This document shows, one piece after another, positions 1-64,000 of a stretch of DNA of 64,000 nucleotides (position 1 is its first letter; each line of letters begins with the position of its first letter). The notes under the pieces are model-generated. The model saw only the letters and a list, made by a program, of their open reading frames with translations. It did not search any database and was not told the DNA's origin. Position numbers and translations under genes: made by a program. Source of the stretch: Raillietiella orientalis (lineage: Eukaryota); assembly GCA_036172245.1 (NCBI GenBank), contig JAYWIR010000025.1:1488001-1552000 (forward strand), given 5' to 3'.

Positions 1-499
1 AGAAGTGAAAACAACGCCTGCAACGGAAATTCTCATCAACTAGAAGACTCGAATTCCCATGGAGAGGCTTTTTCCTATCAGGAGCTTGGTTTCCACTCAT
101 CCCAGCAATTGCTTGGGTACCTTGAAACCTCCACAGTGGACCTCGTGCGGTCCACTCTTCCGGCCTGTTTCAGCAGAATGGAAAACAAAAATCCTTACGG
201 TATTTACACCCTTAAGTTACCAACAAAATGGCCGTCTTCCTGTTGGGTTCATCGTTGAGAGATGATAAGAACGTATCCAAACGAAGAAAGGAAAAAGGAG
301 TCTGTATGGGATGCCCTGGTAACGTAATCAAAGTTTCATTAAGGAAGGAGGAATGTGATTTCATGGAATCTGCCACTCGGCACCATCTCTATACTTTAAG
401 ATTGCAGATTAGTGATGCTCTTTGTTCCTGACCGCTTAATGAAATAATTTCCTGTCGGGAATGAACGACCATGCGAATAACCGCGCGATCTTTTCGATG

Positions 500-1250
500 C
501 ATAAATCCACGGCGTTGTAATGAAAGAATTCGAAATAAGTTCTTTCGATTCGCTCCTGGTTCGAATTCAAGAAGTGCTGCTACATGAATAGGCGAATGAT
601 TCCAGAAAACAAACTTGTTTGCTTTGGAAAATTCCAGAGCTGGCACCAAAGAGTTATCCAATCAAAACGGGACGTGCTCTCGAGAGTGCCGGTGTTTCGG
701 ACTTTCCCGAGGAAAACGAGTGAACTGCACACTTCTGATAACGAACGCCCCTCCGGTGGGAGATCCCGGAAAGTTCACGATGGCTTAAGCAAACTGAGCG
801 CTAAGGACTGAATGCCCAGAGAAAGCGTTTTCGGCACGACGTGCTCTGAGTAGCTGACGAAGAGTGAGCAACGGTGGACTATGACCGTATCTACGTTTCA
901 CCGGTCAGCCTCACCTAGCAACAACCTGTCGCCATGCCGAGATTGCCGCATGCAGCGTCGTGCACCTTGGCGAAGGAAGAGTTCTCACGCGTTTTCGTGA
1001 ACGAGAATACGAAACTGGAAGAGCTGGGGACGGGATTCGGGAAGGAAATTCAGCGAAAATTCGAGTCCGCGCCCTTCCCCTTTCCCGAAAGAAGCTGCTT
1101 CCCCGTACCGACGACGGTATGCAGGTGAATCTGAAGATTCGAGCCCGCGGTCCACAGGGAGGGGTCGAGCTCGAAACGTCGGCAGGGAGCAATCTCGCAA
1201 TCCAGCCTTTCCTCCGATAGCATTCCGACAGCTACAGATTAAATCCTCCT
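500..1250 (+). mobile_element. Decayed non-LTR retrotransposon (L1/Tx1-like) endonuclease-domain fragment
   Basis: Broken frames give LVCFGKFQS (~GDFN), YDRIYVS (~RLDRIYVS) and PHAAS (~SDH) in the order expected for an APE endonuclease; boundaries approximate. Confidence 0.35.
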
Positions 1251-4200
1251 TTTCCCATCAGCGAGCATTTTCCTGAACGGATGCAGAGAAAAACGATGCA
1301 GATGAGGACGGCACGTAAACAAAATTTATCCTTGCAGTTACGTCTCTTCACATCATTTCGAATGCACGGGCGCACCAAAATAAGGGGGGTCGGGAGAGGG
1401 GGGGGAGAAGGTAAAAAGAAAGAAAGAAAGAAAAAAAAAAAAAAAATCCAGTTTTACACATTTCTGCGCTCGGCTTATCGACAGATTTATTTACTGTGAC
1501 CTCTCTGTGCTTGCCCTTCCAGTGCACACCGAGCGTGCGGAAAAACCAGCCTGCGAGAGAATGGCGTGCTGGAGAGATGGCGGCAAACAACACGTTTCGT
1601 GTGGACACTTTGTCTGGCCGCTACCCAAGAGGGCGCTGTACCGAAAAGGCGCATTGTGATCGAAACGGTATTTAGGAAGGATTCAAAAACCAAAGACTGA
1701 GAAGAATGGGCCGCCCTTGTGGAAATGAAAAGTGAATCTCATGATGAGAAATACATATAGGTCACCTTGAATTAAGCCTTCGGGCGTCGGGAAAAAAGGA
1801 TTCACCGGTTTCGTTTGTCATTCGCGCTGTTGCTAACAACAAGGGCTGTTTGGAGAGGAATTCTCGGAGGAGCAGCGCGGGCTCGCAAGTCTGGATAACG
1901 GGAACGGAAAATAAATAAACACAAGGAACGCCGCTCCCGACACTGCCGGGCATGCGCAAGGAACGCAAAAGGAAACTTTGTTCCACCCAGGCTTTATTTT
2001 CGTTTTCCGTTTTCCCACTGCAGCAGAAGAAAAGCATTCTGGAATTCCTGTCGAATGACGTTTTCGTGTTTCACTCTTTGAATGCCCCCACCTTCTGGGA
2101 AACCCGGGTGGGATCCGATGTAACACGTCATGCGTTAAATAGGGGCGTGTTCGGCAGAGGAGAGCCTTCGCAAGGTGCGACAAACAACTTTGGCGTGCTT
2201 GAAGAGCGCGGTTTGCTGGAATGCGGGTCGGGATCGGACAAATCACGAAAAGAAACGCAGAAGGAAACCAGCAGCGTTTCACAAGCGGGGTTTCACAGCA
2301 GCGTTTCCAGGAAACTCGAATCCCGAACTGGATTCACGGGAACCGGCTTTCTCTGTACCGAAAAAATCTCGGTTTGGGGTGTGAACTCGCACCCTGGGTG
2401 GAAAGATGCGGAAAGCAACGACTATTGCATGGTCGCAAGCGGAGGCTGATGCGTTGCACACAAAGAATGGTTGGCGATCCTGTTCGAGTAGAAGAGGGAA
2501 ATCTCGGCGATCCCAGGAAACATCCACGACTGAGGATTCGCCATCGCGCAACGGCTGCTGAGATCTGGTGTTTCCGAGAACGGGTCGTGCAGGAGGATCG
2601 TGGAGGAAAGTCTTCAGCTCCACACCGAGACGGTGATGACCCGACGGAAAGGTGCGCTTTCGAGAGGCTTCCACTTTCTTGATTTCTTATTGCCTTCCAT
2701 CTGCGCAAGTTGTCGCGTTCGTATGCGGGCTCCATCATGAAAGACCAGCAGAATGCACTTTCCTCCACAGTTGCAGGAAGGTGCAGGCGACTCCTTGCAT
2801 GTCTCGTGTACGCCCATGCGTTTGGATGTTCACAGCAGATCAGCAATCTGTGCATTTGTTCCACGAAATCAAAGCGTGCGGCCCTGCATTCGTTATATCC
2901 GAGCCTCTTGAAAAATTTGCCACGCGATTCCATGTAATGTATCGTGAAAAATCTTCCAAGGAGCTCTTCAGATGCGCTGACGACGACGGCGAATCACGCA
3001 TGTGATTGTGCGAAGGGTTTGCCGGTGCTGCGATTTCCGAGATTTTCTAGAAATTCCGATTCCGAAATCTTTTCTTTCGAAGTCAACGTATCTGCCTATC
3101 CTTCCGAATAGCTTTAGGAGTTTGGCCTTCGGTTGTCTTTTTATTTTTATTTTATTTTAGTTTTTTTAAAAAGAGGCAAAAAATAGAAAAACTGCTACAG
3201 TAAGGAACCTCACGCTAAACCATCAACGTTGAAAACGGCATCCATGATTTCCATGGACACACAGAGAGGATGCCGTTTCGGTGAGGCAAACGAAATCCCA
3301 GCCAGAAACAGTAAGGCGCCGGCCTTATTATTCCCGAAACGAAACTCCCAAGGCAATGAATTCGTTATTTGCGACACCTCGTCCTAAGACTGAAGGGAGC
3401 TAGCCGCAAAAGAAGGAAAAAAAATTTCCATAAAAGTTCGAAATTTGATGGCAAAGGAGCGTGCTAGGCTTGAACGTCCCTGAGGACAGTTGCGGATATC
3501 ACGAGATCACACCAGGTCCAGTCTGGAGTGATTTCCGACGTGAAATTTGACCCTATTCATCGGGAAAGAGTTTGCTCGAAAGGACCTCCCGTCCACCTCA
3601 GCTGGTCTGGGAAACCCGCGTGACCTTGTGTTCGCTTCATCTTTGCATCCGTTTCCAAAGCGACGTGTCCTCGGTCATCCCACGTTGAGTTGAAAACAAC
3701 CCGATCTTCAAAAGGGAAAAGGAAATCCTCGTAGCAATCAGTGCATTTCTGTGAGGATTTTTGAATGCGTATCGAGTTGAATCCCAGTCGAATTCTTCGT
3801 TGACGACTTGCATTTTATGCAGTTGAAAAATAGTCAAGGACGAGCGCTCTCAAGGGTTTGGATCTTCCGAACAAGACATCTGCAAGAGCTTGCTATCCCG
3901 AGCTCCAGTGCCAAGGGCCCAGTCACAATTTGAATCCGTCAATAGAACAAGAATGGCGGTCCATTCGACAAGACGGATTTCTGATTCAGCCTTAATCCGA
4001 GGTGGATCCTTCTTTCCGAATGCGCGATGTACAACTGTGGAATGCGTCACGACTCATTCGGAAACATCGAGAGTGCCGCCAACACAAAGCGCAGGAATGA
4101 TGTTTCGCTGGTGACACGAGGAAGCCGAACTGCTGATCAGTGAACACCCAAATCTTCCTATGGAAATGAGTTGTCTTTCCAGGATCGTTTCCAGTGAGAC

Positions 4201-5993
4201 TAAAAATTTGTCTGAGGAAAAAAAAAAAATAAAGCAGTTACTTTTCACAGGTCCTCTCCTCATTTCCATTCAGCCACTTGGCACTTTCAGCGGCGACCTT
4301 TCGTCCACCAATACTTTGGTTGGTTTCATAATTTCAGATCCGCTCTTTGATGCAGAATCGCCTTTGCATGGAAGTGAAACTTCAGGCGGTGGAAACGCTC
4401 CCTCATCGCCTCCAGCCTATCCGCATCTTGGGATGCAAGGAACGCTCTGCCGTTGTCTGTTCAGAAGATCACTGGAGAGCCAATTTATTTGGAAATCGCG
4501 CTTCTCCACGTGCACCCGAGATAATCGCCAACGACACAAAACTGTAAGGACTGATGCGACGAGCCGCATCTTCTTCCTCCCAGCTGCTGCTGTCTTAACA
4601 CGGTCGCCGCGCCGAATGCTTGGAAACCGACGAGCAATGATTGCTTCTAAACGGATATCTAAAACACATTCCGGGTGATTGGCAGACACGTCTGCCGGGA
4701 GAAAATTTCCAGCGTTCCAGTCGCCTCTTTCAGTCCGTGGCAGAGCATTTCCACCCCCGTCTTTATGGAAGGAATATCGGGAAAGAAAGTAAACTTTGTT
4801 TTGAAAATAGGAAGGAATAAGGTCAAGGTAGTCTTCAAGTGTATTGTTTACATTCGAGTGTTTTGTTCGCTTGATGAAGCATCCAGTTATCCCATCGACA
4901 GCTGTTTGCCAGGATTCCCGCTTCTCGCTCCCTACAGTTGCTAGCCATGAAAATAACTCGCGGTTTCCGACCTGTAGTAATTATTCGCCTCCTATCATCT
5001 GACGATCGAATCGCAGCCAGGCATCGGCACTGCAGTTGTTCGCGTACTTATTTTATTTATTTTATTCGTTTATTTCGCTTTCGCCGCTTTGTCGCCCGAC
5101 TTAGAATAATGGGATCGGAAAGGAAGATTGCGGCGATGCAACGGATGACGGATGTTTTGTTTTCTTCCATGAGCGCTGCTATGGGGTAGGGTTAATCGAC
5201 ATGCCTGTGGTCACCTATGCTGTTTTCGCCGAGCAGCTCAAGAAACCAAGCAACGGCGCTCTTGTTTTCTCGTTTCCAGCTCTGATGAGCTTCTTTCTTC
5301 CTCTACGCTCCTGGAACGAAGACGCCAGCGCGGCTAGTACTTCCAGAAACATTCCAGCCTGAAGCAGGTGCTTTCGCGGGAGCCGTCCCAGAAGAGCGCC
5401 TCCGTCCTCATCCTCAAAATTTTCTCCTGCTCGCCGCAGCATCTTCTGTTGCTGCAGCTCGCACGATTCTGGGAAAAACGAATGGGAAAGGGAGATTGCG
5501 ATGCGCGCGCGCAATTTCGCGTTTTTTTGTTCAATGCTACCGGCCAAAGGCTCCGCTTTGATTCGCATCCCTTCGCGCTCCCGTGCTGGACCAAGGCCGT
5601 TGGACCGATGGGCAGCTTTGGTAGAAATCGAGGCCGAAATCCTGCAAAGTTGGCGTGCAGGATGCCCGAAAGTTTTCCTCAAGGGTGCGCAGGAGGGCGA
5701 GATGAGCAGCGCGGAAAACAACACGCGCCGCGTTGGTGTTTGCATAACGCGCGGCCAAGCGCGCAGATTTCGATTTTCCCATCCGAGGCAATGAAACAAC
5801 CTTCGGGAAAATGCGAGCCAGCGGAGGAATAGGCCGTAAAGACAGGTTTAAAATATGGAAGGGTGTTGTTACTCACCCCTACTCATGCCTAAAGGGTTTT
5901 GGGGGAGAAAGTACAAAGCTGGGCAGCATATTGTAAACCCAACGACATAATCCCCACCAATCAGGATTCAGGGGAATCCCACCCCATCCCAGC

Positions 5994-6000
5994 TATAAAA
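5994..6000 (+). promoter_or_regulatory. TATA box of the repeat structural-protein gene
   Basis: TATAAAA ~75 bp upstream of the ATG at 6073. Confidence 0.55.
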
Positions 6001-6072
6001 CAAAAGTTTGCCTCTAAACGATCCTGACTCTTAGATAAAGGTTCTGTGAGTGGAGTGCGGCTCTTCAGCGAG

Positions 6073-9000
6073 ATGAAGCCATTCCAGGTAAAAAAAAAAC
6101 AAAAAACAAAACAAAAAAACAAAAAACAAATGTGTCCTTGCATTCAATCATTCTTCATTTCGTGTCGCGAACGATTAACGAGAGAACCCTTTGTTAAGCG
6201 AATTCAAGATATCCATAAAAATCTATTTTATTGAAATGAAATATCTTAGAGATAGTAACCCGTGTTAATTTTCCAAGTTGGTAGCTATCATATTAGCTAC
6301 ATGCTTTATAAATGGAAGTAGATCCAATAGCGCCGGCTCGACAAGCAAGCTGCACAGGAGACCATCTATCCATGATGTCCACAGAGCCACTGGCGCAAAG
6401 ATCGGCTTGGGACTTAAGCGTTCCCATGGTAAGCAAGCAGCAGCGGCGCAATGATTGTCACTGAGTGCTTGTAGCTAAGAGGGACATCGAGTCGGCACCG
6501 GAACAAAACTATCTCGCTCCGGCCGCTGCACCATCCCAAGCATACGTAGCACCTGTCAGAAGAGTTGTAGCAGCGGCTCCGGCTCAGGCATACTCGGCGC
6601 CAATAGTACCTGTTCGAAGAGTTGCTGCAGCTTCCGCTCCGGCACGAGCGTACGCAGCACCGACATCCTCCTACATTGCTCCAGCAGCAGCAGCACCGGC
6701 CTTCTCCTACTCTGCTCCAGCGGCAGCACCAGCAGCCTCCTACGCTGCTCCCGCCGACACATATGCTGCTCCCGCAGAAACTTACGAAGCACCAGCAGCC
6801 GCTCCTCCGGAGACCTACGAAGCTCCAGCAGAAACCTACGAGGCACCCGCAGCCGCTCCTCCGGAGACCTACGAAGCGCCAGTAGAAACCTACGAGGCAC
6901 CCGCAGCCGCTCCTCCGGAGACCTACGAAGCGCCAGTAGAAACCTACGAGGCACCCGCAGCCGCTCCCCCGGAGACCTACGAAGCGCCAGTAGAAACCTA
7001 CGAGGCACCCGCAGCCGCTCCTCCGGAGACCTACGAGGCACCGGCAGCTGCTCCTCCAGAGACCTATGCAGCTCCTCCCGAAACCTATGCTGCTCCCGCA
7101 GAGACCTATGCTGCACCCCCTGAAACCTACGAGGCACCCGCAGCCGCTCCTCCGGAGACCTACGAAGCGCCAGCAGAAACCTACGAAGCACCCGCAGCCG
7201 CTCCTCCGGAGACCTATGAAGCTCCAGTAGAAACCTACGAGGCACCCGCAGCCGCTCCTCCGGAGACCTACGAAGCGCCAGTAGAAACCTACGAGGCACC
7301 GGCAGCCGCTCCCCCGGAGACCTACGAAGCGCCAGTAGAAACCTACGAGGCACCTGCAGCCGCTCCTCCGGAGACCTACGAAGCGCCAGTAGAAACCTAC
7401 GAGGCACCGGCAGCTGCTCCTCCAGAGACCTATGCTGCTCCTCCTGAAACCTATGCTGCTCCTCCTGAAACCTATGCTGCTCCCGCAGAGACCTATGCTG
7501 CACCTGCAGAGACCTATGCTGCTCCAGCAGAGACCTATGCTGCTCCCGCAGAGACTTATGCTGCTCCCGCAGAGACCTATGCTGCTCCCGCAGAGACCTA
7601 TGCTGCACCCGCAGAGACCTATGCTGCACCCGCAGAGACCTATGCTGCACCCGCAGAGACCTATGCTGCTCCCGCAGAGACCTATGCTGCTCCCGCAGAG
7701 ACCTATGCTGCTCCCGCAGAGACCTATGCTGCACCTGCAGAGACCTACGGTGCACCAGCTGCCGCAGCAGCGCCAGCACAAGCCTATGCGGCTCCGGCAG
7801 CAGCGGCACCAGCACAAGCCTATGCGGCTCCGGCAGCGGCACCAGCACAAGCCTACGCGGCTCCAGCAGCGGCACCTGCAAGAGCCTATGCGGCTCCGGC
7901 AGCAGCGGCACCAGCACAGGCCTACGCGGCTCCGGCAGCAGCGGCACCAGCACAGGCCTACGCGGCTCCAGCAGCAGCAGCTCCAGCACAAGCCTACGCG
8001 GCTCCAGCAGCGGCACCTGCAAGAGCCTATGCGGCTCCAGTAGCAGCAGCACCTGCACAAGCCTACGCAGCTCCAGCAGCGGCACCTGCACAAGCCTACG
8101 CAGCTCCAGCAGCGGCACCTGCACAAGCCTACGCAGCTCCAGCAGCAGCAGCGCCAGCGCGAGCCTACGCGGCTCCAGCAGCAGCAGCTCCAGCACAAGC
8201 TTACGTGGCTCCAGCAGCGGCTCCAGCAGAAGCATACGTGGCTCCAGCAGCGGCGCCTGCGCAAGCCAACGTGGCTCCAGCTTTCTCTGCTCCTGCCGAA
8301 GAAGTAGCTCGGGACAACACCATCCGGATAGTGGCTCCCGCTGAAGCTTCCTATTCCAGAGCACAGTCTTTCAATGTTCGCGCTTCGGTAACCCAGGAAG
8401 ACATCGCTGCTGCGGCAGCAGCGGTTCCGCTGTCAGAGTATGTGGCTCCTGCCGCAGCTCCAGCAGCAGCTCCAGCACAAGTCTATGCGGCTCCGGCAGC
8501 AGCGGCACCAGCACAGGCCTACGCGGCTCCGGCAGCAGCGGCACCAGCACAGGCCTACGCGGCTCCAGCAGCAGCAGCTCCAGCACAAGCCTACGCGGCT
8601 CCAGCAGCAGCGGCACCAGCACGGGCCTACGCGGCTCCGGCAGCAGCGGCTCCAGCACAGGCCTACGCGGCTCCAGCAGCAGCGGCACCAGCACGGGCCT
8701 ATGCGGCTCCGGCAGCAGCAGCTCCAGCACGGGCCTACGCGGCTCCGGCAGCAGCAGCTCCAGCACGGGCCTACGCGGCTCCGGCAGCAGCGGCTCCAGC
8801 ACAAGCCTATGCGGCTCCGGCAGCAGCGGCACCAGCACAGGCCTACGCGGCTCCGGCAGCAGCAGCTCCTGCACAAGCCTATGCGGCTCCGGCAGCAGCG
8901 GCACCTGCCAGAGCTTACGCGGCTCCAGCAGCAGCTCCAGCACAGGCCTATGAGGCACCTGTCCAATCAGGTAAGACTGCCACTCTGTCACTCTCTTGAA

Positions 9001-9602
9001 GTCATCAACCCGCAGGTGGTGCGAGCTTCGTGGAAAGCGCCCCTAGCCAGGTCTATAAGCGGGAGTTGGATCTGAAGAAGGAAGAGATCTCTTCGGTGAG
9101 TTGACTGCGAGCGACTTGCTGGTTCCTTGATGGGGAAGGGGGGGGGGGGGAATGCCACTTCTGTGAGTCCTTTGGCCGCTCAAGCGACGCGCTTCTGCGG
9201 CTGCAGCGTCCAGCGGACGGATGTGTCTCGTGGCAGCTTCAGTGAATGCCGTGGGATAAATCCTTGCTTTTCATCCGGCGGGGTTCTTGGTACACCGACA
9301 ACGATGTTAAACCAAGCCGATGACTGTTGCCGACCAGTGAACTAAGCTCTTTCTTCTCTTGATGTCCGGTTTCCTCTGGCTCCTCCAACGGATTGCTCGC
9401 ATCCGCGACCTCGCTGGTCTCCTGGGCTGATCACGAGTGAAAGATCAGAAAGATTCTCTCCCGATTTCAATCTCTTCTCTAGGCGGCAAAGGAAGAGGAG
9501 GAGGCGCCTGCAGCTGCGTCCGACGACGCAGAGGACGCAGAGAGCAAGAGCGAGCAGGAGAAGAGAGAGAAGCACACCCATGACTCACAGGAAAATGAAT
9601 GA
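6073..9602 (+). CDS. Secreted Ala/Pro/Tyr-rich repetitive structural protein (cuticle or eggshell/vitelline-membrane-like), ~953 aa, 5 coding exons
   Basis: Phase-consistent GT-AG model: 6073-6087 (MKPFQ), 6278-6428 (LVAIILATCFINGSRS..., signal peptide), 6475-8970 (AAPA/ETY/AQAY repeats), 9016-9095 (GGASFVESAPSQVYKRELDLKKEEISS), 9483-9602 (AAKEEEEAP...QENE*). A very short first coding exon and AAP(A/V) motifs are typical of arthropod cuticular proteins; no R&R chitin-binding consensus seen. Confidence 0.85.
6760..8955 (+). repeat. Coding tandem-repeat array inside exon 3
   Basis: ~54-nt unit (APAAAPPETYEAPVETYE) at ~6780-7420, 21-nt unit (AAPAETY) at ~7420-7750, and 30/33-nt units (APAAA(A)PAQ/RAY) at ~7750-8270 and ~8445-8955 separated by a unique spacer. 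Confidence 0.95.
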
Positions 9603-10399
9603 TAGAAAGCAGAGGACTGAAGGGGCTGACCCTTCCTTTGGGTTCCTGACCCCTGGCTTTCCTCAATGGTAGTAATTTCATAAATACATATTGAGTCCTT
9701 TCAAATGATTGCTGTTTATTGAGCTGCGGGTTACTACTGCGCTTGCCAGCACGATCACATGCGCTCTTGAGCCCAAACTGGCGCTGTTCCCTGAACTGAT
9801 CTTAAATTTTCAAAACAGATGGAAGCGCATCCACTCTGGCAACCGCAGTTTGCTAGGCGAATTCTTGAGCAGTAGATGGTGCATTTCTAAAGCAGTTGAT
9901 GATGACCGCGAATTGCATTTCCAATCATTTCTCTGCATGACTGATTGCTAACATTTTTCATTTCTCCGCCTGGCGACGAACGTTTTCAATTGTGCAGAAC
10001 ACGGCATCGCTGAACTCGGACCTGTTCGTTCTCGGCTAACCCCCCGGGTGTCTACCAAGGCGGGATCTTGAAGACGAGCCCACCAAAGTTCAGGGCCCAT
10101 TCGACAAGGAGGTACCCGGAGCTGGAACGAGTGATGGAAGAGGGACATCCTCTAAGGGTGGAACTTCCATGGCACGCTTTTGCAGAGGAAGTGCAAAAGT
10201 CGATCTAAAGAGCCACAGAAAGCCTCGTGCACAAGAACATCAGACCCGCGTGGGCGACCTCGCGGCGGCGGTGTTCGCGCGTGGTACTAAGCGCTGCTGG
10301 TTCGGATCCCACACACCCGAAGAAGGACGGACGCGGAGAAATGGGTGCGTCGTGCGTTTCGAGTTCCCACGAAGGATGGAGTTAATTGGCCTACAGGCC

Positions 10400-12240
10400 T
10401 CAAGCGCGGTGCTGGTTGACACCCGGTCACGAGGCGTTTATTTCTAAATCTACATGTTTGATCCTGCCACGTTACTTATGGATACGAGGAGGAACCTGCC
10501 GGGATCTGGCACGCACGTCAGCAGGGTTCGCCTCGGCCGCACAGGGGAAGGAGACACAAACAAAAAGAAAAAAAAATAAAACAGAAAACATGCAGTCAAA
10601 AAAAATGGGGAGAGGGTTTGGGAAGGGATCACTGTGTGCTGGTGGGTGTCCTCTGCATCTTTGTAAGGATGCCGACAAGTTCTTGTTTCAAGACTCCCAA
10701 ATGGGACCATCTTGATGATCTCTTCATGAAGAGGGCAACAAAATGGATGGCGTCCCCTCGTCCTGGTCTCCTCTGGCATTGCTCCATGCAGCCACGGTCC
10801 TGCCGCGTGGGCAGCAGAGTGCTGCTGGGGATGCGGCCGGAGTGAGGGCGTCGCGCAGGGAGGCGCTTCAAAACTCTCTGGGGTTGCCCTCAGGGATCCT
10901 CAGGCTCGTGGAAAAGCATCCCCAAAGGGGCTGGAGGGCAGCACAGTCCACTAGGAGGTGCGGGAGGGATTCCCGCTCCCCACACCTTGCACAATTTGAA
11001 TCCACACACCCGTGTCCAATGATGCCGGCGGGCGTTGCACGGGAGGCCCCAGTGCATCATCATCAACGCCAACTCCTATCACTTTAAGAAGAGGGTGTTC
11101 AGAACTCCGAGGGCCACTGCAGGTTTTCCTCCGGAATACCCAGTAGCACGCCCCAGCACAAAAGTTCACGAGGACGAGCATTCGGGGTCGCAGCGTCGAT
11201 GTGCTGGCCCGTTTTTCACTCTCCCAGTCCTTTCCTCCTTTCGGAGGTTTCCACAGTAACCTCTCATCTAGCCGTAAGGCTGTTGCCCATGTGTTCCTTA
11301 ACGTAGGGCAGCACGGCGGCGAGGGAGGTTCTGCTTGCCCATCCACTCTTCGCGGGATCTTCCAGGATTTCCCGGAGCATGCTGTCGTTACGCGCGTACA
11401 GGAAACGTCGCCCCTGTTCCACGCTTGGCTCCTGGATCCTCGCTCACCTGCGAACGGTTTCCTCCACTCGCGGGTTTGTACGAGATGCTTCCGTTCTTCC
11501 TAGTCTGCGTGGCCGCGAGTCCCACTCTGCCGTTGGCTTGCTGAGCGAGGAGGCATGCAGCTTGGCACCAGATGGTGCTCCACAACTTTGCCATGAGGCA
11601 GGTGTCCGAAACTGGAGCTCCAGCTCCAGGAGGCTCAGCGTCAGGAGGCCTAGGTCGCAGTCCGAGCGGAGCACACAAGTCCTTTAGGAGGACTCGGGGC
11701 CTCTGTTTGCCCCAGAGGGCGATCCGGAGAAGGTCCTTCGTCCGATTCCCGATGCTGCATGGCGGAGGGCAAACAAAATCAGGGGACGGAGGAGGTGGGC
11801 CACGAAGGCGTTCCATGCTGTGGCCCGTTACGGCAGGTAAAACCCGTCTCTTTGGAACGGGCCGAGCTCCTGGAGTGCTTTCTGAAGACGGCCAGACCAG
11901 GTTTCCGCGGAGCTGAAGTCCTCCAGCGGAACGCCCAGGTTTTTTAAGTACCGTCCCGCGGGGATCCTCAAGCGGATCCAGTCCAGCCGCCCTGCCCACG
12001 CTGCACCAAAGGGAACCACGGACGACTTCGCACTGTTCACCAGTGATCCGTCCCGCGGCTGTGCAACTCGAAGAAACCGTCGAGTGTGCATGCCGGGATG
12101 GACATGGAAAGCAACAGCAGAAGATCGTCCGCGTATGCTCAGACGGCAGGCGTGCTGGGACATACGCGCCGGTGGAGGGCCAGAGTCTTCCTGTATGCTC
12201 TCAGTACCAATTCGGAATAGGTGCTTAAGAGCAGGCGCTG
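10400..12240 (-). mobile_element. L1/Tx1-like LINE, 3' part (RT C-half, zf-RVT, 3' UTR), degenerate
   Basis: AYADDLLLL (YADD at 12124-12135), GSLVNSAKS, YLKNLGVP, the CARCGERESLPHLLVDCAALQPLW zinc finger near 10930-11000, and a 3' end AATAAACGCC...ACCGGGT shared with the copies at 39.0 and 48.2 kb. Confidence 0.8.
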
Positions 12241-13340
12241 GTGAAAATCGGAAGCTCCCGTCGGCTGACCGGGATTGGAAGTTCGTCCACCGTGGTCCTT
12301 CCAGGAGCCAAGGAGACGTTCTCGTCGGGGTTCCTCTCCGGTTGCGAAAATGGATCCGTACCATCGCGTGTGATGGAGCTGCTTGATGCCCTTTTCGTGG
12401 AGGGAGTCGTCTCTCCAGAGAGCGCAAAGAAGCGCGACGCTCCCTTCGGAGAAGCAGCGCCCTTCTGAATTTCGGATGTGTCCTTTCGGGGGGTTCTCTT
12501 CAGAGGAGGAGGAGACAAGGAGCGATTCCTTTCGCAGAAGAAATTCCTACTAGCAGATCCTTTCCGTGTTTTCTTCGGAGAAGAAAAATGGATCAGACCC
12601 TTCCTGGGGTCTCTCCGAGAGAACAAGGAAGAGATGATTCCCTTCGGGGACCCCTTTGGAGACAACCAGGGTGAAGGTGATCTCCATTCGAGGCATCCTC
12701 TCCCCAGGCTCTGGAGAAACAGACTCCGAGCCCTTCCTGGATTCATAGGACGGACCCTTCCCAGACACCCGCTATCTTGAAGAATAATACGCACCCTCCG
12801 GGTGGCGTGGAATCCTGTTAAAGATCTGCGTGAGCCTCAAGGCACGCGACGGCTCTTGAGATAATCAGCGAACCAAAAAAAAGGGAGCCCGAAAAAAAAA
12901 AAAAGAAGCTCGAAGGAAAACAGCGAAGACAGAAAAAGAGGAACCCGAAGAATTTTCATCATCATAGGAGGAAACAAGGATCTCTTCCCTTGCGGGTGCC
13001 CTCCGGAGAAGAAATGAAGGGTGGCTCCCTTCAGAGCACCCCTCCGGAGAGAATAGGTAAGAGGTTCCCTTTGGGATTCCCTTCGTAGAAAACCAGCGCG
13101 AGAGTTCGCTAGCAAGCTTAAGAGGAACGGACTCTTTCCTGGATTCATAGGGTGGCCCCTACGGGGTTGAACTTGAAGAGTCACACGTACCCTCGGGTGG
13201 CGTAGATAGTACGAAAGAGTTCCCCTAAGGAGGCGAAGAGTTTTTGAGTAATTAGCAAACCCCAAAAGACAAAACTCGAAAAAAAAAAAAAAAGAAAGCA
13301 GCAGCCGGGAGGAAAGCAGCGAAAGCAGGAGTACCCCAAG
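12240..13340 (-). repeat. Dispersed repeat, two tandem copies (possibly the 5' region of the LINE family)
   Basis: The block (cctggattcatag...cttgaaga...acgcaccctc(c)gggtggcgt...aaaga) occurs at ~12735-12840 and ~13135-13230, and again at 28570-28650 and 47100-47205. Confidence 0.6.
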
Positions 13341-13389
13341 GAACACCTGAGGAAGTCTGAACGCTTTCGTAGGTGCGTCGATCCGCGTT

Positions 13390-15050
13390 CGGAGCATCTC
13401 GCAGTTGGCGCCACGTGGCTGAAATTGCGGGACTTTTCGCGCCACGACTCCCTTCCTCCAGGACTCCCTCTTCACGGTGGAAGCAAGATTCTCGGGAAGG
13501 AAAGCTGGATTTTCTTCACTTCGCATTCGCTGGCCGAATCGACGTAGTCGGTAGCATCCATCTCGTTCTAACTGTGATGGCATCCTGAGATCTGAACGCT
13601 CCAAAATCTCGAGGCTGGGAGGGTGCCAGAAAGAAAATCATCAGCTTGGGCACAGGCAGAGGATATGCTTTCTGAGATTGAAAAAAAAAAAAAAAGTCGA
13701 TGGGTACTTTGGAAATCTGCATTGGTTTTTGACGATTTGCGAGCTCGTTTGGAGCCCTCAGGCTCAGTTCCGTTAAACACCACTAGGGAATTGACTTTTG
13801 GTGACCAGAGAATGAAAATTCAACGAGTGGTCGGATTCATCCGACGAGATCTTCGAGTGGTCTCACCATTTTCTAAGGATTTCCACTTCCAGAACGAGAC
13901 AAGGAAACATAGGAAATGAAACTCGTTCTGAGGAGGTTGCAGCTCGGATGGGAGCTGCCATCTTCCTCGCCGAAGCACCAAGTGGTTTCACGTAGGAGAT
14001 GAATGTACAATACAAAATACAAAATGTGCCTCCCAAGGGAGTAGCGATTTCCGATCGGAAAAAAATGCCTTGGATCGGTGCCTCCTGATGCTCCATCTAT
14101 CAAAGATTTCCGGATCCATTCGCTCTTTCCAGAAAATCAAAAATTCTACCAAAAATAAAGGTAAAGCAAAAAGGAAGGTGAGCCGTAGAGTATGGTGAAG
14201 AGTCACTGGAATTTCGAGATGATACTTCTAGAAACGAGCGTATGGATCACAAAAATTTCGCCCTTTAACATCTTCGATTCTCGATGAAAGCACCGCCCTC
14301 CTCTTCGTATTTGCCTCTTTCCCAGAGTTCCAGGTAACATTTCACCAATCCGTTTCTCCCGTCATTCGGCTGCAACAGCAGGATTCATCCTGAAAAATAT
14401 CCCTGGGCATTCTTTGGCTGTAGCGTACCAAAGCAAAAGAGCAAGCGCTAAGAGAGCAAGTGGAAGCTTAAAGAACTCTTGAAAGCAATGGAGACAAGCT
14501 CCCGTCGTAGCAGATAGTAAATGTTAGTTGCATCAGACTGGTAAATGATCTTTGGTTTCGGCATCTTTTTCACTGGACCGCGAAGAATCCAGTTTGGATC
14601 TGTATGCTGCAAATGCTCTCATTTCCTTGTAGCACTCGTTGCGGAACGTTGAGTCGAGTCTTAACAAGCATCTCGTGATGGGCTTGGGAGCAAACGCCTG
14701 GATAAAGCATCGACACTCTGGAGGAGTGGCGAGCCGCATTTCTGTTAGCAGAAGTCCCGGGTTCGGCATGGAGCCGTTCCGAAGATTGGGAGATTCTCTA
14801 CCAGATTCTCAATTTTTGCGGCGTCTCCTTTATGTCTCATTTTGCGAACGACCACGATGATTGCGGTCCATTTTTTGTTTGGTCCTTTCATAGCTGGTTT
14901 GCTCACTTTTCGGAATTCTGCGCTTCTTCCCCCCCCCCCCTTCTCTCACCTACGTCTGTCAAATCCGCTCTCCCCATACGCGAGCAGAGACCTCTTCGAG
15001 AAGGAGCACGCACTCAGTGTACATTCCTTAATACTATAGACGGGAATCTC
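13390..15050 (+). mobile_element. Highly decayed LINE RT / zinc-finger remnant
   Basis: Weak RT-like segments plus SFCERP.../AVHFLFGP (zf-RVT-like) near 14830-14890. Confidence 0.3.
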
Positions 15051-18019
15051 AGAGCAAATGTGTATGAAATGAGTGAAGGAAAACCGAGAGACTGAATTGA
15101 GCCTGAAACCAGAACCCTTCCTACTTTAGGTGACACAGGTTCTTGGAAGCGGTACCTTTGCTGCTGGAGCTCATGCCTGACAGTTTGCCGTGCCTCATCA
15201 ACTCACGAGTCTTTTAGCCGGGTTTCCTCACTCTGAAAACTCTTAGTGCCTGGTGCCCATGATGATTCCGTAGCGGAAACAAGCAAGTGGTCTTCTCTGG
15301 ACAATCATCCCCCAACTGAACTCCCAGTTAAACCTTGGTACTAATCAGAACATCTGCCTGTGGGTGGGTCGCAACTTTTTCCTTTCCTGAGGACCTGTCT
15401 TCTCATTTCTGGTTTCGCATGAGCGCTTTTAGGCACAGCTTTTTGGTGTGCTCAAGAACACTTTCTCGAAGCTTCGCTCACAGACATACGTTTCCAAGAA
15501 CAGGGTTTTCTGAGCCAGTCAGTCAGCGGCCTCCAAGACCATAAGGAAGTTTCCTCCTCCAGGATGGAAGAACTGCTTTTGGAGTGTGCTGCTGCTGATG
15601 CAAATTAAGAGCCCGAATTCCAAAAGAATAAAGATTCCTTGATGTGAGTCGGTCTGAACAAAGTTATGTTTCTTCGACAACGAGACGCGCCCAATGTTAG
15701 AAAACTCTTTAGCATCCATTCATCCCTCGCTGCTCGTCATTATGCGAGACGAACGGATTCTTCGAGATAGGTGAAACATGGTAGAATTCCGCCATTCAGC
15801 CGTGCTATGCGGCGAGCAAGACTGAAGTATAGATAAATAGATGGAGCCACATTCCCTTGCATTTCCGTGAGAAAACGGCCCGCTAAAAGCGATTCCCCCC
15901 CACTCCCCATGTTTTTCCAGAAGGAAGGAAGGCAAAGTTTGAGCGCAAAATTGCAGAATCAGAGCGAGATGAAATCCGAGCTACCTGCATATGGAATCGA
16001 AGTTGGTCTCCCGCTCGAGATTACTGTTTTGAAAGCTCTTGTATTTGAAAAGTTTTGTTAAAAGTCGTCATCTTTGACCTTGCCGAGGTTATAAACAATT
16101 TATCTCTTACCACCATACATTGCATTAAGTGTTTATGAATTTCGCGTTATTCGTGATGTTTTTTCCTTCCAATGTTGATTTGATTTGCATCTCGCTGGTC
16201 AGTCGGTGGGTGTGCGCGCGGGCGCTTTTTTTTTTTTTTTTTAATTCCCTTTGCCCTTCCATAGAAGTAGCTCCCAAACTCCAGGAAAAAAAACTCTGCT
16301 TACCAGCTTCCTGCCAATTTCTGGATGGCAGTGTTCATTTGGGAAATGAGAACGGGGAAAGAAGATTCTCGTTTCCACCAGGAGGCAGCCACATGCGATT
16401 CACGCTCATAGTTTTGAGGTGAGAGAATGGAGGGAGAGCCCTACGCATCCATTTTAAGGATTCGAGCAAGGTGCATTAAGAGCACGAGTTCTTGCAAGCA
16501 GACCACACATGGCATTAAAATGCACTTAGAGCTTATTTCAGTGCCACATCACACAGGCATGTATCACAGCAGCGGCAGCTGCTTGTCACAATCCAATATC
16601 CAAGACGTGTTACGGAATGCGTAGCTGTTGCGGGTTTTAAGGACAGTGGGATGCTCGAGATCAAAAGAACGAAAAACGATCTCCAATCCACTCGTTTTGA
16701 AAGCCTTGATTCTTCAAAGTAGATGCGATTCTTCCATTCTCAGGGTGACCTCAACGACAAGAGAACTTAGGACTCGGTGGACAGCTACCACGCTGTGCGT
16801 CAAGTTCGAAGTCAGCGTCGAATGCTCAGTCCAGCTTCCGGCTTAATTTTTGACTCAATTGATGTTATGAAACTCAATCTTCAAGTTCTCCGTGAGCAGA
16901 GAAGCACGACAGATGCAACATACCAACTCCGATGGCATTCACTGTCTGTGTGCTCTTCTAGAATATTGCTTCAAGTTTCAGTGAAGATTCTGGCATAGTT
17001 TGAAAAGTGGCATTTCATTTTGAAAATCTCAAGAAGGAATGAGGATAGCTGCTCAAGGAAGATTTACCTTGATGATCGCTGCTAAAGAACTTCGGGTTGT
17101 TCTGTTTCGTGCTCTTCAATGAAACGACCAGTTGTTTCAAAAATTTCCTGCAGCTTTCTAAACCTCAGGTTGTGAGTTTTCGGATCTTCACGCAACTCAA
17201 AAACCATCAGTGGATCCTCTATGCGAGATGAAAAAAGCACGAGCTGTTATCCAGGAGTCAAGCATCCATGAGATCCGTGTAAAAGACTTCGATTTTAAAT
17301 CCACAGCCGGCTCAGTACTATTTGCAAGTCAAAGCCCATCATCGTCTTGGCCTCTCTAGGAACCGCCATCGAAAAACAGGTTCAGAATGCCGGGAGCATC
17401 ATCTGTCCCAACTATAAAATCTGTTGTAGCATCATCAAATCATTCTGAATCCTCCATACATTTTGCTCGTTTCAAACTGCTTTCATGACTGTTTCATATC
17501 GACGTTAGATTTAGTGACGGCTCTCTCTGTCCAAAAGACATAGACAGTTTTTTTTGTTCTTTGGTTTGGTAGTAACAACAGGAAAATGACCATCCGAAAG
17601 AAAAGAGCAGAAGATCCCTCTCATGAGGCGGATCCGCATCAGGCGGAGAAAAAATGGCGACAGCCCTCATATAACGCGGCAAATCAGCACCTCACGAACG
17701 CTATGGAACGCTATTCTGACTTTGTCGTAAAGTCCTGCTGCCGTGGAAAAGAATGCAAACGCGTGAACCAGAGAGGTTGGATTCGACCACTCCAAATTTC
17801 CGTGAACAAAGCGGCATAAGGAGGCACATTTTTCAACCACGAGAATGGTGCAGCTGAAACTCTAGAATGGTTTGAATGGATTAATGCATCTGAAAAACTC
17901 TAAAAGCTTCTTGTTTTTTTTTTTTTTTGGATACATACCCTACTGTTATACTCTATAAGAAATTTTTTCTGTCTTTTGTAAATGCTATCCACGCTATCCA
18001 TGCATAACCCATAGGGTTC

Positions 18020-19480
18020 GTACAACGCGGAACGCATCCTCTGAGTAGAACGGGGACCAACTGTACTTAATTTGGATAAGCTTGCAAAGCAGTGTTCATT
18101 GCTTTGCAGCAGAATGTTGGAGTGAGCATCACTTCCTTCCTCAACCGGAAGAGCTCTTCTGCACGGAGCACCCAGTGGATGTTTCTCCGAAAAAGAGTGT
18201 TTATGGCATCAGGGCCTTCTGGATGCAATTTCAGTCCTATTGTTTCCGTTAAGAAAACAACGTAGCTGGAATCGTTATTCTCCGTTTCATTTTGATAGCT
18301 GGGGATGCTTCAGACGTGTCTTTTGTTTTTCCTTCCCGTAGCCTACTGATTTTTGCTGCTTCTGGAACGGGAGGTCACCCAATGAATAAAAACACAACAG
18401 AGTTATTCTGTTTTGTAGATGATTATTGTAAAATAATAGATGAAAATTTTGCAAGCAGGCTACTACCCAACGGCAAAAAAACCAAAAGAGTGCCAGAAAT
18501 AACATGCTCTTGAATTATAACAATAATTCTATTATATCAGCAATCTAGATATGAGAACTTTAAATCATTTTATATACTCTACTTAAAGCCATTGCATAAG
18601 TCGGACTTTCCAGCACTACCTTCATATGATAGGCCCGCTTCGTCTTTGAAGTTTGCTAGGCAAACTGTCCTTCAAGCACATTGCTTGTGACAGAAAGTTT
18701 TCCAGAGTTCATGATTAGCTTGCTTTTCCTGGGGATCAATCACTCTAAATGTCCTTCTTTCGTTATTTTTGGTCACTATGGATTTGCTCCCGCGAATAGC
18801 CTGTTCAAAATGGCGTTCGTTCTGTGCAGATATCCAAGAAGAGCACGTCCTGGTGTTTTGACTTTTGGCGAGTCCCAAGTGCCTCAAGAATTTGACCGTA
18901 TTACGCCAAGTGATGACGGACGTGTTCGTTCTTCTTTCCTGACCTGAGGAAGGTCGCTCGCACGCTTTACTAAACTAACTTCACCTGCAAGTAGATGGAG
19001 CTGACCACGTTAGAGGTCAGGCAGCGGAGTTTCACATGGAGGCAAGGAAGATGAGCGAAGCTATGCAACCGTCAGGGCAGTCCTGAGAGCTGCTCAATTT
19101 CCCAACAGCCGATAAGAGCAAAAAGTTCAGTACATGCTGCGAGCCAAGGCCACTCACGCAGGTTACAAAAAAAGGAAGATGTCAAGATCGAGTTCTGATA
19201 TTTGAAGATACCAATAGATACAAAGTAGTCATTACAGAGGAAGACATGAAATCGAGGGAAAGGTGAAGTGATTCGTCTCAGAGTGATAATTTGAAATCCC
19301 GCACATCGAATTCGAGGATCTAGAAGCGATGAAAATTTCGTTGGGCAGAAACTCTCAGAAATCAGGTGGGTTGATCCGGTGCTCATGGCCGAATAAGAAA
19401 TGTGTCTTTCCACAGGAGTCAGTGTATGTGTGTCAGCCGAACATGCACGACTTTGACTCATCACTTCTTATCCACCCTCC
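18020..19480 (-). mobile_element. Decayed L1/Tx1-like LINE ORF2 remnant interrupted by a bacterial IS fragment
   Basis: In order along the minus strand: GCWEIE (~GxWKLN), KDEAG|HWVTS (split by the insert), PEGPDAINTLF (~SPGPDG), KLIQ (~LIPK), SWSPF (~WRPISL). Confidence 0.55.
18382..18633 (+). mobile_element. Bacterial IS982-family transposase N-terminal fragment (pseudogenised; Wolbachia/Rickettsiales-like)
   Basis: MNKNTTELFCFVDDYCKIIDENFASRLLPNGKKTKRVPEITCS*IITIILLYQQSRYENFKSFYILYLKPLHKSDFPALPSYDR matches the IS982 N-terminal pattern (ELxCxVDDFCK...SEIxTIxxLY..S..kNFK.FY...F..LPSYxRF); much more AT-rich than its flanks; one in-frame stop. Confidence 0.85.
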
Positions 19481-20919
19481 ATGAAGTCTATGCAACCTCT
19501 TTCTAAGTTTGACCCTAAAGAAAAAGGGAAGGAAAAAATTTTCCTTTATGAGAAGAGCTCCAAAGAAACTGTGGAACGGAAGAGAAAGTGACAGAATCTT
19601 TGCAATTAACTTCTATTTCTATTTTCATAATTTTTAATTTGGGGGATGGGGAGAGGGGAGGGGAACGACTGGTTCTTAAACCAGCTACAATTCCTCATCG
19701 GAGGGATAAACTTGGTCATTGCATGCATGATTTATTTTAGCATACACAACTCGTGCAAAATGAAAGCACAGTTTTCTTCTTCCTGTGATCATAGAAAGAT
19801 TCGTTTCTGGGGCAGAGAGGACTTGCAGAAGATTAGACAATCCTTTTTCTGTCCACATCCTAAACTCCTTTGCTTTATTGTCTTACCGATGTTCGACAAG
19901 CATCAACTCTTCTCCATCCTTGAACAGAAGCCATGAAAAGAACCTCCATCCATGATAATCATGATGCCCGTTTGTTGAGGATAGTCGCCACTTTAAGCCT
20001 GAACAAACGATTTTCTTTTGTGGAGAATTCCTTTCAAAAAGGAGTGGTTGGGTCTACTTCGAAGATTTAATTATCACCTAATGGGATACCAAACGCCAAA
20101 GACGCGCCATGGGCGCTTGCAGCGAGCAAGAAGAAGAGAGAAGAAAAATTTCTGTTCTAGTTCTGCAAAACGTTTCTCGTGTGCTCTCCATCTCCAAGTG
20201 ACTATTCGACGCTCTCCAAAGAGTGCTTCTCAACCACCATCAGTTTCTTTCGGTTACGTTTTGTTTCCCTTTTTGGATTGCTAAGTCGAGGATTGCACTT
20301 TGAAGATTTCGTTCTCACCTGCCCTCCTTTGGTTTTTCAACTAATGACGGCCGGTACGTTTGTTTAGAAGTAAACAGACAAGTTGGGAACGCAGTTCCCG
20401 AAACAAAAACAAAAAAGAAGTTCAAGGAGAGGCGTCACCGACACGCAGGTCGGTTTCTGTAAGAGTCCAGAGAGGAAGGCAATAAATAAACAAAGGAAAA
20501 GTGGGAGGGAAAACCTTTTGCGCGGGATTTTCCCCAATCGTCTTAGTACCCGCGCGGAATGCCGGCGGCCACTGACTAGACTTCTTCCTGTAGATGAGCT
20601 CTCCTCACGTAGGAGGCTGCCATGCGGGTGATCTCGCTTCGACGTGCCCGAGACTCCGGCACACGGTGAACTGTAACCATGGCGCGGGTGCAGCTGATCG
20701 TTGCAATCCCAGCACCTGCTGAGAGTCTGCAGAGCGTGGAGGATCTCCGCAGCAAGTCCTTGGCACTATCCTCCGGAAGCAGCGGCAAGCTGAAGGCAAC
20801 CTCCTCCACAGTTCGTAGAAGGCACCGCAGTATATGATGGAACAACTGCCTTCTTTCAGTCGGAAACCCCCTATACGTGATTTCAGCTTGCTTGACTTGT
20901 AGCTTTTTTGGGCGCATCT

Positions 20920-21732
20920 TCAGAATTTTCTAGCAACTTTCCGCAAAAGAAGAGTGTGCCAATATGCCGACAGATCCTTTCTGGAAAAGGAGGGCTCTTG
21001 CGCTCTTGGGGCTTCTTCGGATCATTCAGATCGTGTCCGTTCTGCGAAAGCGATGCTGCGATGTACCTGGTTTTCCTCCTTCAGCTTACGGTGAATGCTC
21101 TCTGTTGGAGCAGCATTGCGAAGACCAGATAGATCAGGAGCTGCTGCAAAAAACAACTCCAGTTCATTCTCTGTTAGCTGGAAAGCCAATAGACTCTCGG
21201 CACATTCAGACATGGAATCGACGACGAATCCATGCTGCACGTCGTCTAGTCTCATGAGCTAGCCATTCAGTCACAAGAGCCGGTTATTCCCAGGAAACAC
21301 TTCAGCAGACGCAGCTTCCAACACCTGACAGTCAAACGTGCAGGCTAATCTGATTAGCAGAACTTGGAACACCTCTGTCTTCAAGAGGACAACCTGGTCT
21401 CCCTGCGGCAGCAAGGCAAAACTGGGATGTCTAGCGAGACTCGCTCGCTGAAATCCCCTGGCAACCTCTGCATGTCTGTTATCGCGTTCTGGATCCAGGT
21501 TCAGAGAGAAGGCAAGACAGTCGGGTGCGGTGCCTTTGATTTCTGAATACTCACCACCAGCATTCGCGCTTTTTCGGCGATGAAATCGCTGGTTTCTTTG
21601 TGAGCTTGGATGACCACTCGCGTGATGTGGCTGGGGTCTTCCAACTGTGTCTTGAGATCTGCTTTGCAGAGATTACATAGCTGACAAAATTTTCGCTTTC
21701 TCTTGCTGAGGAAGTCGGCTGAAGCCGCACAG
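20920..21732 (-). pseudogene. E75: E75/Rev-erb (NR1D)-type nuclear receptor pseudogene: T-box, hinge and ligand-binding domain
   Basis: Collinear pieces: AVRFSRLPQQEKAKILSAM*S (~AVRFGRVPKREKAKILAAMQS), QLEDPSHITRVVIQAHKETSDFIAEK, PSFALLPQGDQVVLLKTEVFQVLLIRLACTFDCQ (~PGFxLLxQDDQVTLLKAGVFEVLLVRLACMFD), LL*LNG*LMR, FVVDSMSECAE, LTENELELF...PDLSGLRN. Stops at 21673-75, 21271-73 and 21259-61, plus several frameshifts. Confidence 0.85.
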
Positions 21733-22319
21733 CTCCTTCGGTACGTGGCGAGATGTTCTGGTGGTGAGGCGGTTTCCCAGATGACTGGACGCTGTCGCAC
21801 CAGCAGACTGAGCTCCCAGCAAAGACTCTTCTGCAGGAGGGGGACAAACTCGAACTGCGCATGAAATGTCTCCTGCTCACAGCTCAGCAGCATCAGTACT
21901 ATGGACAGACACGATAAGGATACGAAGATATGCAATATCTCGTCCACTGAATTTCCTCTGGTTCCTTCTTTCGATTTGAAAGCTGGAAGTCCGAATTCGC
22001 TTTAAACAAACTTTTCTTTTTGCCATCCGGATCTTGAAAGCAATGAATTCCCCTTTAGAATCCCATGTCTAGTTCATGGCTCTTCCTAACTACCAACCAA
22101 ATTCCAACACAAGCACAAGACAAGGAAAGGCTCTTCGTTCCGATTCCCGCAAGCCCGAAAACGCCCGCTGGAATGATCTTCAAAAGGTGCTTTTTTCATG
22201 ACCGTTCGGTTGCATCCTTGACGTGCTCCGATTTCGGCAGGTGTGAGATGAAAGAAATGAAGAAATCCGATCACTTGTAATCGAAAAAAAAAAAAAGAAG
22301 AGGAAAAACAAAAACTTCA

Positions 22320-22460
22320 TGTGGCACATCTTCTGAACCGGTACGCTAAGAGTGGACTTAAATGCTAGGATGGACACTTTCGAGTTGTTGGCGTTGGCCA
22401 TGTGCAGCAATTTTATTTCCTCTGGCTTCTAAGTGGATTGAATTTCGAAAGTAAAGGCCC
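22320..22460 (-). pseudogene. Possible eroded second-zinc-finger exon of the same E75 copy
   Basis: GLYFRNSIH (~GFFRRSIQ), CT..., SIL and YRFRRC (~CRLKKC) across shifted frames, upstream of the AVRF exon. Confidence 0.3.
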
Positions 22461-23369
22461 GAAGCTCTTCGATGTCATAAGTGAAAACACTTGATCTGAT
22501 CCCTCGTTCCTTCTCATCGGATGTCAGCAGCACATGGTGTAGGATGTAAGTATAGGATGTAAGCAAAGACTTGGAAATGCATGGGTTCTATTTCAACGGA
22601 TGCGAACCGAATACTATCTAAGGAAACAGTAACCAGATCGATATCTTCCCCTGATCTATACATATGCATGTAATTCACTCCTATGACTTTCTGTTCTATT
22701 TCTAGCATTGGCTGTCAAGAACCACATGTACGTGAACATCACGTTGCTGCCCATCTTAACAGCATCTTAATAACATCATCTCTAAAGGCAATTTTATTGA
22801 AGTTCTGAACATAATTCTTTATTTTGGGGATTCTTTGCTTTACTTCTTCCGTCTGTCTTGAATTGTTTCCATCGACTTATTCCCCGCTGTATTTTTTTCA
22901 GCTTCCCGTCGAAAAATGTGAAAATTAGCACCTGCAAATTAAGGACTCACGAAATAAGGACATAAAATTTTCTTTCTGGTATCTTTTGACTTTTTGAAAG
23001 TCCTCTGCAGATCTACGAATCTTTTCAGCAAGTCACGGTACACATGATGCCAGGAAGCGGATTGTTCCATTTGTCCTTCCTCGGCTGTTTCGTTTGTTTC
23101 AAGACACTCACAAGTCTGCAACTCGAAGAAATATGTTGTGAATTCACTGAGAAATATCTGACTTTCTTCATTCTGGAAAAAAGACCCATATTCTTGGATC
23201 TCAAATGGCTTGAATCCGTCGTTTCAGCAGCTAAAGACGTTTGGAAGCCAGATTCCATGAAAGCAGTCTCAACGAGCCTGACCTACGGACACCCACTTTT
23301 CAAAGTCTCGATCTAGAAGAAAGAGATGCTTATGAGGCGCAGTATGCTCAATTTGATAATTTTCATCCG

Positions 23370-24700
23370 AAAGGTCACTGAAAACTTGAAGAATCTCAGA
23401 ATGCACCAGCGCCAAATCGATTGAAATCATAACTCGTGAAAGTGGTCGACCAAAGCAGATTCGCCTATCCAGTGGAACAGTTCCCAACTCATGAACGGAA
23501 ATAGAAAAAAGGGAGTAAAGTTTCCACGTTGCTAGATTGAAGAAGAATTGAAGATCCGAAGCTGCGTTGCATTGAAGAAATGGAGCCGATCCTGCTTCCT
23601 GATACGTTTGAAGCAAAAGGAAGCATCAGAAGAACACGGAAACGGGAGCTTTGATGTCTAAGAGAACCCATGAGTATATAAAATAAGCCTCATAATTCGA
23701 GAAAAGATCGAAAACACAGATATCCAGCTGTACAGTAAAGCAGTTGTAAGACATCCAATTTGTGATTACCCAGGTATTCGAGATTTCATTAAATACTTTT
23801 ACCGAAAGATGTACAAAATTATACGATAGATAAGATAACACTGATACCGCTGTAATGAAGAAGAAAATGCGATGATACCAAGTCATACTATGTGATTTTT
23901 GGATGAACTCAGCAAAGAAACAGAAAATTCATGAATTCCCAAATGATAGAGAACGGTATTTTCTATAAAAAAATTATTATGATACCTGTGAAAGGCAAAA
24001 TATATTAGTACTCTGGGTAATCACAAGTCTGTAGGTATCCTTCAGAGTAATAGGCGTGAAACAAGGCTAATAAAGTAGTGTAAATTCTCACTTTCTGATA
24101 GGTTTCGCGGTTTACATTGATAGGTCCCATTCAGAAACAGATCATTAGCAAAATCTTTATCGTTCTCATGAGCGTGATGTCAGGTAATGTCAAGTAGAAG
24201 TTGCAATTTGGTAGTTCTGGTCAACACTGGAGAAAGACTAGATGTGGGTAGTTATCTCCGAATGCAGATCGCATTTTTCTAAGAGAAAGAAGCAAAGTGT
24301 ATCTAAACTTCATCTCATGGCACCTTTCTCTCTAAATCTGCTTTATTGTACAGAACACACATCCATCAAAGCGCAAGCAACCGCTCGATTCATGCCGGAA
24401 ATAATTTCCCAGCCTGGGAAAATGAAGCCTCGCAAAAATGATAGTCGTCCTGGTCTGGAAACTTCTGGACCATCATGAAAGATATACTGAAGCAAAGTGA
24501 TGATTAAGAAAATTTTCGTAGTCACAAACCCGTACGAATTGAACATGCTAAAAGAGAGCAATAAAGTGAATTGAAACGAATCAGTCCTCTTCACGTGACC
24601 AAGAGAATTCAAGGAGGGAAGAAGTTTACCAGAGCTCGTCACCATGAGGATGGAAGATGAAACACGAGAGATAGATAAAAGAAAAATAGCTAATTATCGG
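23370..24700 (-). pseudogene. Probable gustatory/7TM chemoreceptor pseudogene
   Basis: AT-rich block with hydrophobic broken ORFs: FSIIWEFMNFLFLC (~TFxWNFxDLF), YNFVHLSVKVFNEISNTWVIT...TVQL, AYFIYSWVLL and DLQFF...LGTVPLDRRICF (~GFFTLDR); multiple stops and frameshifts. Confidence 0.45.
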
Positions 24701-25349
24701 AACGAAGGGTCTGGCAGAGGTTCGCAGAGTCTGAATTTTCAACACATTAGAAAAAAAAAAAAAGAAGTCCATAATGGTGATAATGGCAATGATTCAGCAC
24801 CGTTGTTTGGTAGTGAAGACGTAAGGAATCGTAACAACATTGTGGCTTAGAGTAACTGTTGTAATTTTCTTACTCGCTTTTTCGACCTCGAAGTGAGGAG
24901 TGAAATTTCTTGAGGCTCACCGACGTGGGATTTCAGAGTAATTATTAGAGAGAGGTATCAAGGGCATAAGTACAGACGGATTTTAAAAAATAAAAAGGGA
25001 TAAAAACAAAAGCACAAGTATTAGGTTGAAAGCATTCAGTCTTTCGGACCGTTCAGAAGGAAAAGTCTAAGATGGAACAGAGAGTATGAATTCTTAAAGT
25101 GTGACACTACTTTTCTCAAATGATCACGTGACTTTCATGCACGACATCATCAACAAAATAAGAAAGCTTCTCTTCATTAACGAAGTGCAGGTTCACGGAT
25201 GTTTTGACGGAAGTAACAGAACATTAAAGAAACTAGGCTTCTGATGACCATGTTGACCTTCCTAAGGGAGCACCAATTGTGTGTAATGTTCGCCATTTGA
25301 ATGAAATGCGTAGCCACATCCAGTTGGCATCTTACGAATGCTCAAACTT

Positions 25350-26680
25350 TTTTCATTGATGAGGGATAGTTCAAATAGTTGTGGGCAAGTTTTTCACCAT
25401 GGCTACAAGAGTTACCAGACATAAGAAACTGAATTCTTAATTCCTTTGAGTAAACGCTGATTCCAGACTACCTGCATCTTCAGAAAAACTGGTGTCTGTC
25501 TTCGTTTCAGATAGTCTACCTGAATGCATGGATTCTCATCTTGTCGGTGTGATAATAGATTTGTTCGCTATTGATACCGGAAACCACAAAATTTTTCTAA
25601 TGCTTTCGAATGCTGAAGGAAATCAGAGGTAAGTGCATTTTGTGGTTATGCAAACGAGTTGCCATTGTGAGATTGGTTGGAATCATGATCCCCCCTATAC
25701 AGATCTGACTTCTTCTTCGTCTGACAGTACAGAGGAAAACAAATCTAGAGAGGAATTCCTAAGCAATCTGAGAGCAACCGAGTAAGAAGAGGTTGATGAT
25801 GATTGTGAATGAACTTGCGGAAATTCAAGGCTCCTTGAAATTTCAAGCTTACATCATGAGATTCATTTATACAAAGTAGCTTTTCTGATAGATTCAGGAA
25901 GACTTTTTTCTCGTGACTGATTTGACGACCTCAGGAGCAAATTTCAGCTACTCAAAATGATTTCCCAACGGGAGAAACGGACGAGACTTGAAGGCTAAGG
26001 AAAGGGCTGGAAGCGCAGTATTTCGGAGAAAAAGAGCTATCACTTTCAATGAAATGAAGACGCAAGCAAAACGCAAGTTGCACGAGACAAAGAAAAGGAA
26101 CTTGTCAGTCTAGCGTTTAGAAGGAAAAATGCCTCCAAAGAGAATCAAGTGGGCTTTTTTTTTCTCTATATGAATCTCCAAAAGAATAGGGGGACATTTT
26201 CTCGAAGCGATTCTCACAACAGAAACGTGAGACAGTTGCTGCCATGAACAAATGTAAACGCTATATGATTTCCCGCAAAATCACTGGGAGACGAGGGAGA
26301 ATGTGAAGAGGTTCCAGTAACTTGCTGCCTAAGGAGCTCACTATTTTCAAGCGATTTCTTGGGACAGAAGAAAAGGTGAGGCCGTTTTTCATTACACAAA
26401 AACAGGTGCCCTTGGGAAGAAACAGAGATGAATCTCGAAAGCTCCATCACCAAGCCATGTGGAGGTGAACAGTAATTCGAGACACAAATGGCGAAACCAA
26501 AGGAAGGGACAAACTTATTTACGCCTGATTGCTACAAATGATGCTGGAGAGAAACTGTAGATCGAATGACAAGAGGAATCCTTCAATCTTTACTCTTCTG
26601 TCGGTGGGATCTGCAGCCCACAAGGCGTGTTCTGGCCGATAATTCTAATGGGATGATGTTGGAACACACCATCTCCTTCC
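25350..26680 (+). mobile_element. Decayed LINE ORF2 remnant (post-endonuclease to pre-RT region)
   Basis: AVFRRKRA (~AxIRSRA) and LESSITK...FTPDCYK*CW (~LExPIT...GLTxEFYKxFW). Confidence 0.4.
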
Positions 26681-29600
26681 TGATGCTTTCCGCCCATCTC
26701 CGTAGAATCACGTACTTCTTCCCACACCTCATCGTCCTCTGGATCTCAGGATCCTAAGTATTCTAAGGCCAGAGCGCTTGCTGGCGCAGGGACTCCTCTG
26801 TCGAGCAGTGAAGCTCATTTGCCTGAAGTCCCTTCCCTTTTTCCCCTGATTTTCAAAGACCTTGGAAAGCTTTCGAAGGCTCGAGACGCGTCCAACACGC
26901 CTTGTTCCTCACCCAATAGCACCAAGTCCGGGAGAAGCAAGCAGCAGACTGCAGGTATAAGCTGGCCCACAGATCTCGTCGGAGGGAAGAGGAGCACGGA
27001 AGCACAAACTAGAAACAGCATTGCTCTCGAATAGCCGATGATGCGATAAGAGACTGTGGAAGATGGTTGGATTGCAACGATCCACGTCGAAGGAATCAAT
27101 TAGTGTTCGCATCCTGCCCATCTGGAGTGCCAACGCGGTACTGATGGTCATCATCCTCAATTGCATCAGGATAATTCCTGTGGATGACTTAGACTAGGAG
27201 TGAAGAAACTTTTCGGCCTACAACCACAGGCAGAGATTTCCGTGAATCAGAAATCTCCACCCTTGCAGAGTGGAAAGATTTCTGTAGGAAGATTTCTGAT
27301 GCAAGAAGGTCAAATTTTATGTAAGAACAAGGGCGTGTATAAGGAGCTTTGACTGTCCTGAAGGCTGAAAGCATTCGTCATGGAAAGACTAATAAAGAAA
27401 GAAAGGGGACACTGATAATTTCTCAATTTGCAGGTTTAAAAACACTTTGGAACACTATCAAGAATCGTAATCGAAAAAGAACGGGAAGGACGCAAGGAAT
27501 TGGGAATCATTGAAACATTCAAAATTTGTGAAGCGTGCACACAGGAGGCAGGTCTTCCGTTTCGCCATCTCACGAAGAAAAAAAAAAAGTGAAAGCAAAG
27601 AACAAAATACACTTCCTGCTGACTTCCAAGAGGCCTGCTATCTTGACGTGCTTCTCCCTCGGAAGCAGGGAAACACCATAGCACAGTATTTCAGGGATTA
27701 CCTGAGAAGTTTTTGAAAGGATCATCGTAACGCAGGAAGCTGCTGGTCTGACAGAATAAAAGGAAACGAAGCTGCAGTCAGTTGCGTCCCGGAACACTGT
27801 TCTCAGGAAGAAAGAGCCATGAGGAAACACTCGTTTTGGTTTTCAATTCTCGAACCGTTTAACGGACAGAAGCAGAGAAGGCTCAAGATAGTCCTGGATA
27901 TCTGTTGGCTTTGCTATGCGACTTAGAATCCAGATCACGCTGTGCTTCGTTCTTAAAAAGGTTACCCGGATCGGAGCAACTTTTCCAAATCAAGAAGGAG
28001 CTGAAGATCAGGATTCAGTGAACTCATCAAACTGATTTCTTCTCATTTCAAACAGATGGACTAAAAAAAAAAAAAAGGCTGATTCACCGCTCTTGGGTTT
28101 GAGAGGAAGCTAAAGAAAATCCTGCGGAAGGAAGACTGAAAGAAAGGCTCTCTTTCAAATGCATGTCGAAAGATAGATTTGTTGAGGAATCGAGCAAAAA
28201 TCCGACGTAGATACAGGGAGGAACTGCAATACCCTTATTTCTGTCTTGGAAATCCCTTTCTTGCTCAGTCGCACCATTGGAGCTTTACAGCGAGTTTTGT
28301 GGCTTATGGCTTCTTCGGTTGCATCTGACGATCCTTCCAGACTACCAGCTAAACCACCTTAACCTCCGTCCCCTGCCATGTTTGAGAACGACACTGGAAT
28401 GAAGCGCATCACTTGAGAGAATTTTCTCATCAATGATTGGAACAATGGGGACGCGATTGTTGGCTGTTGCAGTTCTCTCTTTCCCAATGAACTGACTGTG
28501 GGAAAGCTGACGGCTATAACATTTGGGCCCTTCATCCACCTGATTACTTATTGTCACCATTGTGGTCCCTTCTGGACTACCTCCTAACGTGAGGAGTCAC
28601 ACGCACTCTCGGGTGGCGTGGGCAGTGTTAAAGAGTTTCGTGAGCCTCTCCGTGAGTGCGGACGGTTCTTCAGCATTTAGCGAGCCAAAAAAGAGAACGA
28701 TTGAGCGAGATATTCCTTTTCGATGTGGTTTGCTCTGTTTCATCACTTCGGCGAAGTACCTTTTTCCCCCGATCAGTAACGTTGTCGAGAAGAACGCGCA
28801 CTATGGTAGCGCGGCAATCTCATCAGCCAACTGCCAACGCACATTAATGACTATATCTTTCTTAAACCAGATTCGTGGGTGAGAAATTGTGAAAAAAAAT
28901 TGTGAAAAGAATTGTGAAAGCTGGACTCACAGCATTCTAAACAGCCTCGACATTTCCTGTGCGCAGAACCACTCTTATGTTTGACCCTGTATTTACAGAC
29001 TGTAATGCTGCTTCGTCTGGGAACTTCTTGTTCCAGCCATCCCCCCTCCCCCGAAACCTAAAAATGCTGCCAACGGGTTCGCAGGGCTGCTGCCCAGCAT
29101 GCAGTTTAATTCCTGCATCTCACTGACTCCTTCCTGTAGATATGAACTTCATCCACATCTTCCACTCACAGAGTGAGCTAACGGAGGGTAAGAACCAATG
29201 ATGGAGAGGATCATTTATTACCATTCAACACCTGAAGAGCCTGTAGTCCTGGAGAATAGCTTTATCCCGGTCTGTGACCCAGCTGGCCTATGCTCCGGGA
29301 GCACTGCCTGTTAGAGAGCGCTACTTCTCTATCGATGTGCTCCACCAGCCTAAGTCTCAGTTCTTGACGCAACGTCGTCGCTTTCAGGAGCCTATAAATA
29401 CAGCAGGGTCGTACGGAGATGACTCACACCAGTGCACTTACTCCTCCTTTAAAAGAGGAATGTAGGGACAATCCTCAGCTCTTGCTCTCGTTTCTTTGTG
29501 CTGCTCTCCTCCAGAGGCGAGCCTAAACGTTTGTCAGAGCAAGAGACGTGCACCATGATCACTCTTCTGTATCCCTGAAGCACGGAATACATCCGCTGAT

Positions 29601-32149
29601 TGAAACGTGTTTTTGGAATGGCTGATCCGAGGCCGACTTCCAATTTTCCTGCTTACTATTCTTGGACCGGGATACCATCTGGTACTTGCCTCCTAGCAAT
29701 CATCATCGAGTTGTCAGACTAGTGGATAGGGCTTAGACATTCCTTCCATACCACATATCTCATGCCGTCCGTGGTGGGGTGCTGCTCGCAGAAATAGTGG
29801 TGGGTTAGGAGACACTCCATGGATAGATAAATCGGTGGTCACCACAATCTTAAAATCTTCTCCATTAGACGTAGACTGCGTGCGGGCACATGGCGCTTCT
29901 CGACTCTGAACATCTTCCCTTAGTCGAGATGCTTTTTAATGGGAGTTTCTCCTTCGCCGTAGGCCACTCTCAGAATGGATTTGATTTTGTGTCTGTATCA
30001 AAAGTAACTTTATCGAAAGCTGCATTTCCAAATGTGCTTTTCGGTCATCGCGCAAGTTCCATCTCCGAAGCCTTACGGAGGTTCTGAATTTTTATCGATC
30101 CTTTTCCGTTGGATGAAGGAGTTCCGATGGGGTGGAACGTTTTTTTCTCCCCTTCGTTCAGCAGAGTTCTTCGGATGACAGCATGTTCTTGGATGATTCT
30201 GGAATTCTCAAAGATTTGAATACGTCAGGGTGGGTGCACGTTTTTCCTAGTTTGGGTTTTCTTTAGCCTCCCATCCGAGAAGACATCTTTGATATGCACT
30301 ACCAGGCATCGAAAGGCCACACTTGCAGCAAGATGTTGTAACGACTACAAAATGAAACTCGAATCCCCGTCCATCTATTTTCATGTTTTGGCTTCAGCAT
30401 TTGGATGTTAACTACCATGGTAACCAGTGCCTTTCCACCTCCCCTATACAAGGAGCTCATTTCCATTGCTGAGTGTTCTTATTCTCGCGTATTCTTGAAC
30501 TACGAGAACGGTATATACCAAGGCAATCAAACGATGGTCACCACAATCTTAAAATCACATGTTGAAATGGAAGAAAAGCGATGCTCCTCCGAGGCTCAAT
30601 GCAATGAAGAAAGAGGAGTGCGTGTTTCAAAGGCAAACGGGACGTTTTCAACCTTGGACCGCACTAATCACGTGTCTCGTAGAAGAAGCACCGAGCATTT
30701 TTTCTGATGTTTACCAGCGAAGGGACTCCACTGATAGGGAAGGCAGACTCGGAGGTCCTTTGGTTCGAAAGATTTGGGATGTGGATGAAGACGCATCGGT
30801 TGCTTACCGAGGGATTTCAGAGGCCAGTCAAGATTGAAAGCATAGTTGGTGTGGTCTGCGCTGAAAGTTGAATTCTGTTGTTTTGCTGAGGAAAAAAAAA
30901 GTGGACACTGATGGGGTAGCAGACACTCCAGGAGGTTTCTTATGGCTCTCGCAAAGGTTTCGATAGACCACTGAGCCAGATCAAAAAGGAAAACGGAAAT
31001 CTTCAGCTCAGAATTCCGAGTCAGAATCCTGTAGATGAATTCTACGCTGCCATTGAGCTGCGTATCAGCTCCTGTACGTGCGTAACAAGTAGCTCAGTTT
31101 TCCGAAGAGCTGGGCTTCTGAGAAAATGCCTGGAATTCCCACGAAAAGAATCCAAAGCCCGAACCGCCATCGTTCCCAATGAACGAATCTATTCCTTAGC
31201 TCCGTTTGGGGAGGAATTCGTGCCATGTGAAACACGATCCGCTCCCCAAATGACCAGTCGGCGAATTTTCGGAAGTGCTAGACAAATCAACCGACCCTTG
31301 GGAAAATCCGACCTGAAGGTTCTCGTCCTTTCATCGTCTTCGCCCTTGCCTTTGAAAGACTTTGCAACAGAGTGGGGAATGTGAAGAAAATGGACGGAGA
31401 ATGTAGAGGCAGCGCCTGCTTACCGATCCCAGGAAGCAAAAGTTTCGAGGTTCGTCGAGGTCGTGGGTCACCTCGGGAATTCCTGCCCACCCATATGACC
31501 AGCCGGCGATCGGTCCCTGCAATTCCCTTGAACGGCACCAAACGATGCGCCCCAGCGCCTCGTTGGGAACTTCCCCACGGAAAAATCGAGAGCGCGAAAA
31601 CTGCGACATCCGCGCTTTCTGGCTGATGAACCCAGCCACAGAGTTTTCTGTGCCTGGAACGCCTCCCTGCCTGCCGCTTCCACCACCATCCGTGACTCCT
31701 ATTCTTCTGTTCCCTCCCTTGGGTTCAGCCCCCGTTCCTCTGAAGCGGAGACCGAGAGGAACAGCGGAAGTTTTTCGGGATTCCCACCCTCACCCTGCGG
31801 ACTGAGAGTACCAGGCAAAACCCACCCTCCCGCGATCCCCGCGCGAAGGCGACTGCAGGTCATCGATCACCGCGGAAAGCGGCGGTAGGTCGGATCGCAA
31901 AGCACCTCATTGTTTCGAGGTGGTGAACGAGATGAGTGAGGAGGGGAGGGTGGGGCAGTTTCGGGGAGGGACGGCGGCCTTTTCCTCGAGGTCAGACAGC
32001 ACGAGCAACTATAATTTGGGAAGGCGTTCTCTGTTGCCACGGGTCGATGGGTGGCTAATCGAGGATTCGGACTGAGGTCGGCTTCTCCATTGATAAATTG
32101 AACGTTTTCGCCCCTTAATAAAACATTCTGGTACCAAAATGCTGACCAG

Positions 32150-33560
32150 GACCCATCACAATTCCTCTAAGGTCACACAGGGCAGCAGGGCAGCTATCAC
32201 TTTAAGCAAGGAAACCCACGGAGGAATCTCCAACTGCCGCAGCCGTCAGAGGCCAGTGGGCCGCGTTTGGTGGGCAGAACCGGCGAGACGAGGAGAAAAG
32301 CATCAGGGTCAGCGGAAGACGACGCTCCGAAAGTGGGTATCGGGAAAGGAGGGGAAACGAAAGCGGGCGCAAAGGATAAAGCTGGCCATCGCTAATCCCG
32401 TGACCTCACCGGGTCCACGGTCACTGCAGCACGTTATCTTTTTGCTCCCCTCGGTCTCTTTAGTAGGCTGGTCGCGACGGCTCCTGCCTCCACCACGTTC
32501 CTCTCCCGTGGGAAGGATGACGAGCGGTGCCTGCCCGGAGGGAGGGAAGCAGATGAGACTCCGCCGGAGGTCAGCAGTGACCCCGGCGTGAGAGCTGGCA
32601 GCCGGAGCCAGGCGTACGTGCTCAAGACGAATCGAACCTCCTGGTTGTTCTCCCTAGGATGGCTGCTCCTCGCCGAAGCAGGACAGTCTCGTCCGGTCAA
32701 GCGAATGATCGGAGGCCCCTGGGCGAAATGGTCTTGACCTTTTCTCAGGCTCTGAATAGGTATGAGGTCGAGTTGCTTAACCTCGGAGCCTCGGGCTGCC
32801 GGATCTTCGAGGGCCCACCGGACCCATTCTGGTAGGTGGGATCCGCGCCGTGGGATGTAAGCAGACTCGGGGTTGCGGCGGCCCGGTAGGGGTCTTACGA
32901 GACTCCGTGGAAGGTGCCGGTTGCTATGGGCAGCAGGGAGGCGGTGGCAATTCTGGATCCCCTGAGGAGTGACTCCGGTCTCTCACCGGCCGAAGCCACC
33001 GACCCCGACGATGCACCAGGAGTCGAGAGCTAACACCCAGCAAGTGGGACAGAGCCGTTCCGGCATCTCTTCGTCAGAGGATCGCAGCAGCTTCCAGAGA
33101 GGGAAAGAGGAGTGCGAAGGAGCACGCGGAAGCGTTCGGGAACGAACTCTCACCTTGACGCATCTGGTGATACCTCCGAGGTGCGACGTGCTGAGGAGGG
33201 ATCCATGTGAGCAGCTTCCGGGCATGGTTGAGCCGATCCCAAGTTCTGAGCAGCAGATTCCAGCGAGCAGTTACGATCAGATTCCCAACGCAGAGTGGAC
33301 AAAGATGAAAAGAGGGAGGAGGATGAGAAGCGAAGGTGGAGGGCGAGGAAGGATTCAAGACCATTCGATCTCACCCCAGTAGGTAACCAAAGCCATCCCT
33401 CCACACTTCTTCGTATTGGCTGATACGAGCAGTTCACGCTGATCTTCCAGTAGCAGACTTGGTGTCTTTCAGCAGCACTAAAGGATGGCGATCTCGTTAC
33501 CAACCACTCTCGAGCACTCCGGAACCCTTCAAAGTCCAATCAGTGGAACACATTCACAAG
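32150..33560 (-). mobile_element. L1/Tx1-like endonuclease-domain fragment
   Basis: LLKDTK (~LQETK), GDxNC (~GDFNC), QLDLI (~RLDxI), ASDHS and RRFDSS (~WRFNSS) in the correct order. Confidence 0.5.
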
Positions 33561-34340
33561 AACCGAAGGGTAGGATTAGTCTCCATTCCTTTTGTTCTTT
33601 CTCCCTTTATCGGTGGGTTCCACTTGTCTTCCCCTTGCTCGAATCAGGAGCGTCGGGTTGTGTATGTCTTCGAGATCAGGTAGCTCTACCTCCAGAGTTG
33701 TGGGCCCGAACAGTTCGAGCTCGGCTTTGATCCAGAAATCGGTAACACGAACGTGAGGCTTCCCATGTTTCCAGGCCGATACTCTGGCTTCCGGAGCAGC
33801 TTCTATTTTGTGGAATTCTAAACAGTTTTTTTTTTTTTTCGAAATATAGTTGATGACGGGAACAGCTTTTTCAGGATTTTTTGCGCGCACCCTCTCCGAC
33901 TTGAGGGTGGGAAGGGAGAGGGGCGAAAGGAACACTTGGTACCCTCCATCGAGAGATGCAACTGAACTTGCTGCTCTCATGCAGTGCTTAGCACCTGCAC
34001 ATCCTGAACAAAAAACAGCGAAAATGAAACCACTGCAAAAGAATTGAAGCATGTGGTTCTGCGTGACTTTGTCCTCACTCTTCACAGGGCGCAAAATGCA
34101 GCACCTAACTTGTCTGTGAAGCGTTTCGCGAGAGATTACTCTTGGATCTGTAAGATGGCAGCATGGCAACCTTCTTCATATCATTTCGGTCGTTCGCATA
34201 CCAAGCTAATTACAATAGCAGAAATGATTCTGGACCCTTTTGGTCAGTGCAGCGAGATGCACATTCTACGGGAGCATGCACTGGTCTCTTTTATTTCATC
34301 TTGTGAAATGCAAAGGCCAATTTTATTTTAAATAGAGTTT

Positions 34341-34376
34341 AAGTGAAAACAAAGACCGTGGTCTTTGTTTTCACTT
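34341..34376. repeat. Perfect 17-bp inverted repeat with a 2-nt loop
   Basis: aagtgaaaacaaagacc-gt-ggtctttgttttcactt. Confidence 0.9.
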
Positions 34377-34779
34377 GAATTCATCATCCGCATAAAGCAT
34401 TTGTTCCAGTATCCATGATACCGACGTCACGCTGCTAAAAATTTATCAACTTTGAATCCAAGAGTCAGTTTCCGAACCAATGTTTCCTTTTCTTGATTCA
34501 GAATTCCCCCTTGTACTCCGGTCTTCTACATTCTCGCAGCTCCCCTCGTGATGCATTGAGTTGCCAAAGTCTGTGCAAACTCACCCACTCACTCGTGCCC
34601 CCTTTTTGAGAGGGTTCACATCCAAGTTTCAAAAACCTTTTTCCCTGCGGATCCACTTGTTCGCCTCGGGTGACTCAGCTCAGTGCGATCGTTTTTTTCA
34701 TGATGAGTGGAAAAGTACCGTCACTTCAAGCCCAACTGTTCAAGGAAGGCACAGGGAGCCTTACACGCCAGCATCTCTC

Positions 34780-35730
34780 TCTCCGCAACCCCTTCTATGC
34801 ACTTGCGAGCGAATCCGCGTTACCAAGGCAAGCACTGCAACCACCCACCCGCCACCCAAATGAAATTCAGGAGACAGGAGAGCCGGAAAGGCAAGCTGTC
34901 GGAGAGAACGAGGATTTCGCCAGACCTGAAACGATCTGCCTGCAGGAGCCACGGCCGTCACTTCGATTCGGCGCGAAGTCTTCAGCGCATCGTCCGGAAC
35001 GCAATCTTCCTCCCCAGGACGTGCGAAGACGATCCCATCTGTTGCTTGCTCCGCGGAAGATTGCCGCCGCAGAGCTAGCTGCGGCAATCGCATGCGACCT
35101 CCTTCGTCCAACCACTCCCGTGCTCCACCATCCTCCAGACTCGAAAAGTCGTCTGTGGACTCGGGCCGTCCTTGACCACTGGTTTCCGGTACCTCGAGCA
35201 GACGGATGGCATAATTAGTCAGCTTGTGGTTTCTGTCGAACATTCCTACTCGGCATCATCTACTTTCGTATGCCCTCATTGTGTGAGGCATCTTCACTTG
35301 GTTTCGGAATTCAGGTGGCTTGGTCGAAAAAAGTGAACTGATCTTGTTACTCTGGACCGGACTTTGATACGGAACTCTGGCTTGAAAGTAAAGACTGTCT
35401 AGACCCACATTGGCTGAGAAACTGCGATTACTTTAGAGTATGTTGTCGAAAATCATAGAAACTCTTTGGAGGTTTGCACTTTCATGTATTTCTCTCCTTC
35501 GTGAGAAGGTTTTTGGCATCCTCTTGCTTGTTTCGATCATCATTCGTGCTCGGTGTTGAAAATTTGGATGCTGTCGATCGTAGTAGGATCCAGCAACAAT
35601 CCTTACTCCTTTGTTCTCCTTACTTTCTTTTTCTCCCTGCTGTCTTCAACTTCTAGATGGAACTATCTAGTGGTTTAGATCCAAAAGTTTTCAAGCCTCT
35701 GTAGCCGATCGTGCCCCATCTGATTTCTTC
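34780..35730 (+). mobile_element. LINE ORF1-end / ORF2 endonuclease remnant
   Basis: NPFYAL (ORF1 end), PETICLQEP (~PDIICLQET), then segments resembling YAP, GDFN, SRxDY and SDH. Confidence 0.45.
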
Positions 35731-37479
35731 GAGAATACAGTTGCTGCACTGAATGCTTTAAGAATCTGTTAATCAATAGCATGATTCTTAAGCTTTTCTT
35801 TTTTTTCATTAAATGATGCGTTCATCTCGGTGATTTACAGGGATCCTACTCAGGGGACTAAAATGGTAGACTTTGATCTGCGGAAGTCAGATTCGTATCA
35901 GGAAATGGATTGCCGATAAGAACAAAAAAGAGCGTTGGAACTGCAAGTCTCAAGCAAGGAAAACGCTCGAGGGTCATAAAAAGACACTTGCACATAAGAT
36001 TATGGACGAAGGCACGGTACCATCAAACTAAGAGGTTTAATGGAAGTTTCGAAAAGAAGTTTTTGTGTATGCATGGGTGTGCAAGGTGTCAGACACGGCT
36101 TTGAAGCTCAGTCATGTTTCAAAGTGCTTGGCATAAGCGAATGTATTCTTTTTGAAAGAATAGGTGAGAGGATGGAATTCTTTCCCAAAGAAACGAGTGC
36201 TGGCAGTTTTCGTTGTCGTGCTCCATAGCCGGCACGAGGATGGAAATCCCTGTTCTTTCTGGGATTTCCAACACGTTCTGTAGCTATGCAGTCTCTCTTG
36301 CAGAACGTGTAATTCTTGGCATGATCATGAAGCAATCATTGGTCAGGAGGAAGACCTCTTTGGCTTAACCCTCTCTCTCTCTCTTTACGGTAATTAATTC
36401 TTTGATAGTTTAAAAGAAAGAAAAAAAATCAGCCAAGAAATGGAAGATTCTGACATGCACGCGCACGTCACAGTCGCTCGTCCTCCATCTTCCGCATGCT
36501 GGAAAATACTTAGTTGGAACATGATCACCTTGCTCGTCTCCTTGCTCGTTTTGGTGATCGCCTTCCGCGTGGACTTTCAGAAAGCTGATGAATTAAGTTC
36601 CTCATTCAAGCCAGTCTGTTTCATTCTAAGGAAACGAATTCCATAATCTTTCAGCGGAGTGTGGAAGCATTTTTTTTTTGTGGACCTGCACGTTTTGCAT
36701 GCATTCCTCGTGCTCGCCTGCGCAAGAAAAAAAAAAAAAAAAAACGCATAACCAAACAAGCTTATCCTGATTGTCTGGTTACAGTGAGGACCTCCAGATG
36801 AATAAACAAGCACTTCTTGCCGCAGCCCCCTTTACTACGAGCGCGAACGATCCGTGAGCTGTCCTTCGCGTCAGGCCACCACCATATCAGAATCATTTCG
36901 TATTCCCGGACGCAGCAGGAGAAACGAAGATCAATCCAGGAAGCAGCCGCGACTTCCAGAGTTTCTAGATCTCCCCGGATTCGATCGGCTGAAACGCATG
37001 CAACTCCGCCCTTCCTGAAAGATTTTTTTCGCGAATCGCACCTGTTGGTCCGGAAAGCGGAAAAAACCAGCTCTTCCACTTGACTTATCGCGCTCTCAGG
37101 TGCAAGCATCACGGACACGAAAAGACCAGTCACCATCACTTCGACCTCGGAATCTGCTTAGCAAGAATTTCTTAGGTAAACAGCTGAAATGCTTCATCGA
37201 GTTCCCAAAACTCTTCGACTTGTGGAAGATCCACTCGAGCATATGTACCCATGTTTGCCCGTGAGCTGTTCGATCCGTTTCGGTTTGCAGCTCTCTGCTT
37301 CTTTGTCGGGCAGAGTAACTTGGAGGGCAAAGGCGAAGCCTTTCTTTTATTATTATTATTATTATTACTATTCTGTTTCCGTGGAAACGCCCATCGAGGC
37401 GGTGCAAATGTGGGGCTCGAATTGCATCCTTGAAAGCAGAGATTAAACCGCGGAGCAGGGACGCAGCAGGCAGAAGGGG

Positions 37480-38560
37480 CAGCGCGAATTCAAACGCCCT
37501 TCTCGCACCAGTGGTTTCGCTTTCCGCGACCTACGGGACATTCGAAGGCAAGAAGATGCGTGTGGCTATCGAAAGCCGGCGGTCGGTCGTCAAGCAGGTC
37601 CACTAGTCCGATCGCCGTCACAGCGAGCCACGTTAGCGGGACTGTCTCGGCGAAGAGAACGCCTCCAGCACGTTCTGACCCCACGAGCAAAGGTGTGAAA
37701 CTCAACCCGACGCACCTTTTCGAGAACGCGCAGGAACCGGAAGGTCTTTCGCTGGAAGGTCGTCTCTCGTTCGAGCACGCTCATGATCGATGAAGGGAAG
37801 CAGCGCTGACGGAGGCAGGGACGTTTCCTCCTGAGGACGCTTGCAAGAGTAGAAAAAAGTCCTTGGACGCTTTGATCTCGGGGCACAAAGCAGAGACCAT
37901 GAAAGCGGTCATTCCTGGATCCCGGAAGGCAGAAGGTGGGCTCCTCATCGCTGCGATTCCTTCCTCGTCTTCTTCCGGGTTTATCGCATTCGGACCTCGC
38001 CCACGAGAAGGGGAAGGGAGAGAGGGAGGCGAGTGAGTCGGGCCTCGGACTCGAAGCCGAAGGCTACGGGTTTCGGAGTGACCATGCGGAAGGAGGGAGG
38101 GTTCCGTGAACTCTTTATACTGGTTTCGGTGGTGTCAGGAAAAGAGCGTGTCGGCTCCCTGGGAGAAAGCAGCTGGACGTGCGACGCGAGGTGCCGACAG
38201 TTCCGTGCGTCTTCCTGCAGGAGCGGAGATGCGACCGTGAGTCTTCCGGGGAAAACGACCGTCGTTGGGTAATCTCGGAAATCCTTGGAGGAAGCGCGAG
38301 CCAGCTCGCTGCTCGCGCGGGATGCTGCAATCTTGACGCGAACTCCGAAAGGGGGGGGAGGGAGAGAAAATTTCCGGAGGTGCGAAGGCAGGGGAGGAGG
38401 CGAACAAGGGACGTTCGGAAGTACCGAGTCTCGGGCTGACCGAGGTGTAGAGAAACCCTCCGATCTCACTTTCCCGGGATAGAGCCTTCCGTCCTTCCGC
38501 CTGTTTGAAATACACTGCCAAGCAGGGACAGATTCCAGGTTCTTCAACCGTAGGATGCAT
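37480..38560 (-). mobile_element. LINE ORF1 zinc-knuckle / ORF2 start remnant
   Basis: VVFPGR...ARNCRHLASH (knuckle-like) followed by SVQGL, VLERET and AGGVLF (endonuclease N-terminal motifs). Confidence 0.4.
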
Positions 38561-39019
38561 CATCCTTCTTCCTGAGCATCCTGTTTTTTCGGGATAGAGG
38601 AGGGGGGATCGTTCCAGGGCAGGATTGGGAGGACTGGAATTTGCTTTCCTCCTCCCCTTTCAGCAGCATCACTGTCTTTCGAAAAGCGAAAGGAAAAGGG
38701 AGGGGGGGAGGAAGCAAGGAGTTTCTTTGGCTCGGCCTAAGTTTGCCGGAAAGATGAGTCGAAACGAGGGGACGGTCATTTCGAAAAATCTGATGAAACA
38801 GGATGAGGTCCAGCGAGCGACGGGGCTCTTGGAAATCCTTTTGAGGAGAGTTTGGGAAACGTTTGCCGTTCCCTCCGACGCTCCAGGAACCAGGAAAACC
38901 AGAGAAATCTCAAGAGGTGATGGAAGACGCCAATTCTCTCTTCAGTGATGGAACTCCGGTTTCCAGGAACCACCCGGCCGACGTTCCCTCCTGCTCCGTT
39001 CAGGAAGAAGAACGCGAGA

Positions 39020-41520
39020 GTGGTTTACTACCCGGTTGTGCAGGGGCGTTTATTCAAATAAAATGAACAAAGCATCCAGGAACAAAGTTCTCAGACTAAG
39101 GGATAAGTTCAGAGGGAGCCCCCGACGCGCAGGTCAGGCCGGAGATGGGATGGGAGAGAGGGAACCACAAATACATATATGAAAAAATACAAAAAAAGAC
39201 ATGAGGGAAGGAGGCACAGCGGTCTTTGGTTTCGGCCGTTTCTTCATTTCAGAACCGACTCTGAATACCGGCGATCTCCGTCCTGGCTTCTTCATTGAGA
39301 TGAGGCCACCTAGCAGCCGTCCAGATGTTGGAGCAGTCCTGACGACCTCTGTTGGGCCGCTCGCGACTCTAACCCGTAGTGAGCCATAACGATGGCGTGG
39401 ATACAACAGATCGTTGCGATGACTGTGCCTAGAGAGAGGCCGCCTCTAGTGAAGAAGAGGCGTATGATATCCATTGCGGTGTCCCCCTGGTACAGGAACG
39501 CTGAAGGCGGACTCCGCCACAGTCCTTGGAAGGCACCGCAGTCGAAGAGCAGGTTCGGGAGCGATTCCACTACTCCACACCTTCTGCAGTTCGGGGAGAC
39601 AACTCCCCCAGAAACCAGGTCCACGCGCTAGTTGCAATCAAACCCCAATGCAACAGCAGAAGCACGTCTTGCTTCCAACGAAAGGAGAACACAGGCTTGT
39701 CCACGCACGAGGAAGGGACCACAAATTCTTCGGGAACACACTCAGGAGCTCGCTTCACCGAAGGAGTCCCTTGGCGCAATTGCGAGGCGTCTACCAACTC
39801 ACTTGTCTTCCAACCTCCCAAGAGTCTGGGTCTCCCAAGGGTCCAGGAGACTTTCCACCCCGCCGGTAGACAACTGTTATCACTTGCCCATAGGGCGGAC
39901 AGCTCTGTGGCAAGGATCGTGGTGACCATGAGAGTCCACTTGTCCTGGTTCTGCAACACATGTTGCAGCGGAAGAGTGGTGGAACCGAGCAGGGTCGGCG
40001 ACTACAAACGCTACGGAAACCGAAGAGGAAACGAAGAAGGTGCGGGCTCGCAACTCCACGCATCCGTCTGGCTCTTCTTCAGCGCGCCGGTCTTCTGGTC
40101 CCTTAGGAACTTGAGGAACCTTGTCCCTTTCAAGAATGGAGCTGTCGACAAGATGGATGGGAAGGAGTAATCGAAGGTCGGAGATTTCTGGAAGAGACGA
40201 GAGAAGGGGATTTTTCTCCCCAGCTTCCGTCTCTTTCCTGGACGGTACAGCGTTGGATTCGTCTTGGATCTGGTCACGCCAGGACATTGATTCGAAGTAA
40301 ATAAACAGACACTCTCGTGTGCCTTGGGGAACGATTCAAGGAGCGCCGACAAGCAGGCAGGAGTTTGAAGAGAAAAATACGTGCTTAGTGCGGATGGGTT
40401 AAGAGATCAATGGGAGAATGGGAATAAATAAATAAATGCACGATATGTAAAAGCATCGGGCAGAAGTGCTTATCGTTGTCAGGACAAGACGCGATGGGGG
40501 AGAGAAGGGAAACGGAGAGTCACGTGTACCGTGCGCTGCGTTTTTCTTACGGCCTTCACGCTATCTGGGAGACGTACCCGTTGATTTCGGGACGAAGGCG
40601 CGGCCATCTTGTCACCCTCCATATCATGGAGTAGCGAGTTGACGAAGGCGGATTGAGCTACTGGCTGTCCTCGGTTGCTACCGCCCCCCGACTGCAAAGT
40701 GGTTCGCGACTGCTGCGCGGATAGGCAGCACAGCATGTCAGCGGTATGATGGTAGGGAGTCCATGCGGTGCGAAGGACCGCCTTGGGAGCTGAGGGAGGA
40801 GGGAATCTTCCGGATGCGGTGGGGTTGAGGCCACCCGATAGAGAAGAACTCGCAGCCCAGAAGCAGGTTCAGAAGCGATCCGATCGCCCGGCGCCGTACA
40901 CAATTCAGGGACGCATTCCTTCCCTTGTCCAGCGGTGGTCAAGGCGTTGGCTGAACAGGAAACCCCAGGGCACGAAGAGTGCTTCCGAGTGCTGCTGCCA
41001 CCGAAGGGGACGCACTGGACCGGCCAAGAGGATAGTGGAGACTCATCCCCCTGGCCGGTTCAGTGCATCCCTAGTACATGCATAGGATGTTGAGATTGCC
41101 TTCCCACCAGAGCAGTCCTTGTGTTGAAACACTTGGTTTCGTGACGTCTTGCACTTTCCTGGTGTCAACATTTTTAGCAAAGGTCTGGTCCGAGAAGGGT
41201 ATTCAAGAACAATGGGATGAAGTGAAGTCTTTTTCCAGCTCTTTGGTGCTGTGATAGATCACTTGACTGTCTTGAATGATGGTGATGCTACCATCTTGCC
41301 GGATGAAAAACTGCGCTATCGAATTACGGTTTCTGGCATCCTCGCCCGTGAATTCTGAGATGAGACGCAGTGATTCACTGATCTAAATGGCACTGAAGGA
41401 AGCTGGAAGGTGATTTTCTGCGATAAGGTCATCCCTAGTCGAACTTCGGTCTCTATCCTGGCCTGGTACTGCTCAAAGGCAGAAGAATGGTCATCTCGGA
41501 CTTCCTCCCTGATCCTTCGA
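39020..41520 (-). mobile_element. L1/Tx1-like LINE copy (RT to 3' end), degenerate
   Basis: GKAISTSYACTRDAL (~GRxIxDNxxxxRD), eroded YADD near 40735-40750, CRRCGVVESLPNLLFDCGAFQGLW, and the 3' motif at 39030-39054. Confidence 0.7.
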
Positions 41521-44500
41521 GAGCATCCCTGACGCTTTCGGAAGTTATTGAGAAAGAAAGGAGACCACATACAGAAGCCTCGCTGACTCTTTGTCTACAA
41601 GAGGTATGTTCATGTGATCGTTAGGAGCCTTCTTGGATCCTGGGTGAGGTGGAGGAGAGCTGGAGGTTTCAAGACGATACCTCGACAAAATGAGTCATCT
41701 TTTGGTTGCTCCTCTAGGAGGCCTCTAGGAGGGGAAAGGTCCACGCGAACAGCCTCCGAGCACGGTCTGGTTCAGTCCTGTTTCCCCATTCGCATTCAAT
41801 AAATCCGCGATGTACGACTTCTAAGGGAGGAACCGTTCAGAACATCGATTCCTAGAACTAGTACCACCCGATGCAGATGGGGAACGAGAATTTTTGAAAA
41901 GGATTCCACAACTCCTTGAAGATCGAAAGCCTTCTTTTATTCAGACAGAACAAGATGTTCAAGACTGCAGCCATCCCGGCCCTTTATTTTATGCAATCCC
42001 TCTTTTTACTCAACGAACGGATCCACTCTCGCATGTTCCTGGAATTTGTAGCTTTTCCAACAAATCCTGATCTCCAGCGTTCCAGGTTCCCAGTAAACCC
42101 ACAACGATCATGCTTGGGTTCCTTCTGAGAGCGAAGGGGAAGGTTCATGGTTCCAACATCTTTTTTTCCTTCCTAGAGCCTTCTTGAACGCTGCCGGCTC
42201 GCGTACGTCTAGTATGGCGGCGAGGATTTCAGGAAGGAAGAAAAAGAATGCCAAGCGCATTTCGAAACCACGAAAGGATGGATGCTGACGTCAAGCACCA
42301 ATTCCTCGCAACAACTCCGTTTCCATGTCTTCACGCTGAAAATCCTTCTGTACGCGAGGACGAGAAGCAGTTGTATGTGCGAGGAAGAGAGCTAAAAGGC
42401 CTTCACTCACCTAAAGTAGTCTGCAAAGATCGGGAGCTGTGCATCCCAAACTCAGCATTGACGTTTCCATCACTACGGAATCTGTCTATTCTCTCGATTC
42501 ACTTTCGTGTGTCTGCAGAGATTCGAGGTGCAAGTCGAAGATGGTCATCCGTGAAGGTGCAAGCACTTGAGTGGCAGCGGTTCGCCGTCTGTATTTTTTT
42601 TTTCTTCGTTTGAATAGGAGATTTACTTGGGAGCAGCTGGATTTCGATGGTCGTGTACATTTCTCTTCGATTACAAGCCTAGAAACTCACCTCTTTCCTG
42701 CTCTTCAGCAAACTTTTCCTTGAGATCTGCTTTTGTTAACACACCAATGGAGAGGCTGGTTTCCTGGTCATCGTCTTCATCAGCTTTCGAGCGCGGTTCC
42801 TCCTCCCCGAACATTCTTCTGCTCGTGAGGTCACAGTATTTCGAGAGGATGGGAGTCTGCTCACGTGAAACCCACAGACAGAGGCTCTCCGAAGAGAATT
42901 CTCGTGTCGTGGTGCTCTTTCGCTCGGGTCACCTGCTCGCCGTGTCTCTTCCCCCCCTCCTCTTCCTACAAGCACTCTTCAGGTCTTTTGTAAGAGACAC
43001 GACTGGAGCAAGAAGGCCGTGAAGATCCACCCTGGTCCGTCACTCAGCTTCTCATTTCCAAGGAACCTACCTGGAGACTTCAGTCAACGGAATGATGTCT
43101 GCCGTCGCTCTCGGCTTCCAGGGAGCTGCCTTGAGAAGGTGCACGCCCGCGTTTTGTGTACTCGCGTAAAGATGCACTCGCACTCGCATGCGCGCACGCA
43201 CGCAAAGAAAGAAAAAGGAAAAGAAAGAAAAACACAAAGCGGACATGAAAGGTGACGGGGAGCTTGAAGGAGCGCGCGCGAAGGTACGAAGGCGCTCTCT
43301 CTGTGGATGCTCCCACCTGCTCTAAAAGAGCTCTTAGCTAAGCTGGCCCGTTTTTTCTCTTCTTCGAACCCTTCGATACGAAGACCTGGATTCCTTCCCC
43401 TTGGAAGACACTTTTTCACTCCTGGGCTCCGCAAGCGCAAGGAGTTCTCAGCCGCTGAACTTTCACAAACGGAGGGAGCAGAGAAAAGTCCAAGTGAAGA
43501 AAGGGAGTTTGCAGAGTCGGGATAGGTGGGGTTTTCTGGTCAACTTGTTGTCGTGTCGTCAAACTGCGGTTAAAACAGCGACATGACCTCCTTGTGGGAG
43601 CTCAGGGAAACTCCCGAGTGGAACTTAGAACTCAGGAATCGGACCCGAATGATCTCGCAGCCATTTCGCTAGGGCTCGAGAGCGCTTCGAGAAAATTCTC
43701 GATGGCATGCAAACTGAAGCCGGGCATCTACAACGGGAGTTTGGTTTTCTGAAATTAGCTACACGCTCCAACAACCCCGGACACCACGATACTACTCTTC
43801 ATTCATTGGAGGAAACAAACCGGGTGCGAGGAAGGTTCCCGGTGGATATGTATTTTCAACGAAACGACTTCCCGGGAAGATGGACTTCTTTTCTGTCTTG
43901 AGCTTGTGGAAAGTGCGGAAACGCTTTTTCCTCTTGTGAAATTTCACTTCATCCAGGAGCTGAGAAAGGAAAAATCCTTCTGCATGTCGGAGCAGCCGAC
44001 AATGCACTCTGGAAGTCCCTCCGAGCAAAATGACAGTGATCCGAAAGCTAGGAAGAACCGAGAAATAGCCAAAAGCACCCCCGCCGAAAGAGGAATCAAG
44101 AAATTTTCTTCAGTCCAGATTTCTAGGCACGAGATACAGCCAACCGAAGAGGAATTTCCTAGGTGAGAAGAAAGTGGAAGTACCAATTTATATTGCTTCC
44201 TCCTCTCATCACAACTCCACAAAAGACTTTTATAGTGTGCTGATGAGGGTTTCGGAAATTCATCAAACACAGCCCCGTCTCGTGAAGAAGACGACTCGAT
44301 CCATCTCAGGTAGCGCCCCCAGAGTGATGTAATCAATACAAGAAGCATTTTTCGGACTTCATGGCACCATGGTTGACGGCTACAGATACGATTCAAAGGA
44401 GATGGTTCTAGAAAATCCTAATGACTTCGTCCCGTTGCAAAGAGAGACCGGGAATCTTCTCGGAAACAAGAGAAAAACTGATGCAATCGCCGATCGGGAC

Positions 44501-46599
44501 GGAAGTCGCGTACTCAGCGGAATGGGGAACTCGAAAACAGGCCGCTGCAGAACATTTGGACGCGAATCGGCTCATCTAAAAGGTTGCACGGAAACGGACG
44601 TTTCCACATCCGCTTGAGATTGTCAAGGATTTGTACGTGCACTCTTGGTTGTACACAAAAATAGAAATGCAAGAACCGGAAGGTCAGAATTTCCAAAATT
44701 TGCATGCCGACGAAAATGCGCTGCTTCCAGTTTCTTGCCTTAAAGACAGGAACGATCAAAACATATTCATTCTGCTTTTTTTTTTTTTTTTTCCAGAGAT
44801 AATTGGGAACCTGAGAGTTTTCTCGCCGTGAGGCGGTTCTATCTGCCCCACGAAAGCTCAAAAGAAGCCATCATCGTTTACGTCAAAACTTGCGATGGTG
44901 ATCGCATTAATCGGTGATTCAGAACACGTTACAGATCTTAAGAATCCATGGTGTTTAAGAAGGAATTTTTTTGCTGGTCAAGGTCATGACATTGTCGCTC
45001 GCTTCCAGGATCGTGAAGCCGACTCTTTGTCATTCCGTGAGGCGAAGTGAGCCGAAGGCTGCATTGCCAAACCGGCTCGCCTCTGCAACAGACTTCCGAT
45101 CTGCTTCTCATCTTGGCTCCGACTAACGCGACTTCTCGAGCAATTCCGGGACACTTGGATGTTCTGCAAATCTGTTTGTCTCCATAAAGGCATTCCCACA
45201 CAACCAAGTGTTGAGCAAGTGCGCTTCTGTAGGCAGAAGGGCAGGTTCCACGGAATAGGCAGGGCGGCCTAATAGAACGGTTGTCGAAAATCAGGAAGTC
45301 TTCCAGGGATCTTTGGTAGCTTCTGTATTCCGGCTTTCGAACTCGTTACTTTGATGGAGAGATTGCAAAACTTTGCAACCAGCTCAAGAAAAGAACAAGC
45401 GGATCCTTTTTCCAAGTGCTCCAGACGAGAGCAGCTCCACCATACCGGTTCTGTTTTCCATGACAGGCAACAGACTCAGATGTCATCGACTTTTATTACT
45501 GCGGCCACTTGAGAACCCAAAGCAGTAGTCTTGGGTTGGATGATGGTGATGGTCAAAGCATACAGGAAGCTAGATGGAGCGTACCAAACAGAAGGATCGA
45601 GTGGTTCGTTTCTAAAGAAAAAGGGATTGCACAGAGAGACTACAGTTACCATGACAGACATTCCACAGTGAGACCGCAGTTACCACCACAGATGAGGCAG
45701 CCTCTTCAACAACGGACGACTCTTGCGCTCTCTCCCCACCGGAATCTCCCCTGAAAGACCATTGGTACAGTTTGACGGGCGGAAAAGTTCATACAAAGTG
45801 TGATGAAGCTTCTCCTCAGTGCTAGAGGGACCAAATGGATGAACACAAGGATTGAGGGAGCATCATTTTTTTCTTCTTATAACTTGGCTGCTATGTGCTT
45901 GGTTGTTGTATGCGTTCGGATGATGAAGGATGGCACAGTATGAGCTTGAGAGACGAGATGCAATTCAAGCAGGCAATGAACAGGAGATAAGCAGAAAGAA
46001 AAGTGGGTTCGTTGCAGAAAAATCAGCAGCTAGAGGGGTCTTCCGACCAAGGGTCCCACCGCAGCAACGCCTTCCTTCCAGTTGAGCCAAGAGCCAACAA
46101 GAGCAATCATTCTTGGCTATTTCGGTGACGATAATCCCAGCGATCAAGGATGCCTCGAATCCTTGAATTCAAATCGGAAAGGTGGAACTGGCAAGGGGGC
46201 GAAGATGACGCTGCATTTCGTGCTTGCCGATTGCGACGAAAACCTCTCTCCCGATGTGCAGCAGGGAGAAGACCCAGAGGTCGATCCTGGTTGCACCTCA
46301 ACCCTGGGAAGGTTCTCATCCTGAGAACGACAGCCGTACGATCCAAATAACGGCTTTCTTTTTCTTCTTTACCTGGAGAAGCCACGAGCTCGTATAGATC
46401 GGAGTCCCCAAAAGTAGCAGCAGCAGCAGCAGCAGCAGCGCTCTTAAAAGACTGCCCTCATTGGCGTCCGTGTGACTATGGTCACAGCTCCTGGAACCAA
46501 GTATTGCGGGTTCAATACCCGCGTTGAGAATCAAAGGCAGAGAAATGGATGCACCTTGCGATTTGAGTCCCCTCGCAGGACGACGCTGGCTGGCCTGTA

Positions 46600-47340
46600 G
46601 GCATCAAGTGCGGCATTGGTGGAAACCGGATGCCCCTGTTGATTGGACCAGTGTTGGAAGCTGACGCTCTGTGGTCCTTGAGGAAATCAAGCAGCCTTTT
46701 AGGGTTGCTCTCCAGTTGTGGAAATGGAACCATCCTCCATCCTTGGGGAAGGACCTTCCACCTCGTTTGTACCATGGAGCTGGTTGACTGATACCTCTCC
46801 AGAGTGTCAGAAGCGCGCGGCTCCCCTCGGAGAGCGACCCTCAGGGACATTCGAAAGCGTCCCTTCGGGACTTTCTTCAGAGGAGGAAACAGGGAGCGGT
46901 TTCCTTGTGGGTTCCTCCAGGGAAGAAATTTCGAATCCTTTCCGGCTTCTCTCTAGAAAAAAAAAAGAGAAGCAGTCCCCTATGGGGGACCCTCCGGAGG
47001 AAATAAGGAAGAGGTTCACTCCGGGTACAACCAGGGCGGAGGCTTTCCTTAGGAGTTCCCTCGCAAGCGTCAGAGGAACGAACTCCTTCATTCGGAGCAT
47101 TCCTGGATTCATAGTTATTCTTCTCCTGGAATACCCCCTAACTTGAAGAGTCACTACACGCACTCTCGCATGGAGTGGACAACCTTAAAGAGTTTCGTGA
47201 GCTTCCCTTAAGGAGGCAAACGGTTCTTCAGCACTCCTTGCAAACCAAAAAAAAAAAGCTAGAGGGAAAAGCAGGGAAAACAAAAGAACCCAGAAGGGTT
47301 TCCATTATCCTAGGCCAATCCTTCCTAAGGGACGCAAGGG
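46600..47340 (-). repeat. Further copy of the 12.2-13.3 kb dispersed repeat
   Basis: Visible nucleotide similarity to 12240-12850 (ggcattggtggaaaccgg~ggcgctggtgaaaatcgg; tcctggattcatag; acttgaagagtcac). Confidence 0.6.
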
Positions 47341-47399
47341 ACAGCGTAATCCCGGCAAGGTGGGAAGTGACGTGCTGCATAGGAGCAAGAAAAAACTTC

Positions 47400-48320
47400 T
47401 GGGGGCGGGAACAACTCAGTAGGTGACGCGGCGACCACGAGGGTCCCACCCCAAGGAGTCCTACGCTGAAGAGAGCTGCTCGACATCCCTCCGGCGGAGG
47501 CGAAGTAACCCCCAGCGTGCTGGGACAGTGTCGCCCTCTCCCACAAGTGACGCGAGTTGGCGTTGCTGGTGGTGCATGGGAGAATCCCACCGAAGCGCGA
47601 CTTCACCACTGGACACGGGGGGAGGAGGTGGTGCGGGAAGAAGGAGACCCTCCAGAACCTGCTGTTGGACTGTGTTGCCCTTCAACCCCTTTGGGATCGC
47701 CTCACGACTATCCTGGGAATCCCTGGTGGGCAGCTCCAGGGACATTTTCAAACATTTCTTCCTGCGTGCTGCCGCGCTGCCGTCAGCCCCGTTCCTCGCA
47801 CTCTGCTGTCTTCGCTGTCTTGGCGGGATAGTGGCGCCCCGGAACGCCAGAAGAAGAGGCCAAAATGGCAAGGACGCCATCCACTGGGCACGGATCTTCC
47901 TGCAAACCGCCTCGAGATGACTCCAATTGGGCTATACACGAACAGAACTTACCAGCAGCATCCCAAACAGGATGCAGAGGACGCCTGGCAGCGTACCGTA
48001 ATCCTTCCTCGTTCCCACCCCCCCTCCTTGTGTAAAATCTCCCCTCTTCCGTTCCTTTGTATTTATTTTTCCGTGTGTGCTTTTGTTTCCCCTTCTGCCA
48101 CGCTGCCGAAGCGGACCTCACAGGTCTGCGAACCGGAACTCGGCAGGTTCCAAGCACGTGGTACAACCAACCTACCACACCAATTTGTTTTGATTGCTTT
48201 ATGTAATAAACGCCCCGGCATAACCGGGTGATAATCACCCTAGGCCAGTAGTGACGACAATCTCCCCGTGAGGTCGCTACTGGCCTTTTAAAAAGGAAAA
48301 GAAAAGAATAAAAAGAAAAA
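47400..48320 (+). mobile_element. L1/Tx1-like LINE 3' end with zf-RVT, stem-loop and A-rich tail
   Basis: WCGKKETLQNLLLDCVALQPLW; AATAAACGCC at 48205-48214; 14-bp stem 48242-48255/48273-48286; A-rich tail 48290-48320. Confidence 0.75.
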
Positions 48321-49479
48321 TGACTGACCTCTCGACGATCCTAGATATGATCCCAGAAGCACAAAGCAGGAGGGACCACAACAGGTGGTGACACCGGTAC
48401 ATGCGCTGCACGAGCAAAGCCCCCACCTCATCTGCTCTTCAACATCCGTGCTTTTTCTATGCACCTAACGTTGCGTGATCTCCCAGCTGCCAGCTCCTTG
48501 CGCAAAGTTCGTGCAGTGAAGGAAGGAGCAGGCTTTCCCTCCCGGGAGAATAGAAAGAAAAAACCGGTCCCTTAGGCAACATGGCGAATGCCGAGCGACT
48601 CCATCTCGACAGCGCTTCCGGTTCCCGTTCCTCAGAAGGAATTCCATCTCGCAGTCCATCGAGCGGGAGTGAAGTGCCAGCGACGACTCTGTCGGAGCGC
48701 ACCCTCCCCACAGATGGTCCACAAAAATCAGGGTCTCGTCTCGGGGACTCCCCCATCAACGGGAACGTGTGCAGAACCGAGGTGCCACCGCCGCCGAGGA
48801 ACCGCGACTTTCTTAAGGATGAGACGCACCTTGGCACAAGAAGAGAAGCAGCTGTGGCGGTCATTTCCCGTTAGTTTCAGCCGGGCAGGTAGGAGCGGAG
48901 TGACTGCGGACGAACCAAAGGCAACCGGGGAGCGGTGTTGCGTCTTCCAAACCAACACGCGACCCCTGCGGGCAAGAGGACTCGAAAGAGACGTGCCTCC
49001 TTTGCGACCCTTGCATTTCGAGCACACCGAGCAGCCTGCTTGAACCGGAGAGGAAAAATAGATCTGAGTGTGTGCTGCTCCAAAATGAAGTGGTCCGAAT
49101 CTCACTGGAGGCATGACTGGGAAAGAAGATCCACAAGAAACAAAGCAGTGCTCAATAGGTAAATAGGGTCTGGGACGAAACAGCCTGACAGCGGCACCCG
49201 TGATTTCCGAGGGTTTGCGTTGGGAGAGCTAGAGCGCCATCACTGGTTGTGAGCAGCCGAACTCCCGCAATTGTCTTTAGCACCACCTGAAGGATGCGAG
49301 AACGAGGAGGAAAGGAGGGGAAAGGGAAAAGCAGAGAGAAGGAGGGAAGGATGGAAGAGGAAGAAAGGGGGGAGAGCTAGGATGAAAAAGGAAAAGGAAG
49401 GGAGGTGGAGGAGGAGGAGGAAGGGGGGGTTGAAGGACGAAGGAAGGAAGGAAAAGGACAAGAGAAGGAAGGAAGGGTG

Positions 49480-52400
49480 GAAAGGGCAGGAGGCGGCGGT
49501 CGTCTGTGGGCTGCTCGCGTGCTTGTGCGCGGCCTCCAGCGGTGCGGCAGTCACCTAGCCCTTCAGGCTCGACGGGGGAACGTAGGTGACGTCGTCGGAC
49601 GCTCAACCGAGGGAGGGCAGTGGCGGCGGCGGCGGCGAGGGGAAGGGGAGGGGAGGAGAGGTTAGCAAGGGTTCGGCGCGTTCCAGGGGCCTCCGGGGCG
49701 AGGGGACACGTTGCGCACCCGCTCACCCTTCCGGTCGTCCCCCTCCTTTTCCGGAGGAGGAGCAGGGGGCGACGGAGGAATCTCGGCAAACAAACAGGTC
49801 GCGGCGCGGTGCGGGCCCTTCGGGGATGCCGCACGCCTCCAAGGCGGCTGTGTTGGAACGCTCGAGGGAGCGGGGGTTCAAACTGCCGCCGCCGCCGCCG
49901 CTGCCGCGGGCGACCACCGCTTTTGCCTCGGGAAACGCGGTCGCCCGCCGCCGCCGCCGTCTCGCGCTTGCCGGCGGGAACGCTCCTCCGGGACGGCTCC
50001 GCGAAAAGGGGGGGGGGGGAGAGGGAGGAGAGGGGAGTAGGGAAGGGAGGACGAGGGAGTGGAAGTCTTGTTTGGGACGTCTGCGGCACTGGAAAAAGAA
50101 AGGAGGAAGGAAAGGTGCTGCTCCGCTCGCGCCAGATGCGCAACAGCGCCTCCACCGCGGAACGATCCGTGGTCGCTCGTACGGCGGCCGCCGCCGTCGC
50201 CTCTCCTGCGGGCGGCCGTGTCCCCCCCCCCCCTCGTGACTCGCACGCCCAGCCGCCGCGCGCCGCGTGCGCGGACCCCGCGCGGAGAGAGAGCGCGTGT
50301 CGCCGTCACCTTCGGCGAATTCCCTTTCGGCACGAGGAGAGGGCGGAGGGGTGGGTTAGGAGGGAGGGAGGGAGGCTGCGGCGGCGCCAGGCGCTGCTGC
50401 TGCTGCTGAGGCGGCGGCGGCGGCGCCGGCGGCGGTGACGTCACCCCGCCTTGCTCTCTCTCTCTCTCCTTCCTCTCTCCTCCACCTCCTCCACGCGGTG
50501 TTCTTAAAAAGTAGGTCAGCGGCGAGGCCGGCAGCACACGATCGTCCAGCCGGCGAGCGCGTTGCTGGTGCTGTTTCTGGTGCTGCTGCTGCCACTGCCG
50601 CCGCCGCCGCCGCCTCCACAGAGCTCCGCCGCCTCGCGAGCGCGCCGCGTCGCTCGCACCGCACTCGCGCCTGCCTGGCCCCCCCGTCGTGACGTCACCA
50701 GCATCTCCCGCGTGCGTCCTCCGCCCCATCCGCCCCTTGCCGCCGCGTGAGCCCTCCAGACAGCAGCCCAGCCCCTCCTCCGACCCCTCTTTTCGGGCGA
50801 CTGCCCCGACGCCACCCTTCCCTCTTCTCGCCTCCACGGGATGCGCCGCCGTCGCCAGCCGACTGCCCCGTCGGCGCTGGCGCTGGCGCCGCCCCGGACG
50901 ACGATGACGACGGCGCTGATGGTGCCGCTGCTGCTTCTGCTGCTGCGATCCCCAGGTAGGTCGCGCGGAGGGTACCGTGGGGGAGGGGGAAGGGAGTGTA
51001 TTTTTGGAATTCCGAGGGAAGGACACGAGGCGTCTCCGTCCTTCGTGGGACGCCCTTTTATCCCGTCCCACTCTTTCACTTTGCTTCCCTCATCCACAGC
51101 CGGCTCCATCTTCTTCCCTCCCTCTCCCCCAGCATGTGCGTGAGTCCGTCTTGCGCTCCCTTCCCCTGTTCTGAACGACTCCCAAAACCCCTCCTTTCCT
51201 TTTTGAAAAGAGAGGGAGGGAGGTGGCGCCCAATTGTGGGGATGGTCAAGTGCAGCGCCGGCGGTTTCTGGAGAGATGCGCGCGCGCCGGTGGATTCTTC
51301 TTGTACGAATTCCCCCTGTCCCGCTTCTGAATCTTTGGGAAGGAGGGGGAGAGCGGCGATGGTCTCTGCGGCAGCGGCAGCACACGGGCAGACGGCAAAT
51401 CGCGCCTTGCTGCTGCCCCCCCTATCCCTTACCCCTCCTCTTCCCGTCACGAGTGCGACCGGACTTCCGCTCCTGCTCCTGCTTCCCCTCCCCGAGCACC
51501 CATCGTTTTGCCCGGATGCGCACCTGAGAAACCTGTCGTGCGCGCACGCGTGCTCCGGCACGGGGAGGTTTCCGTAGCAACCGGCGACCTTTCGGCAGCC
51601 GAGGAGAGAGGAGGAAGGAAAAAAGAGAGAGAGAGAGAGAGGGCGCTCCGTGTGGGCAGAAGCATGCAGCCTTTCCCGTTGCCGAGCTACCGAGGCGCTC
51701 GGAGTGGACCTCGCGCGCCACCAGCCGTATCTTTTTCCTGGGAGTGAATCCGTAACCGAGCGGGGTGCCGCGAAGAACCTCCGCCAGCACGCGCGTGCGC
51801 AGCGTGGCGTCGTCGGCGGCAGCCGCAGCTGGAGGGACGGAGGCGGCCGTTGCGCAAGGACCTCCGTCTCGCTCACACCCGCGCGAGCGGCCGATCCGGA
51901 CGGAGTGCGGCCCTCCTAAGAGGGAGAGGAGTCGCGTGGTCCGTCCCACTGCCCCCTGTGCCCATCCTCTTCCTCTGCCTCTTCCTCCTGACAGGAATGC
52001 CATCGACGAGGCAGCTGTCGGTACGAAGCGGCCATTTCGGGAGACTCCCAAGCTGGCCATGATGGTCCGGAATTCCTCCACAGGGCGGGAGCACCCGGCA
52101 GTGACCGATCGGCAGGTCGCATTTGGTCCACCCTGGGCGAAGCGTCCCCATCCGGAGGTCGAGCACACGTCCCGAAGCGCGGGACGCCTGCGCGTCCCGT
52201 GCGTACCTTTCATCCGTGTGGCTCACCCCACCCTCCGGAGCGGGATTCCCCCCGCGGGGTAGGTAGGAGGGGGGGGGCGCACAGCAAGGCGCCGCCCCCG
52301 CACGCGCGCACCACGTCCTCGCCGTCCGCGGGCGGCGGTGGCGGCGGACGGCAGCGCAATCCCGCCGCCGGCCATGGAACCACGGACGCACGTCACACTT

Positions 52401-52800
52401 GAGTGGATGTAGGTCACTCTTTCTCACCCGGATCCCGTGCGCGCGCGCGCACTTTCGCTCCGCTTGAATGGCGACGGAGGGAGGTCGCGTTTCCATGGTT
52501 TCCTTTCCCTCTCTCCATGTCTCTCTCTCCGTCCATTCCACCTCCTTTCTTTCGGTCTCCCACCGCGCGTCGGCTGCTGTCGCGAGCCCGTCCGGCGCGG
52601 AGAGTTCAGCCTCCTCCTCGACCGGGGACGTCGCCCGTAGGCAGTGAGCCCAAACTCTTACTCCCCTCCTCCCTCGCAGAGCGCGTCCCCCGGTCAGGCT
52701 CTGCAAAAGACTACTGCGAGGCAACTACGGCCGCTGCCACGACGGCAAGGAGAGGAGGAGGAGCTGGAGGGAAGGAGGACCGCTGCCATGATGACAAGGA
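49480..52800. promoter_or_regulatory. CpG-island-like GC-rich promoter / first-intron region of Duox
   Basis: Abrupt rise in GC and CpG content with (GCC)n runs around Duox exon 1; TGACGTCA at 50436-50443 and 50690-50697; AAAGTAGGTCA at 50508-50518. Confidence 0.7.
50841..50955 (+). CDS. Duox: Duox exon 1 (signal peptide); exact start ATG uncertain
   Basis: MRRRRQ...MTTALMVPLLLLLLRSP then CAG|GTAGG; phase 1 matches exon 2. Confidence 0.65.
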
Positions 52801-55800
52801 GGAAAGGGGGAGGGGAGGAGTAGGGAAACGTGCATCCGTTCGCGCTCTTGGTGTATCTGCCATCTTCCTCCCCCTTGTCTGACCGCGAGGGCACCGAAAC
52901 AGGAAGAAGGTGGAGATGGCGGCCGTGAAAGGTCGTCCCTTTTCCTCTCCCCCTCTGCTAAGCGCAGCTCCTCTCCCTCGTCCTTTCTGCCTCGTTTTCA
53001 TATATCGGGGAAAGGAAGGGAAGGATAGAGGTGTAGGGAGATGGAAGTTCCGCGACTTCCGATGGTGACTTCCCGCACCCGTTCAAGGAAGGTTCCTCTG
53101 TTGCAGCGGCGCCGGCGTGGAAGCACGAGAAGCAGCGGTACGACGGATGGTACAACAACAGGGCCCACCCTTCGTGGGGGAGCACGGGTAAGTTGCCTTC
53201 CCCCTCCCTTCCCTCCGGAAGGCCAATCCGAGGAAGCAGCAGCAGTGACGAGGGGTGGTCTTCCGGGAGCGCTCGCTGGTCCGCCTCACCCATCCCTTGT
53301 TCTTCTTGCAGACAGCCACCTGGTGAGGAAGGGAACGGCCACATACGCAGATGGCGTCTACATGATGCAGGGAAACGACCTGCCCAATCCCCGCGACCTC
53401 AGCCAGGCGCTCATGAAGGGGGTCGACGGCCACGGGTCCCTGAAGAACAGGACAGTTCTGCAAGTGTTTTTCGGTGATTGTTCCCTTCCATGCTTCGTCC
53501 GGGATGCTGTTCCCTTTTTTTTCCCTTTCCTGCTTGCGGACCCCGCGGTCACGTGACTGGCCGCATGCTGCGCGCTCCGAACCTACCGGCCGGCCGGCCG
53601 CCACACCCCTCTCGTGCCAATCAAACAAGCACCCCCCAGCCTTTCAGCCCATCCGCTCGCCATCCTCCTGACCAGCATCCCCCATCCCGACCTCCACAGC
53701 AACACCGCCCAACGGTCGCTCCTATTTGCGTGCCGAGGAGGGGGGCCTGCCGCTGCATCCCTCGCTCCTCCCGCTTTCTAGAAAGTGCGATCTCTGCAGA
53801 AGCTGCGCTCGCAAGAGTCTTCGACTTTTTTCTTGGCGTGCGGCAATCAGCCCTTCCTTGCCGGTCGACGTGTGAGTGCTTAACCAGAATTTTTTTTTTT
53901 TTTGTCCTTCAAGGGCAAGTCATAACATCGGAACTGATGCTGGCCAGTGAATCGAGCTGCCCCATCGAGATAGAGAAGATAGAGATCGCTCGATGCGACG
54001 AGATGTACGACAGGGAGTGTCTGGGGAACAAGTTCATCCCATTCCACAGAGCTGGGTACGATCCTCAAACCGGGCAGTCGCCGAACAGGCCCAGAGAGCA
54101 GGTGACTATCCATCTTCGCGCGCGGGAAAAAGACAGCCGGGGGTCACGTGATTCCGGAAGGACGTCCGCCGCAGACGTTCCGAACTTGCAGCATTTCGCG
54201 GCACGGCCACCACCGCGTGCGCGCACCCACGCGCATTTCTGCTTCCACGCCTCTCGCATATGCATGCAGGTGATGCAGCGTGTCCCACGGCGTCTATCTG
54301 CTTCATACGCGTCCTGCGTCCTTGCATATGCACGCACATGGCCGTTCTCCCTTGCGTATGTGTGTGCACACAACATGCGTGGTGTGTGCGCATACGTTCA
54401 CGATGCCGCCTGCGCTCTAGCCTTGGCTTCAGGGGGATCGAAATTTTGGCTGGACCTGTTTCCAAAAAAAAAAAAAATTTCCCTGCTCAGGGTTACGCTG
54501 GGGACATCCAAGCTCAAGGCGTTGCTAACATGTGACCACTTTGGAGTGCTCGCGTGATTGTCTGCTCGCTGCTGCCACAGGAGGGGGGGGGGGGAGACTT
54601 GCAAGAGCGTCCCCGTACCGTGCTTCGGAGAGAGCCTCGTAGGGGAACCAAAGGGAGGTAGAATTCGTCTCCTTCGTGATGCCTGACGACGCCGTCTCCT
54701 CCGTATCTCTGCAGCCTCGTCTGCGATGCGTGCTCGTGATCTTGGCGCTTTTCCCTTTCATTCTGCTGAGATGGAGCGACCAACATTTCTCCGAAAGCCC
54801 TTGGTTTTCTGGAGCGTCTGCCCTAGAGACCTGATGCTAGTTTCCAAGGAACCTCGCGCACGATCTCATGCGGTGGGGATGAGGAAGAAGAAAGTCCGCT
54901 CCGTGCTCTCGATGCGTCCGCGTAAAGAGGCGCATGATGCTGGGTACGGCTCGCTGGAGCGTCTGAAAGGAAGTCTGACGGCTGCCGCTCGGAAGAATCG
55001 ACTTTCCTAACGGGAAGCTCGTCATTCCGTGAGACGAGTGGGGCTCTCAGAGAGATAAGATGCTCTCTAGCGGTTCCTCGACTGATCGCGCGATGACCAC
55101 AGAAGGCGGAGGAAGCAGCCGCGAAGATAGAGAAAAACAGGATGAGGAATGGTAGCAGTGGGTCCCATCTCTGCAGTGCCAACATGGAACTTCTTGCGGG
55201 AGCGCGCTCGTAGAATCGGAACGCTGGGGCAAAAAGGCACGCAAGTCCCTGGAGGAAGAGGGGACGGGATTCCGCGAGCCGCAGATCGTGGAACAAAATA
55301 GACCCCCGTCCCTCACTTCCTGAGTTCCCTCCGCAAGAGTTGGCACTCTGTAGGTCGTCGCTTTCGCTTCCCGCCGTCTCTCAAAAAAGGCACATCGGAT
55401 TCCACCTTTGGTATTCCTGCTGATCGCGAGGGGAACGCACTGGCGTCCTTCGTAATCGGAGATGCTTTGTCTTCATTCCCTGCCTTCCGCATCCGACTGC
55501 CTGCTCGAAAGTTCTCGAACCCTCGGAGAAAATCCTGCAGCACGGGTTCGCAGCCTCCCGTGGGAAGAAACGTCGGAGTCATTGTTGGCGCGAGAGGTCC
55601 GTCCCCATGATTTTACGTCACCCACCTCAGCCAGCAGGCTTACCAAATCGCCTCCTCGTTCAGGAATTCCCCGCTGACGTAATCAGAATGAATAAAAGGA
55701 GGGGGAGGGAGAGATAGGAAGGGGGGAAAAAAAGCGTAAAGCGCTCCATTAATCACCATTGTTTCTCCACTGGAAGAGGGAAAATCGGACTTTCGAGAGG

Positions 55801-58800
55801 TCACTGAATCGCTGAACGCAGACGGAAGAAGAAGAGCGGAAAAATTCCTGAAACCGTCGGGAAATTCCCGCGAATTCCTGAAAACTTCCCGGAGCGAGTG
55901 GGAGGACCAAATGACCCGGATGCGCGAGAATCAAACGGCTGTTCTTGGTTGTCCGATCTCCCGTTCGGGGGGCGAGCTGCAACCACCAGAGGGACGGCTC
56001 CGAGCAGCCGGAGCGGATTTTCCTTCTTCCCTGCGAGGTTGCCCACCGTGCGCTGCTAGTCTAAAATAGGTCCCGCCCGTCGTGGAATCGTAGGAATCCT
56101 TCCTGTTCAACCTGTCGCGTTTTCTCCCTGTTTTTTGAATGCAGCAGCAAATTGGGATGAACGGGGAATTCAGATTTCTCCGATTTCAAGTCTTCCTCGT
56201 CTGTCGTGCTTCTGCCAATCCTTTCTCCTCCGAGAGGCGGAGAAGGAACTGCCAAATCTTCCCACGAAGCCATTACCAAGGACATTCTTCACTTTCCCTT
56301 TCATGTGCGTCTCCTCGCGTTCCTCGCGAACTGTAAACAGACATTCTGTTTGTCTCTTCGGACCTTTGCTCCTCAAAGTGAACTTCACCCATCTCTTCGT
56401 ATGCCCGAAAACAATGGATCTTGCTCTTGAAACAAGACGACGAAGCATTTTCGTCCATCCCAGAATGTCATCCCTCATCTTCATTTGCTCTCAACGTTTT
56501 GCTAAAGGCATCCTGTTGATACACGCTGGGCCCGTGATTTATGCCTCGGCTTTCCGTAGGTAACGCTTGGTCTTTAAATCGAATTCTTTCCGGAATCCGT
56601 CTTCCATGGATTTCAGGGAAGGGCTTGAGCGTGCACCTCTGGACAAACCGCATCTGCGTAAGATGCACCATCCCTCCTCCTTAAATATTCAAGTCACTAC
56701 CAGCTCATAGGGGAGGCATGCGCTAATCTCCAGGATTCATTAGCATGTTAAAACGCCGTTACAGTGCCCGCACACCCGAATCTTCCCTGCTTTCCTTTTG
56801 GGTATTTTTTTTTTTCCTTAATCTCTCGAGGTTTCAAGTTGTTGGGTTTGTGCTTTCTGTCAAAACTCTCGCATTCATTTTCAGCAATGAAATTTCCGGT
56901 TACATATATACATTTGCTTATTTACACATGGAACGTTTGTTTCGAGGCTGTCCGAAAGCGGTCCCAACTGTGAGCTGTCCCCATGATCAAGTAGTGGTGC
57001 TTGCATTCTTCTGACAGTCTCAAACAGCCCTCCTCAGCCTCAAGCTTTCTCCATGAATTACAGGATATCCAATTTTCCCTTTTACGGCTGGCACCATTAT
57101 CAAGCTGCTGTCCTTAAAATTTCGCTTGCCAGCAGCTCGCCCCTTAGGACATCCTCCCAGTCCAACCAGCAAATGTGCTGGCTTTTCGATTCCTCGGACA
57201 GTGGGCGCCAGACAGAGCGACTCTGCTAAAAGTGAATCTCTTATCGTGTATAAGTTTCGTCTGCTTACTGCTACCAGGTGCTTTCTTCATCTGAACTTCC
57301 TCGTCCGCAATGGCACGTGGCAGTGACCAGTCGGAAAGCCGCCGCTGCACCCATTCTTTATTGGAATTTTGCTCAGTACCGGCCTGACGCATGCACATCT
57401 CGAAAAGCCTGTGACTCTTTGGACAACGGCTAAATCCAGGGAACGTTATGCGTTTCAGATCAACTCCGTGACGAGTTGGATCGACGCCAGTTTCGTGTAC
57501 AGTACGAGCGAAGCTTGGGTCAACGCAATGAGACTTTTCGACGGTGGGATGCTGAAAGCCATGAACAACGGCAAGCTTCCTGTCAGGAACAGCATGAGGG
57601 TTCCAATTATGAATCCCCCGAACCCTCACGTCATGCGGATCCTAAGTCCCGAGAGAATGTTTCGTAAGTTTCTTTTGTGTACTTGTGTATTTAAGAACGT
57701 GTGACAATTCTTCGCTGAAACAACAACAACAGCAACAAAAAGCGCAGCCAGAATTTAATTTCAATAAAGTACACTGTAGTTCTTGGAGACCCTCGAAGCA
57801 ATCAGAATCCTGCCTATCTCGCTTTCGGAATCCTCTTCTTTCGATGGCACAACGTGTTGGCCGAAAGAATCAGGAACGAGAATCCGACCTGGAAGGACGA
57901 GGAAATATTCCAGAAAGCCAGACGTTTTGTTATAGCAAGCATGCAGGTAGGTTGTTTGGACGATTATCCTCTGGGCACAACCCGCAGGGCAAGGGCACCT
58001 CTTCAAGGTCTACTGAAGATCTTGTGCTCCAGAGCACAGCCCAAGGCGCTCAGGTACCACGGTCGGCGCTGTTGCATGCAAACCGCTATGTTGCATTGAA
58101 TGCTAACGGTGACGGTCTGTACCGTGTACAGAGGCGCCGCTAAAGTGTAGCTAACGGGTCAAAGTGTCATTCGCTTTTGCTCCATCTTGTTCTTGGATCA
58201 CTCGCTTGTCCCTTAACGCCCTAAGGCGCCTCCGTGTTCCAGTCCAATCCTATGTGTTTGACTGTGAGCAGGAAGGACAAAGAGCACCGTGTCTGGGTTC
58301 GTGCTTTCTACGAAAAAATTAGAAATATTTCCGTGACTTTTCTCCGGTTAATTTAGAATCATTGCTCAAATGCAAGTGCCTTCCGAATTATTCTGTAGTA
58401 GTAACTTAGGTGAATGTAAGCAATGAGATTGACATTTCTGGATGTCACGTGTCCAGATGATGGTCTGCTTAAAAAGTCTCTTTAAAAATTCAGCCGCCTT
58501 TGCTATGCGTTTGGCAGTGACCACCCGGCGAACATAACCACCCCTTTTCCAGCGCGAGCATAGAATGCAAATGTGGGAACGTTTTCTTCTTCGAGTTCAC
58601 TGCATCCCGGAGTGATGCTTTTCAACTCTCCATGCTGGTTTTTAGAACATAATCGCATACGAATTCCTGCCTGCATTCATCGGTGAACCCTTGGAGCCAT
58701 ACAAGTGCTACGACCCTGATCTTCACCCGGGAATCTCTAATGTATTCCAAGCGGCAGCCTTTCGTTTTGGGCACAGCTTGGTACCACCGGGACTGTACAG

Positions 58801-58882
58801 GAGGGATGGCAAATGCACTTTCAAAAACACCTCCACAACGTCTCCTGCTCTTCGACTCTGCACAGTGTGGTGGGATGCCAAC
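50841..58882 (+). CDS. Duox: Dual oxidase, 5' portion (signal peptide plus peroxidase-homology domain, ~385 aa over 7 exons; gene continues beyond the window)
   Basis: Phase-consistent exons 50841-50955, 53107-53187, 53312-53473, 53914-54101, 57459-57663, 57780-57946, 58646-58882 encode EKQRYDGWYNN, FFGQVITSE, TGQSPNRPREQINSVTSWIDASFVY, LLGDPRSNQNP...FFRWHN and AAAFRFGHSLVPPG. Confidence 0.95.
53107..53187 (+). CDS. Duox: Duox exon 2
   Basis: ttgcag|...KHEKQRYDGWYNNRAHPSWGST|gtaagt. Confidence 0.9.
53312..53473 (+). CDS. Duox: Duox exon 3
   Basis: DSHLVRKGTATYADGVY...LPNPRDLS...KNRTVLQVFF. Confidence 0.93.
53914..54101 (+). CDS. Duox: Duox exon 4
   Basis: GQVITSELMLASESSCPIE...IPFHRAGYDPQTGQSPNRPREQ. 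Confidence 0.95.
57459..57663 (+). CDS. Duox: Duox exon 5
   Basis: INSVTSWIDASFVYSTSEAWVNAMR...SPERMF. Confidence 0.95.
57780..57946 (+). CDS. Duox: Duox exon 6
   Basis: LLGDPRSNQNPAYLAFGILFFRWHNVLAERI...FQKARRFVIASMQ. Confidence 0.95.
58646..58882 (+). CDS. Duox: Duox exon 7
   Basis: NIIAYEFLPAFIG...HPGISNVFQAAAFRFGHSLVPPGLYRRD...LRLCTVWWDAN. Confidence 0.95.
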
Positions 58883-59699
58883 GTAAGTGAGATGCTCCGA
58901 ATTTGCTTTGATTCTGGAATCTTCTCCGTTACCGTTTTCTTCCAAAAAACGGAAAAGGAGATTTTGCTGTCGCCCACAAGACCGCAGCAGCATTCTTGCG
59001 AATTGCCTCGAGCATGCTGCTTCTTGTACCATGCAGCGTACACATTACTCCTAGTTCCAACTCAGCTTCCGCTCACCGCACCCTGTATCAGATGATGCGG
59101 TTCTTTTCTGATTAGGTGTGTGACGGCCAAGTCGTCAAATCTTCAGAGAGGCTTTTTAGTGTCACTTATACGTGTGCGAATTCCATAAGGGTGGTAGGTT
59201 TGCGTGCGTGGTGGCGATACAGTACTCTAGTGTACGATTCGATTTTCCTTCAACAGGTGGAGCGAGCTTTGTCTGCTGCAACCGAACAGCAACAACCGAA
59301 ACTTTCTATTTACATTTGGAAGGCCGGAAGCATCTTCTACAGGTTTCCATCCCTTTCTCTGATAAATCACAGAAGCTTTTTTGTTTTAATTTTATCGGAA
59401 CGTTTCGGCTGGACAGCAGGGTCGGTGTTTTTAAACGGCTTCCCGATGGCACTTCCGGTCGAGTGTTATTTATGAAAAAGAGCGAAAAAGCAGTCCACGT
59501 ACTGTGGTGAATGATTGCTTAGAGCTTCATTTGCCTGCAGCGAACATATTAAAAAGAGTAGTTGCTACTCGAACCGAAAAAGCTTCACCTTCATACATAT
59601 GTGCTATGCAAACAAGTTTTGTGTAATATCTCCGGCACAACACACATGCCGGTATTTTGCTGCCGGAGATATTGTACAAAAGAATCTGCCTTGCAAGCC

Positions 59700-60480
59700 C
59701 GATAGGGATACTCCTTGAACGGTTTTTTCCATGCAAAAAGCCTCCACGGAGATTGCAGGTTTGCAGAACCATCGAGATTTGAATCCAGATCATCAGGAAA
59801 TGCAATCGCTGAGACCACTGGTTCTCACCAGTATGGAACAGCCACAGTGGTGTCCACGCTTTCTTTCGATAGCCACATGTCTTCACTTGGATTGCAGCAG
59901 ATTGACTAAGAGATTTCTTCTTTTTATTAATAAGGTGTACGGGTTTTTAAAATTCTACCAATTCCCCTGCTGGAAGTTCTTTGCGTAATAAAATTGAAAA
60001 ATCAGGTAAGCAAATAGCCAAATCATTTTAACACTCGAATCTTTCTTCGTACTCCTTAGAATATGTTTTGTCACGTTTCCCCAAACCGTGCATGTATCAG
60101 TCCTGCTTTTGATATGTTCGTTCCAATTCAAAGAAATAGGTCAGTAAGCTTGCTTAGGTCTTTTCGAAAAGAGGGCCGTTGACTTATTCAAAGGTGAGTA
60201 TCATAGTAGTAGTAAGCAACGTGATACAGCTCTTGAGTACTTTAGGGAGAAACAGTTTGATCCGAAATTCTGTTTTGCGAACCAGTGTAAGGAATGATTT
60301 CCAGAGTTTCTTTTCGGGCAGCTTACTAATGTATCTTTGACCGTTACCCCGAATAATGTATTTTGTGATCAGCAAAAAAGAAATCATGTACGAGCAAGCT
60401 GAGCAGACCTCCGTCGTTTGTTCCACTGATAGTACATACAACACGAGCTGTTTGTTAACTTTCATTCCAAGAAATCAGTC
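59700..60480 (-). mobile_element. CR1/L2/Jockey-type LINE RT remnant in a Duox intron
   Basis: FFADHKIHY (~LFADDxKLY) and KDL...LNWNEHI (~KDLG...LxWxxHI); AT-rich. Confidence 0.45.
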
Positions 60481-60899
60481 GAAGGCGAAGGTCTACACCC
60501 AAGGAAAATGAGAAACAACCCGTCGAGACACTTTGCGCCCTTTGCTTGTCTCAGTGGCCCATAGGCATGCAGATAGACCTCATCTGCCACCTAAACGTCT
60601 GGCTGTTTTCGTCATTTTGCTATATGCGCTGAGAACCAGACATGAGGCAAAGGATCTGCACGAGAGTGGTCGTCCACGGCTGTGGTGGATTTCACACTTT
60701 TCGTGTGAAGTCCACTGCAGTGGTGAACGATTTCCTTTCGGAACACATTCTCTTGGATCTCCCTCTGAGAATCAGTCGCTGGGCTTTTTGAAGATCCGCG
60801 TACCGGAGGACGAAGCGCAAGCGGGTGCAACTAGGAAGGACACACCACCAGTCCATCGAGTGCAGCTTACCAGGCAGCTCGAAATTTTCCTGGTTCGGC

Positions 60900-62300
60900 A
60901 CGATTCGACCTCCGACCTAGCCTAAAGCGAGCAGGCAAATTGTGTCCGTCTAGGCAGAACTTTGTTTGCTAGTGAAAAGAGCCACTGAGCACCTTCGAGC
61001 ACCTCGTGAAATGACTTCTGTTCGTACCTCACTGTCACTTTCCGTCCCTTACTGTGAAGGTGGGATAGGCAGAGTGGGGGCATTCGAATGCCCCCACTCT
61101 GCCTATCCCACCTTCGCTTGCGGCGGAGAATCGCAAAAACTCGAATCGATCCCGGAACTCCATGCAGCAGCTGTCTCCACTCTTTTAAGTGATCAGCGAA
61201 CTCGACAAGCAGCTGGTAATTTTCGATGATTCCATTGAACGCCCTTCCGGAATTAGCATCCCATCTTCGAAACGAGATACGAATGGAAAGGATGCGTGGA
61301 GGAAGTTTCTTCCTCCTTGACGAACGGACCCTTGCGTGAGCCCGTTTTTATCAGACCGGCGCGTCTCTCGCCAGCCCCGCGACGCCCAAAGCAGTAGGAG
61401 CATGCGTGTGCGCTTTCATCACAGCATCCAACAGTGCAAGCCGAAAGTCTCCAAGGATTGAGTGACCTCTGGAGCTGCCAGCAGCAAAGTCTGCTGTAGG
61501 TTGCACATAGCGCTCGTGAATCGAGATGCCAAAATATGAAGCACCCTTCTTCAGAAGGGTACTTCATTTCAGAAGAACTGTGCTAACCTGAAAAGATTCC
61601 AGCTCGGAAAAAGCCCATTGCGATTGCTATAAGAACAATTAAGAATAATTACGGAAAATTTCTTAGTAATAGTGGACTACATGTGAATGAACTCTTGGAA
61701 ATTTGTTCAAGCGTCGATGAGTTCCGTGTACTGGTGACGCTAGCCAAGCCCAACTTTTGCCAAATGAAAAGAGGTTTCTTCTCCCTTCTGTCTGCTCTCG
61801 TATCTTAAGATTCCTGATAGGTTTTCGCGAGAGAATCCTTCGCAAAGTTTTTTTTTTTTTTCTCCCCCTTGGCAAACCTATCTTCAGATCTTTAAACAGC
61901 AGTTGGCGCCCGAGGGATGATGAAGGGACTGAACGGACCAAACGGGGTAATCCGCTTGGGTCAGAGCACATTCTTTCGTGGCTCTTCGAGAACCTCACAA
62001 ATCAAGCCTTACATCACGTAGTGATCATTTGGAGGTTAAATTCTCAAAAGAGTCACCGGACCTTCAGAGGCAGTACGGAGCGCCCAGAAACTCAGTTCTC
62101 TTCTTTGTTCGATGCATTTACAAGTGGCGCATGTCTTTTCAACATGGGGACGATGGGTATTCGGAGTCTCTCTCGGATCCTGTTTATTCTGGAGTGAACT
62201 GGCGCTGGATGCCAGTTTCGAATTTCGAGTGAATTCGTAATGATTTCGCAGACGCCCATGTCAGGAAGCGACGAGCTCGAGTGCCCAAATTCATCGCTAA
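60900..62300 (+). mobile_element. Decayed L1/Tx1-like RT C-terminal remnant
   Basis: PCVSPFL (~CPLSPxL) and FFLPLGKP...PRDDEG...LSWL (~FLWxGK...PxxxGG...LxWL). Confidence 0.3.
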
Positions 62301-62338
62301 GGAAGGAGCGAAAAAATCACACACACGAGTCTCCAATA

Positions 62339-62692
62339 CGGTGAACACCTCGGTACTCGACGGTGTCGGGACTCTGCAAACTCGGTACTCGTCGCATTTT
62401 GAAGAGAAAAAAAATGTTTCGACACTCGGCATGCTCGAAACTCGGACATCCTACTCTCAAGATGAAACAAGTGAACGCTTTCGTCTCATGGTAGCTCGCG
62501 AACTGTGCCAAAAACACTTCCATGGAGGAAAGTCCCAAATCGTTGCCTTTTTGTGTGTGCTTTCTGTGCATCTTAAGCGTTAATCCTGGATCCTAAAATG
62601 CTTTAAAATGATACCACGAAGCCTAGAAAAGAAGTCGTTCGGTACTCGTCGGTTTCGGATCGAATTACCGTCGAGTACCGAGGGTTCCCCTG
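62339..62692. mobile_element. MITE (Tc1/mariner-pogo-like ends), ~350 bp
   Basis: Perfect 17-bp inverted repeat cctcggtactcgacggt at 62348-62364 / 62667-62683; left end preceded by TA; internal ggtactcg subrepeats; no coding capacity. Confidence 0.7.
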
Positions 62693-64000
62693 TTCTCATA
62701 CAACGACGAATGTGGGAAATTTTGACGAGACATCCAAAAAGCGTGACCAGGAAACTTTGTGAAGATGTTGCAGGTTTTCGAGCGATGGCAGTTTTTACAT
62801 TTCTTCCGTGTTTTGCGGCGTCCTTACGAGCGTAGTGCGCGCGTGTTCAGTGGCACAAACTCGCCGTCGGGTAGAAGGGGAGAACGGTCACTGTCACGAA
62901 TTGACAGCTGCACGAGGAATCGCATCAAAGAGTTTTCAGCGAGTCACAAGATGGACTAAGAGGACAGATGCATTCTAGATCCTGTCGAAAATTTCGACAT
63001 GCCGGTAGGCTCTGATCAGATTAAGTCTCTGGAGGAAGTTTACCCTAGTTCCGGGATGTGTGCAGCCAAACTTTAATCTCCGCTAAGGCCTGATTTTCTT
63101 GGAAAGTCCTTGCGAGTGTCCTCAGCAGTGCTGAGAATAATGAAGCGCCCCGTGAGGCGGAAGCGAGTGGCACTTGAAAAAGTCTCCTACCAAAAGATTT
63201 CGTCAGGACGAAAGATCACCGCATTTTTTTTTTCCTTCGAAGGTTGGCTTCTCCTTGCGTCCAGATGAATCTCGTGCTTCGTACAGCGCCTGCTGCAACC
63301 GTGGGGTAGTTGAGCTTTTGGGGAATGATCTTTGAGAAGAGGGTTTCCTTAAAAGGAAAGGGGTGCGCGTTTTGGGTCACGTGCGGCTCACTCCGAAAAA
63401 AAGAAAGACGAGACTAGGGAGCACTGCCTCTTTTCCCCCTCTGCAGGTGGATTTCGATCATTTCTTGCTGGCAGTCCACTTGACCTTGGAATACTGACGA
63501 TAGAGATGCCAACTCGGTTCCTCGAGTTGGTATCTCTATCGAGCGTCGGTTCCGCTGCCTTCCCATCGATAACGTTCGAACGAGAATCTTTGCTTCCGTG
63601 GTGTTCAAAATTTTAAGCACCGCCTACACCGCCAGCAGAGGCTCTAGAAGGCTACTAGAAGAAAGGCTGCTCATGGGACCGTCCTGCAAAACGGAGGTCT
63701 GGAAAGGAACACCCTCCTGGAAGGCCGGGTGGTTTCAAATTTTCTATCCATTGCTGCTGAAGATGGTTGGTTGGTTCTCTTGTGATGCTTCTCTGTCCTG
63801 ATTATTAGTTCTTGTGGCATCTCGCTGTTTGTCTGTTACAGTGATACCGCCGAAGAAGCAGTTGCGTGCTTTTGTCACAAAAATCCCGTTTTATTTTTTT
63901 TTTCTGGAATGTTTGCCTGTGAATGTTGCCGATTGCTCCACGTGTTTTTTTGCGTTCTATTGATCTCGATGTGCATTTGGTTCAGGAAACTTCTTTGAAC

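Follow-up and report, generated by a model that had tools for sequence, protein, structure and literature searches.

A Wolbachia-type transposase fragment in the window

The question raised by this locus is how a piece of a bacterial insertion sequence came to lie within what appears to be animal DNA, and whether transposition brought it there. An earlier note on the window (the whole stretch of 64,000 nucleotides of Raillietiella orientalis DNA that was analysed) had described an AT-rich stretch at positions 18382-18633 that encodes the N-terminus of an IS982-type transposase with one stop, and this description held: the GC content is 0.32 over 18370-18633, compared to 0.45 in the adjacent 300 bases, left and right, and 0.51 in the whole window, and translation of 18382-18633 on the forward strand gives 84 residues with a single TGA (codon 44) that match known proteins with E-values down to 4e-39. 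The parts of the fragment are the following.

18370..18633 (+): IS982 (ISWpi16-type) fragment of Wolbachia origin, 264 bp, delimited by BLAST against Wolbachia copies
18370..18381 (+): IS982 5' leader with the ribosome-binding site GGAGG, recognised from the match of leader and ATG to Wolbachia copies
18382..18633 (+): transposase codons 1-84 of 290 (N-terminal region only), from translation and protein matches
18511..18513 (+): in-frame TGA at codon 44, which is GAA in Wolbachia copies, made by two adjacent base differences specific to the window

A protein search, which the earlier note had proposed with the expectation of bacterial IS982 matches, was carried out in two ways. When longer proteins of a large collection were considered, 11 of the 25 candidates matched (E 4e-39 to 2e-12); the best four of these 11 are proteins of 290 aa that are 85-87% identical to the fragment over 100% of the query (E 4e-39 to 1e-37), which chance is far from explaining. 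A query to which both flanks had been added found four shorter proteins, in which the IS part alone was covered (at most 58% of the query). The named best proteins of both searches are from Wolbachia, as anticipated, those of the first search being Wolbachia IS982 family transposases. Pfam returned no family for the 84 residues, and the NCBIfam profile transpos_IS982 matched residues 43-84 with an E-value of 1.9e-5 and 24.4 bits, a score that falls below the 130-bit full-length cut-off because only 41 of the 243 profile positions (3-43) are present. Homology to IS982 transposases extends over the N-terminal 84 of 290 residues only, and what lies in the window is a piece derived from a member of the IS982 family and not an IS982 element. 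Its assignment to the ISWpi16 group is made through its named relatives.

When prokaryotes were scanned with one genome for each species, 18 related loci were detected, 15 of which are in Wolbachia records, with the other three in a Rickettsiales MAG, a Midichloriaceae MAG and Prevotella. Considering that related IS982 copies do exist in the two MAGs, the donor could have been another intracellular bacterium carrying such an element (Rickettsia, Midichloria, Cardinium or similar), but the copy from the Rickettsiales MAG is far more distant (67% DNA identity, whereas seven Wolbachia loci, found in four genomes, reach 80-87%) and every named best protein match is from Wolbachia, which makes a donor of this kind very unlikely. 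In a tree, the fragment pairs with L006, a copy from a cicada Wolbachia, with support values of 81/72, while the rest of the tree is unresolved. L006 is also the closest copy in pairwise comparison (87.1% identity over 264 nt, ungapped). Since the nearest known copy is only 87% identical, the true donor lineage is unsampled. Altogether, the comparisons support the endosymbiont origin put forward earlier and, more specifically, a Wolbachia-type IS982 as the source. The copy L006 (L006:1501-2400) is itself broken, with about 120 intact first codons that are followed by several stops.

The fragment starts in the leader of the element

The earlier note had placed the start of the island exactly at the ATG. 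This turned out to be 12 bases too late: the Wolbachia copies align from 18370, and the leader of the IS makes up the 12 bases that precede the ATG. In BLAST comparisons to all fetched loci, the 12 closest Wolbachia copies align over 18370-18633, two of them stopping at 18632, and a MAFFT alignment with eight Wolbachia-side copies agrees with BLAST on the extent of the fragment; the left edge is uncertain by about four bases. The leader and ATG of the window (GGAGGTCACCCAATG) are identical at 14 of 15 bases to the Shine-Dalgarno leader and start codon of the Wolbachia copies. Outside the two ends, identity to L006 drops to random level (16/60 on the left, 11/60 on the right). The MAFFT alignment also hinted at homology to the left of 18370, an extension that we rejected because identity beyond this position is 16/60.

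A reference IS982 element, obtained from three copies in one Wolbachia chromosome, is 974 bp long. It begins with 5'-AC, its terminal inverted repeats are perfect over 18 nt, and the ATG lies at position 88. With the ATG at this place, the fragment corresponds to positions 76-339 of the reference: it is an internal 27% of the element, and homology begins 75 nt inside it.

The fragment does not look like a transposition product

If the fragment had arrived by transposition, one would look for the ends of the element, for its catalytic domain and for a duplicated target. As the earlier note had stated, IS terminal repeats and a target duplication are missing: the 18-nt terminal inverted repeat of the reference copy is nowhere matched in the window, even when 3 mismatches are allowed, and no direct repeat was found to bracket the fragment. 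The DDE catalytic domain is absent as well, homology stopping at codon 84, and a tblastn search with 11 full or partial IS982 proteins detected no further IS982 piece in the window at E < 0.1. At 264 bp compared to 974 bp for the reference, the fragment is also far shorter than the roughly 1 kb of a complete IS982 element. Lacking terminal inverted repeats, DDE domain and target duplication, the fragment did not transpose, its own transposase being unable to move it, and its arrival by a non-transpositional route is supported. Thus, the part of the earlier proposal that concerned capture without transposition stands, backed by the missing ends, the missing duplication and the internal position of the 27% that is present; the part that placed this capture within a LINE does not, as described below.

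Our best reading, which we regard as quite probable, is that the locus is a small nuclear Wolbachia transfer (nuwt) that was captured by end joining and is now a pseudogene fragment in intergenic arthropod nuclear DNA. Under such a scenario, Wolbachia DNA would have been set free in the germ line, and a piece of it would have been ligated into a chromosome break via end joining, not by transposition. The integrated piece would then have drifted as non-functional DNA, gaining one stop and changing at a few sites that are otherwise invariant. Its coding potential does not go past an open stretch of 43 codons and no function is evident.

Most of the divergence may predate the transfer

We compared the distribution of differences over codon positions. 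The 33 coding differences to the nearest copy L006 fall 6/7/20 over codon positions 1/2/3. A bias of this kind is what is typically seen where functional copies have diverged within Wolbachia, and most of the 13% distance is hence attributable to the unsampled donor. Ten window-specific changes lie at sites where five Wolbachia copies do not vary. Their distribution over the codon positions is 2/4/4, and ten changes are too few to be told from the 12/8/23 seen between two Wolbachia copies. These ten include the two adjacent changes that make the stop at codon 44. A further change, P34T, affects a residue that is invariant in nine related proteins. The window-specific changes are compatible with drift after transfer, their numbers being too small for a test.

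The fragment lies on a contig of arthropod nuclear DNA

To place the fragment in its surroundings, the whole window was compared, in four blocks, to five Wolbachia genomes at the DNA level, and this returned the fragment and two chance matches of 24-25 nt only. At the protein level, 4909 stop-to-stop ORFs of at least 60 aa from one complete Wolbachia chromosome were compared to the window. Among these 4909, the only significant ones are three that come from IS982 copies (E ~1e-40); for the other 21 rows the per-query E-values run from 3.5e-6 to 0.01, most of them within the chance range for 4909 queries, and the strongest row (E 3.5e-6) aligns 29 residues at 11892-11978, where the DNA is GC-rich.

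These comparisons also bear on whether the fragment might be the last recognisable remnant of a formerly larger Wolbachia insert, whose other parts would have decayed or been deleted. Erosion of large nuwts is known (PMC4299567, PMC4046930), but the flanks have a GC content of 0.45, as opposed to 0.35 for the Wolbachia chromosome, and homology ends abruptly on both sides. The flanks are also without protein similarity to the 4909 Wolbachia ORFs, yet the piece between them is still 87% identical to its closest relative, and decay as uneven as this is unlikely. We therefore give a larger original insert very little credence.

The window has 256 stop-to-stop ORFs of at least 90 aa, and Pfam was run on 147 of them; the 109 ORFs that were left out are mostly overlapping frames at the 6.4-9 kb repeat, at 16-22 kb (a region that was scanned separately) and at 42.9-52.9 kb. 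The only family detected in the 147 ORFs was An_peroxidase, in three ORFs, which revealed the following gene.

53029-59092 (+): dual oxidase (Duox) gene, three exons of the animal haem peroxidase domain at 53.3, 57.4 and 58.6 kb, from Pfam An_peroxidase

The three exons cover positions 20-77, 141-194 and 267-349 of the An_peroxidase profile. The last one (58.6 kb) is 53-71% identical to arthropod dual oxidases, and the dual oxidase matches are from a branchiopod, ostracods, beetles, a stick insect, a termite, decapods and a horseshoe crab. No near-identical match was found among them, which means that the collection searched does not include the protein of the host itself. Considering that no other Wolbachia similarity was found in the 64 kb and that the Duox exons are of arthropod type, the contig is arthropod nuclear DNA. 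The fragment lies about 35 kb upstream of the Duox gene, in DNA without recognisable coding content, and in this assembly it is contiguous with host DNA to the left (18 kb) and to the right (45 kb). Rfam found nothing in 14000-23000.

Two other regions of the window stood out during these scans. A GC-rich island at 49000-54000 (0.59-0.68 GC in 2-kb bins) covers the first Duox exon that was found and the DNA immediately upstream of it. Long but spurious open frames are numerous there in each of the six frames, and the island probably corresponds to the promoter and 5' region of the Duox gene. At 6465-8999 on the forward strand, an open frame of 844 codons consists nearly entirely of Ala/Pro/Glu/Thr/Tyr repeats (APAETYEAP and AAPAAAAPAQAY units), with tandem DNA periods of 21, 33/36 and 54 as well as larger multiples. 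Pfam found no family in this frame, which presumably resembles a low-complexity structural protein of arthropods, of the cuticle or eggshell type.

The flanks are anonymous host DNA rather than a recognisable LINE

The earlier note had proposed that the flanks carry ordered motifs of a LINE ORF2 on the minus strand. The two flanks are the following.

17900..18369 (-): left flank, anonymous host DNA in which neither a family nor an Atlas hit nor Wolbachia protein similarity was found
18634..18974 (-): right flank, anonymous host DNA (part of the LINE ORF2 in the earlier proposal) with no family, 0 homologues and no Atlas hit

If the fragment had been captured inside a minus-strand host LINE ORF2 remnant, its removal would be expected to restore the LINE frame. 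A minus-strand frame does run on across the insert, since 264 bp is a multiple of three, and the left flank contains a run of 15 T at 17914-17928, which, read on the minus strand, could be an old poly(A) tail; this A-run is not specific, and it is the sole hint of a retroposon. However, the motifs themselves were undetectable. With Pfam, the six read-through frames of 16000-22000 gave 0 families at E <=1, hence no reverse transcriptase or endonuclease, and eight flank ORFs gave no RVT and no Exo_endo_phos at E <=10, the only matches being three weak, unrelated and sub-threshold ones (DnaG_cat_HB, RecR_HhH and YwqH-like). With HMMER, the 113-aa minus-strand translation of the right flank had 0 homologues among 1.84 billion representative proteins. 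In the Atlas, both flank ORFs scored like shuffled sequence, with no usable match. The flanks also have no second copy within the window: when 16000-21000 was compared to the window, the sole match was one of 43 nt that is unrelated to the flanks.

The peptide KDEAGHWVTS, which had been read as a host peptide restored by joining the two flanks, fared no better. Since 18370-18381 is the element's own leader, HWVTS is IS sequence read backwards, so that half of the rejoined peptide is the leader on the opposite strand. A strongly decayed LINE would escape all the LINE searches that were made; taken together, we consider a LINE context improbable, and capture in anonymous intergenic DNA remains our preferred reading.

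Host DNA on both sides argues for integration rather than for an assembly artefact

Contamination by Wolbachia is common in arthropod assemblies, and reads of an infecting Wolbachia may have been stitched into a host contig, in which case the piece would not be chromosomal. What leaves room for this possibility is that integration is seen in a single assembly. An artefact would nevertheless need two false joins 264 bp apart, within host-type DNA that extends over 18 kb on one side and 45 kb on the other. Unlike an intact copy, the piece also has a stop codon, and one residue that is invariant in 9 relatives is changed in it; the closest copy that could be found is no nearer than 87%. We consequently view an artefact as unlikely. 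Host DNA on both sides, the stop codon and the non-identity to known Wolbachia copies point indirectly, and within one assembly, to a true integration.

Public sequence data were also inspected. One public DNA run (X1, word share 0.05) yielded a contig of 151 nt that is identical to 17944-18094, at a depth of 2.2, and nothing besides this contig over 17400-19600; the insert and its junctions are uncovered, so this run is uninformative either way. Either the run covers the same species very thinly, or the contig is a short segment that is conserved or repeated. The left and right junction strings had 0 matches each in metagenome contigs.

Relation to known Wolbachia elements and transfers

The element from which the fragment seems to derive is well described. 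ISWpi16, an IS982-family element of Wolbachia pipientis, is listed as 981 bp long with a 290-aa transposase (CDS 95-967), 18/18 inverted repeats and no direct repeats, and IS982 family members are given 5'-AC ends (PMC7335449). Some Wolbachia have IS982 (ISWpi16) in abundance: for wPel, 54 copies have been reported, and 44 potentially functional ones (PMC3205602). The features found here resemble this description: the transposases among the protein matches are 290 aa long, the 974-bp reference has 18-nt repeats and a 5'-AC end, and the piece in the window has a matching leader and N-terminus. Unlike the element described in that source, the piece lacks both the ends and the catalytic domain and amounts to 27% of the whole.

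Nuwts are known in arthropods and nematodes, with Drosophila ananassae, Brugia malayi and Glossina morsitans among the reported cases (PMC4299567, PMC3849323, PMC3998919). As in those cases as they are described there, the locus consists of pseudogenised Wolbachia DNA in host nuclear DNA, with no bacterial mobility mechanism; unlike them, it is very small (264 bp, one gene fragment) and known from the sequence of one assembly. In the Wolbachia-free woodwasp Sirex noctilio, twelve Wolbachia pseudogenes were reported, which are mostly parts of mobile elements and include IS4 transposases (PMC8962096). Both genomes, one of an arthropod and one of an insect, would then contain broken transposase genes of Wolbachia insertion sequences, but the report on Sirex noctilio describes IS4 and twelve pseudogenes, whereas here the family is IS982 and a single piece was seen. 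In its origin and in its contiguity with host DNA, the latter as far as this assembly goes, the fragment fits the definition of a nuwt. It is one more, very small case of a well-documented kind of transfer from Wolbachia to host and raises no new question.

Small nuwts mark a present or past Wolbachia infection. Two further possibilities would give the locus more weight, and we judge both of them quite doubtful: that it is a relic left in the genome by a former Wolbachia infection, in an arthropod lineage for which no infection is known today, or that an unrecognised host repeat has been spreading the piece. If a host repeat does copy the piece, the fragment could date the infection and the donor supergroup. 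On the practical side, small nuwts can mislead the contamination filters that are used in genome assembly, and also Wolbachia diagnostics that rely on PCR or reads, since IS982 (ISWpi16) regions have been described as serving as a Wolbachia signal (PMC10755911).

Among the protein matches, a UniRef protein predicted in the tsetse fly Glossina brevipalpis (P0007) and named 'DegP-like' combines part of a Wolbachia-type protease with most of an IS982 transposase. Its IS982 part is 86% identical to the piece in the window; unlike this piece, it is long, extending through the DDE region, and fused to the Wolbachia-type protease. Judging from this composition, P0007 is probably a Wolbachia insert or contaminant that was annotated as an insect gene.
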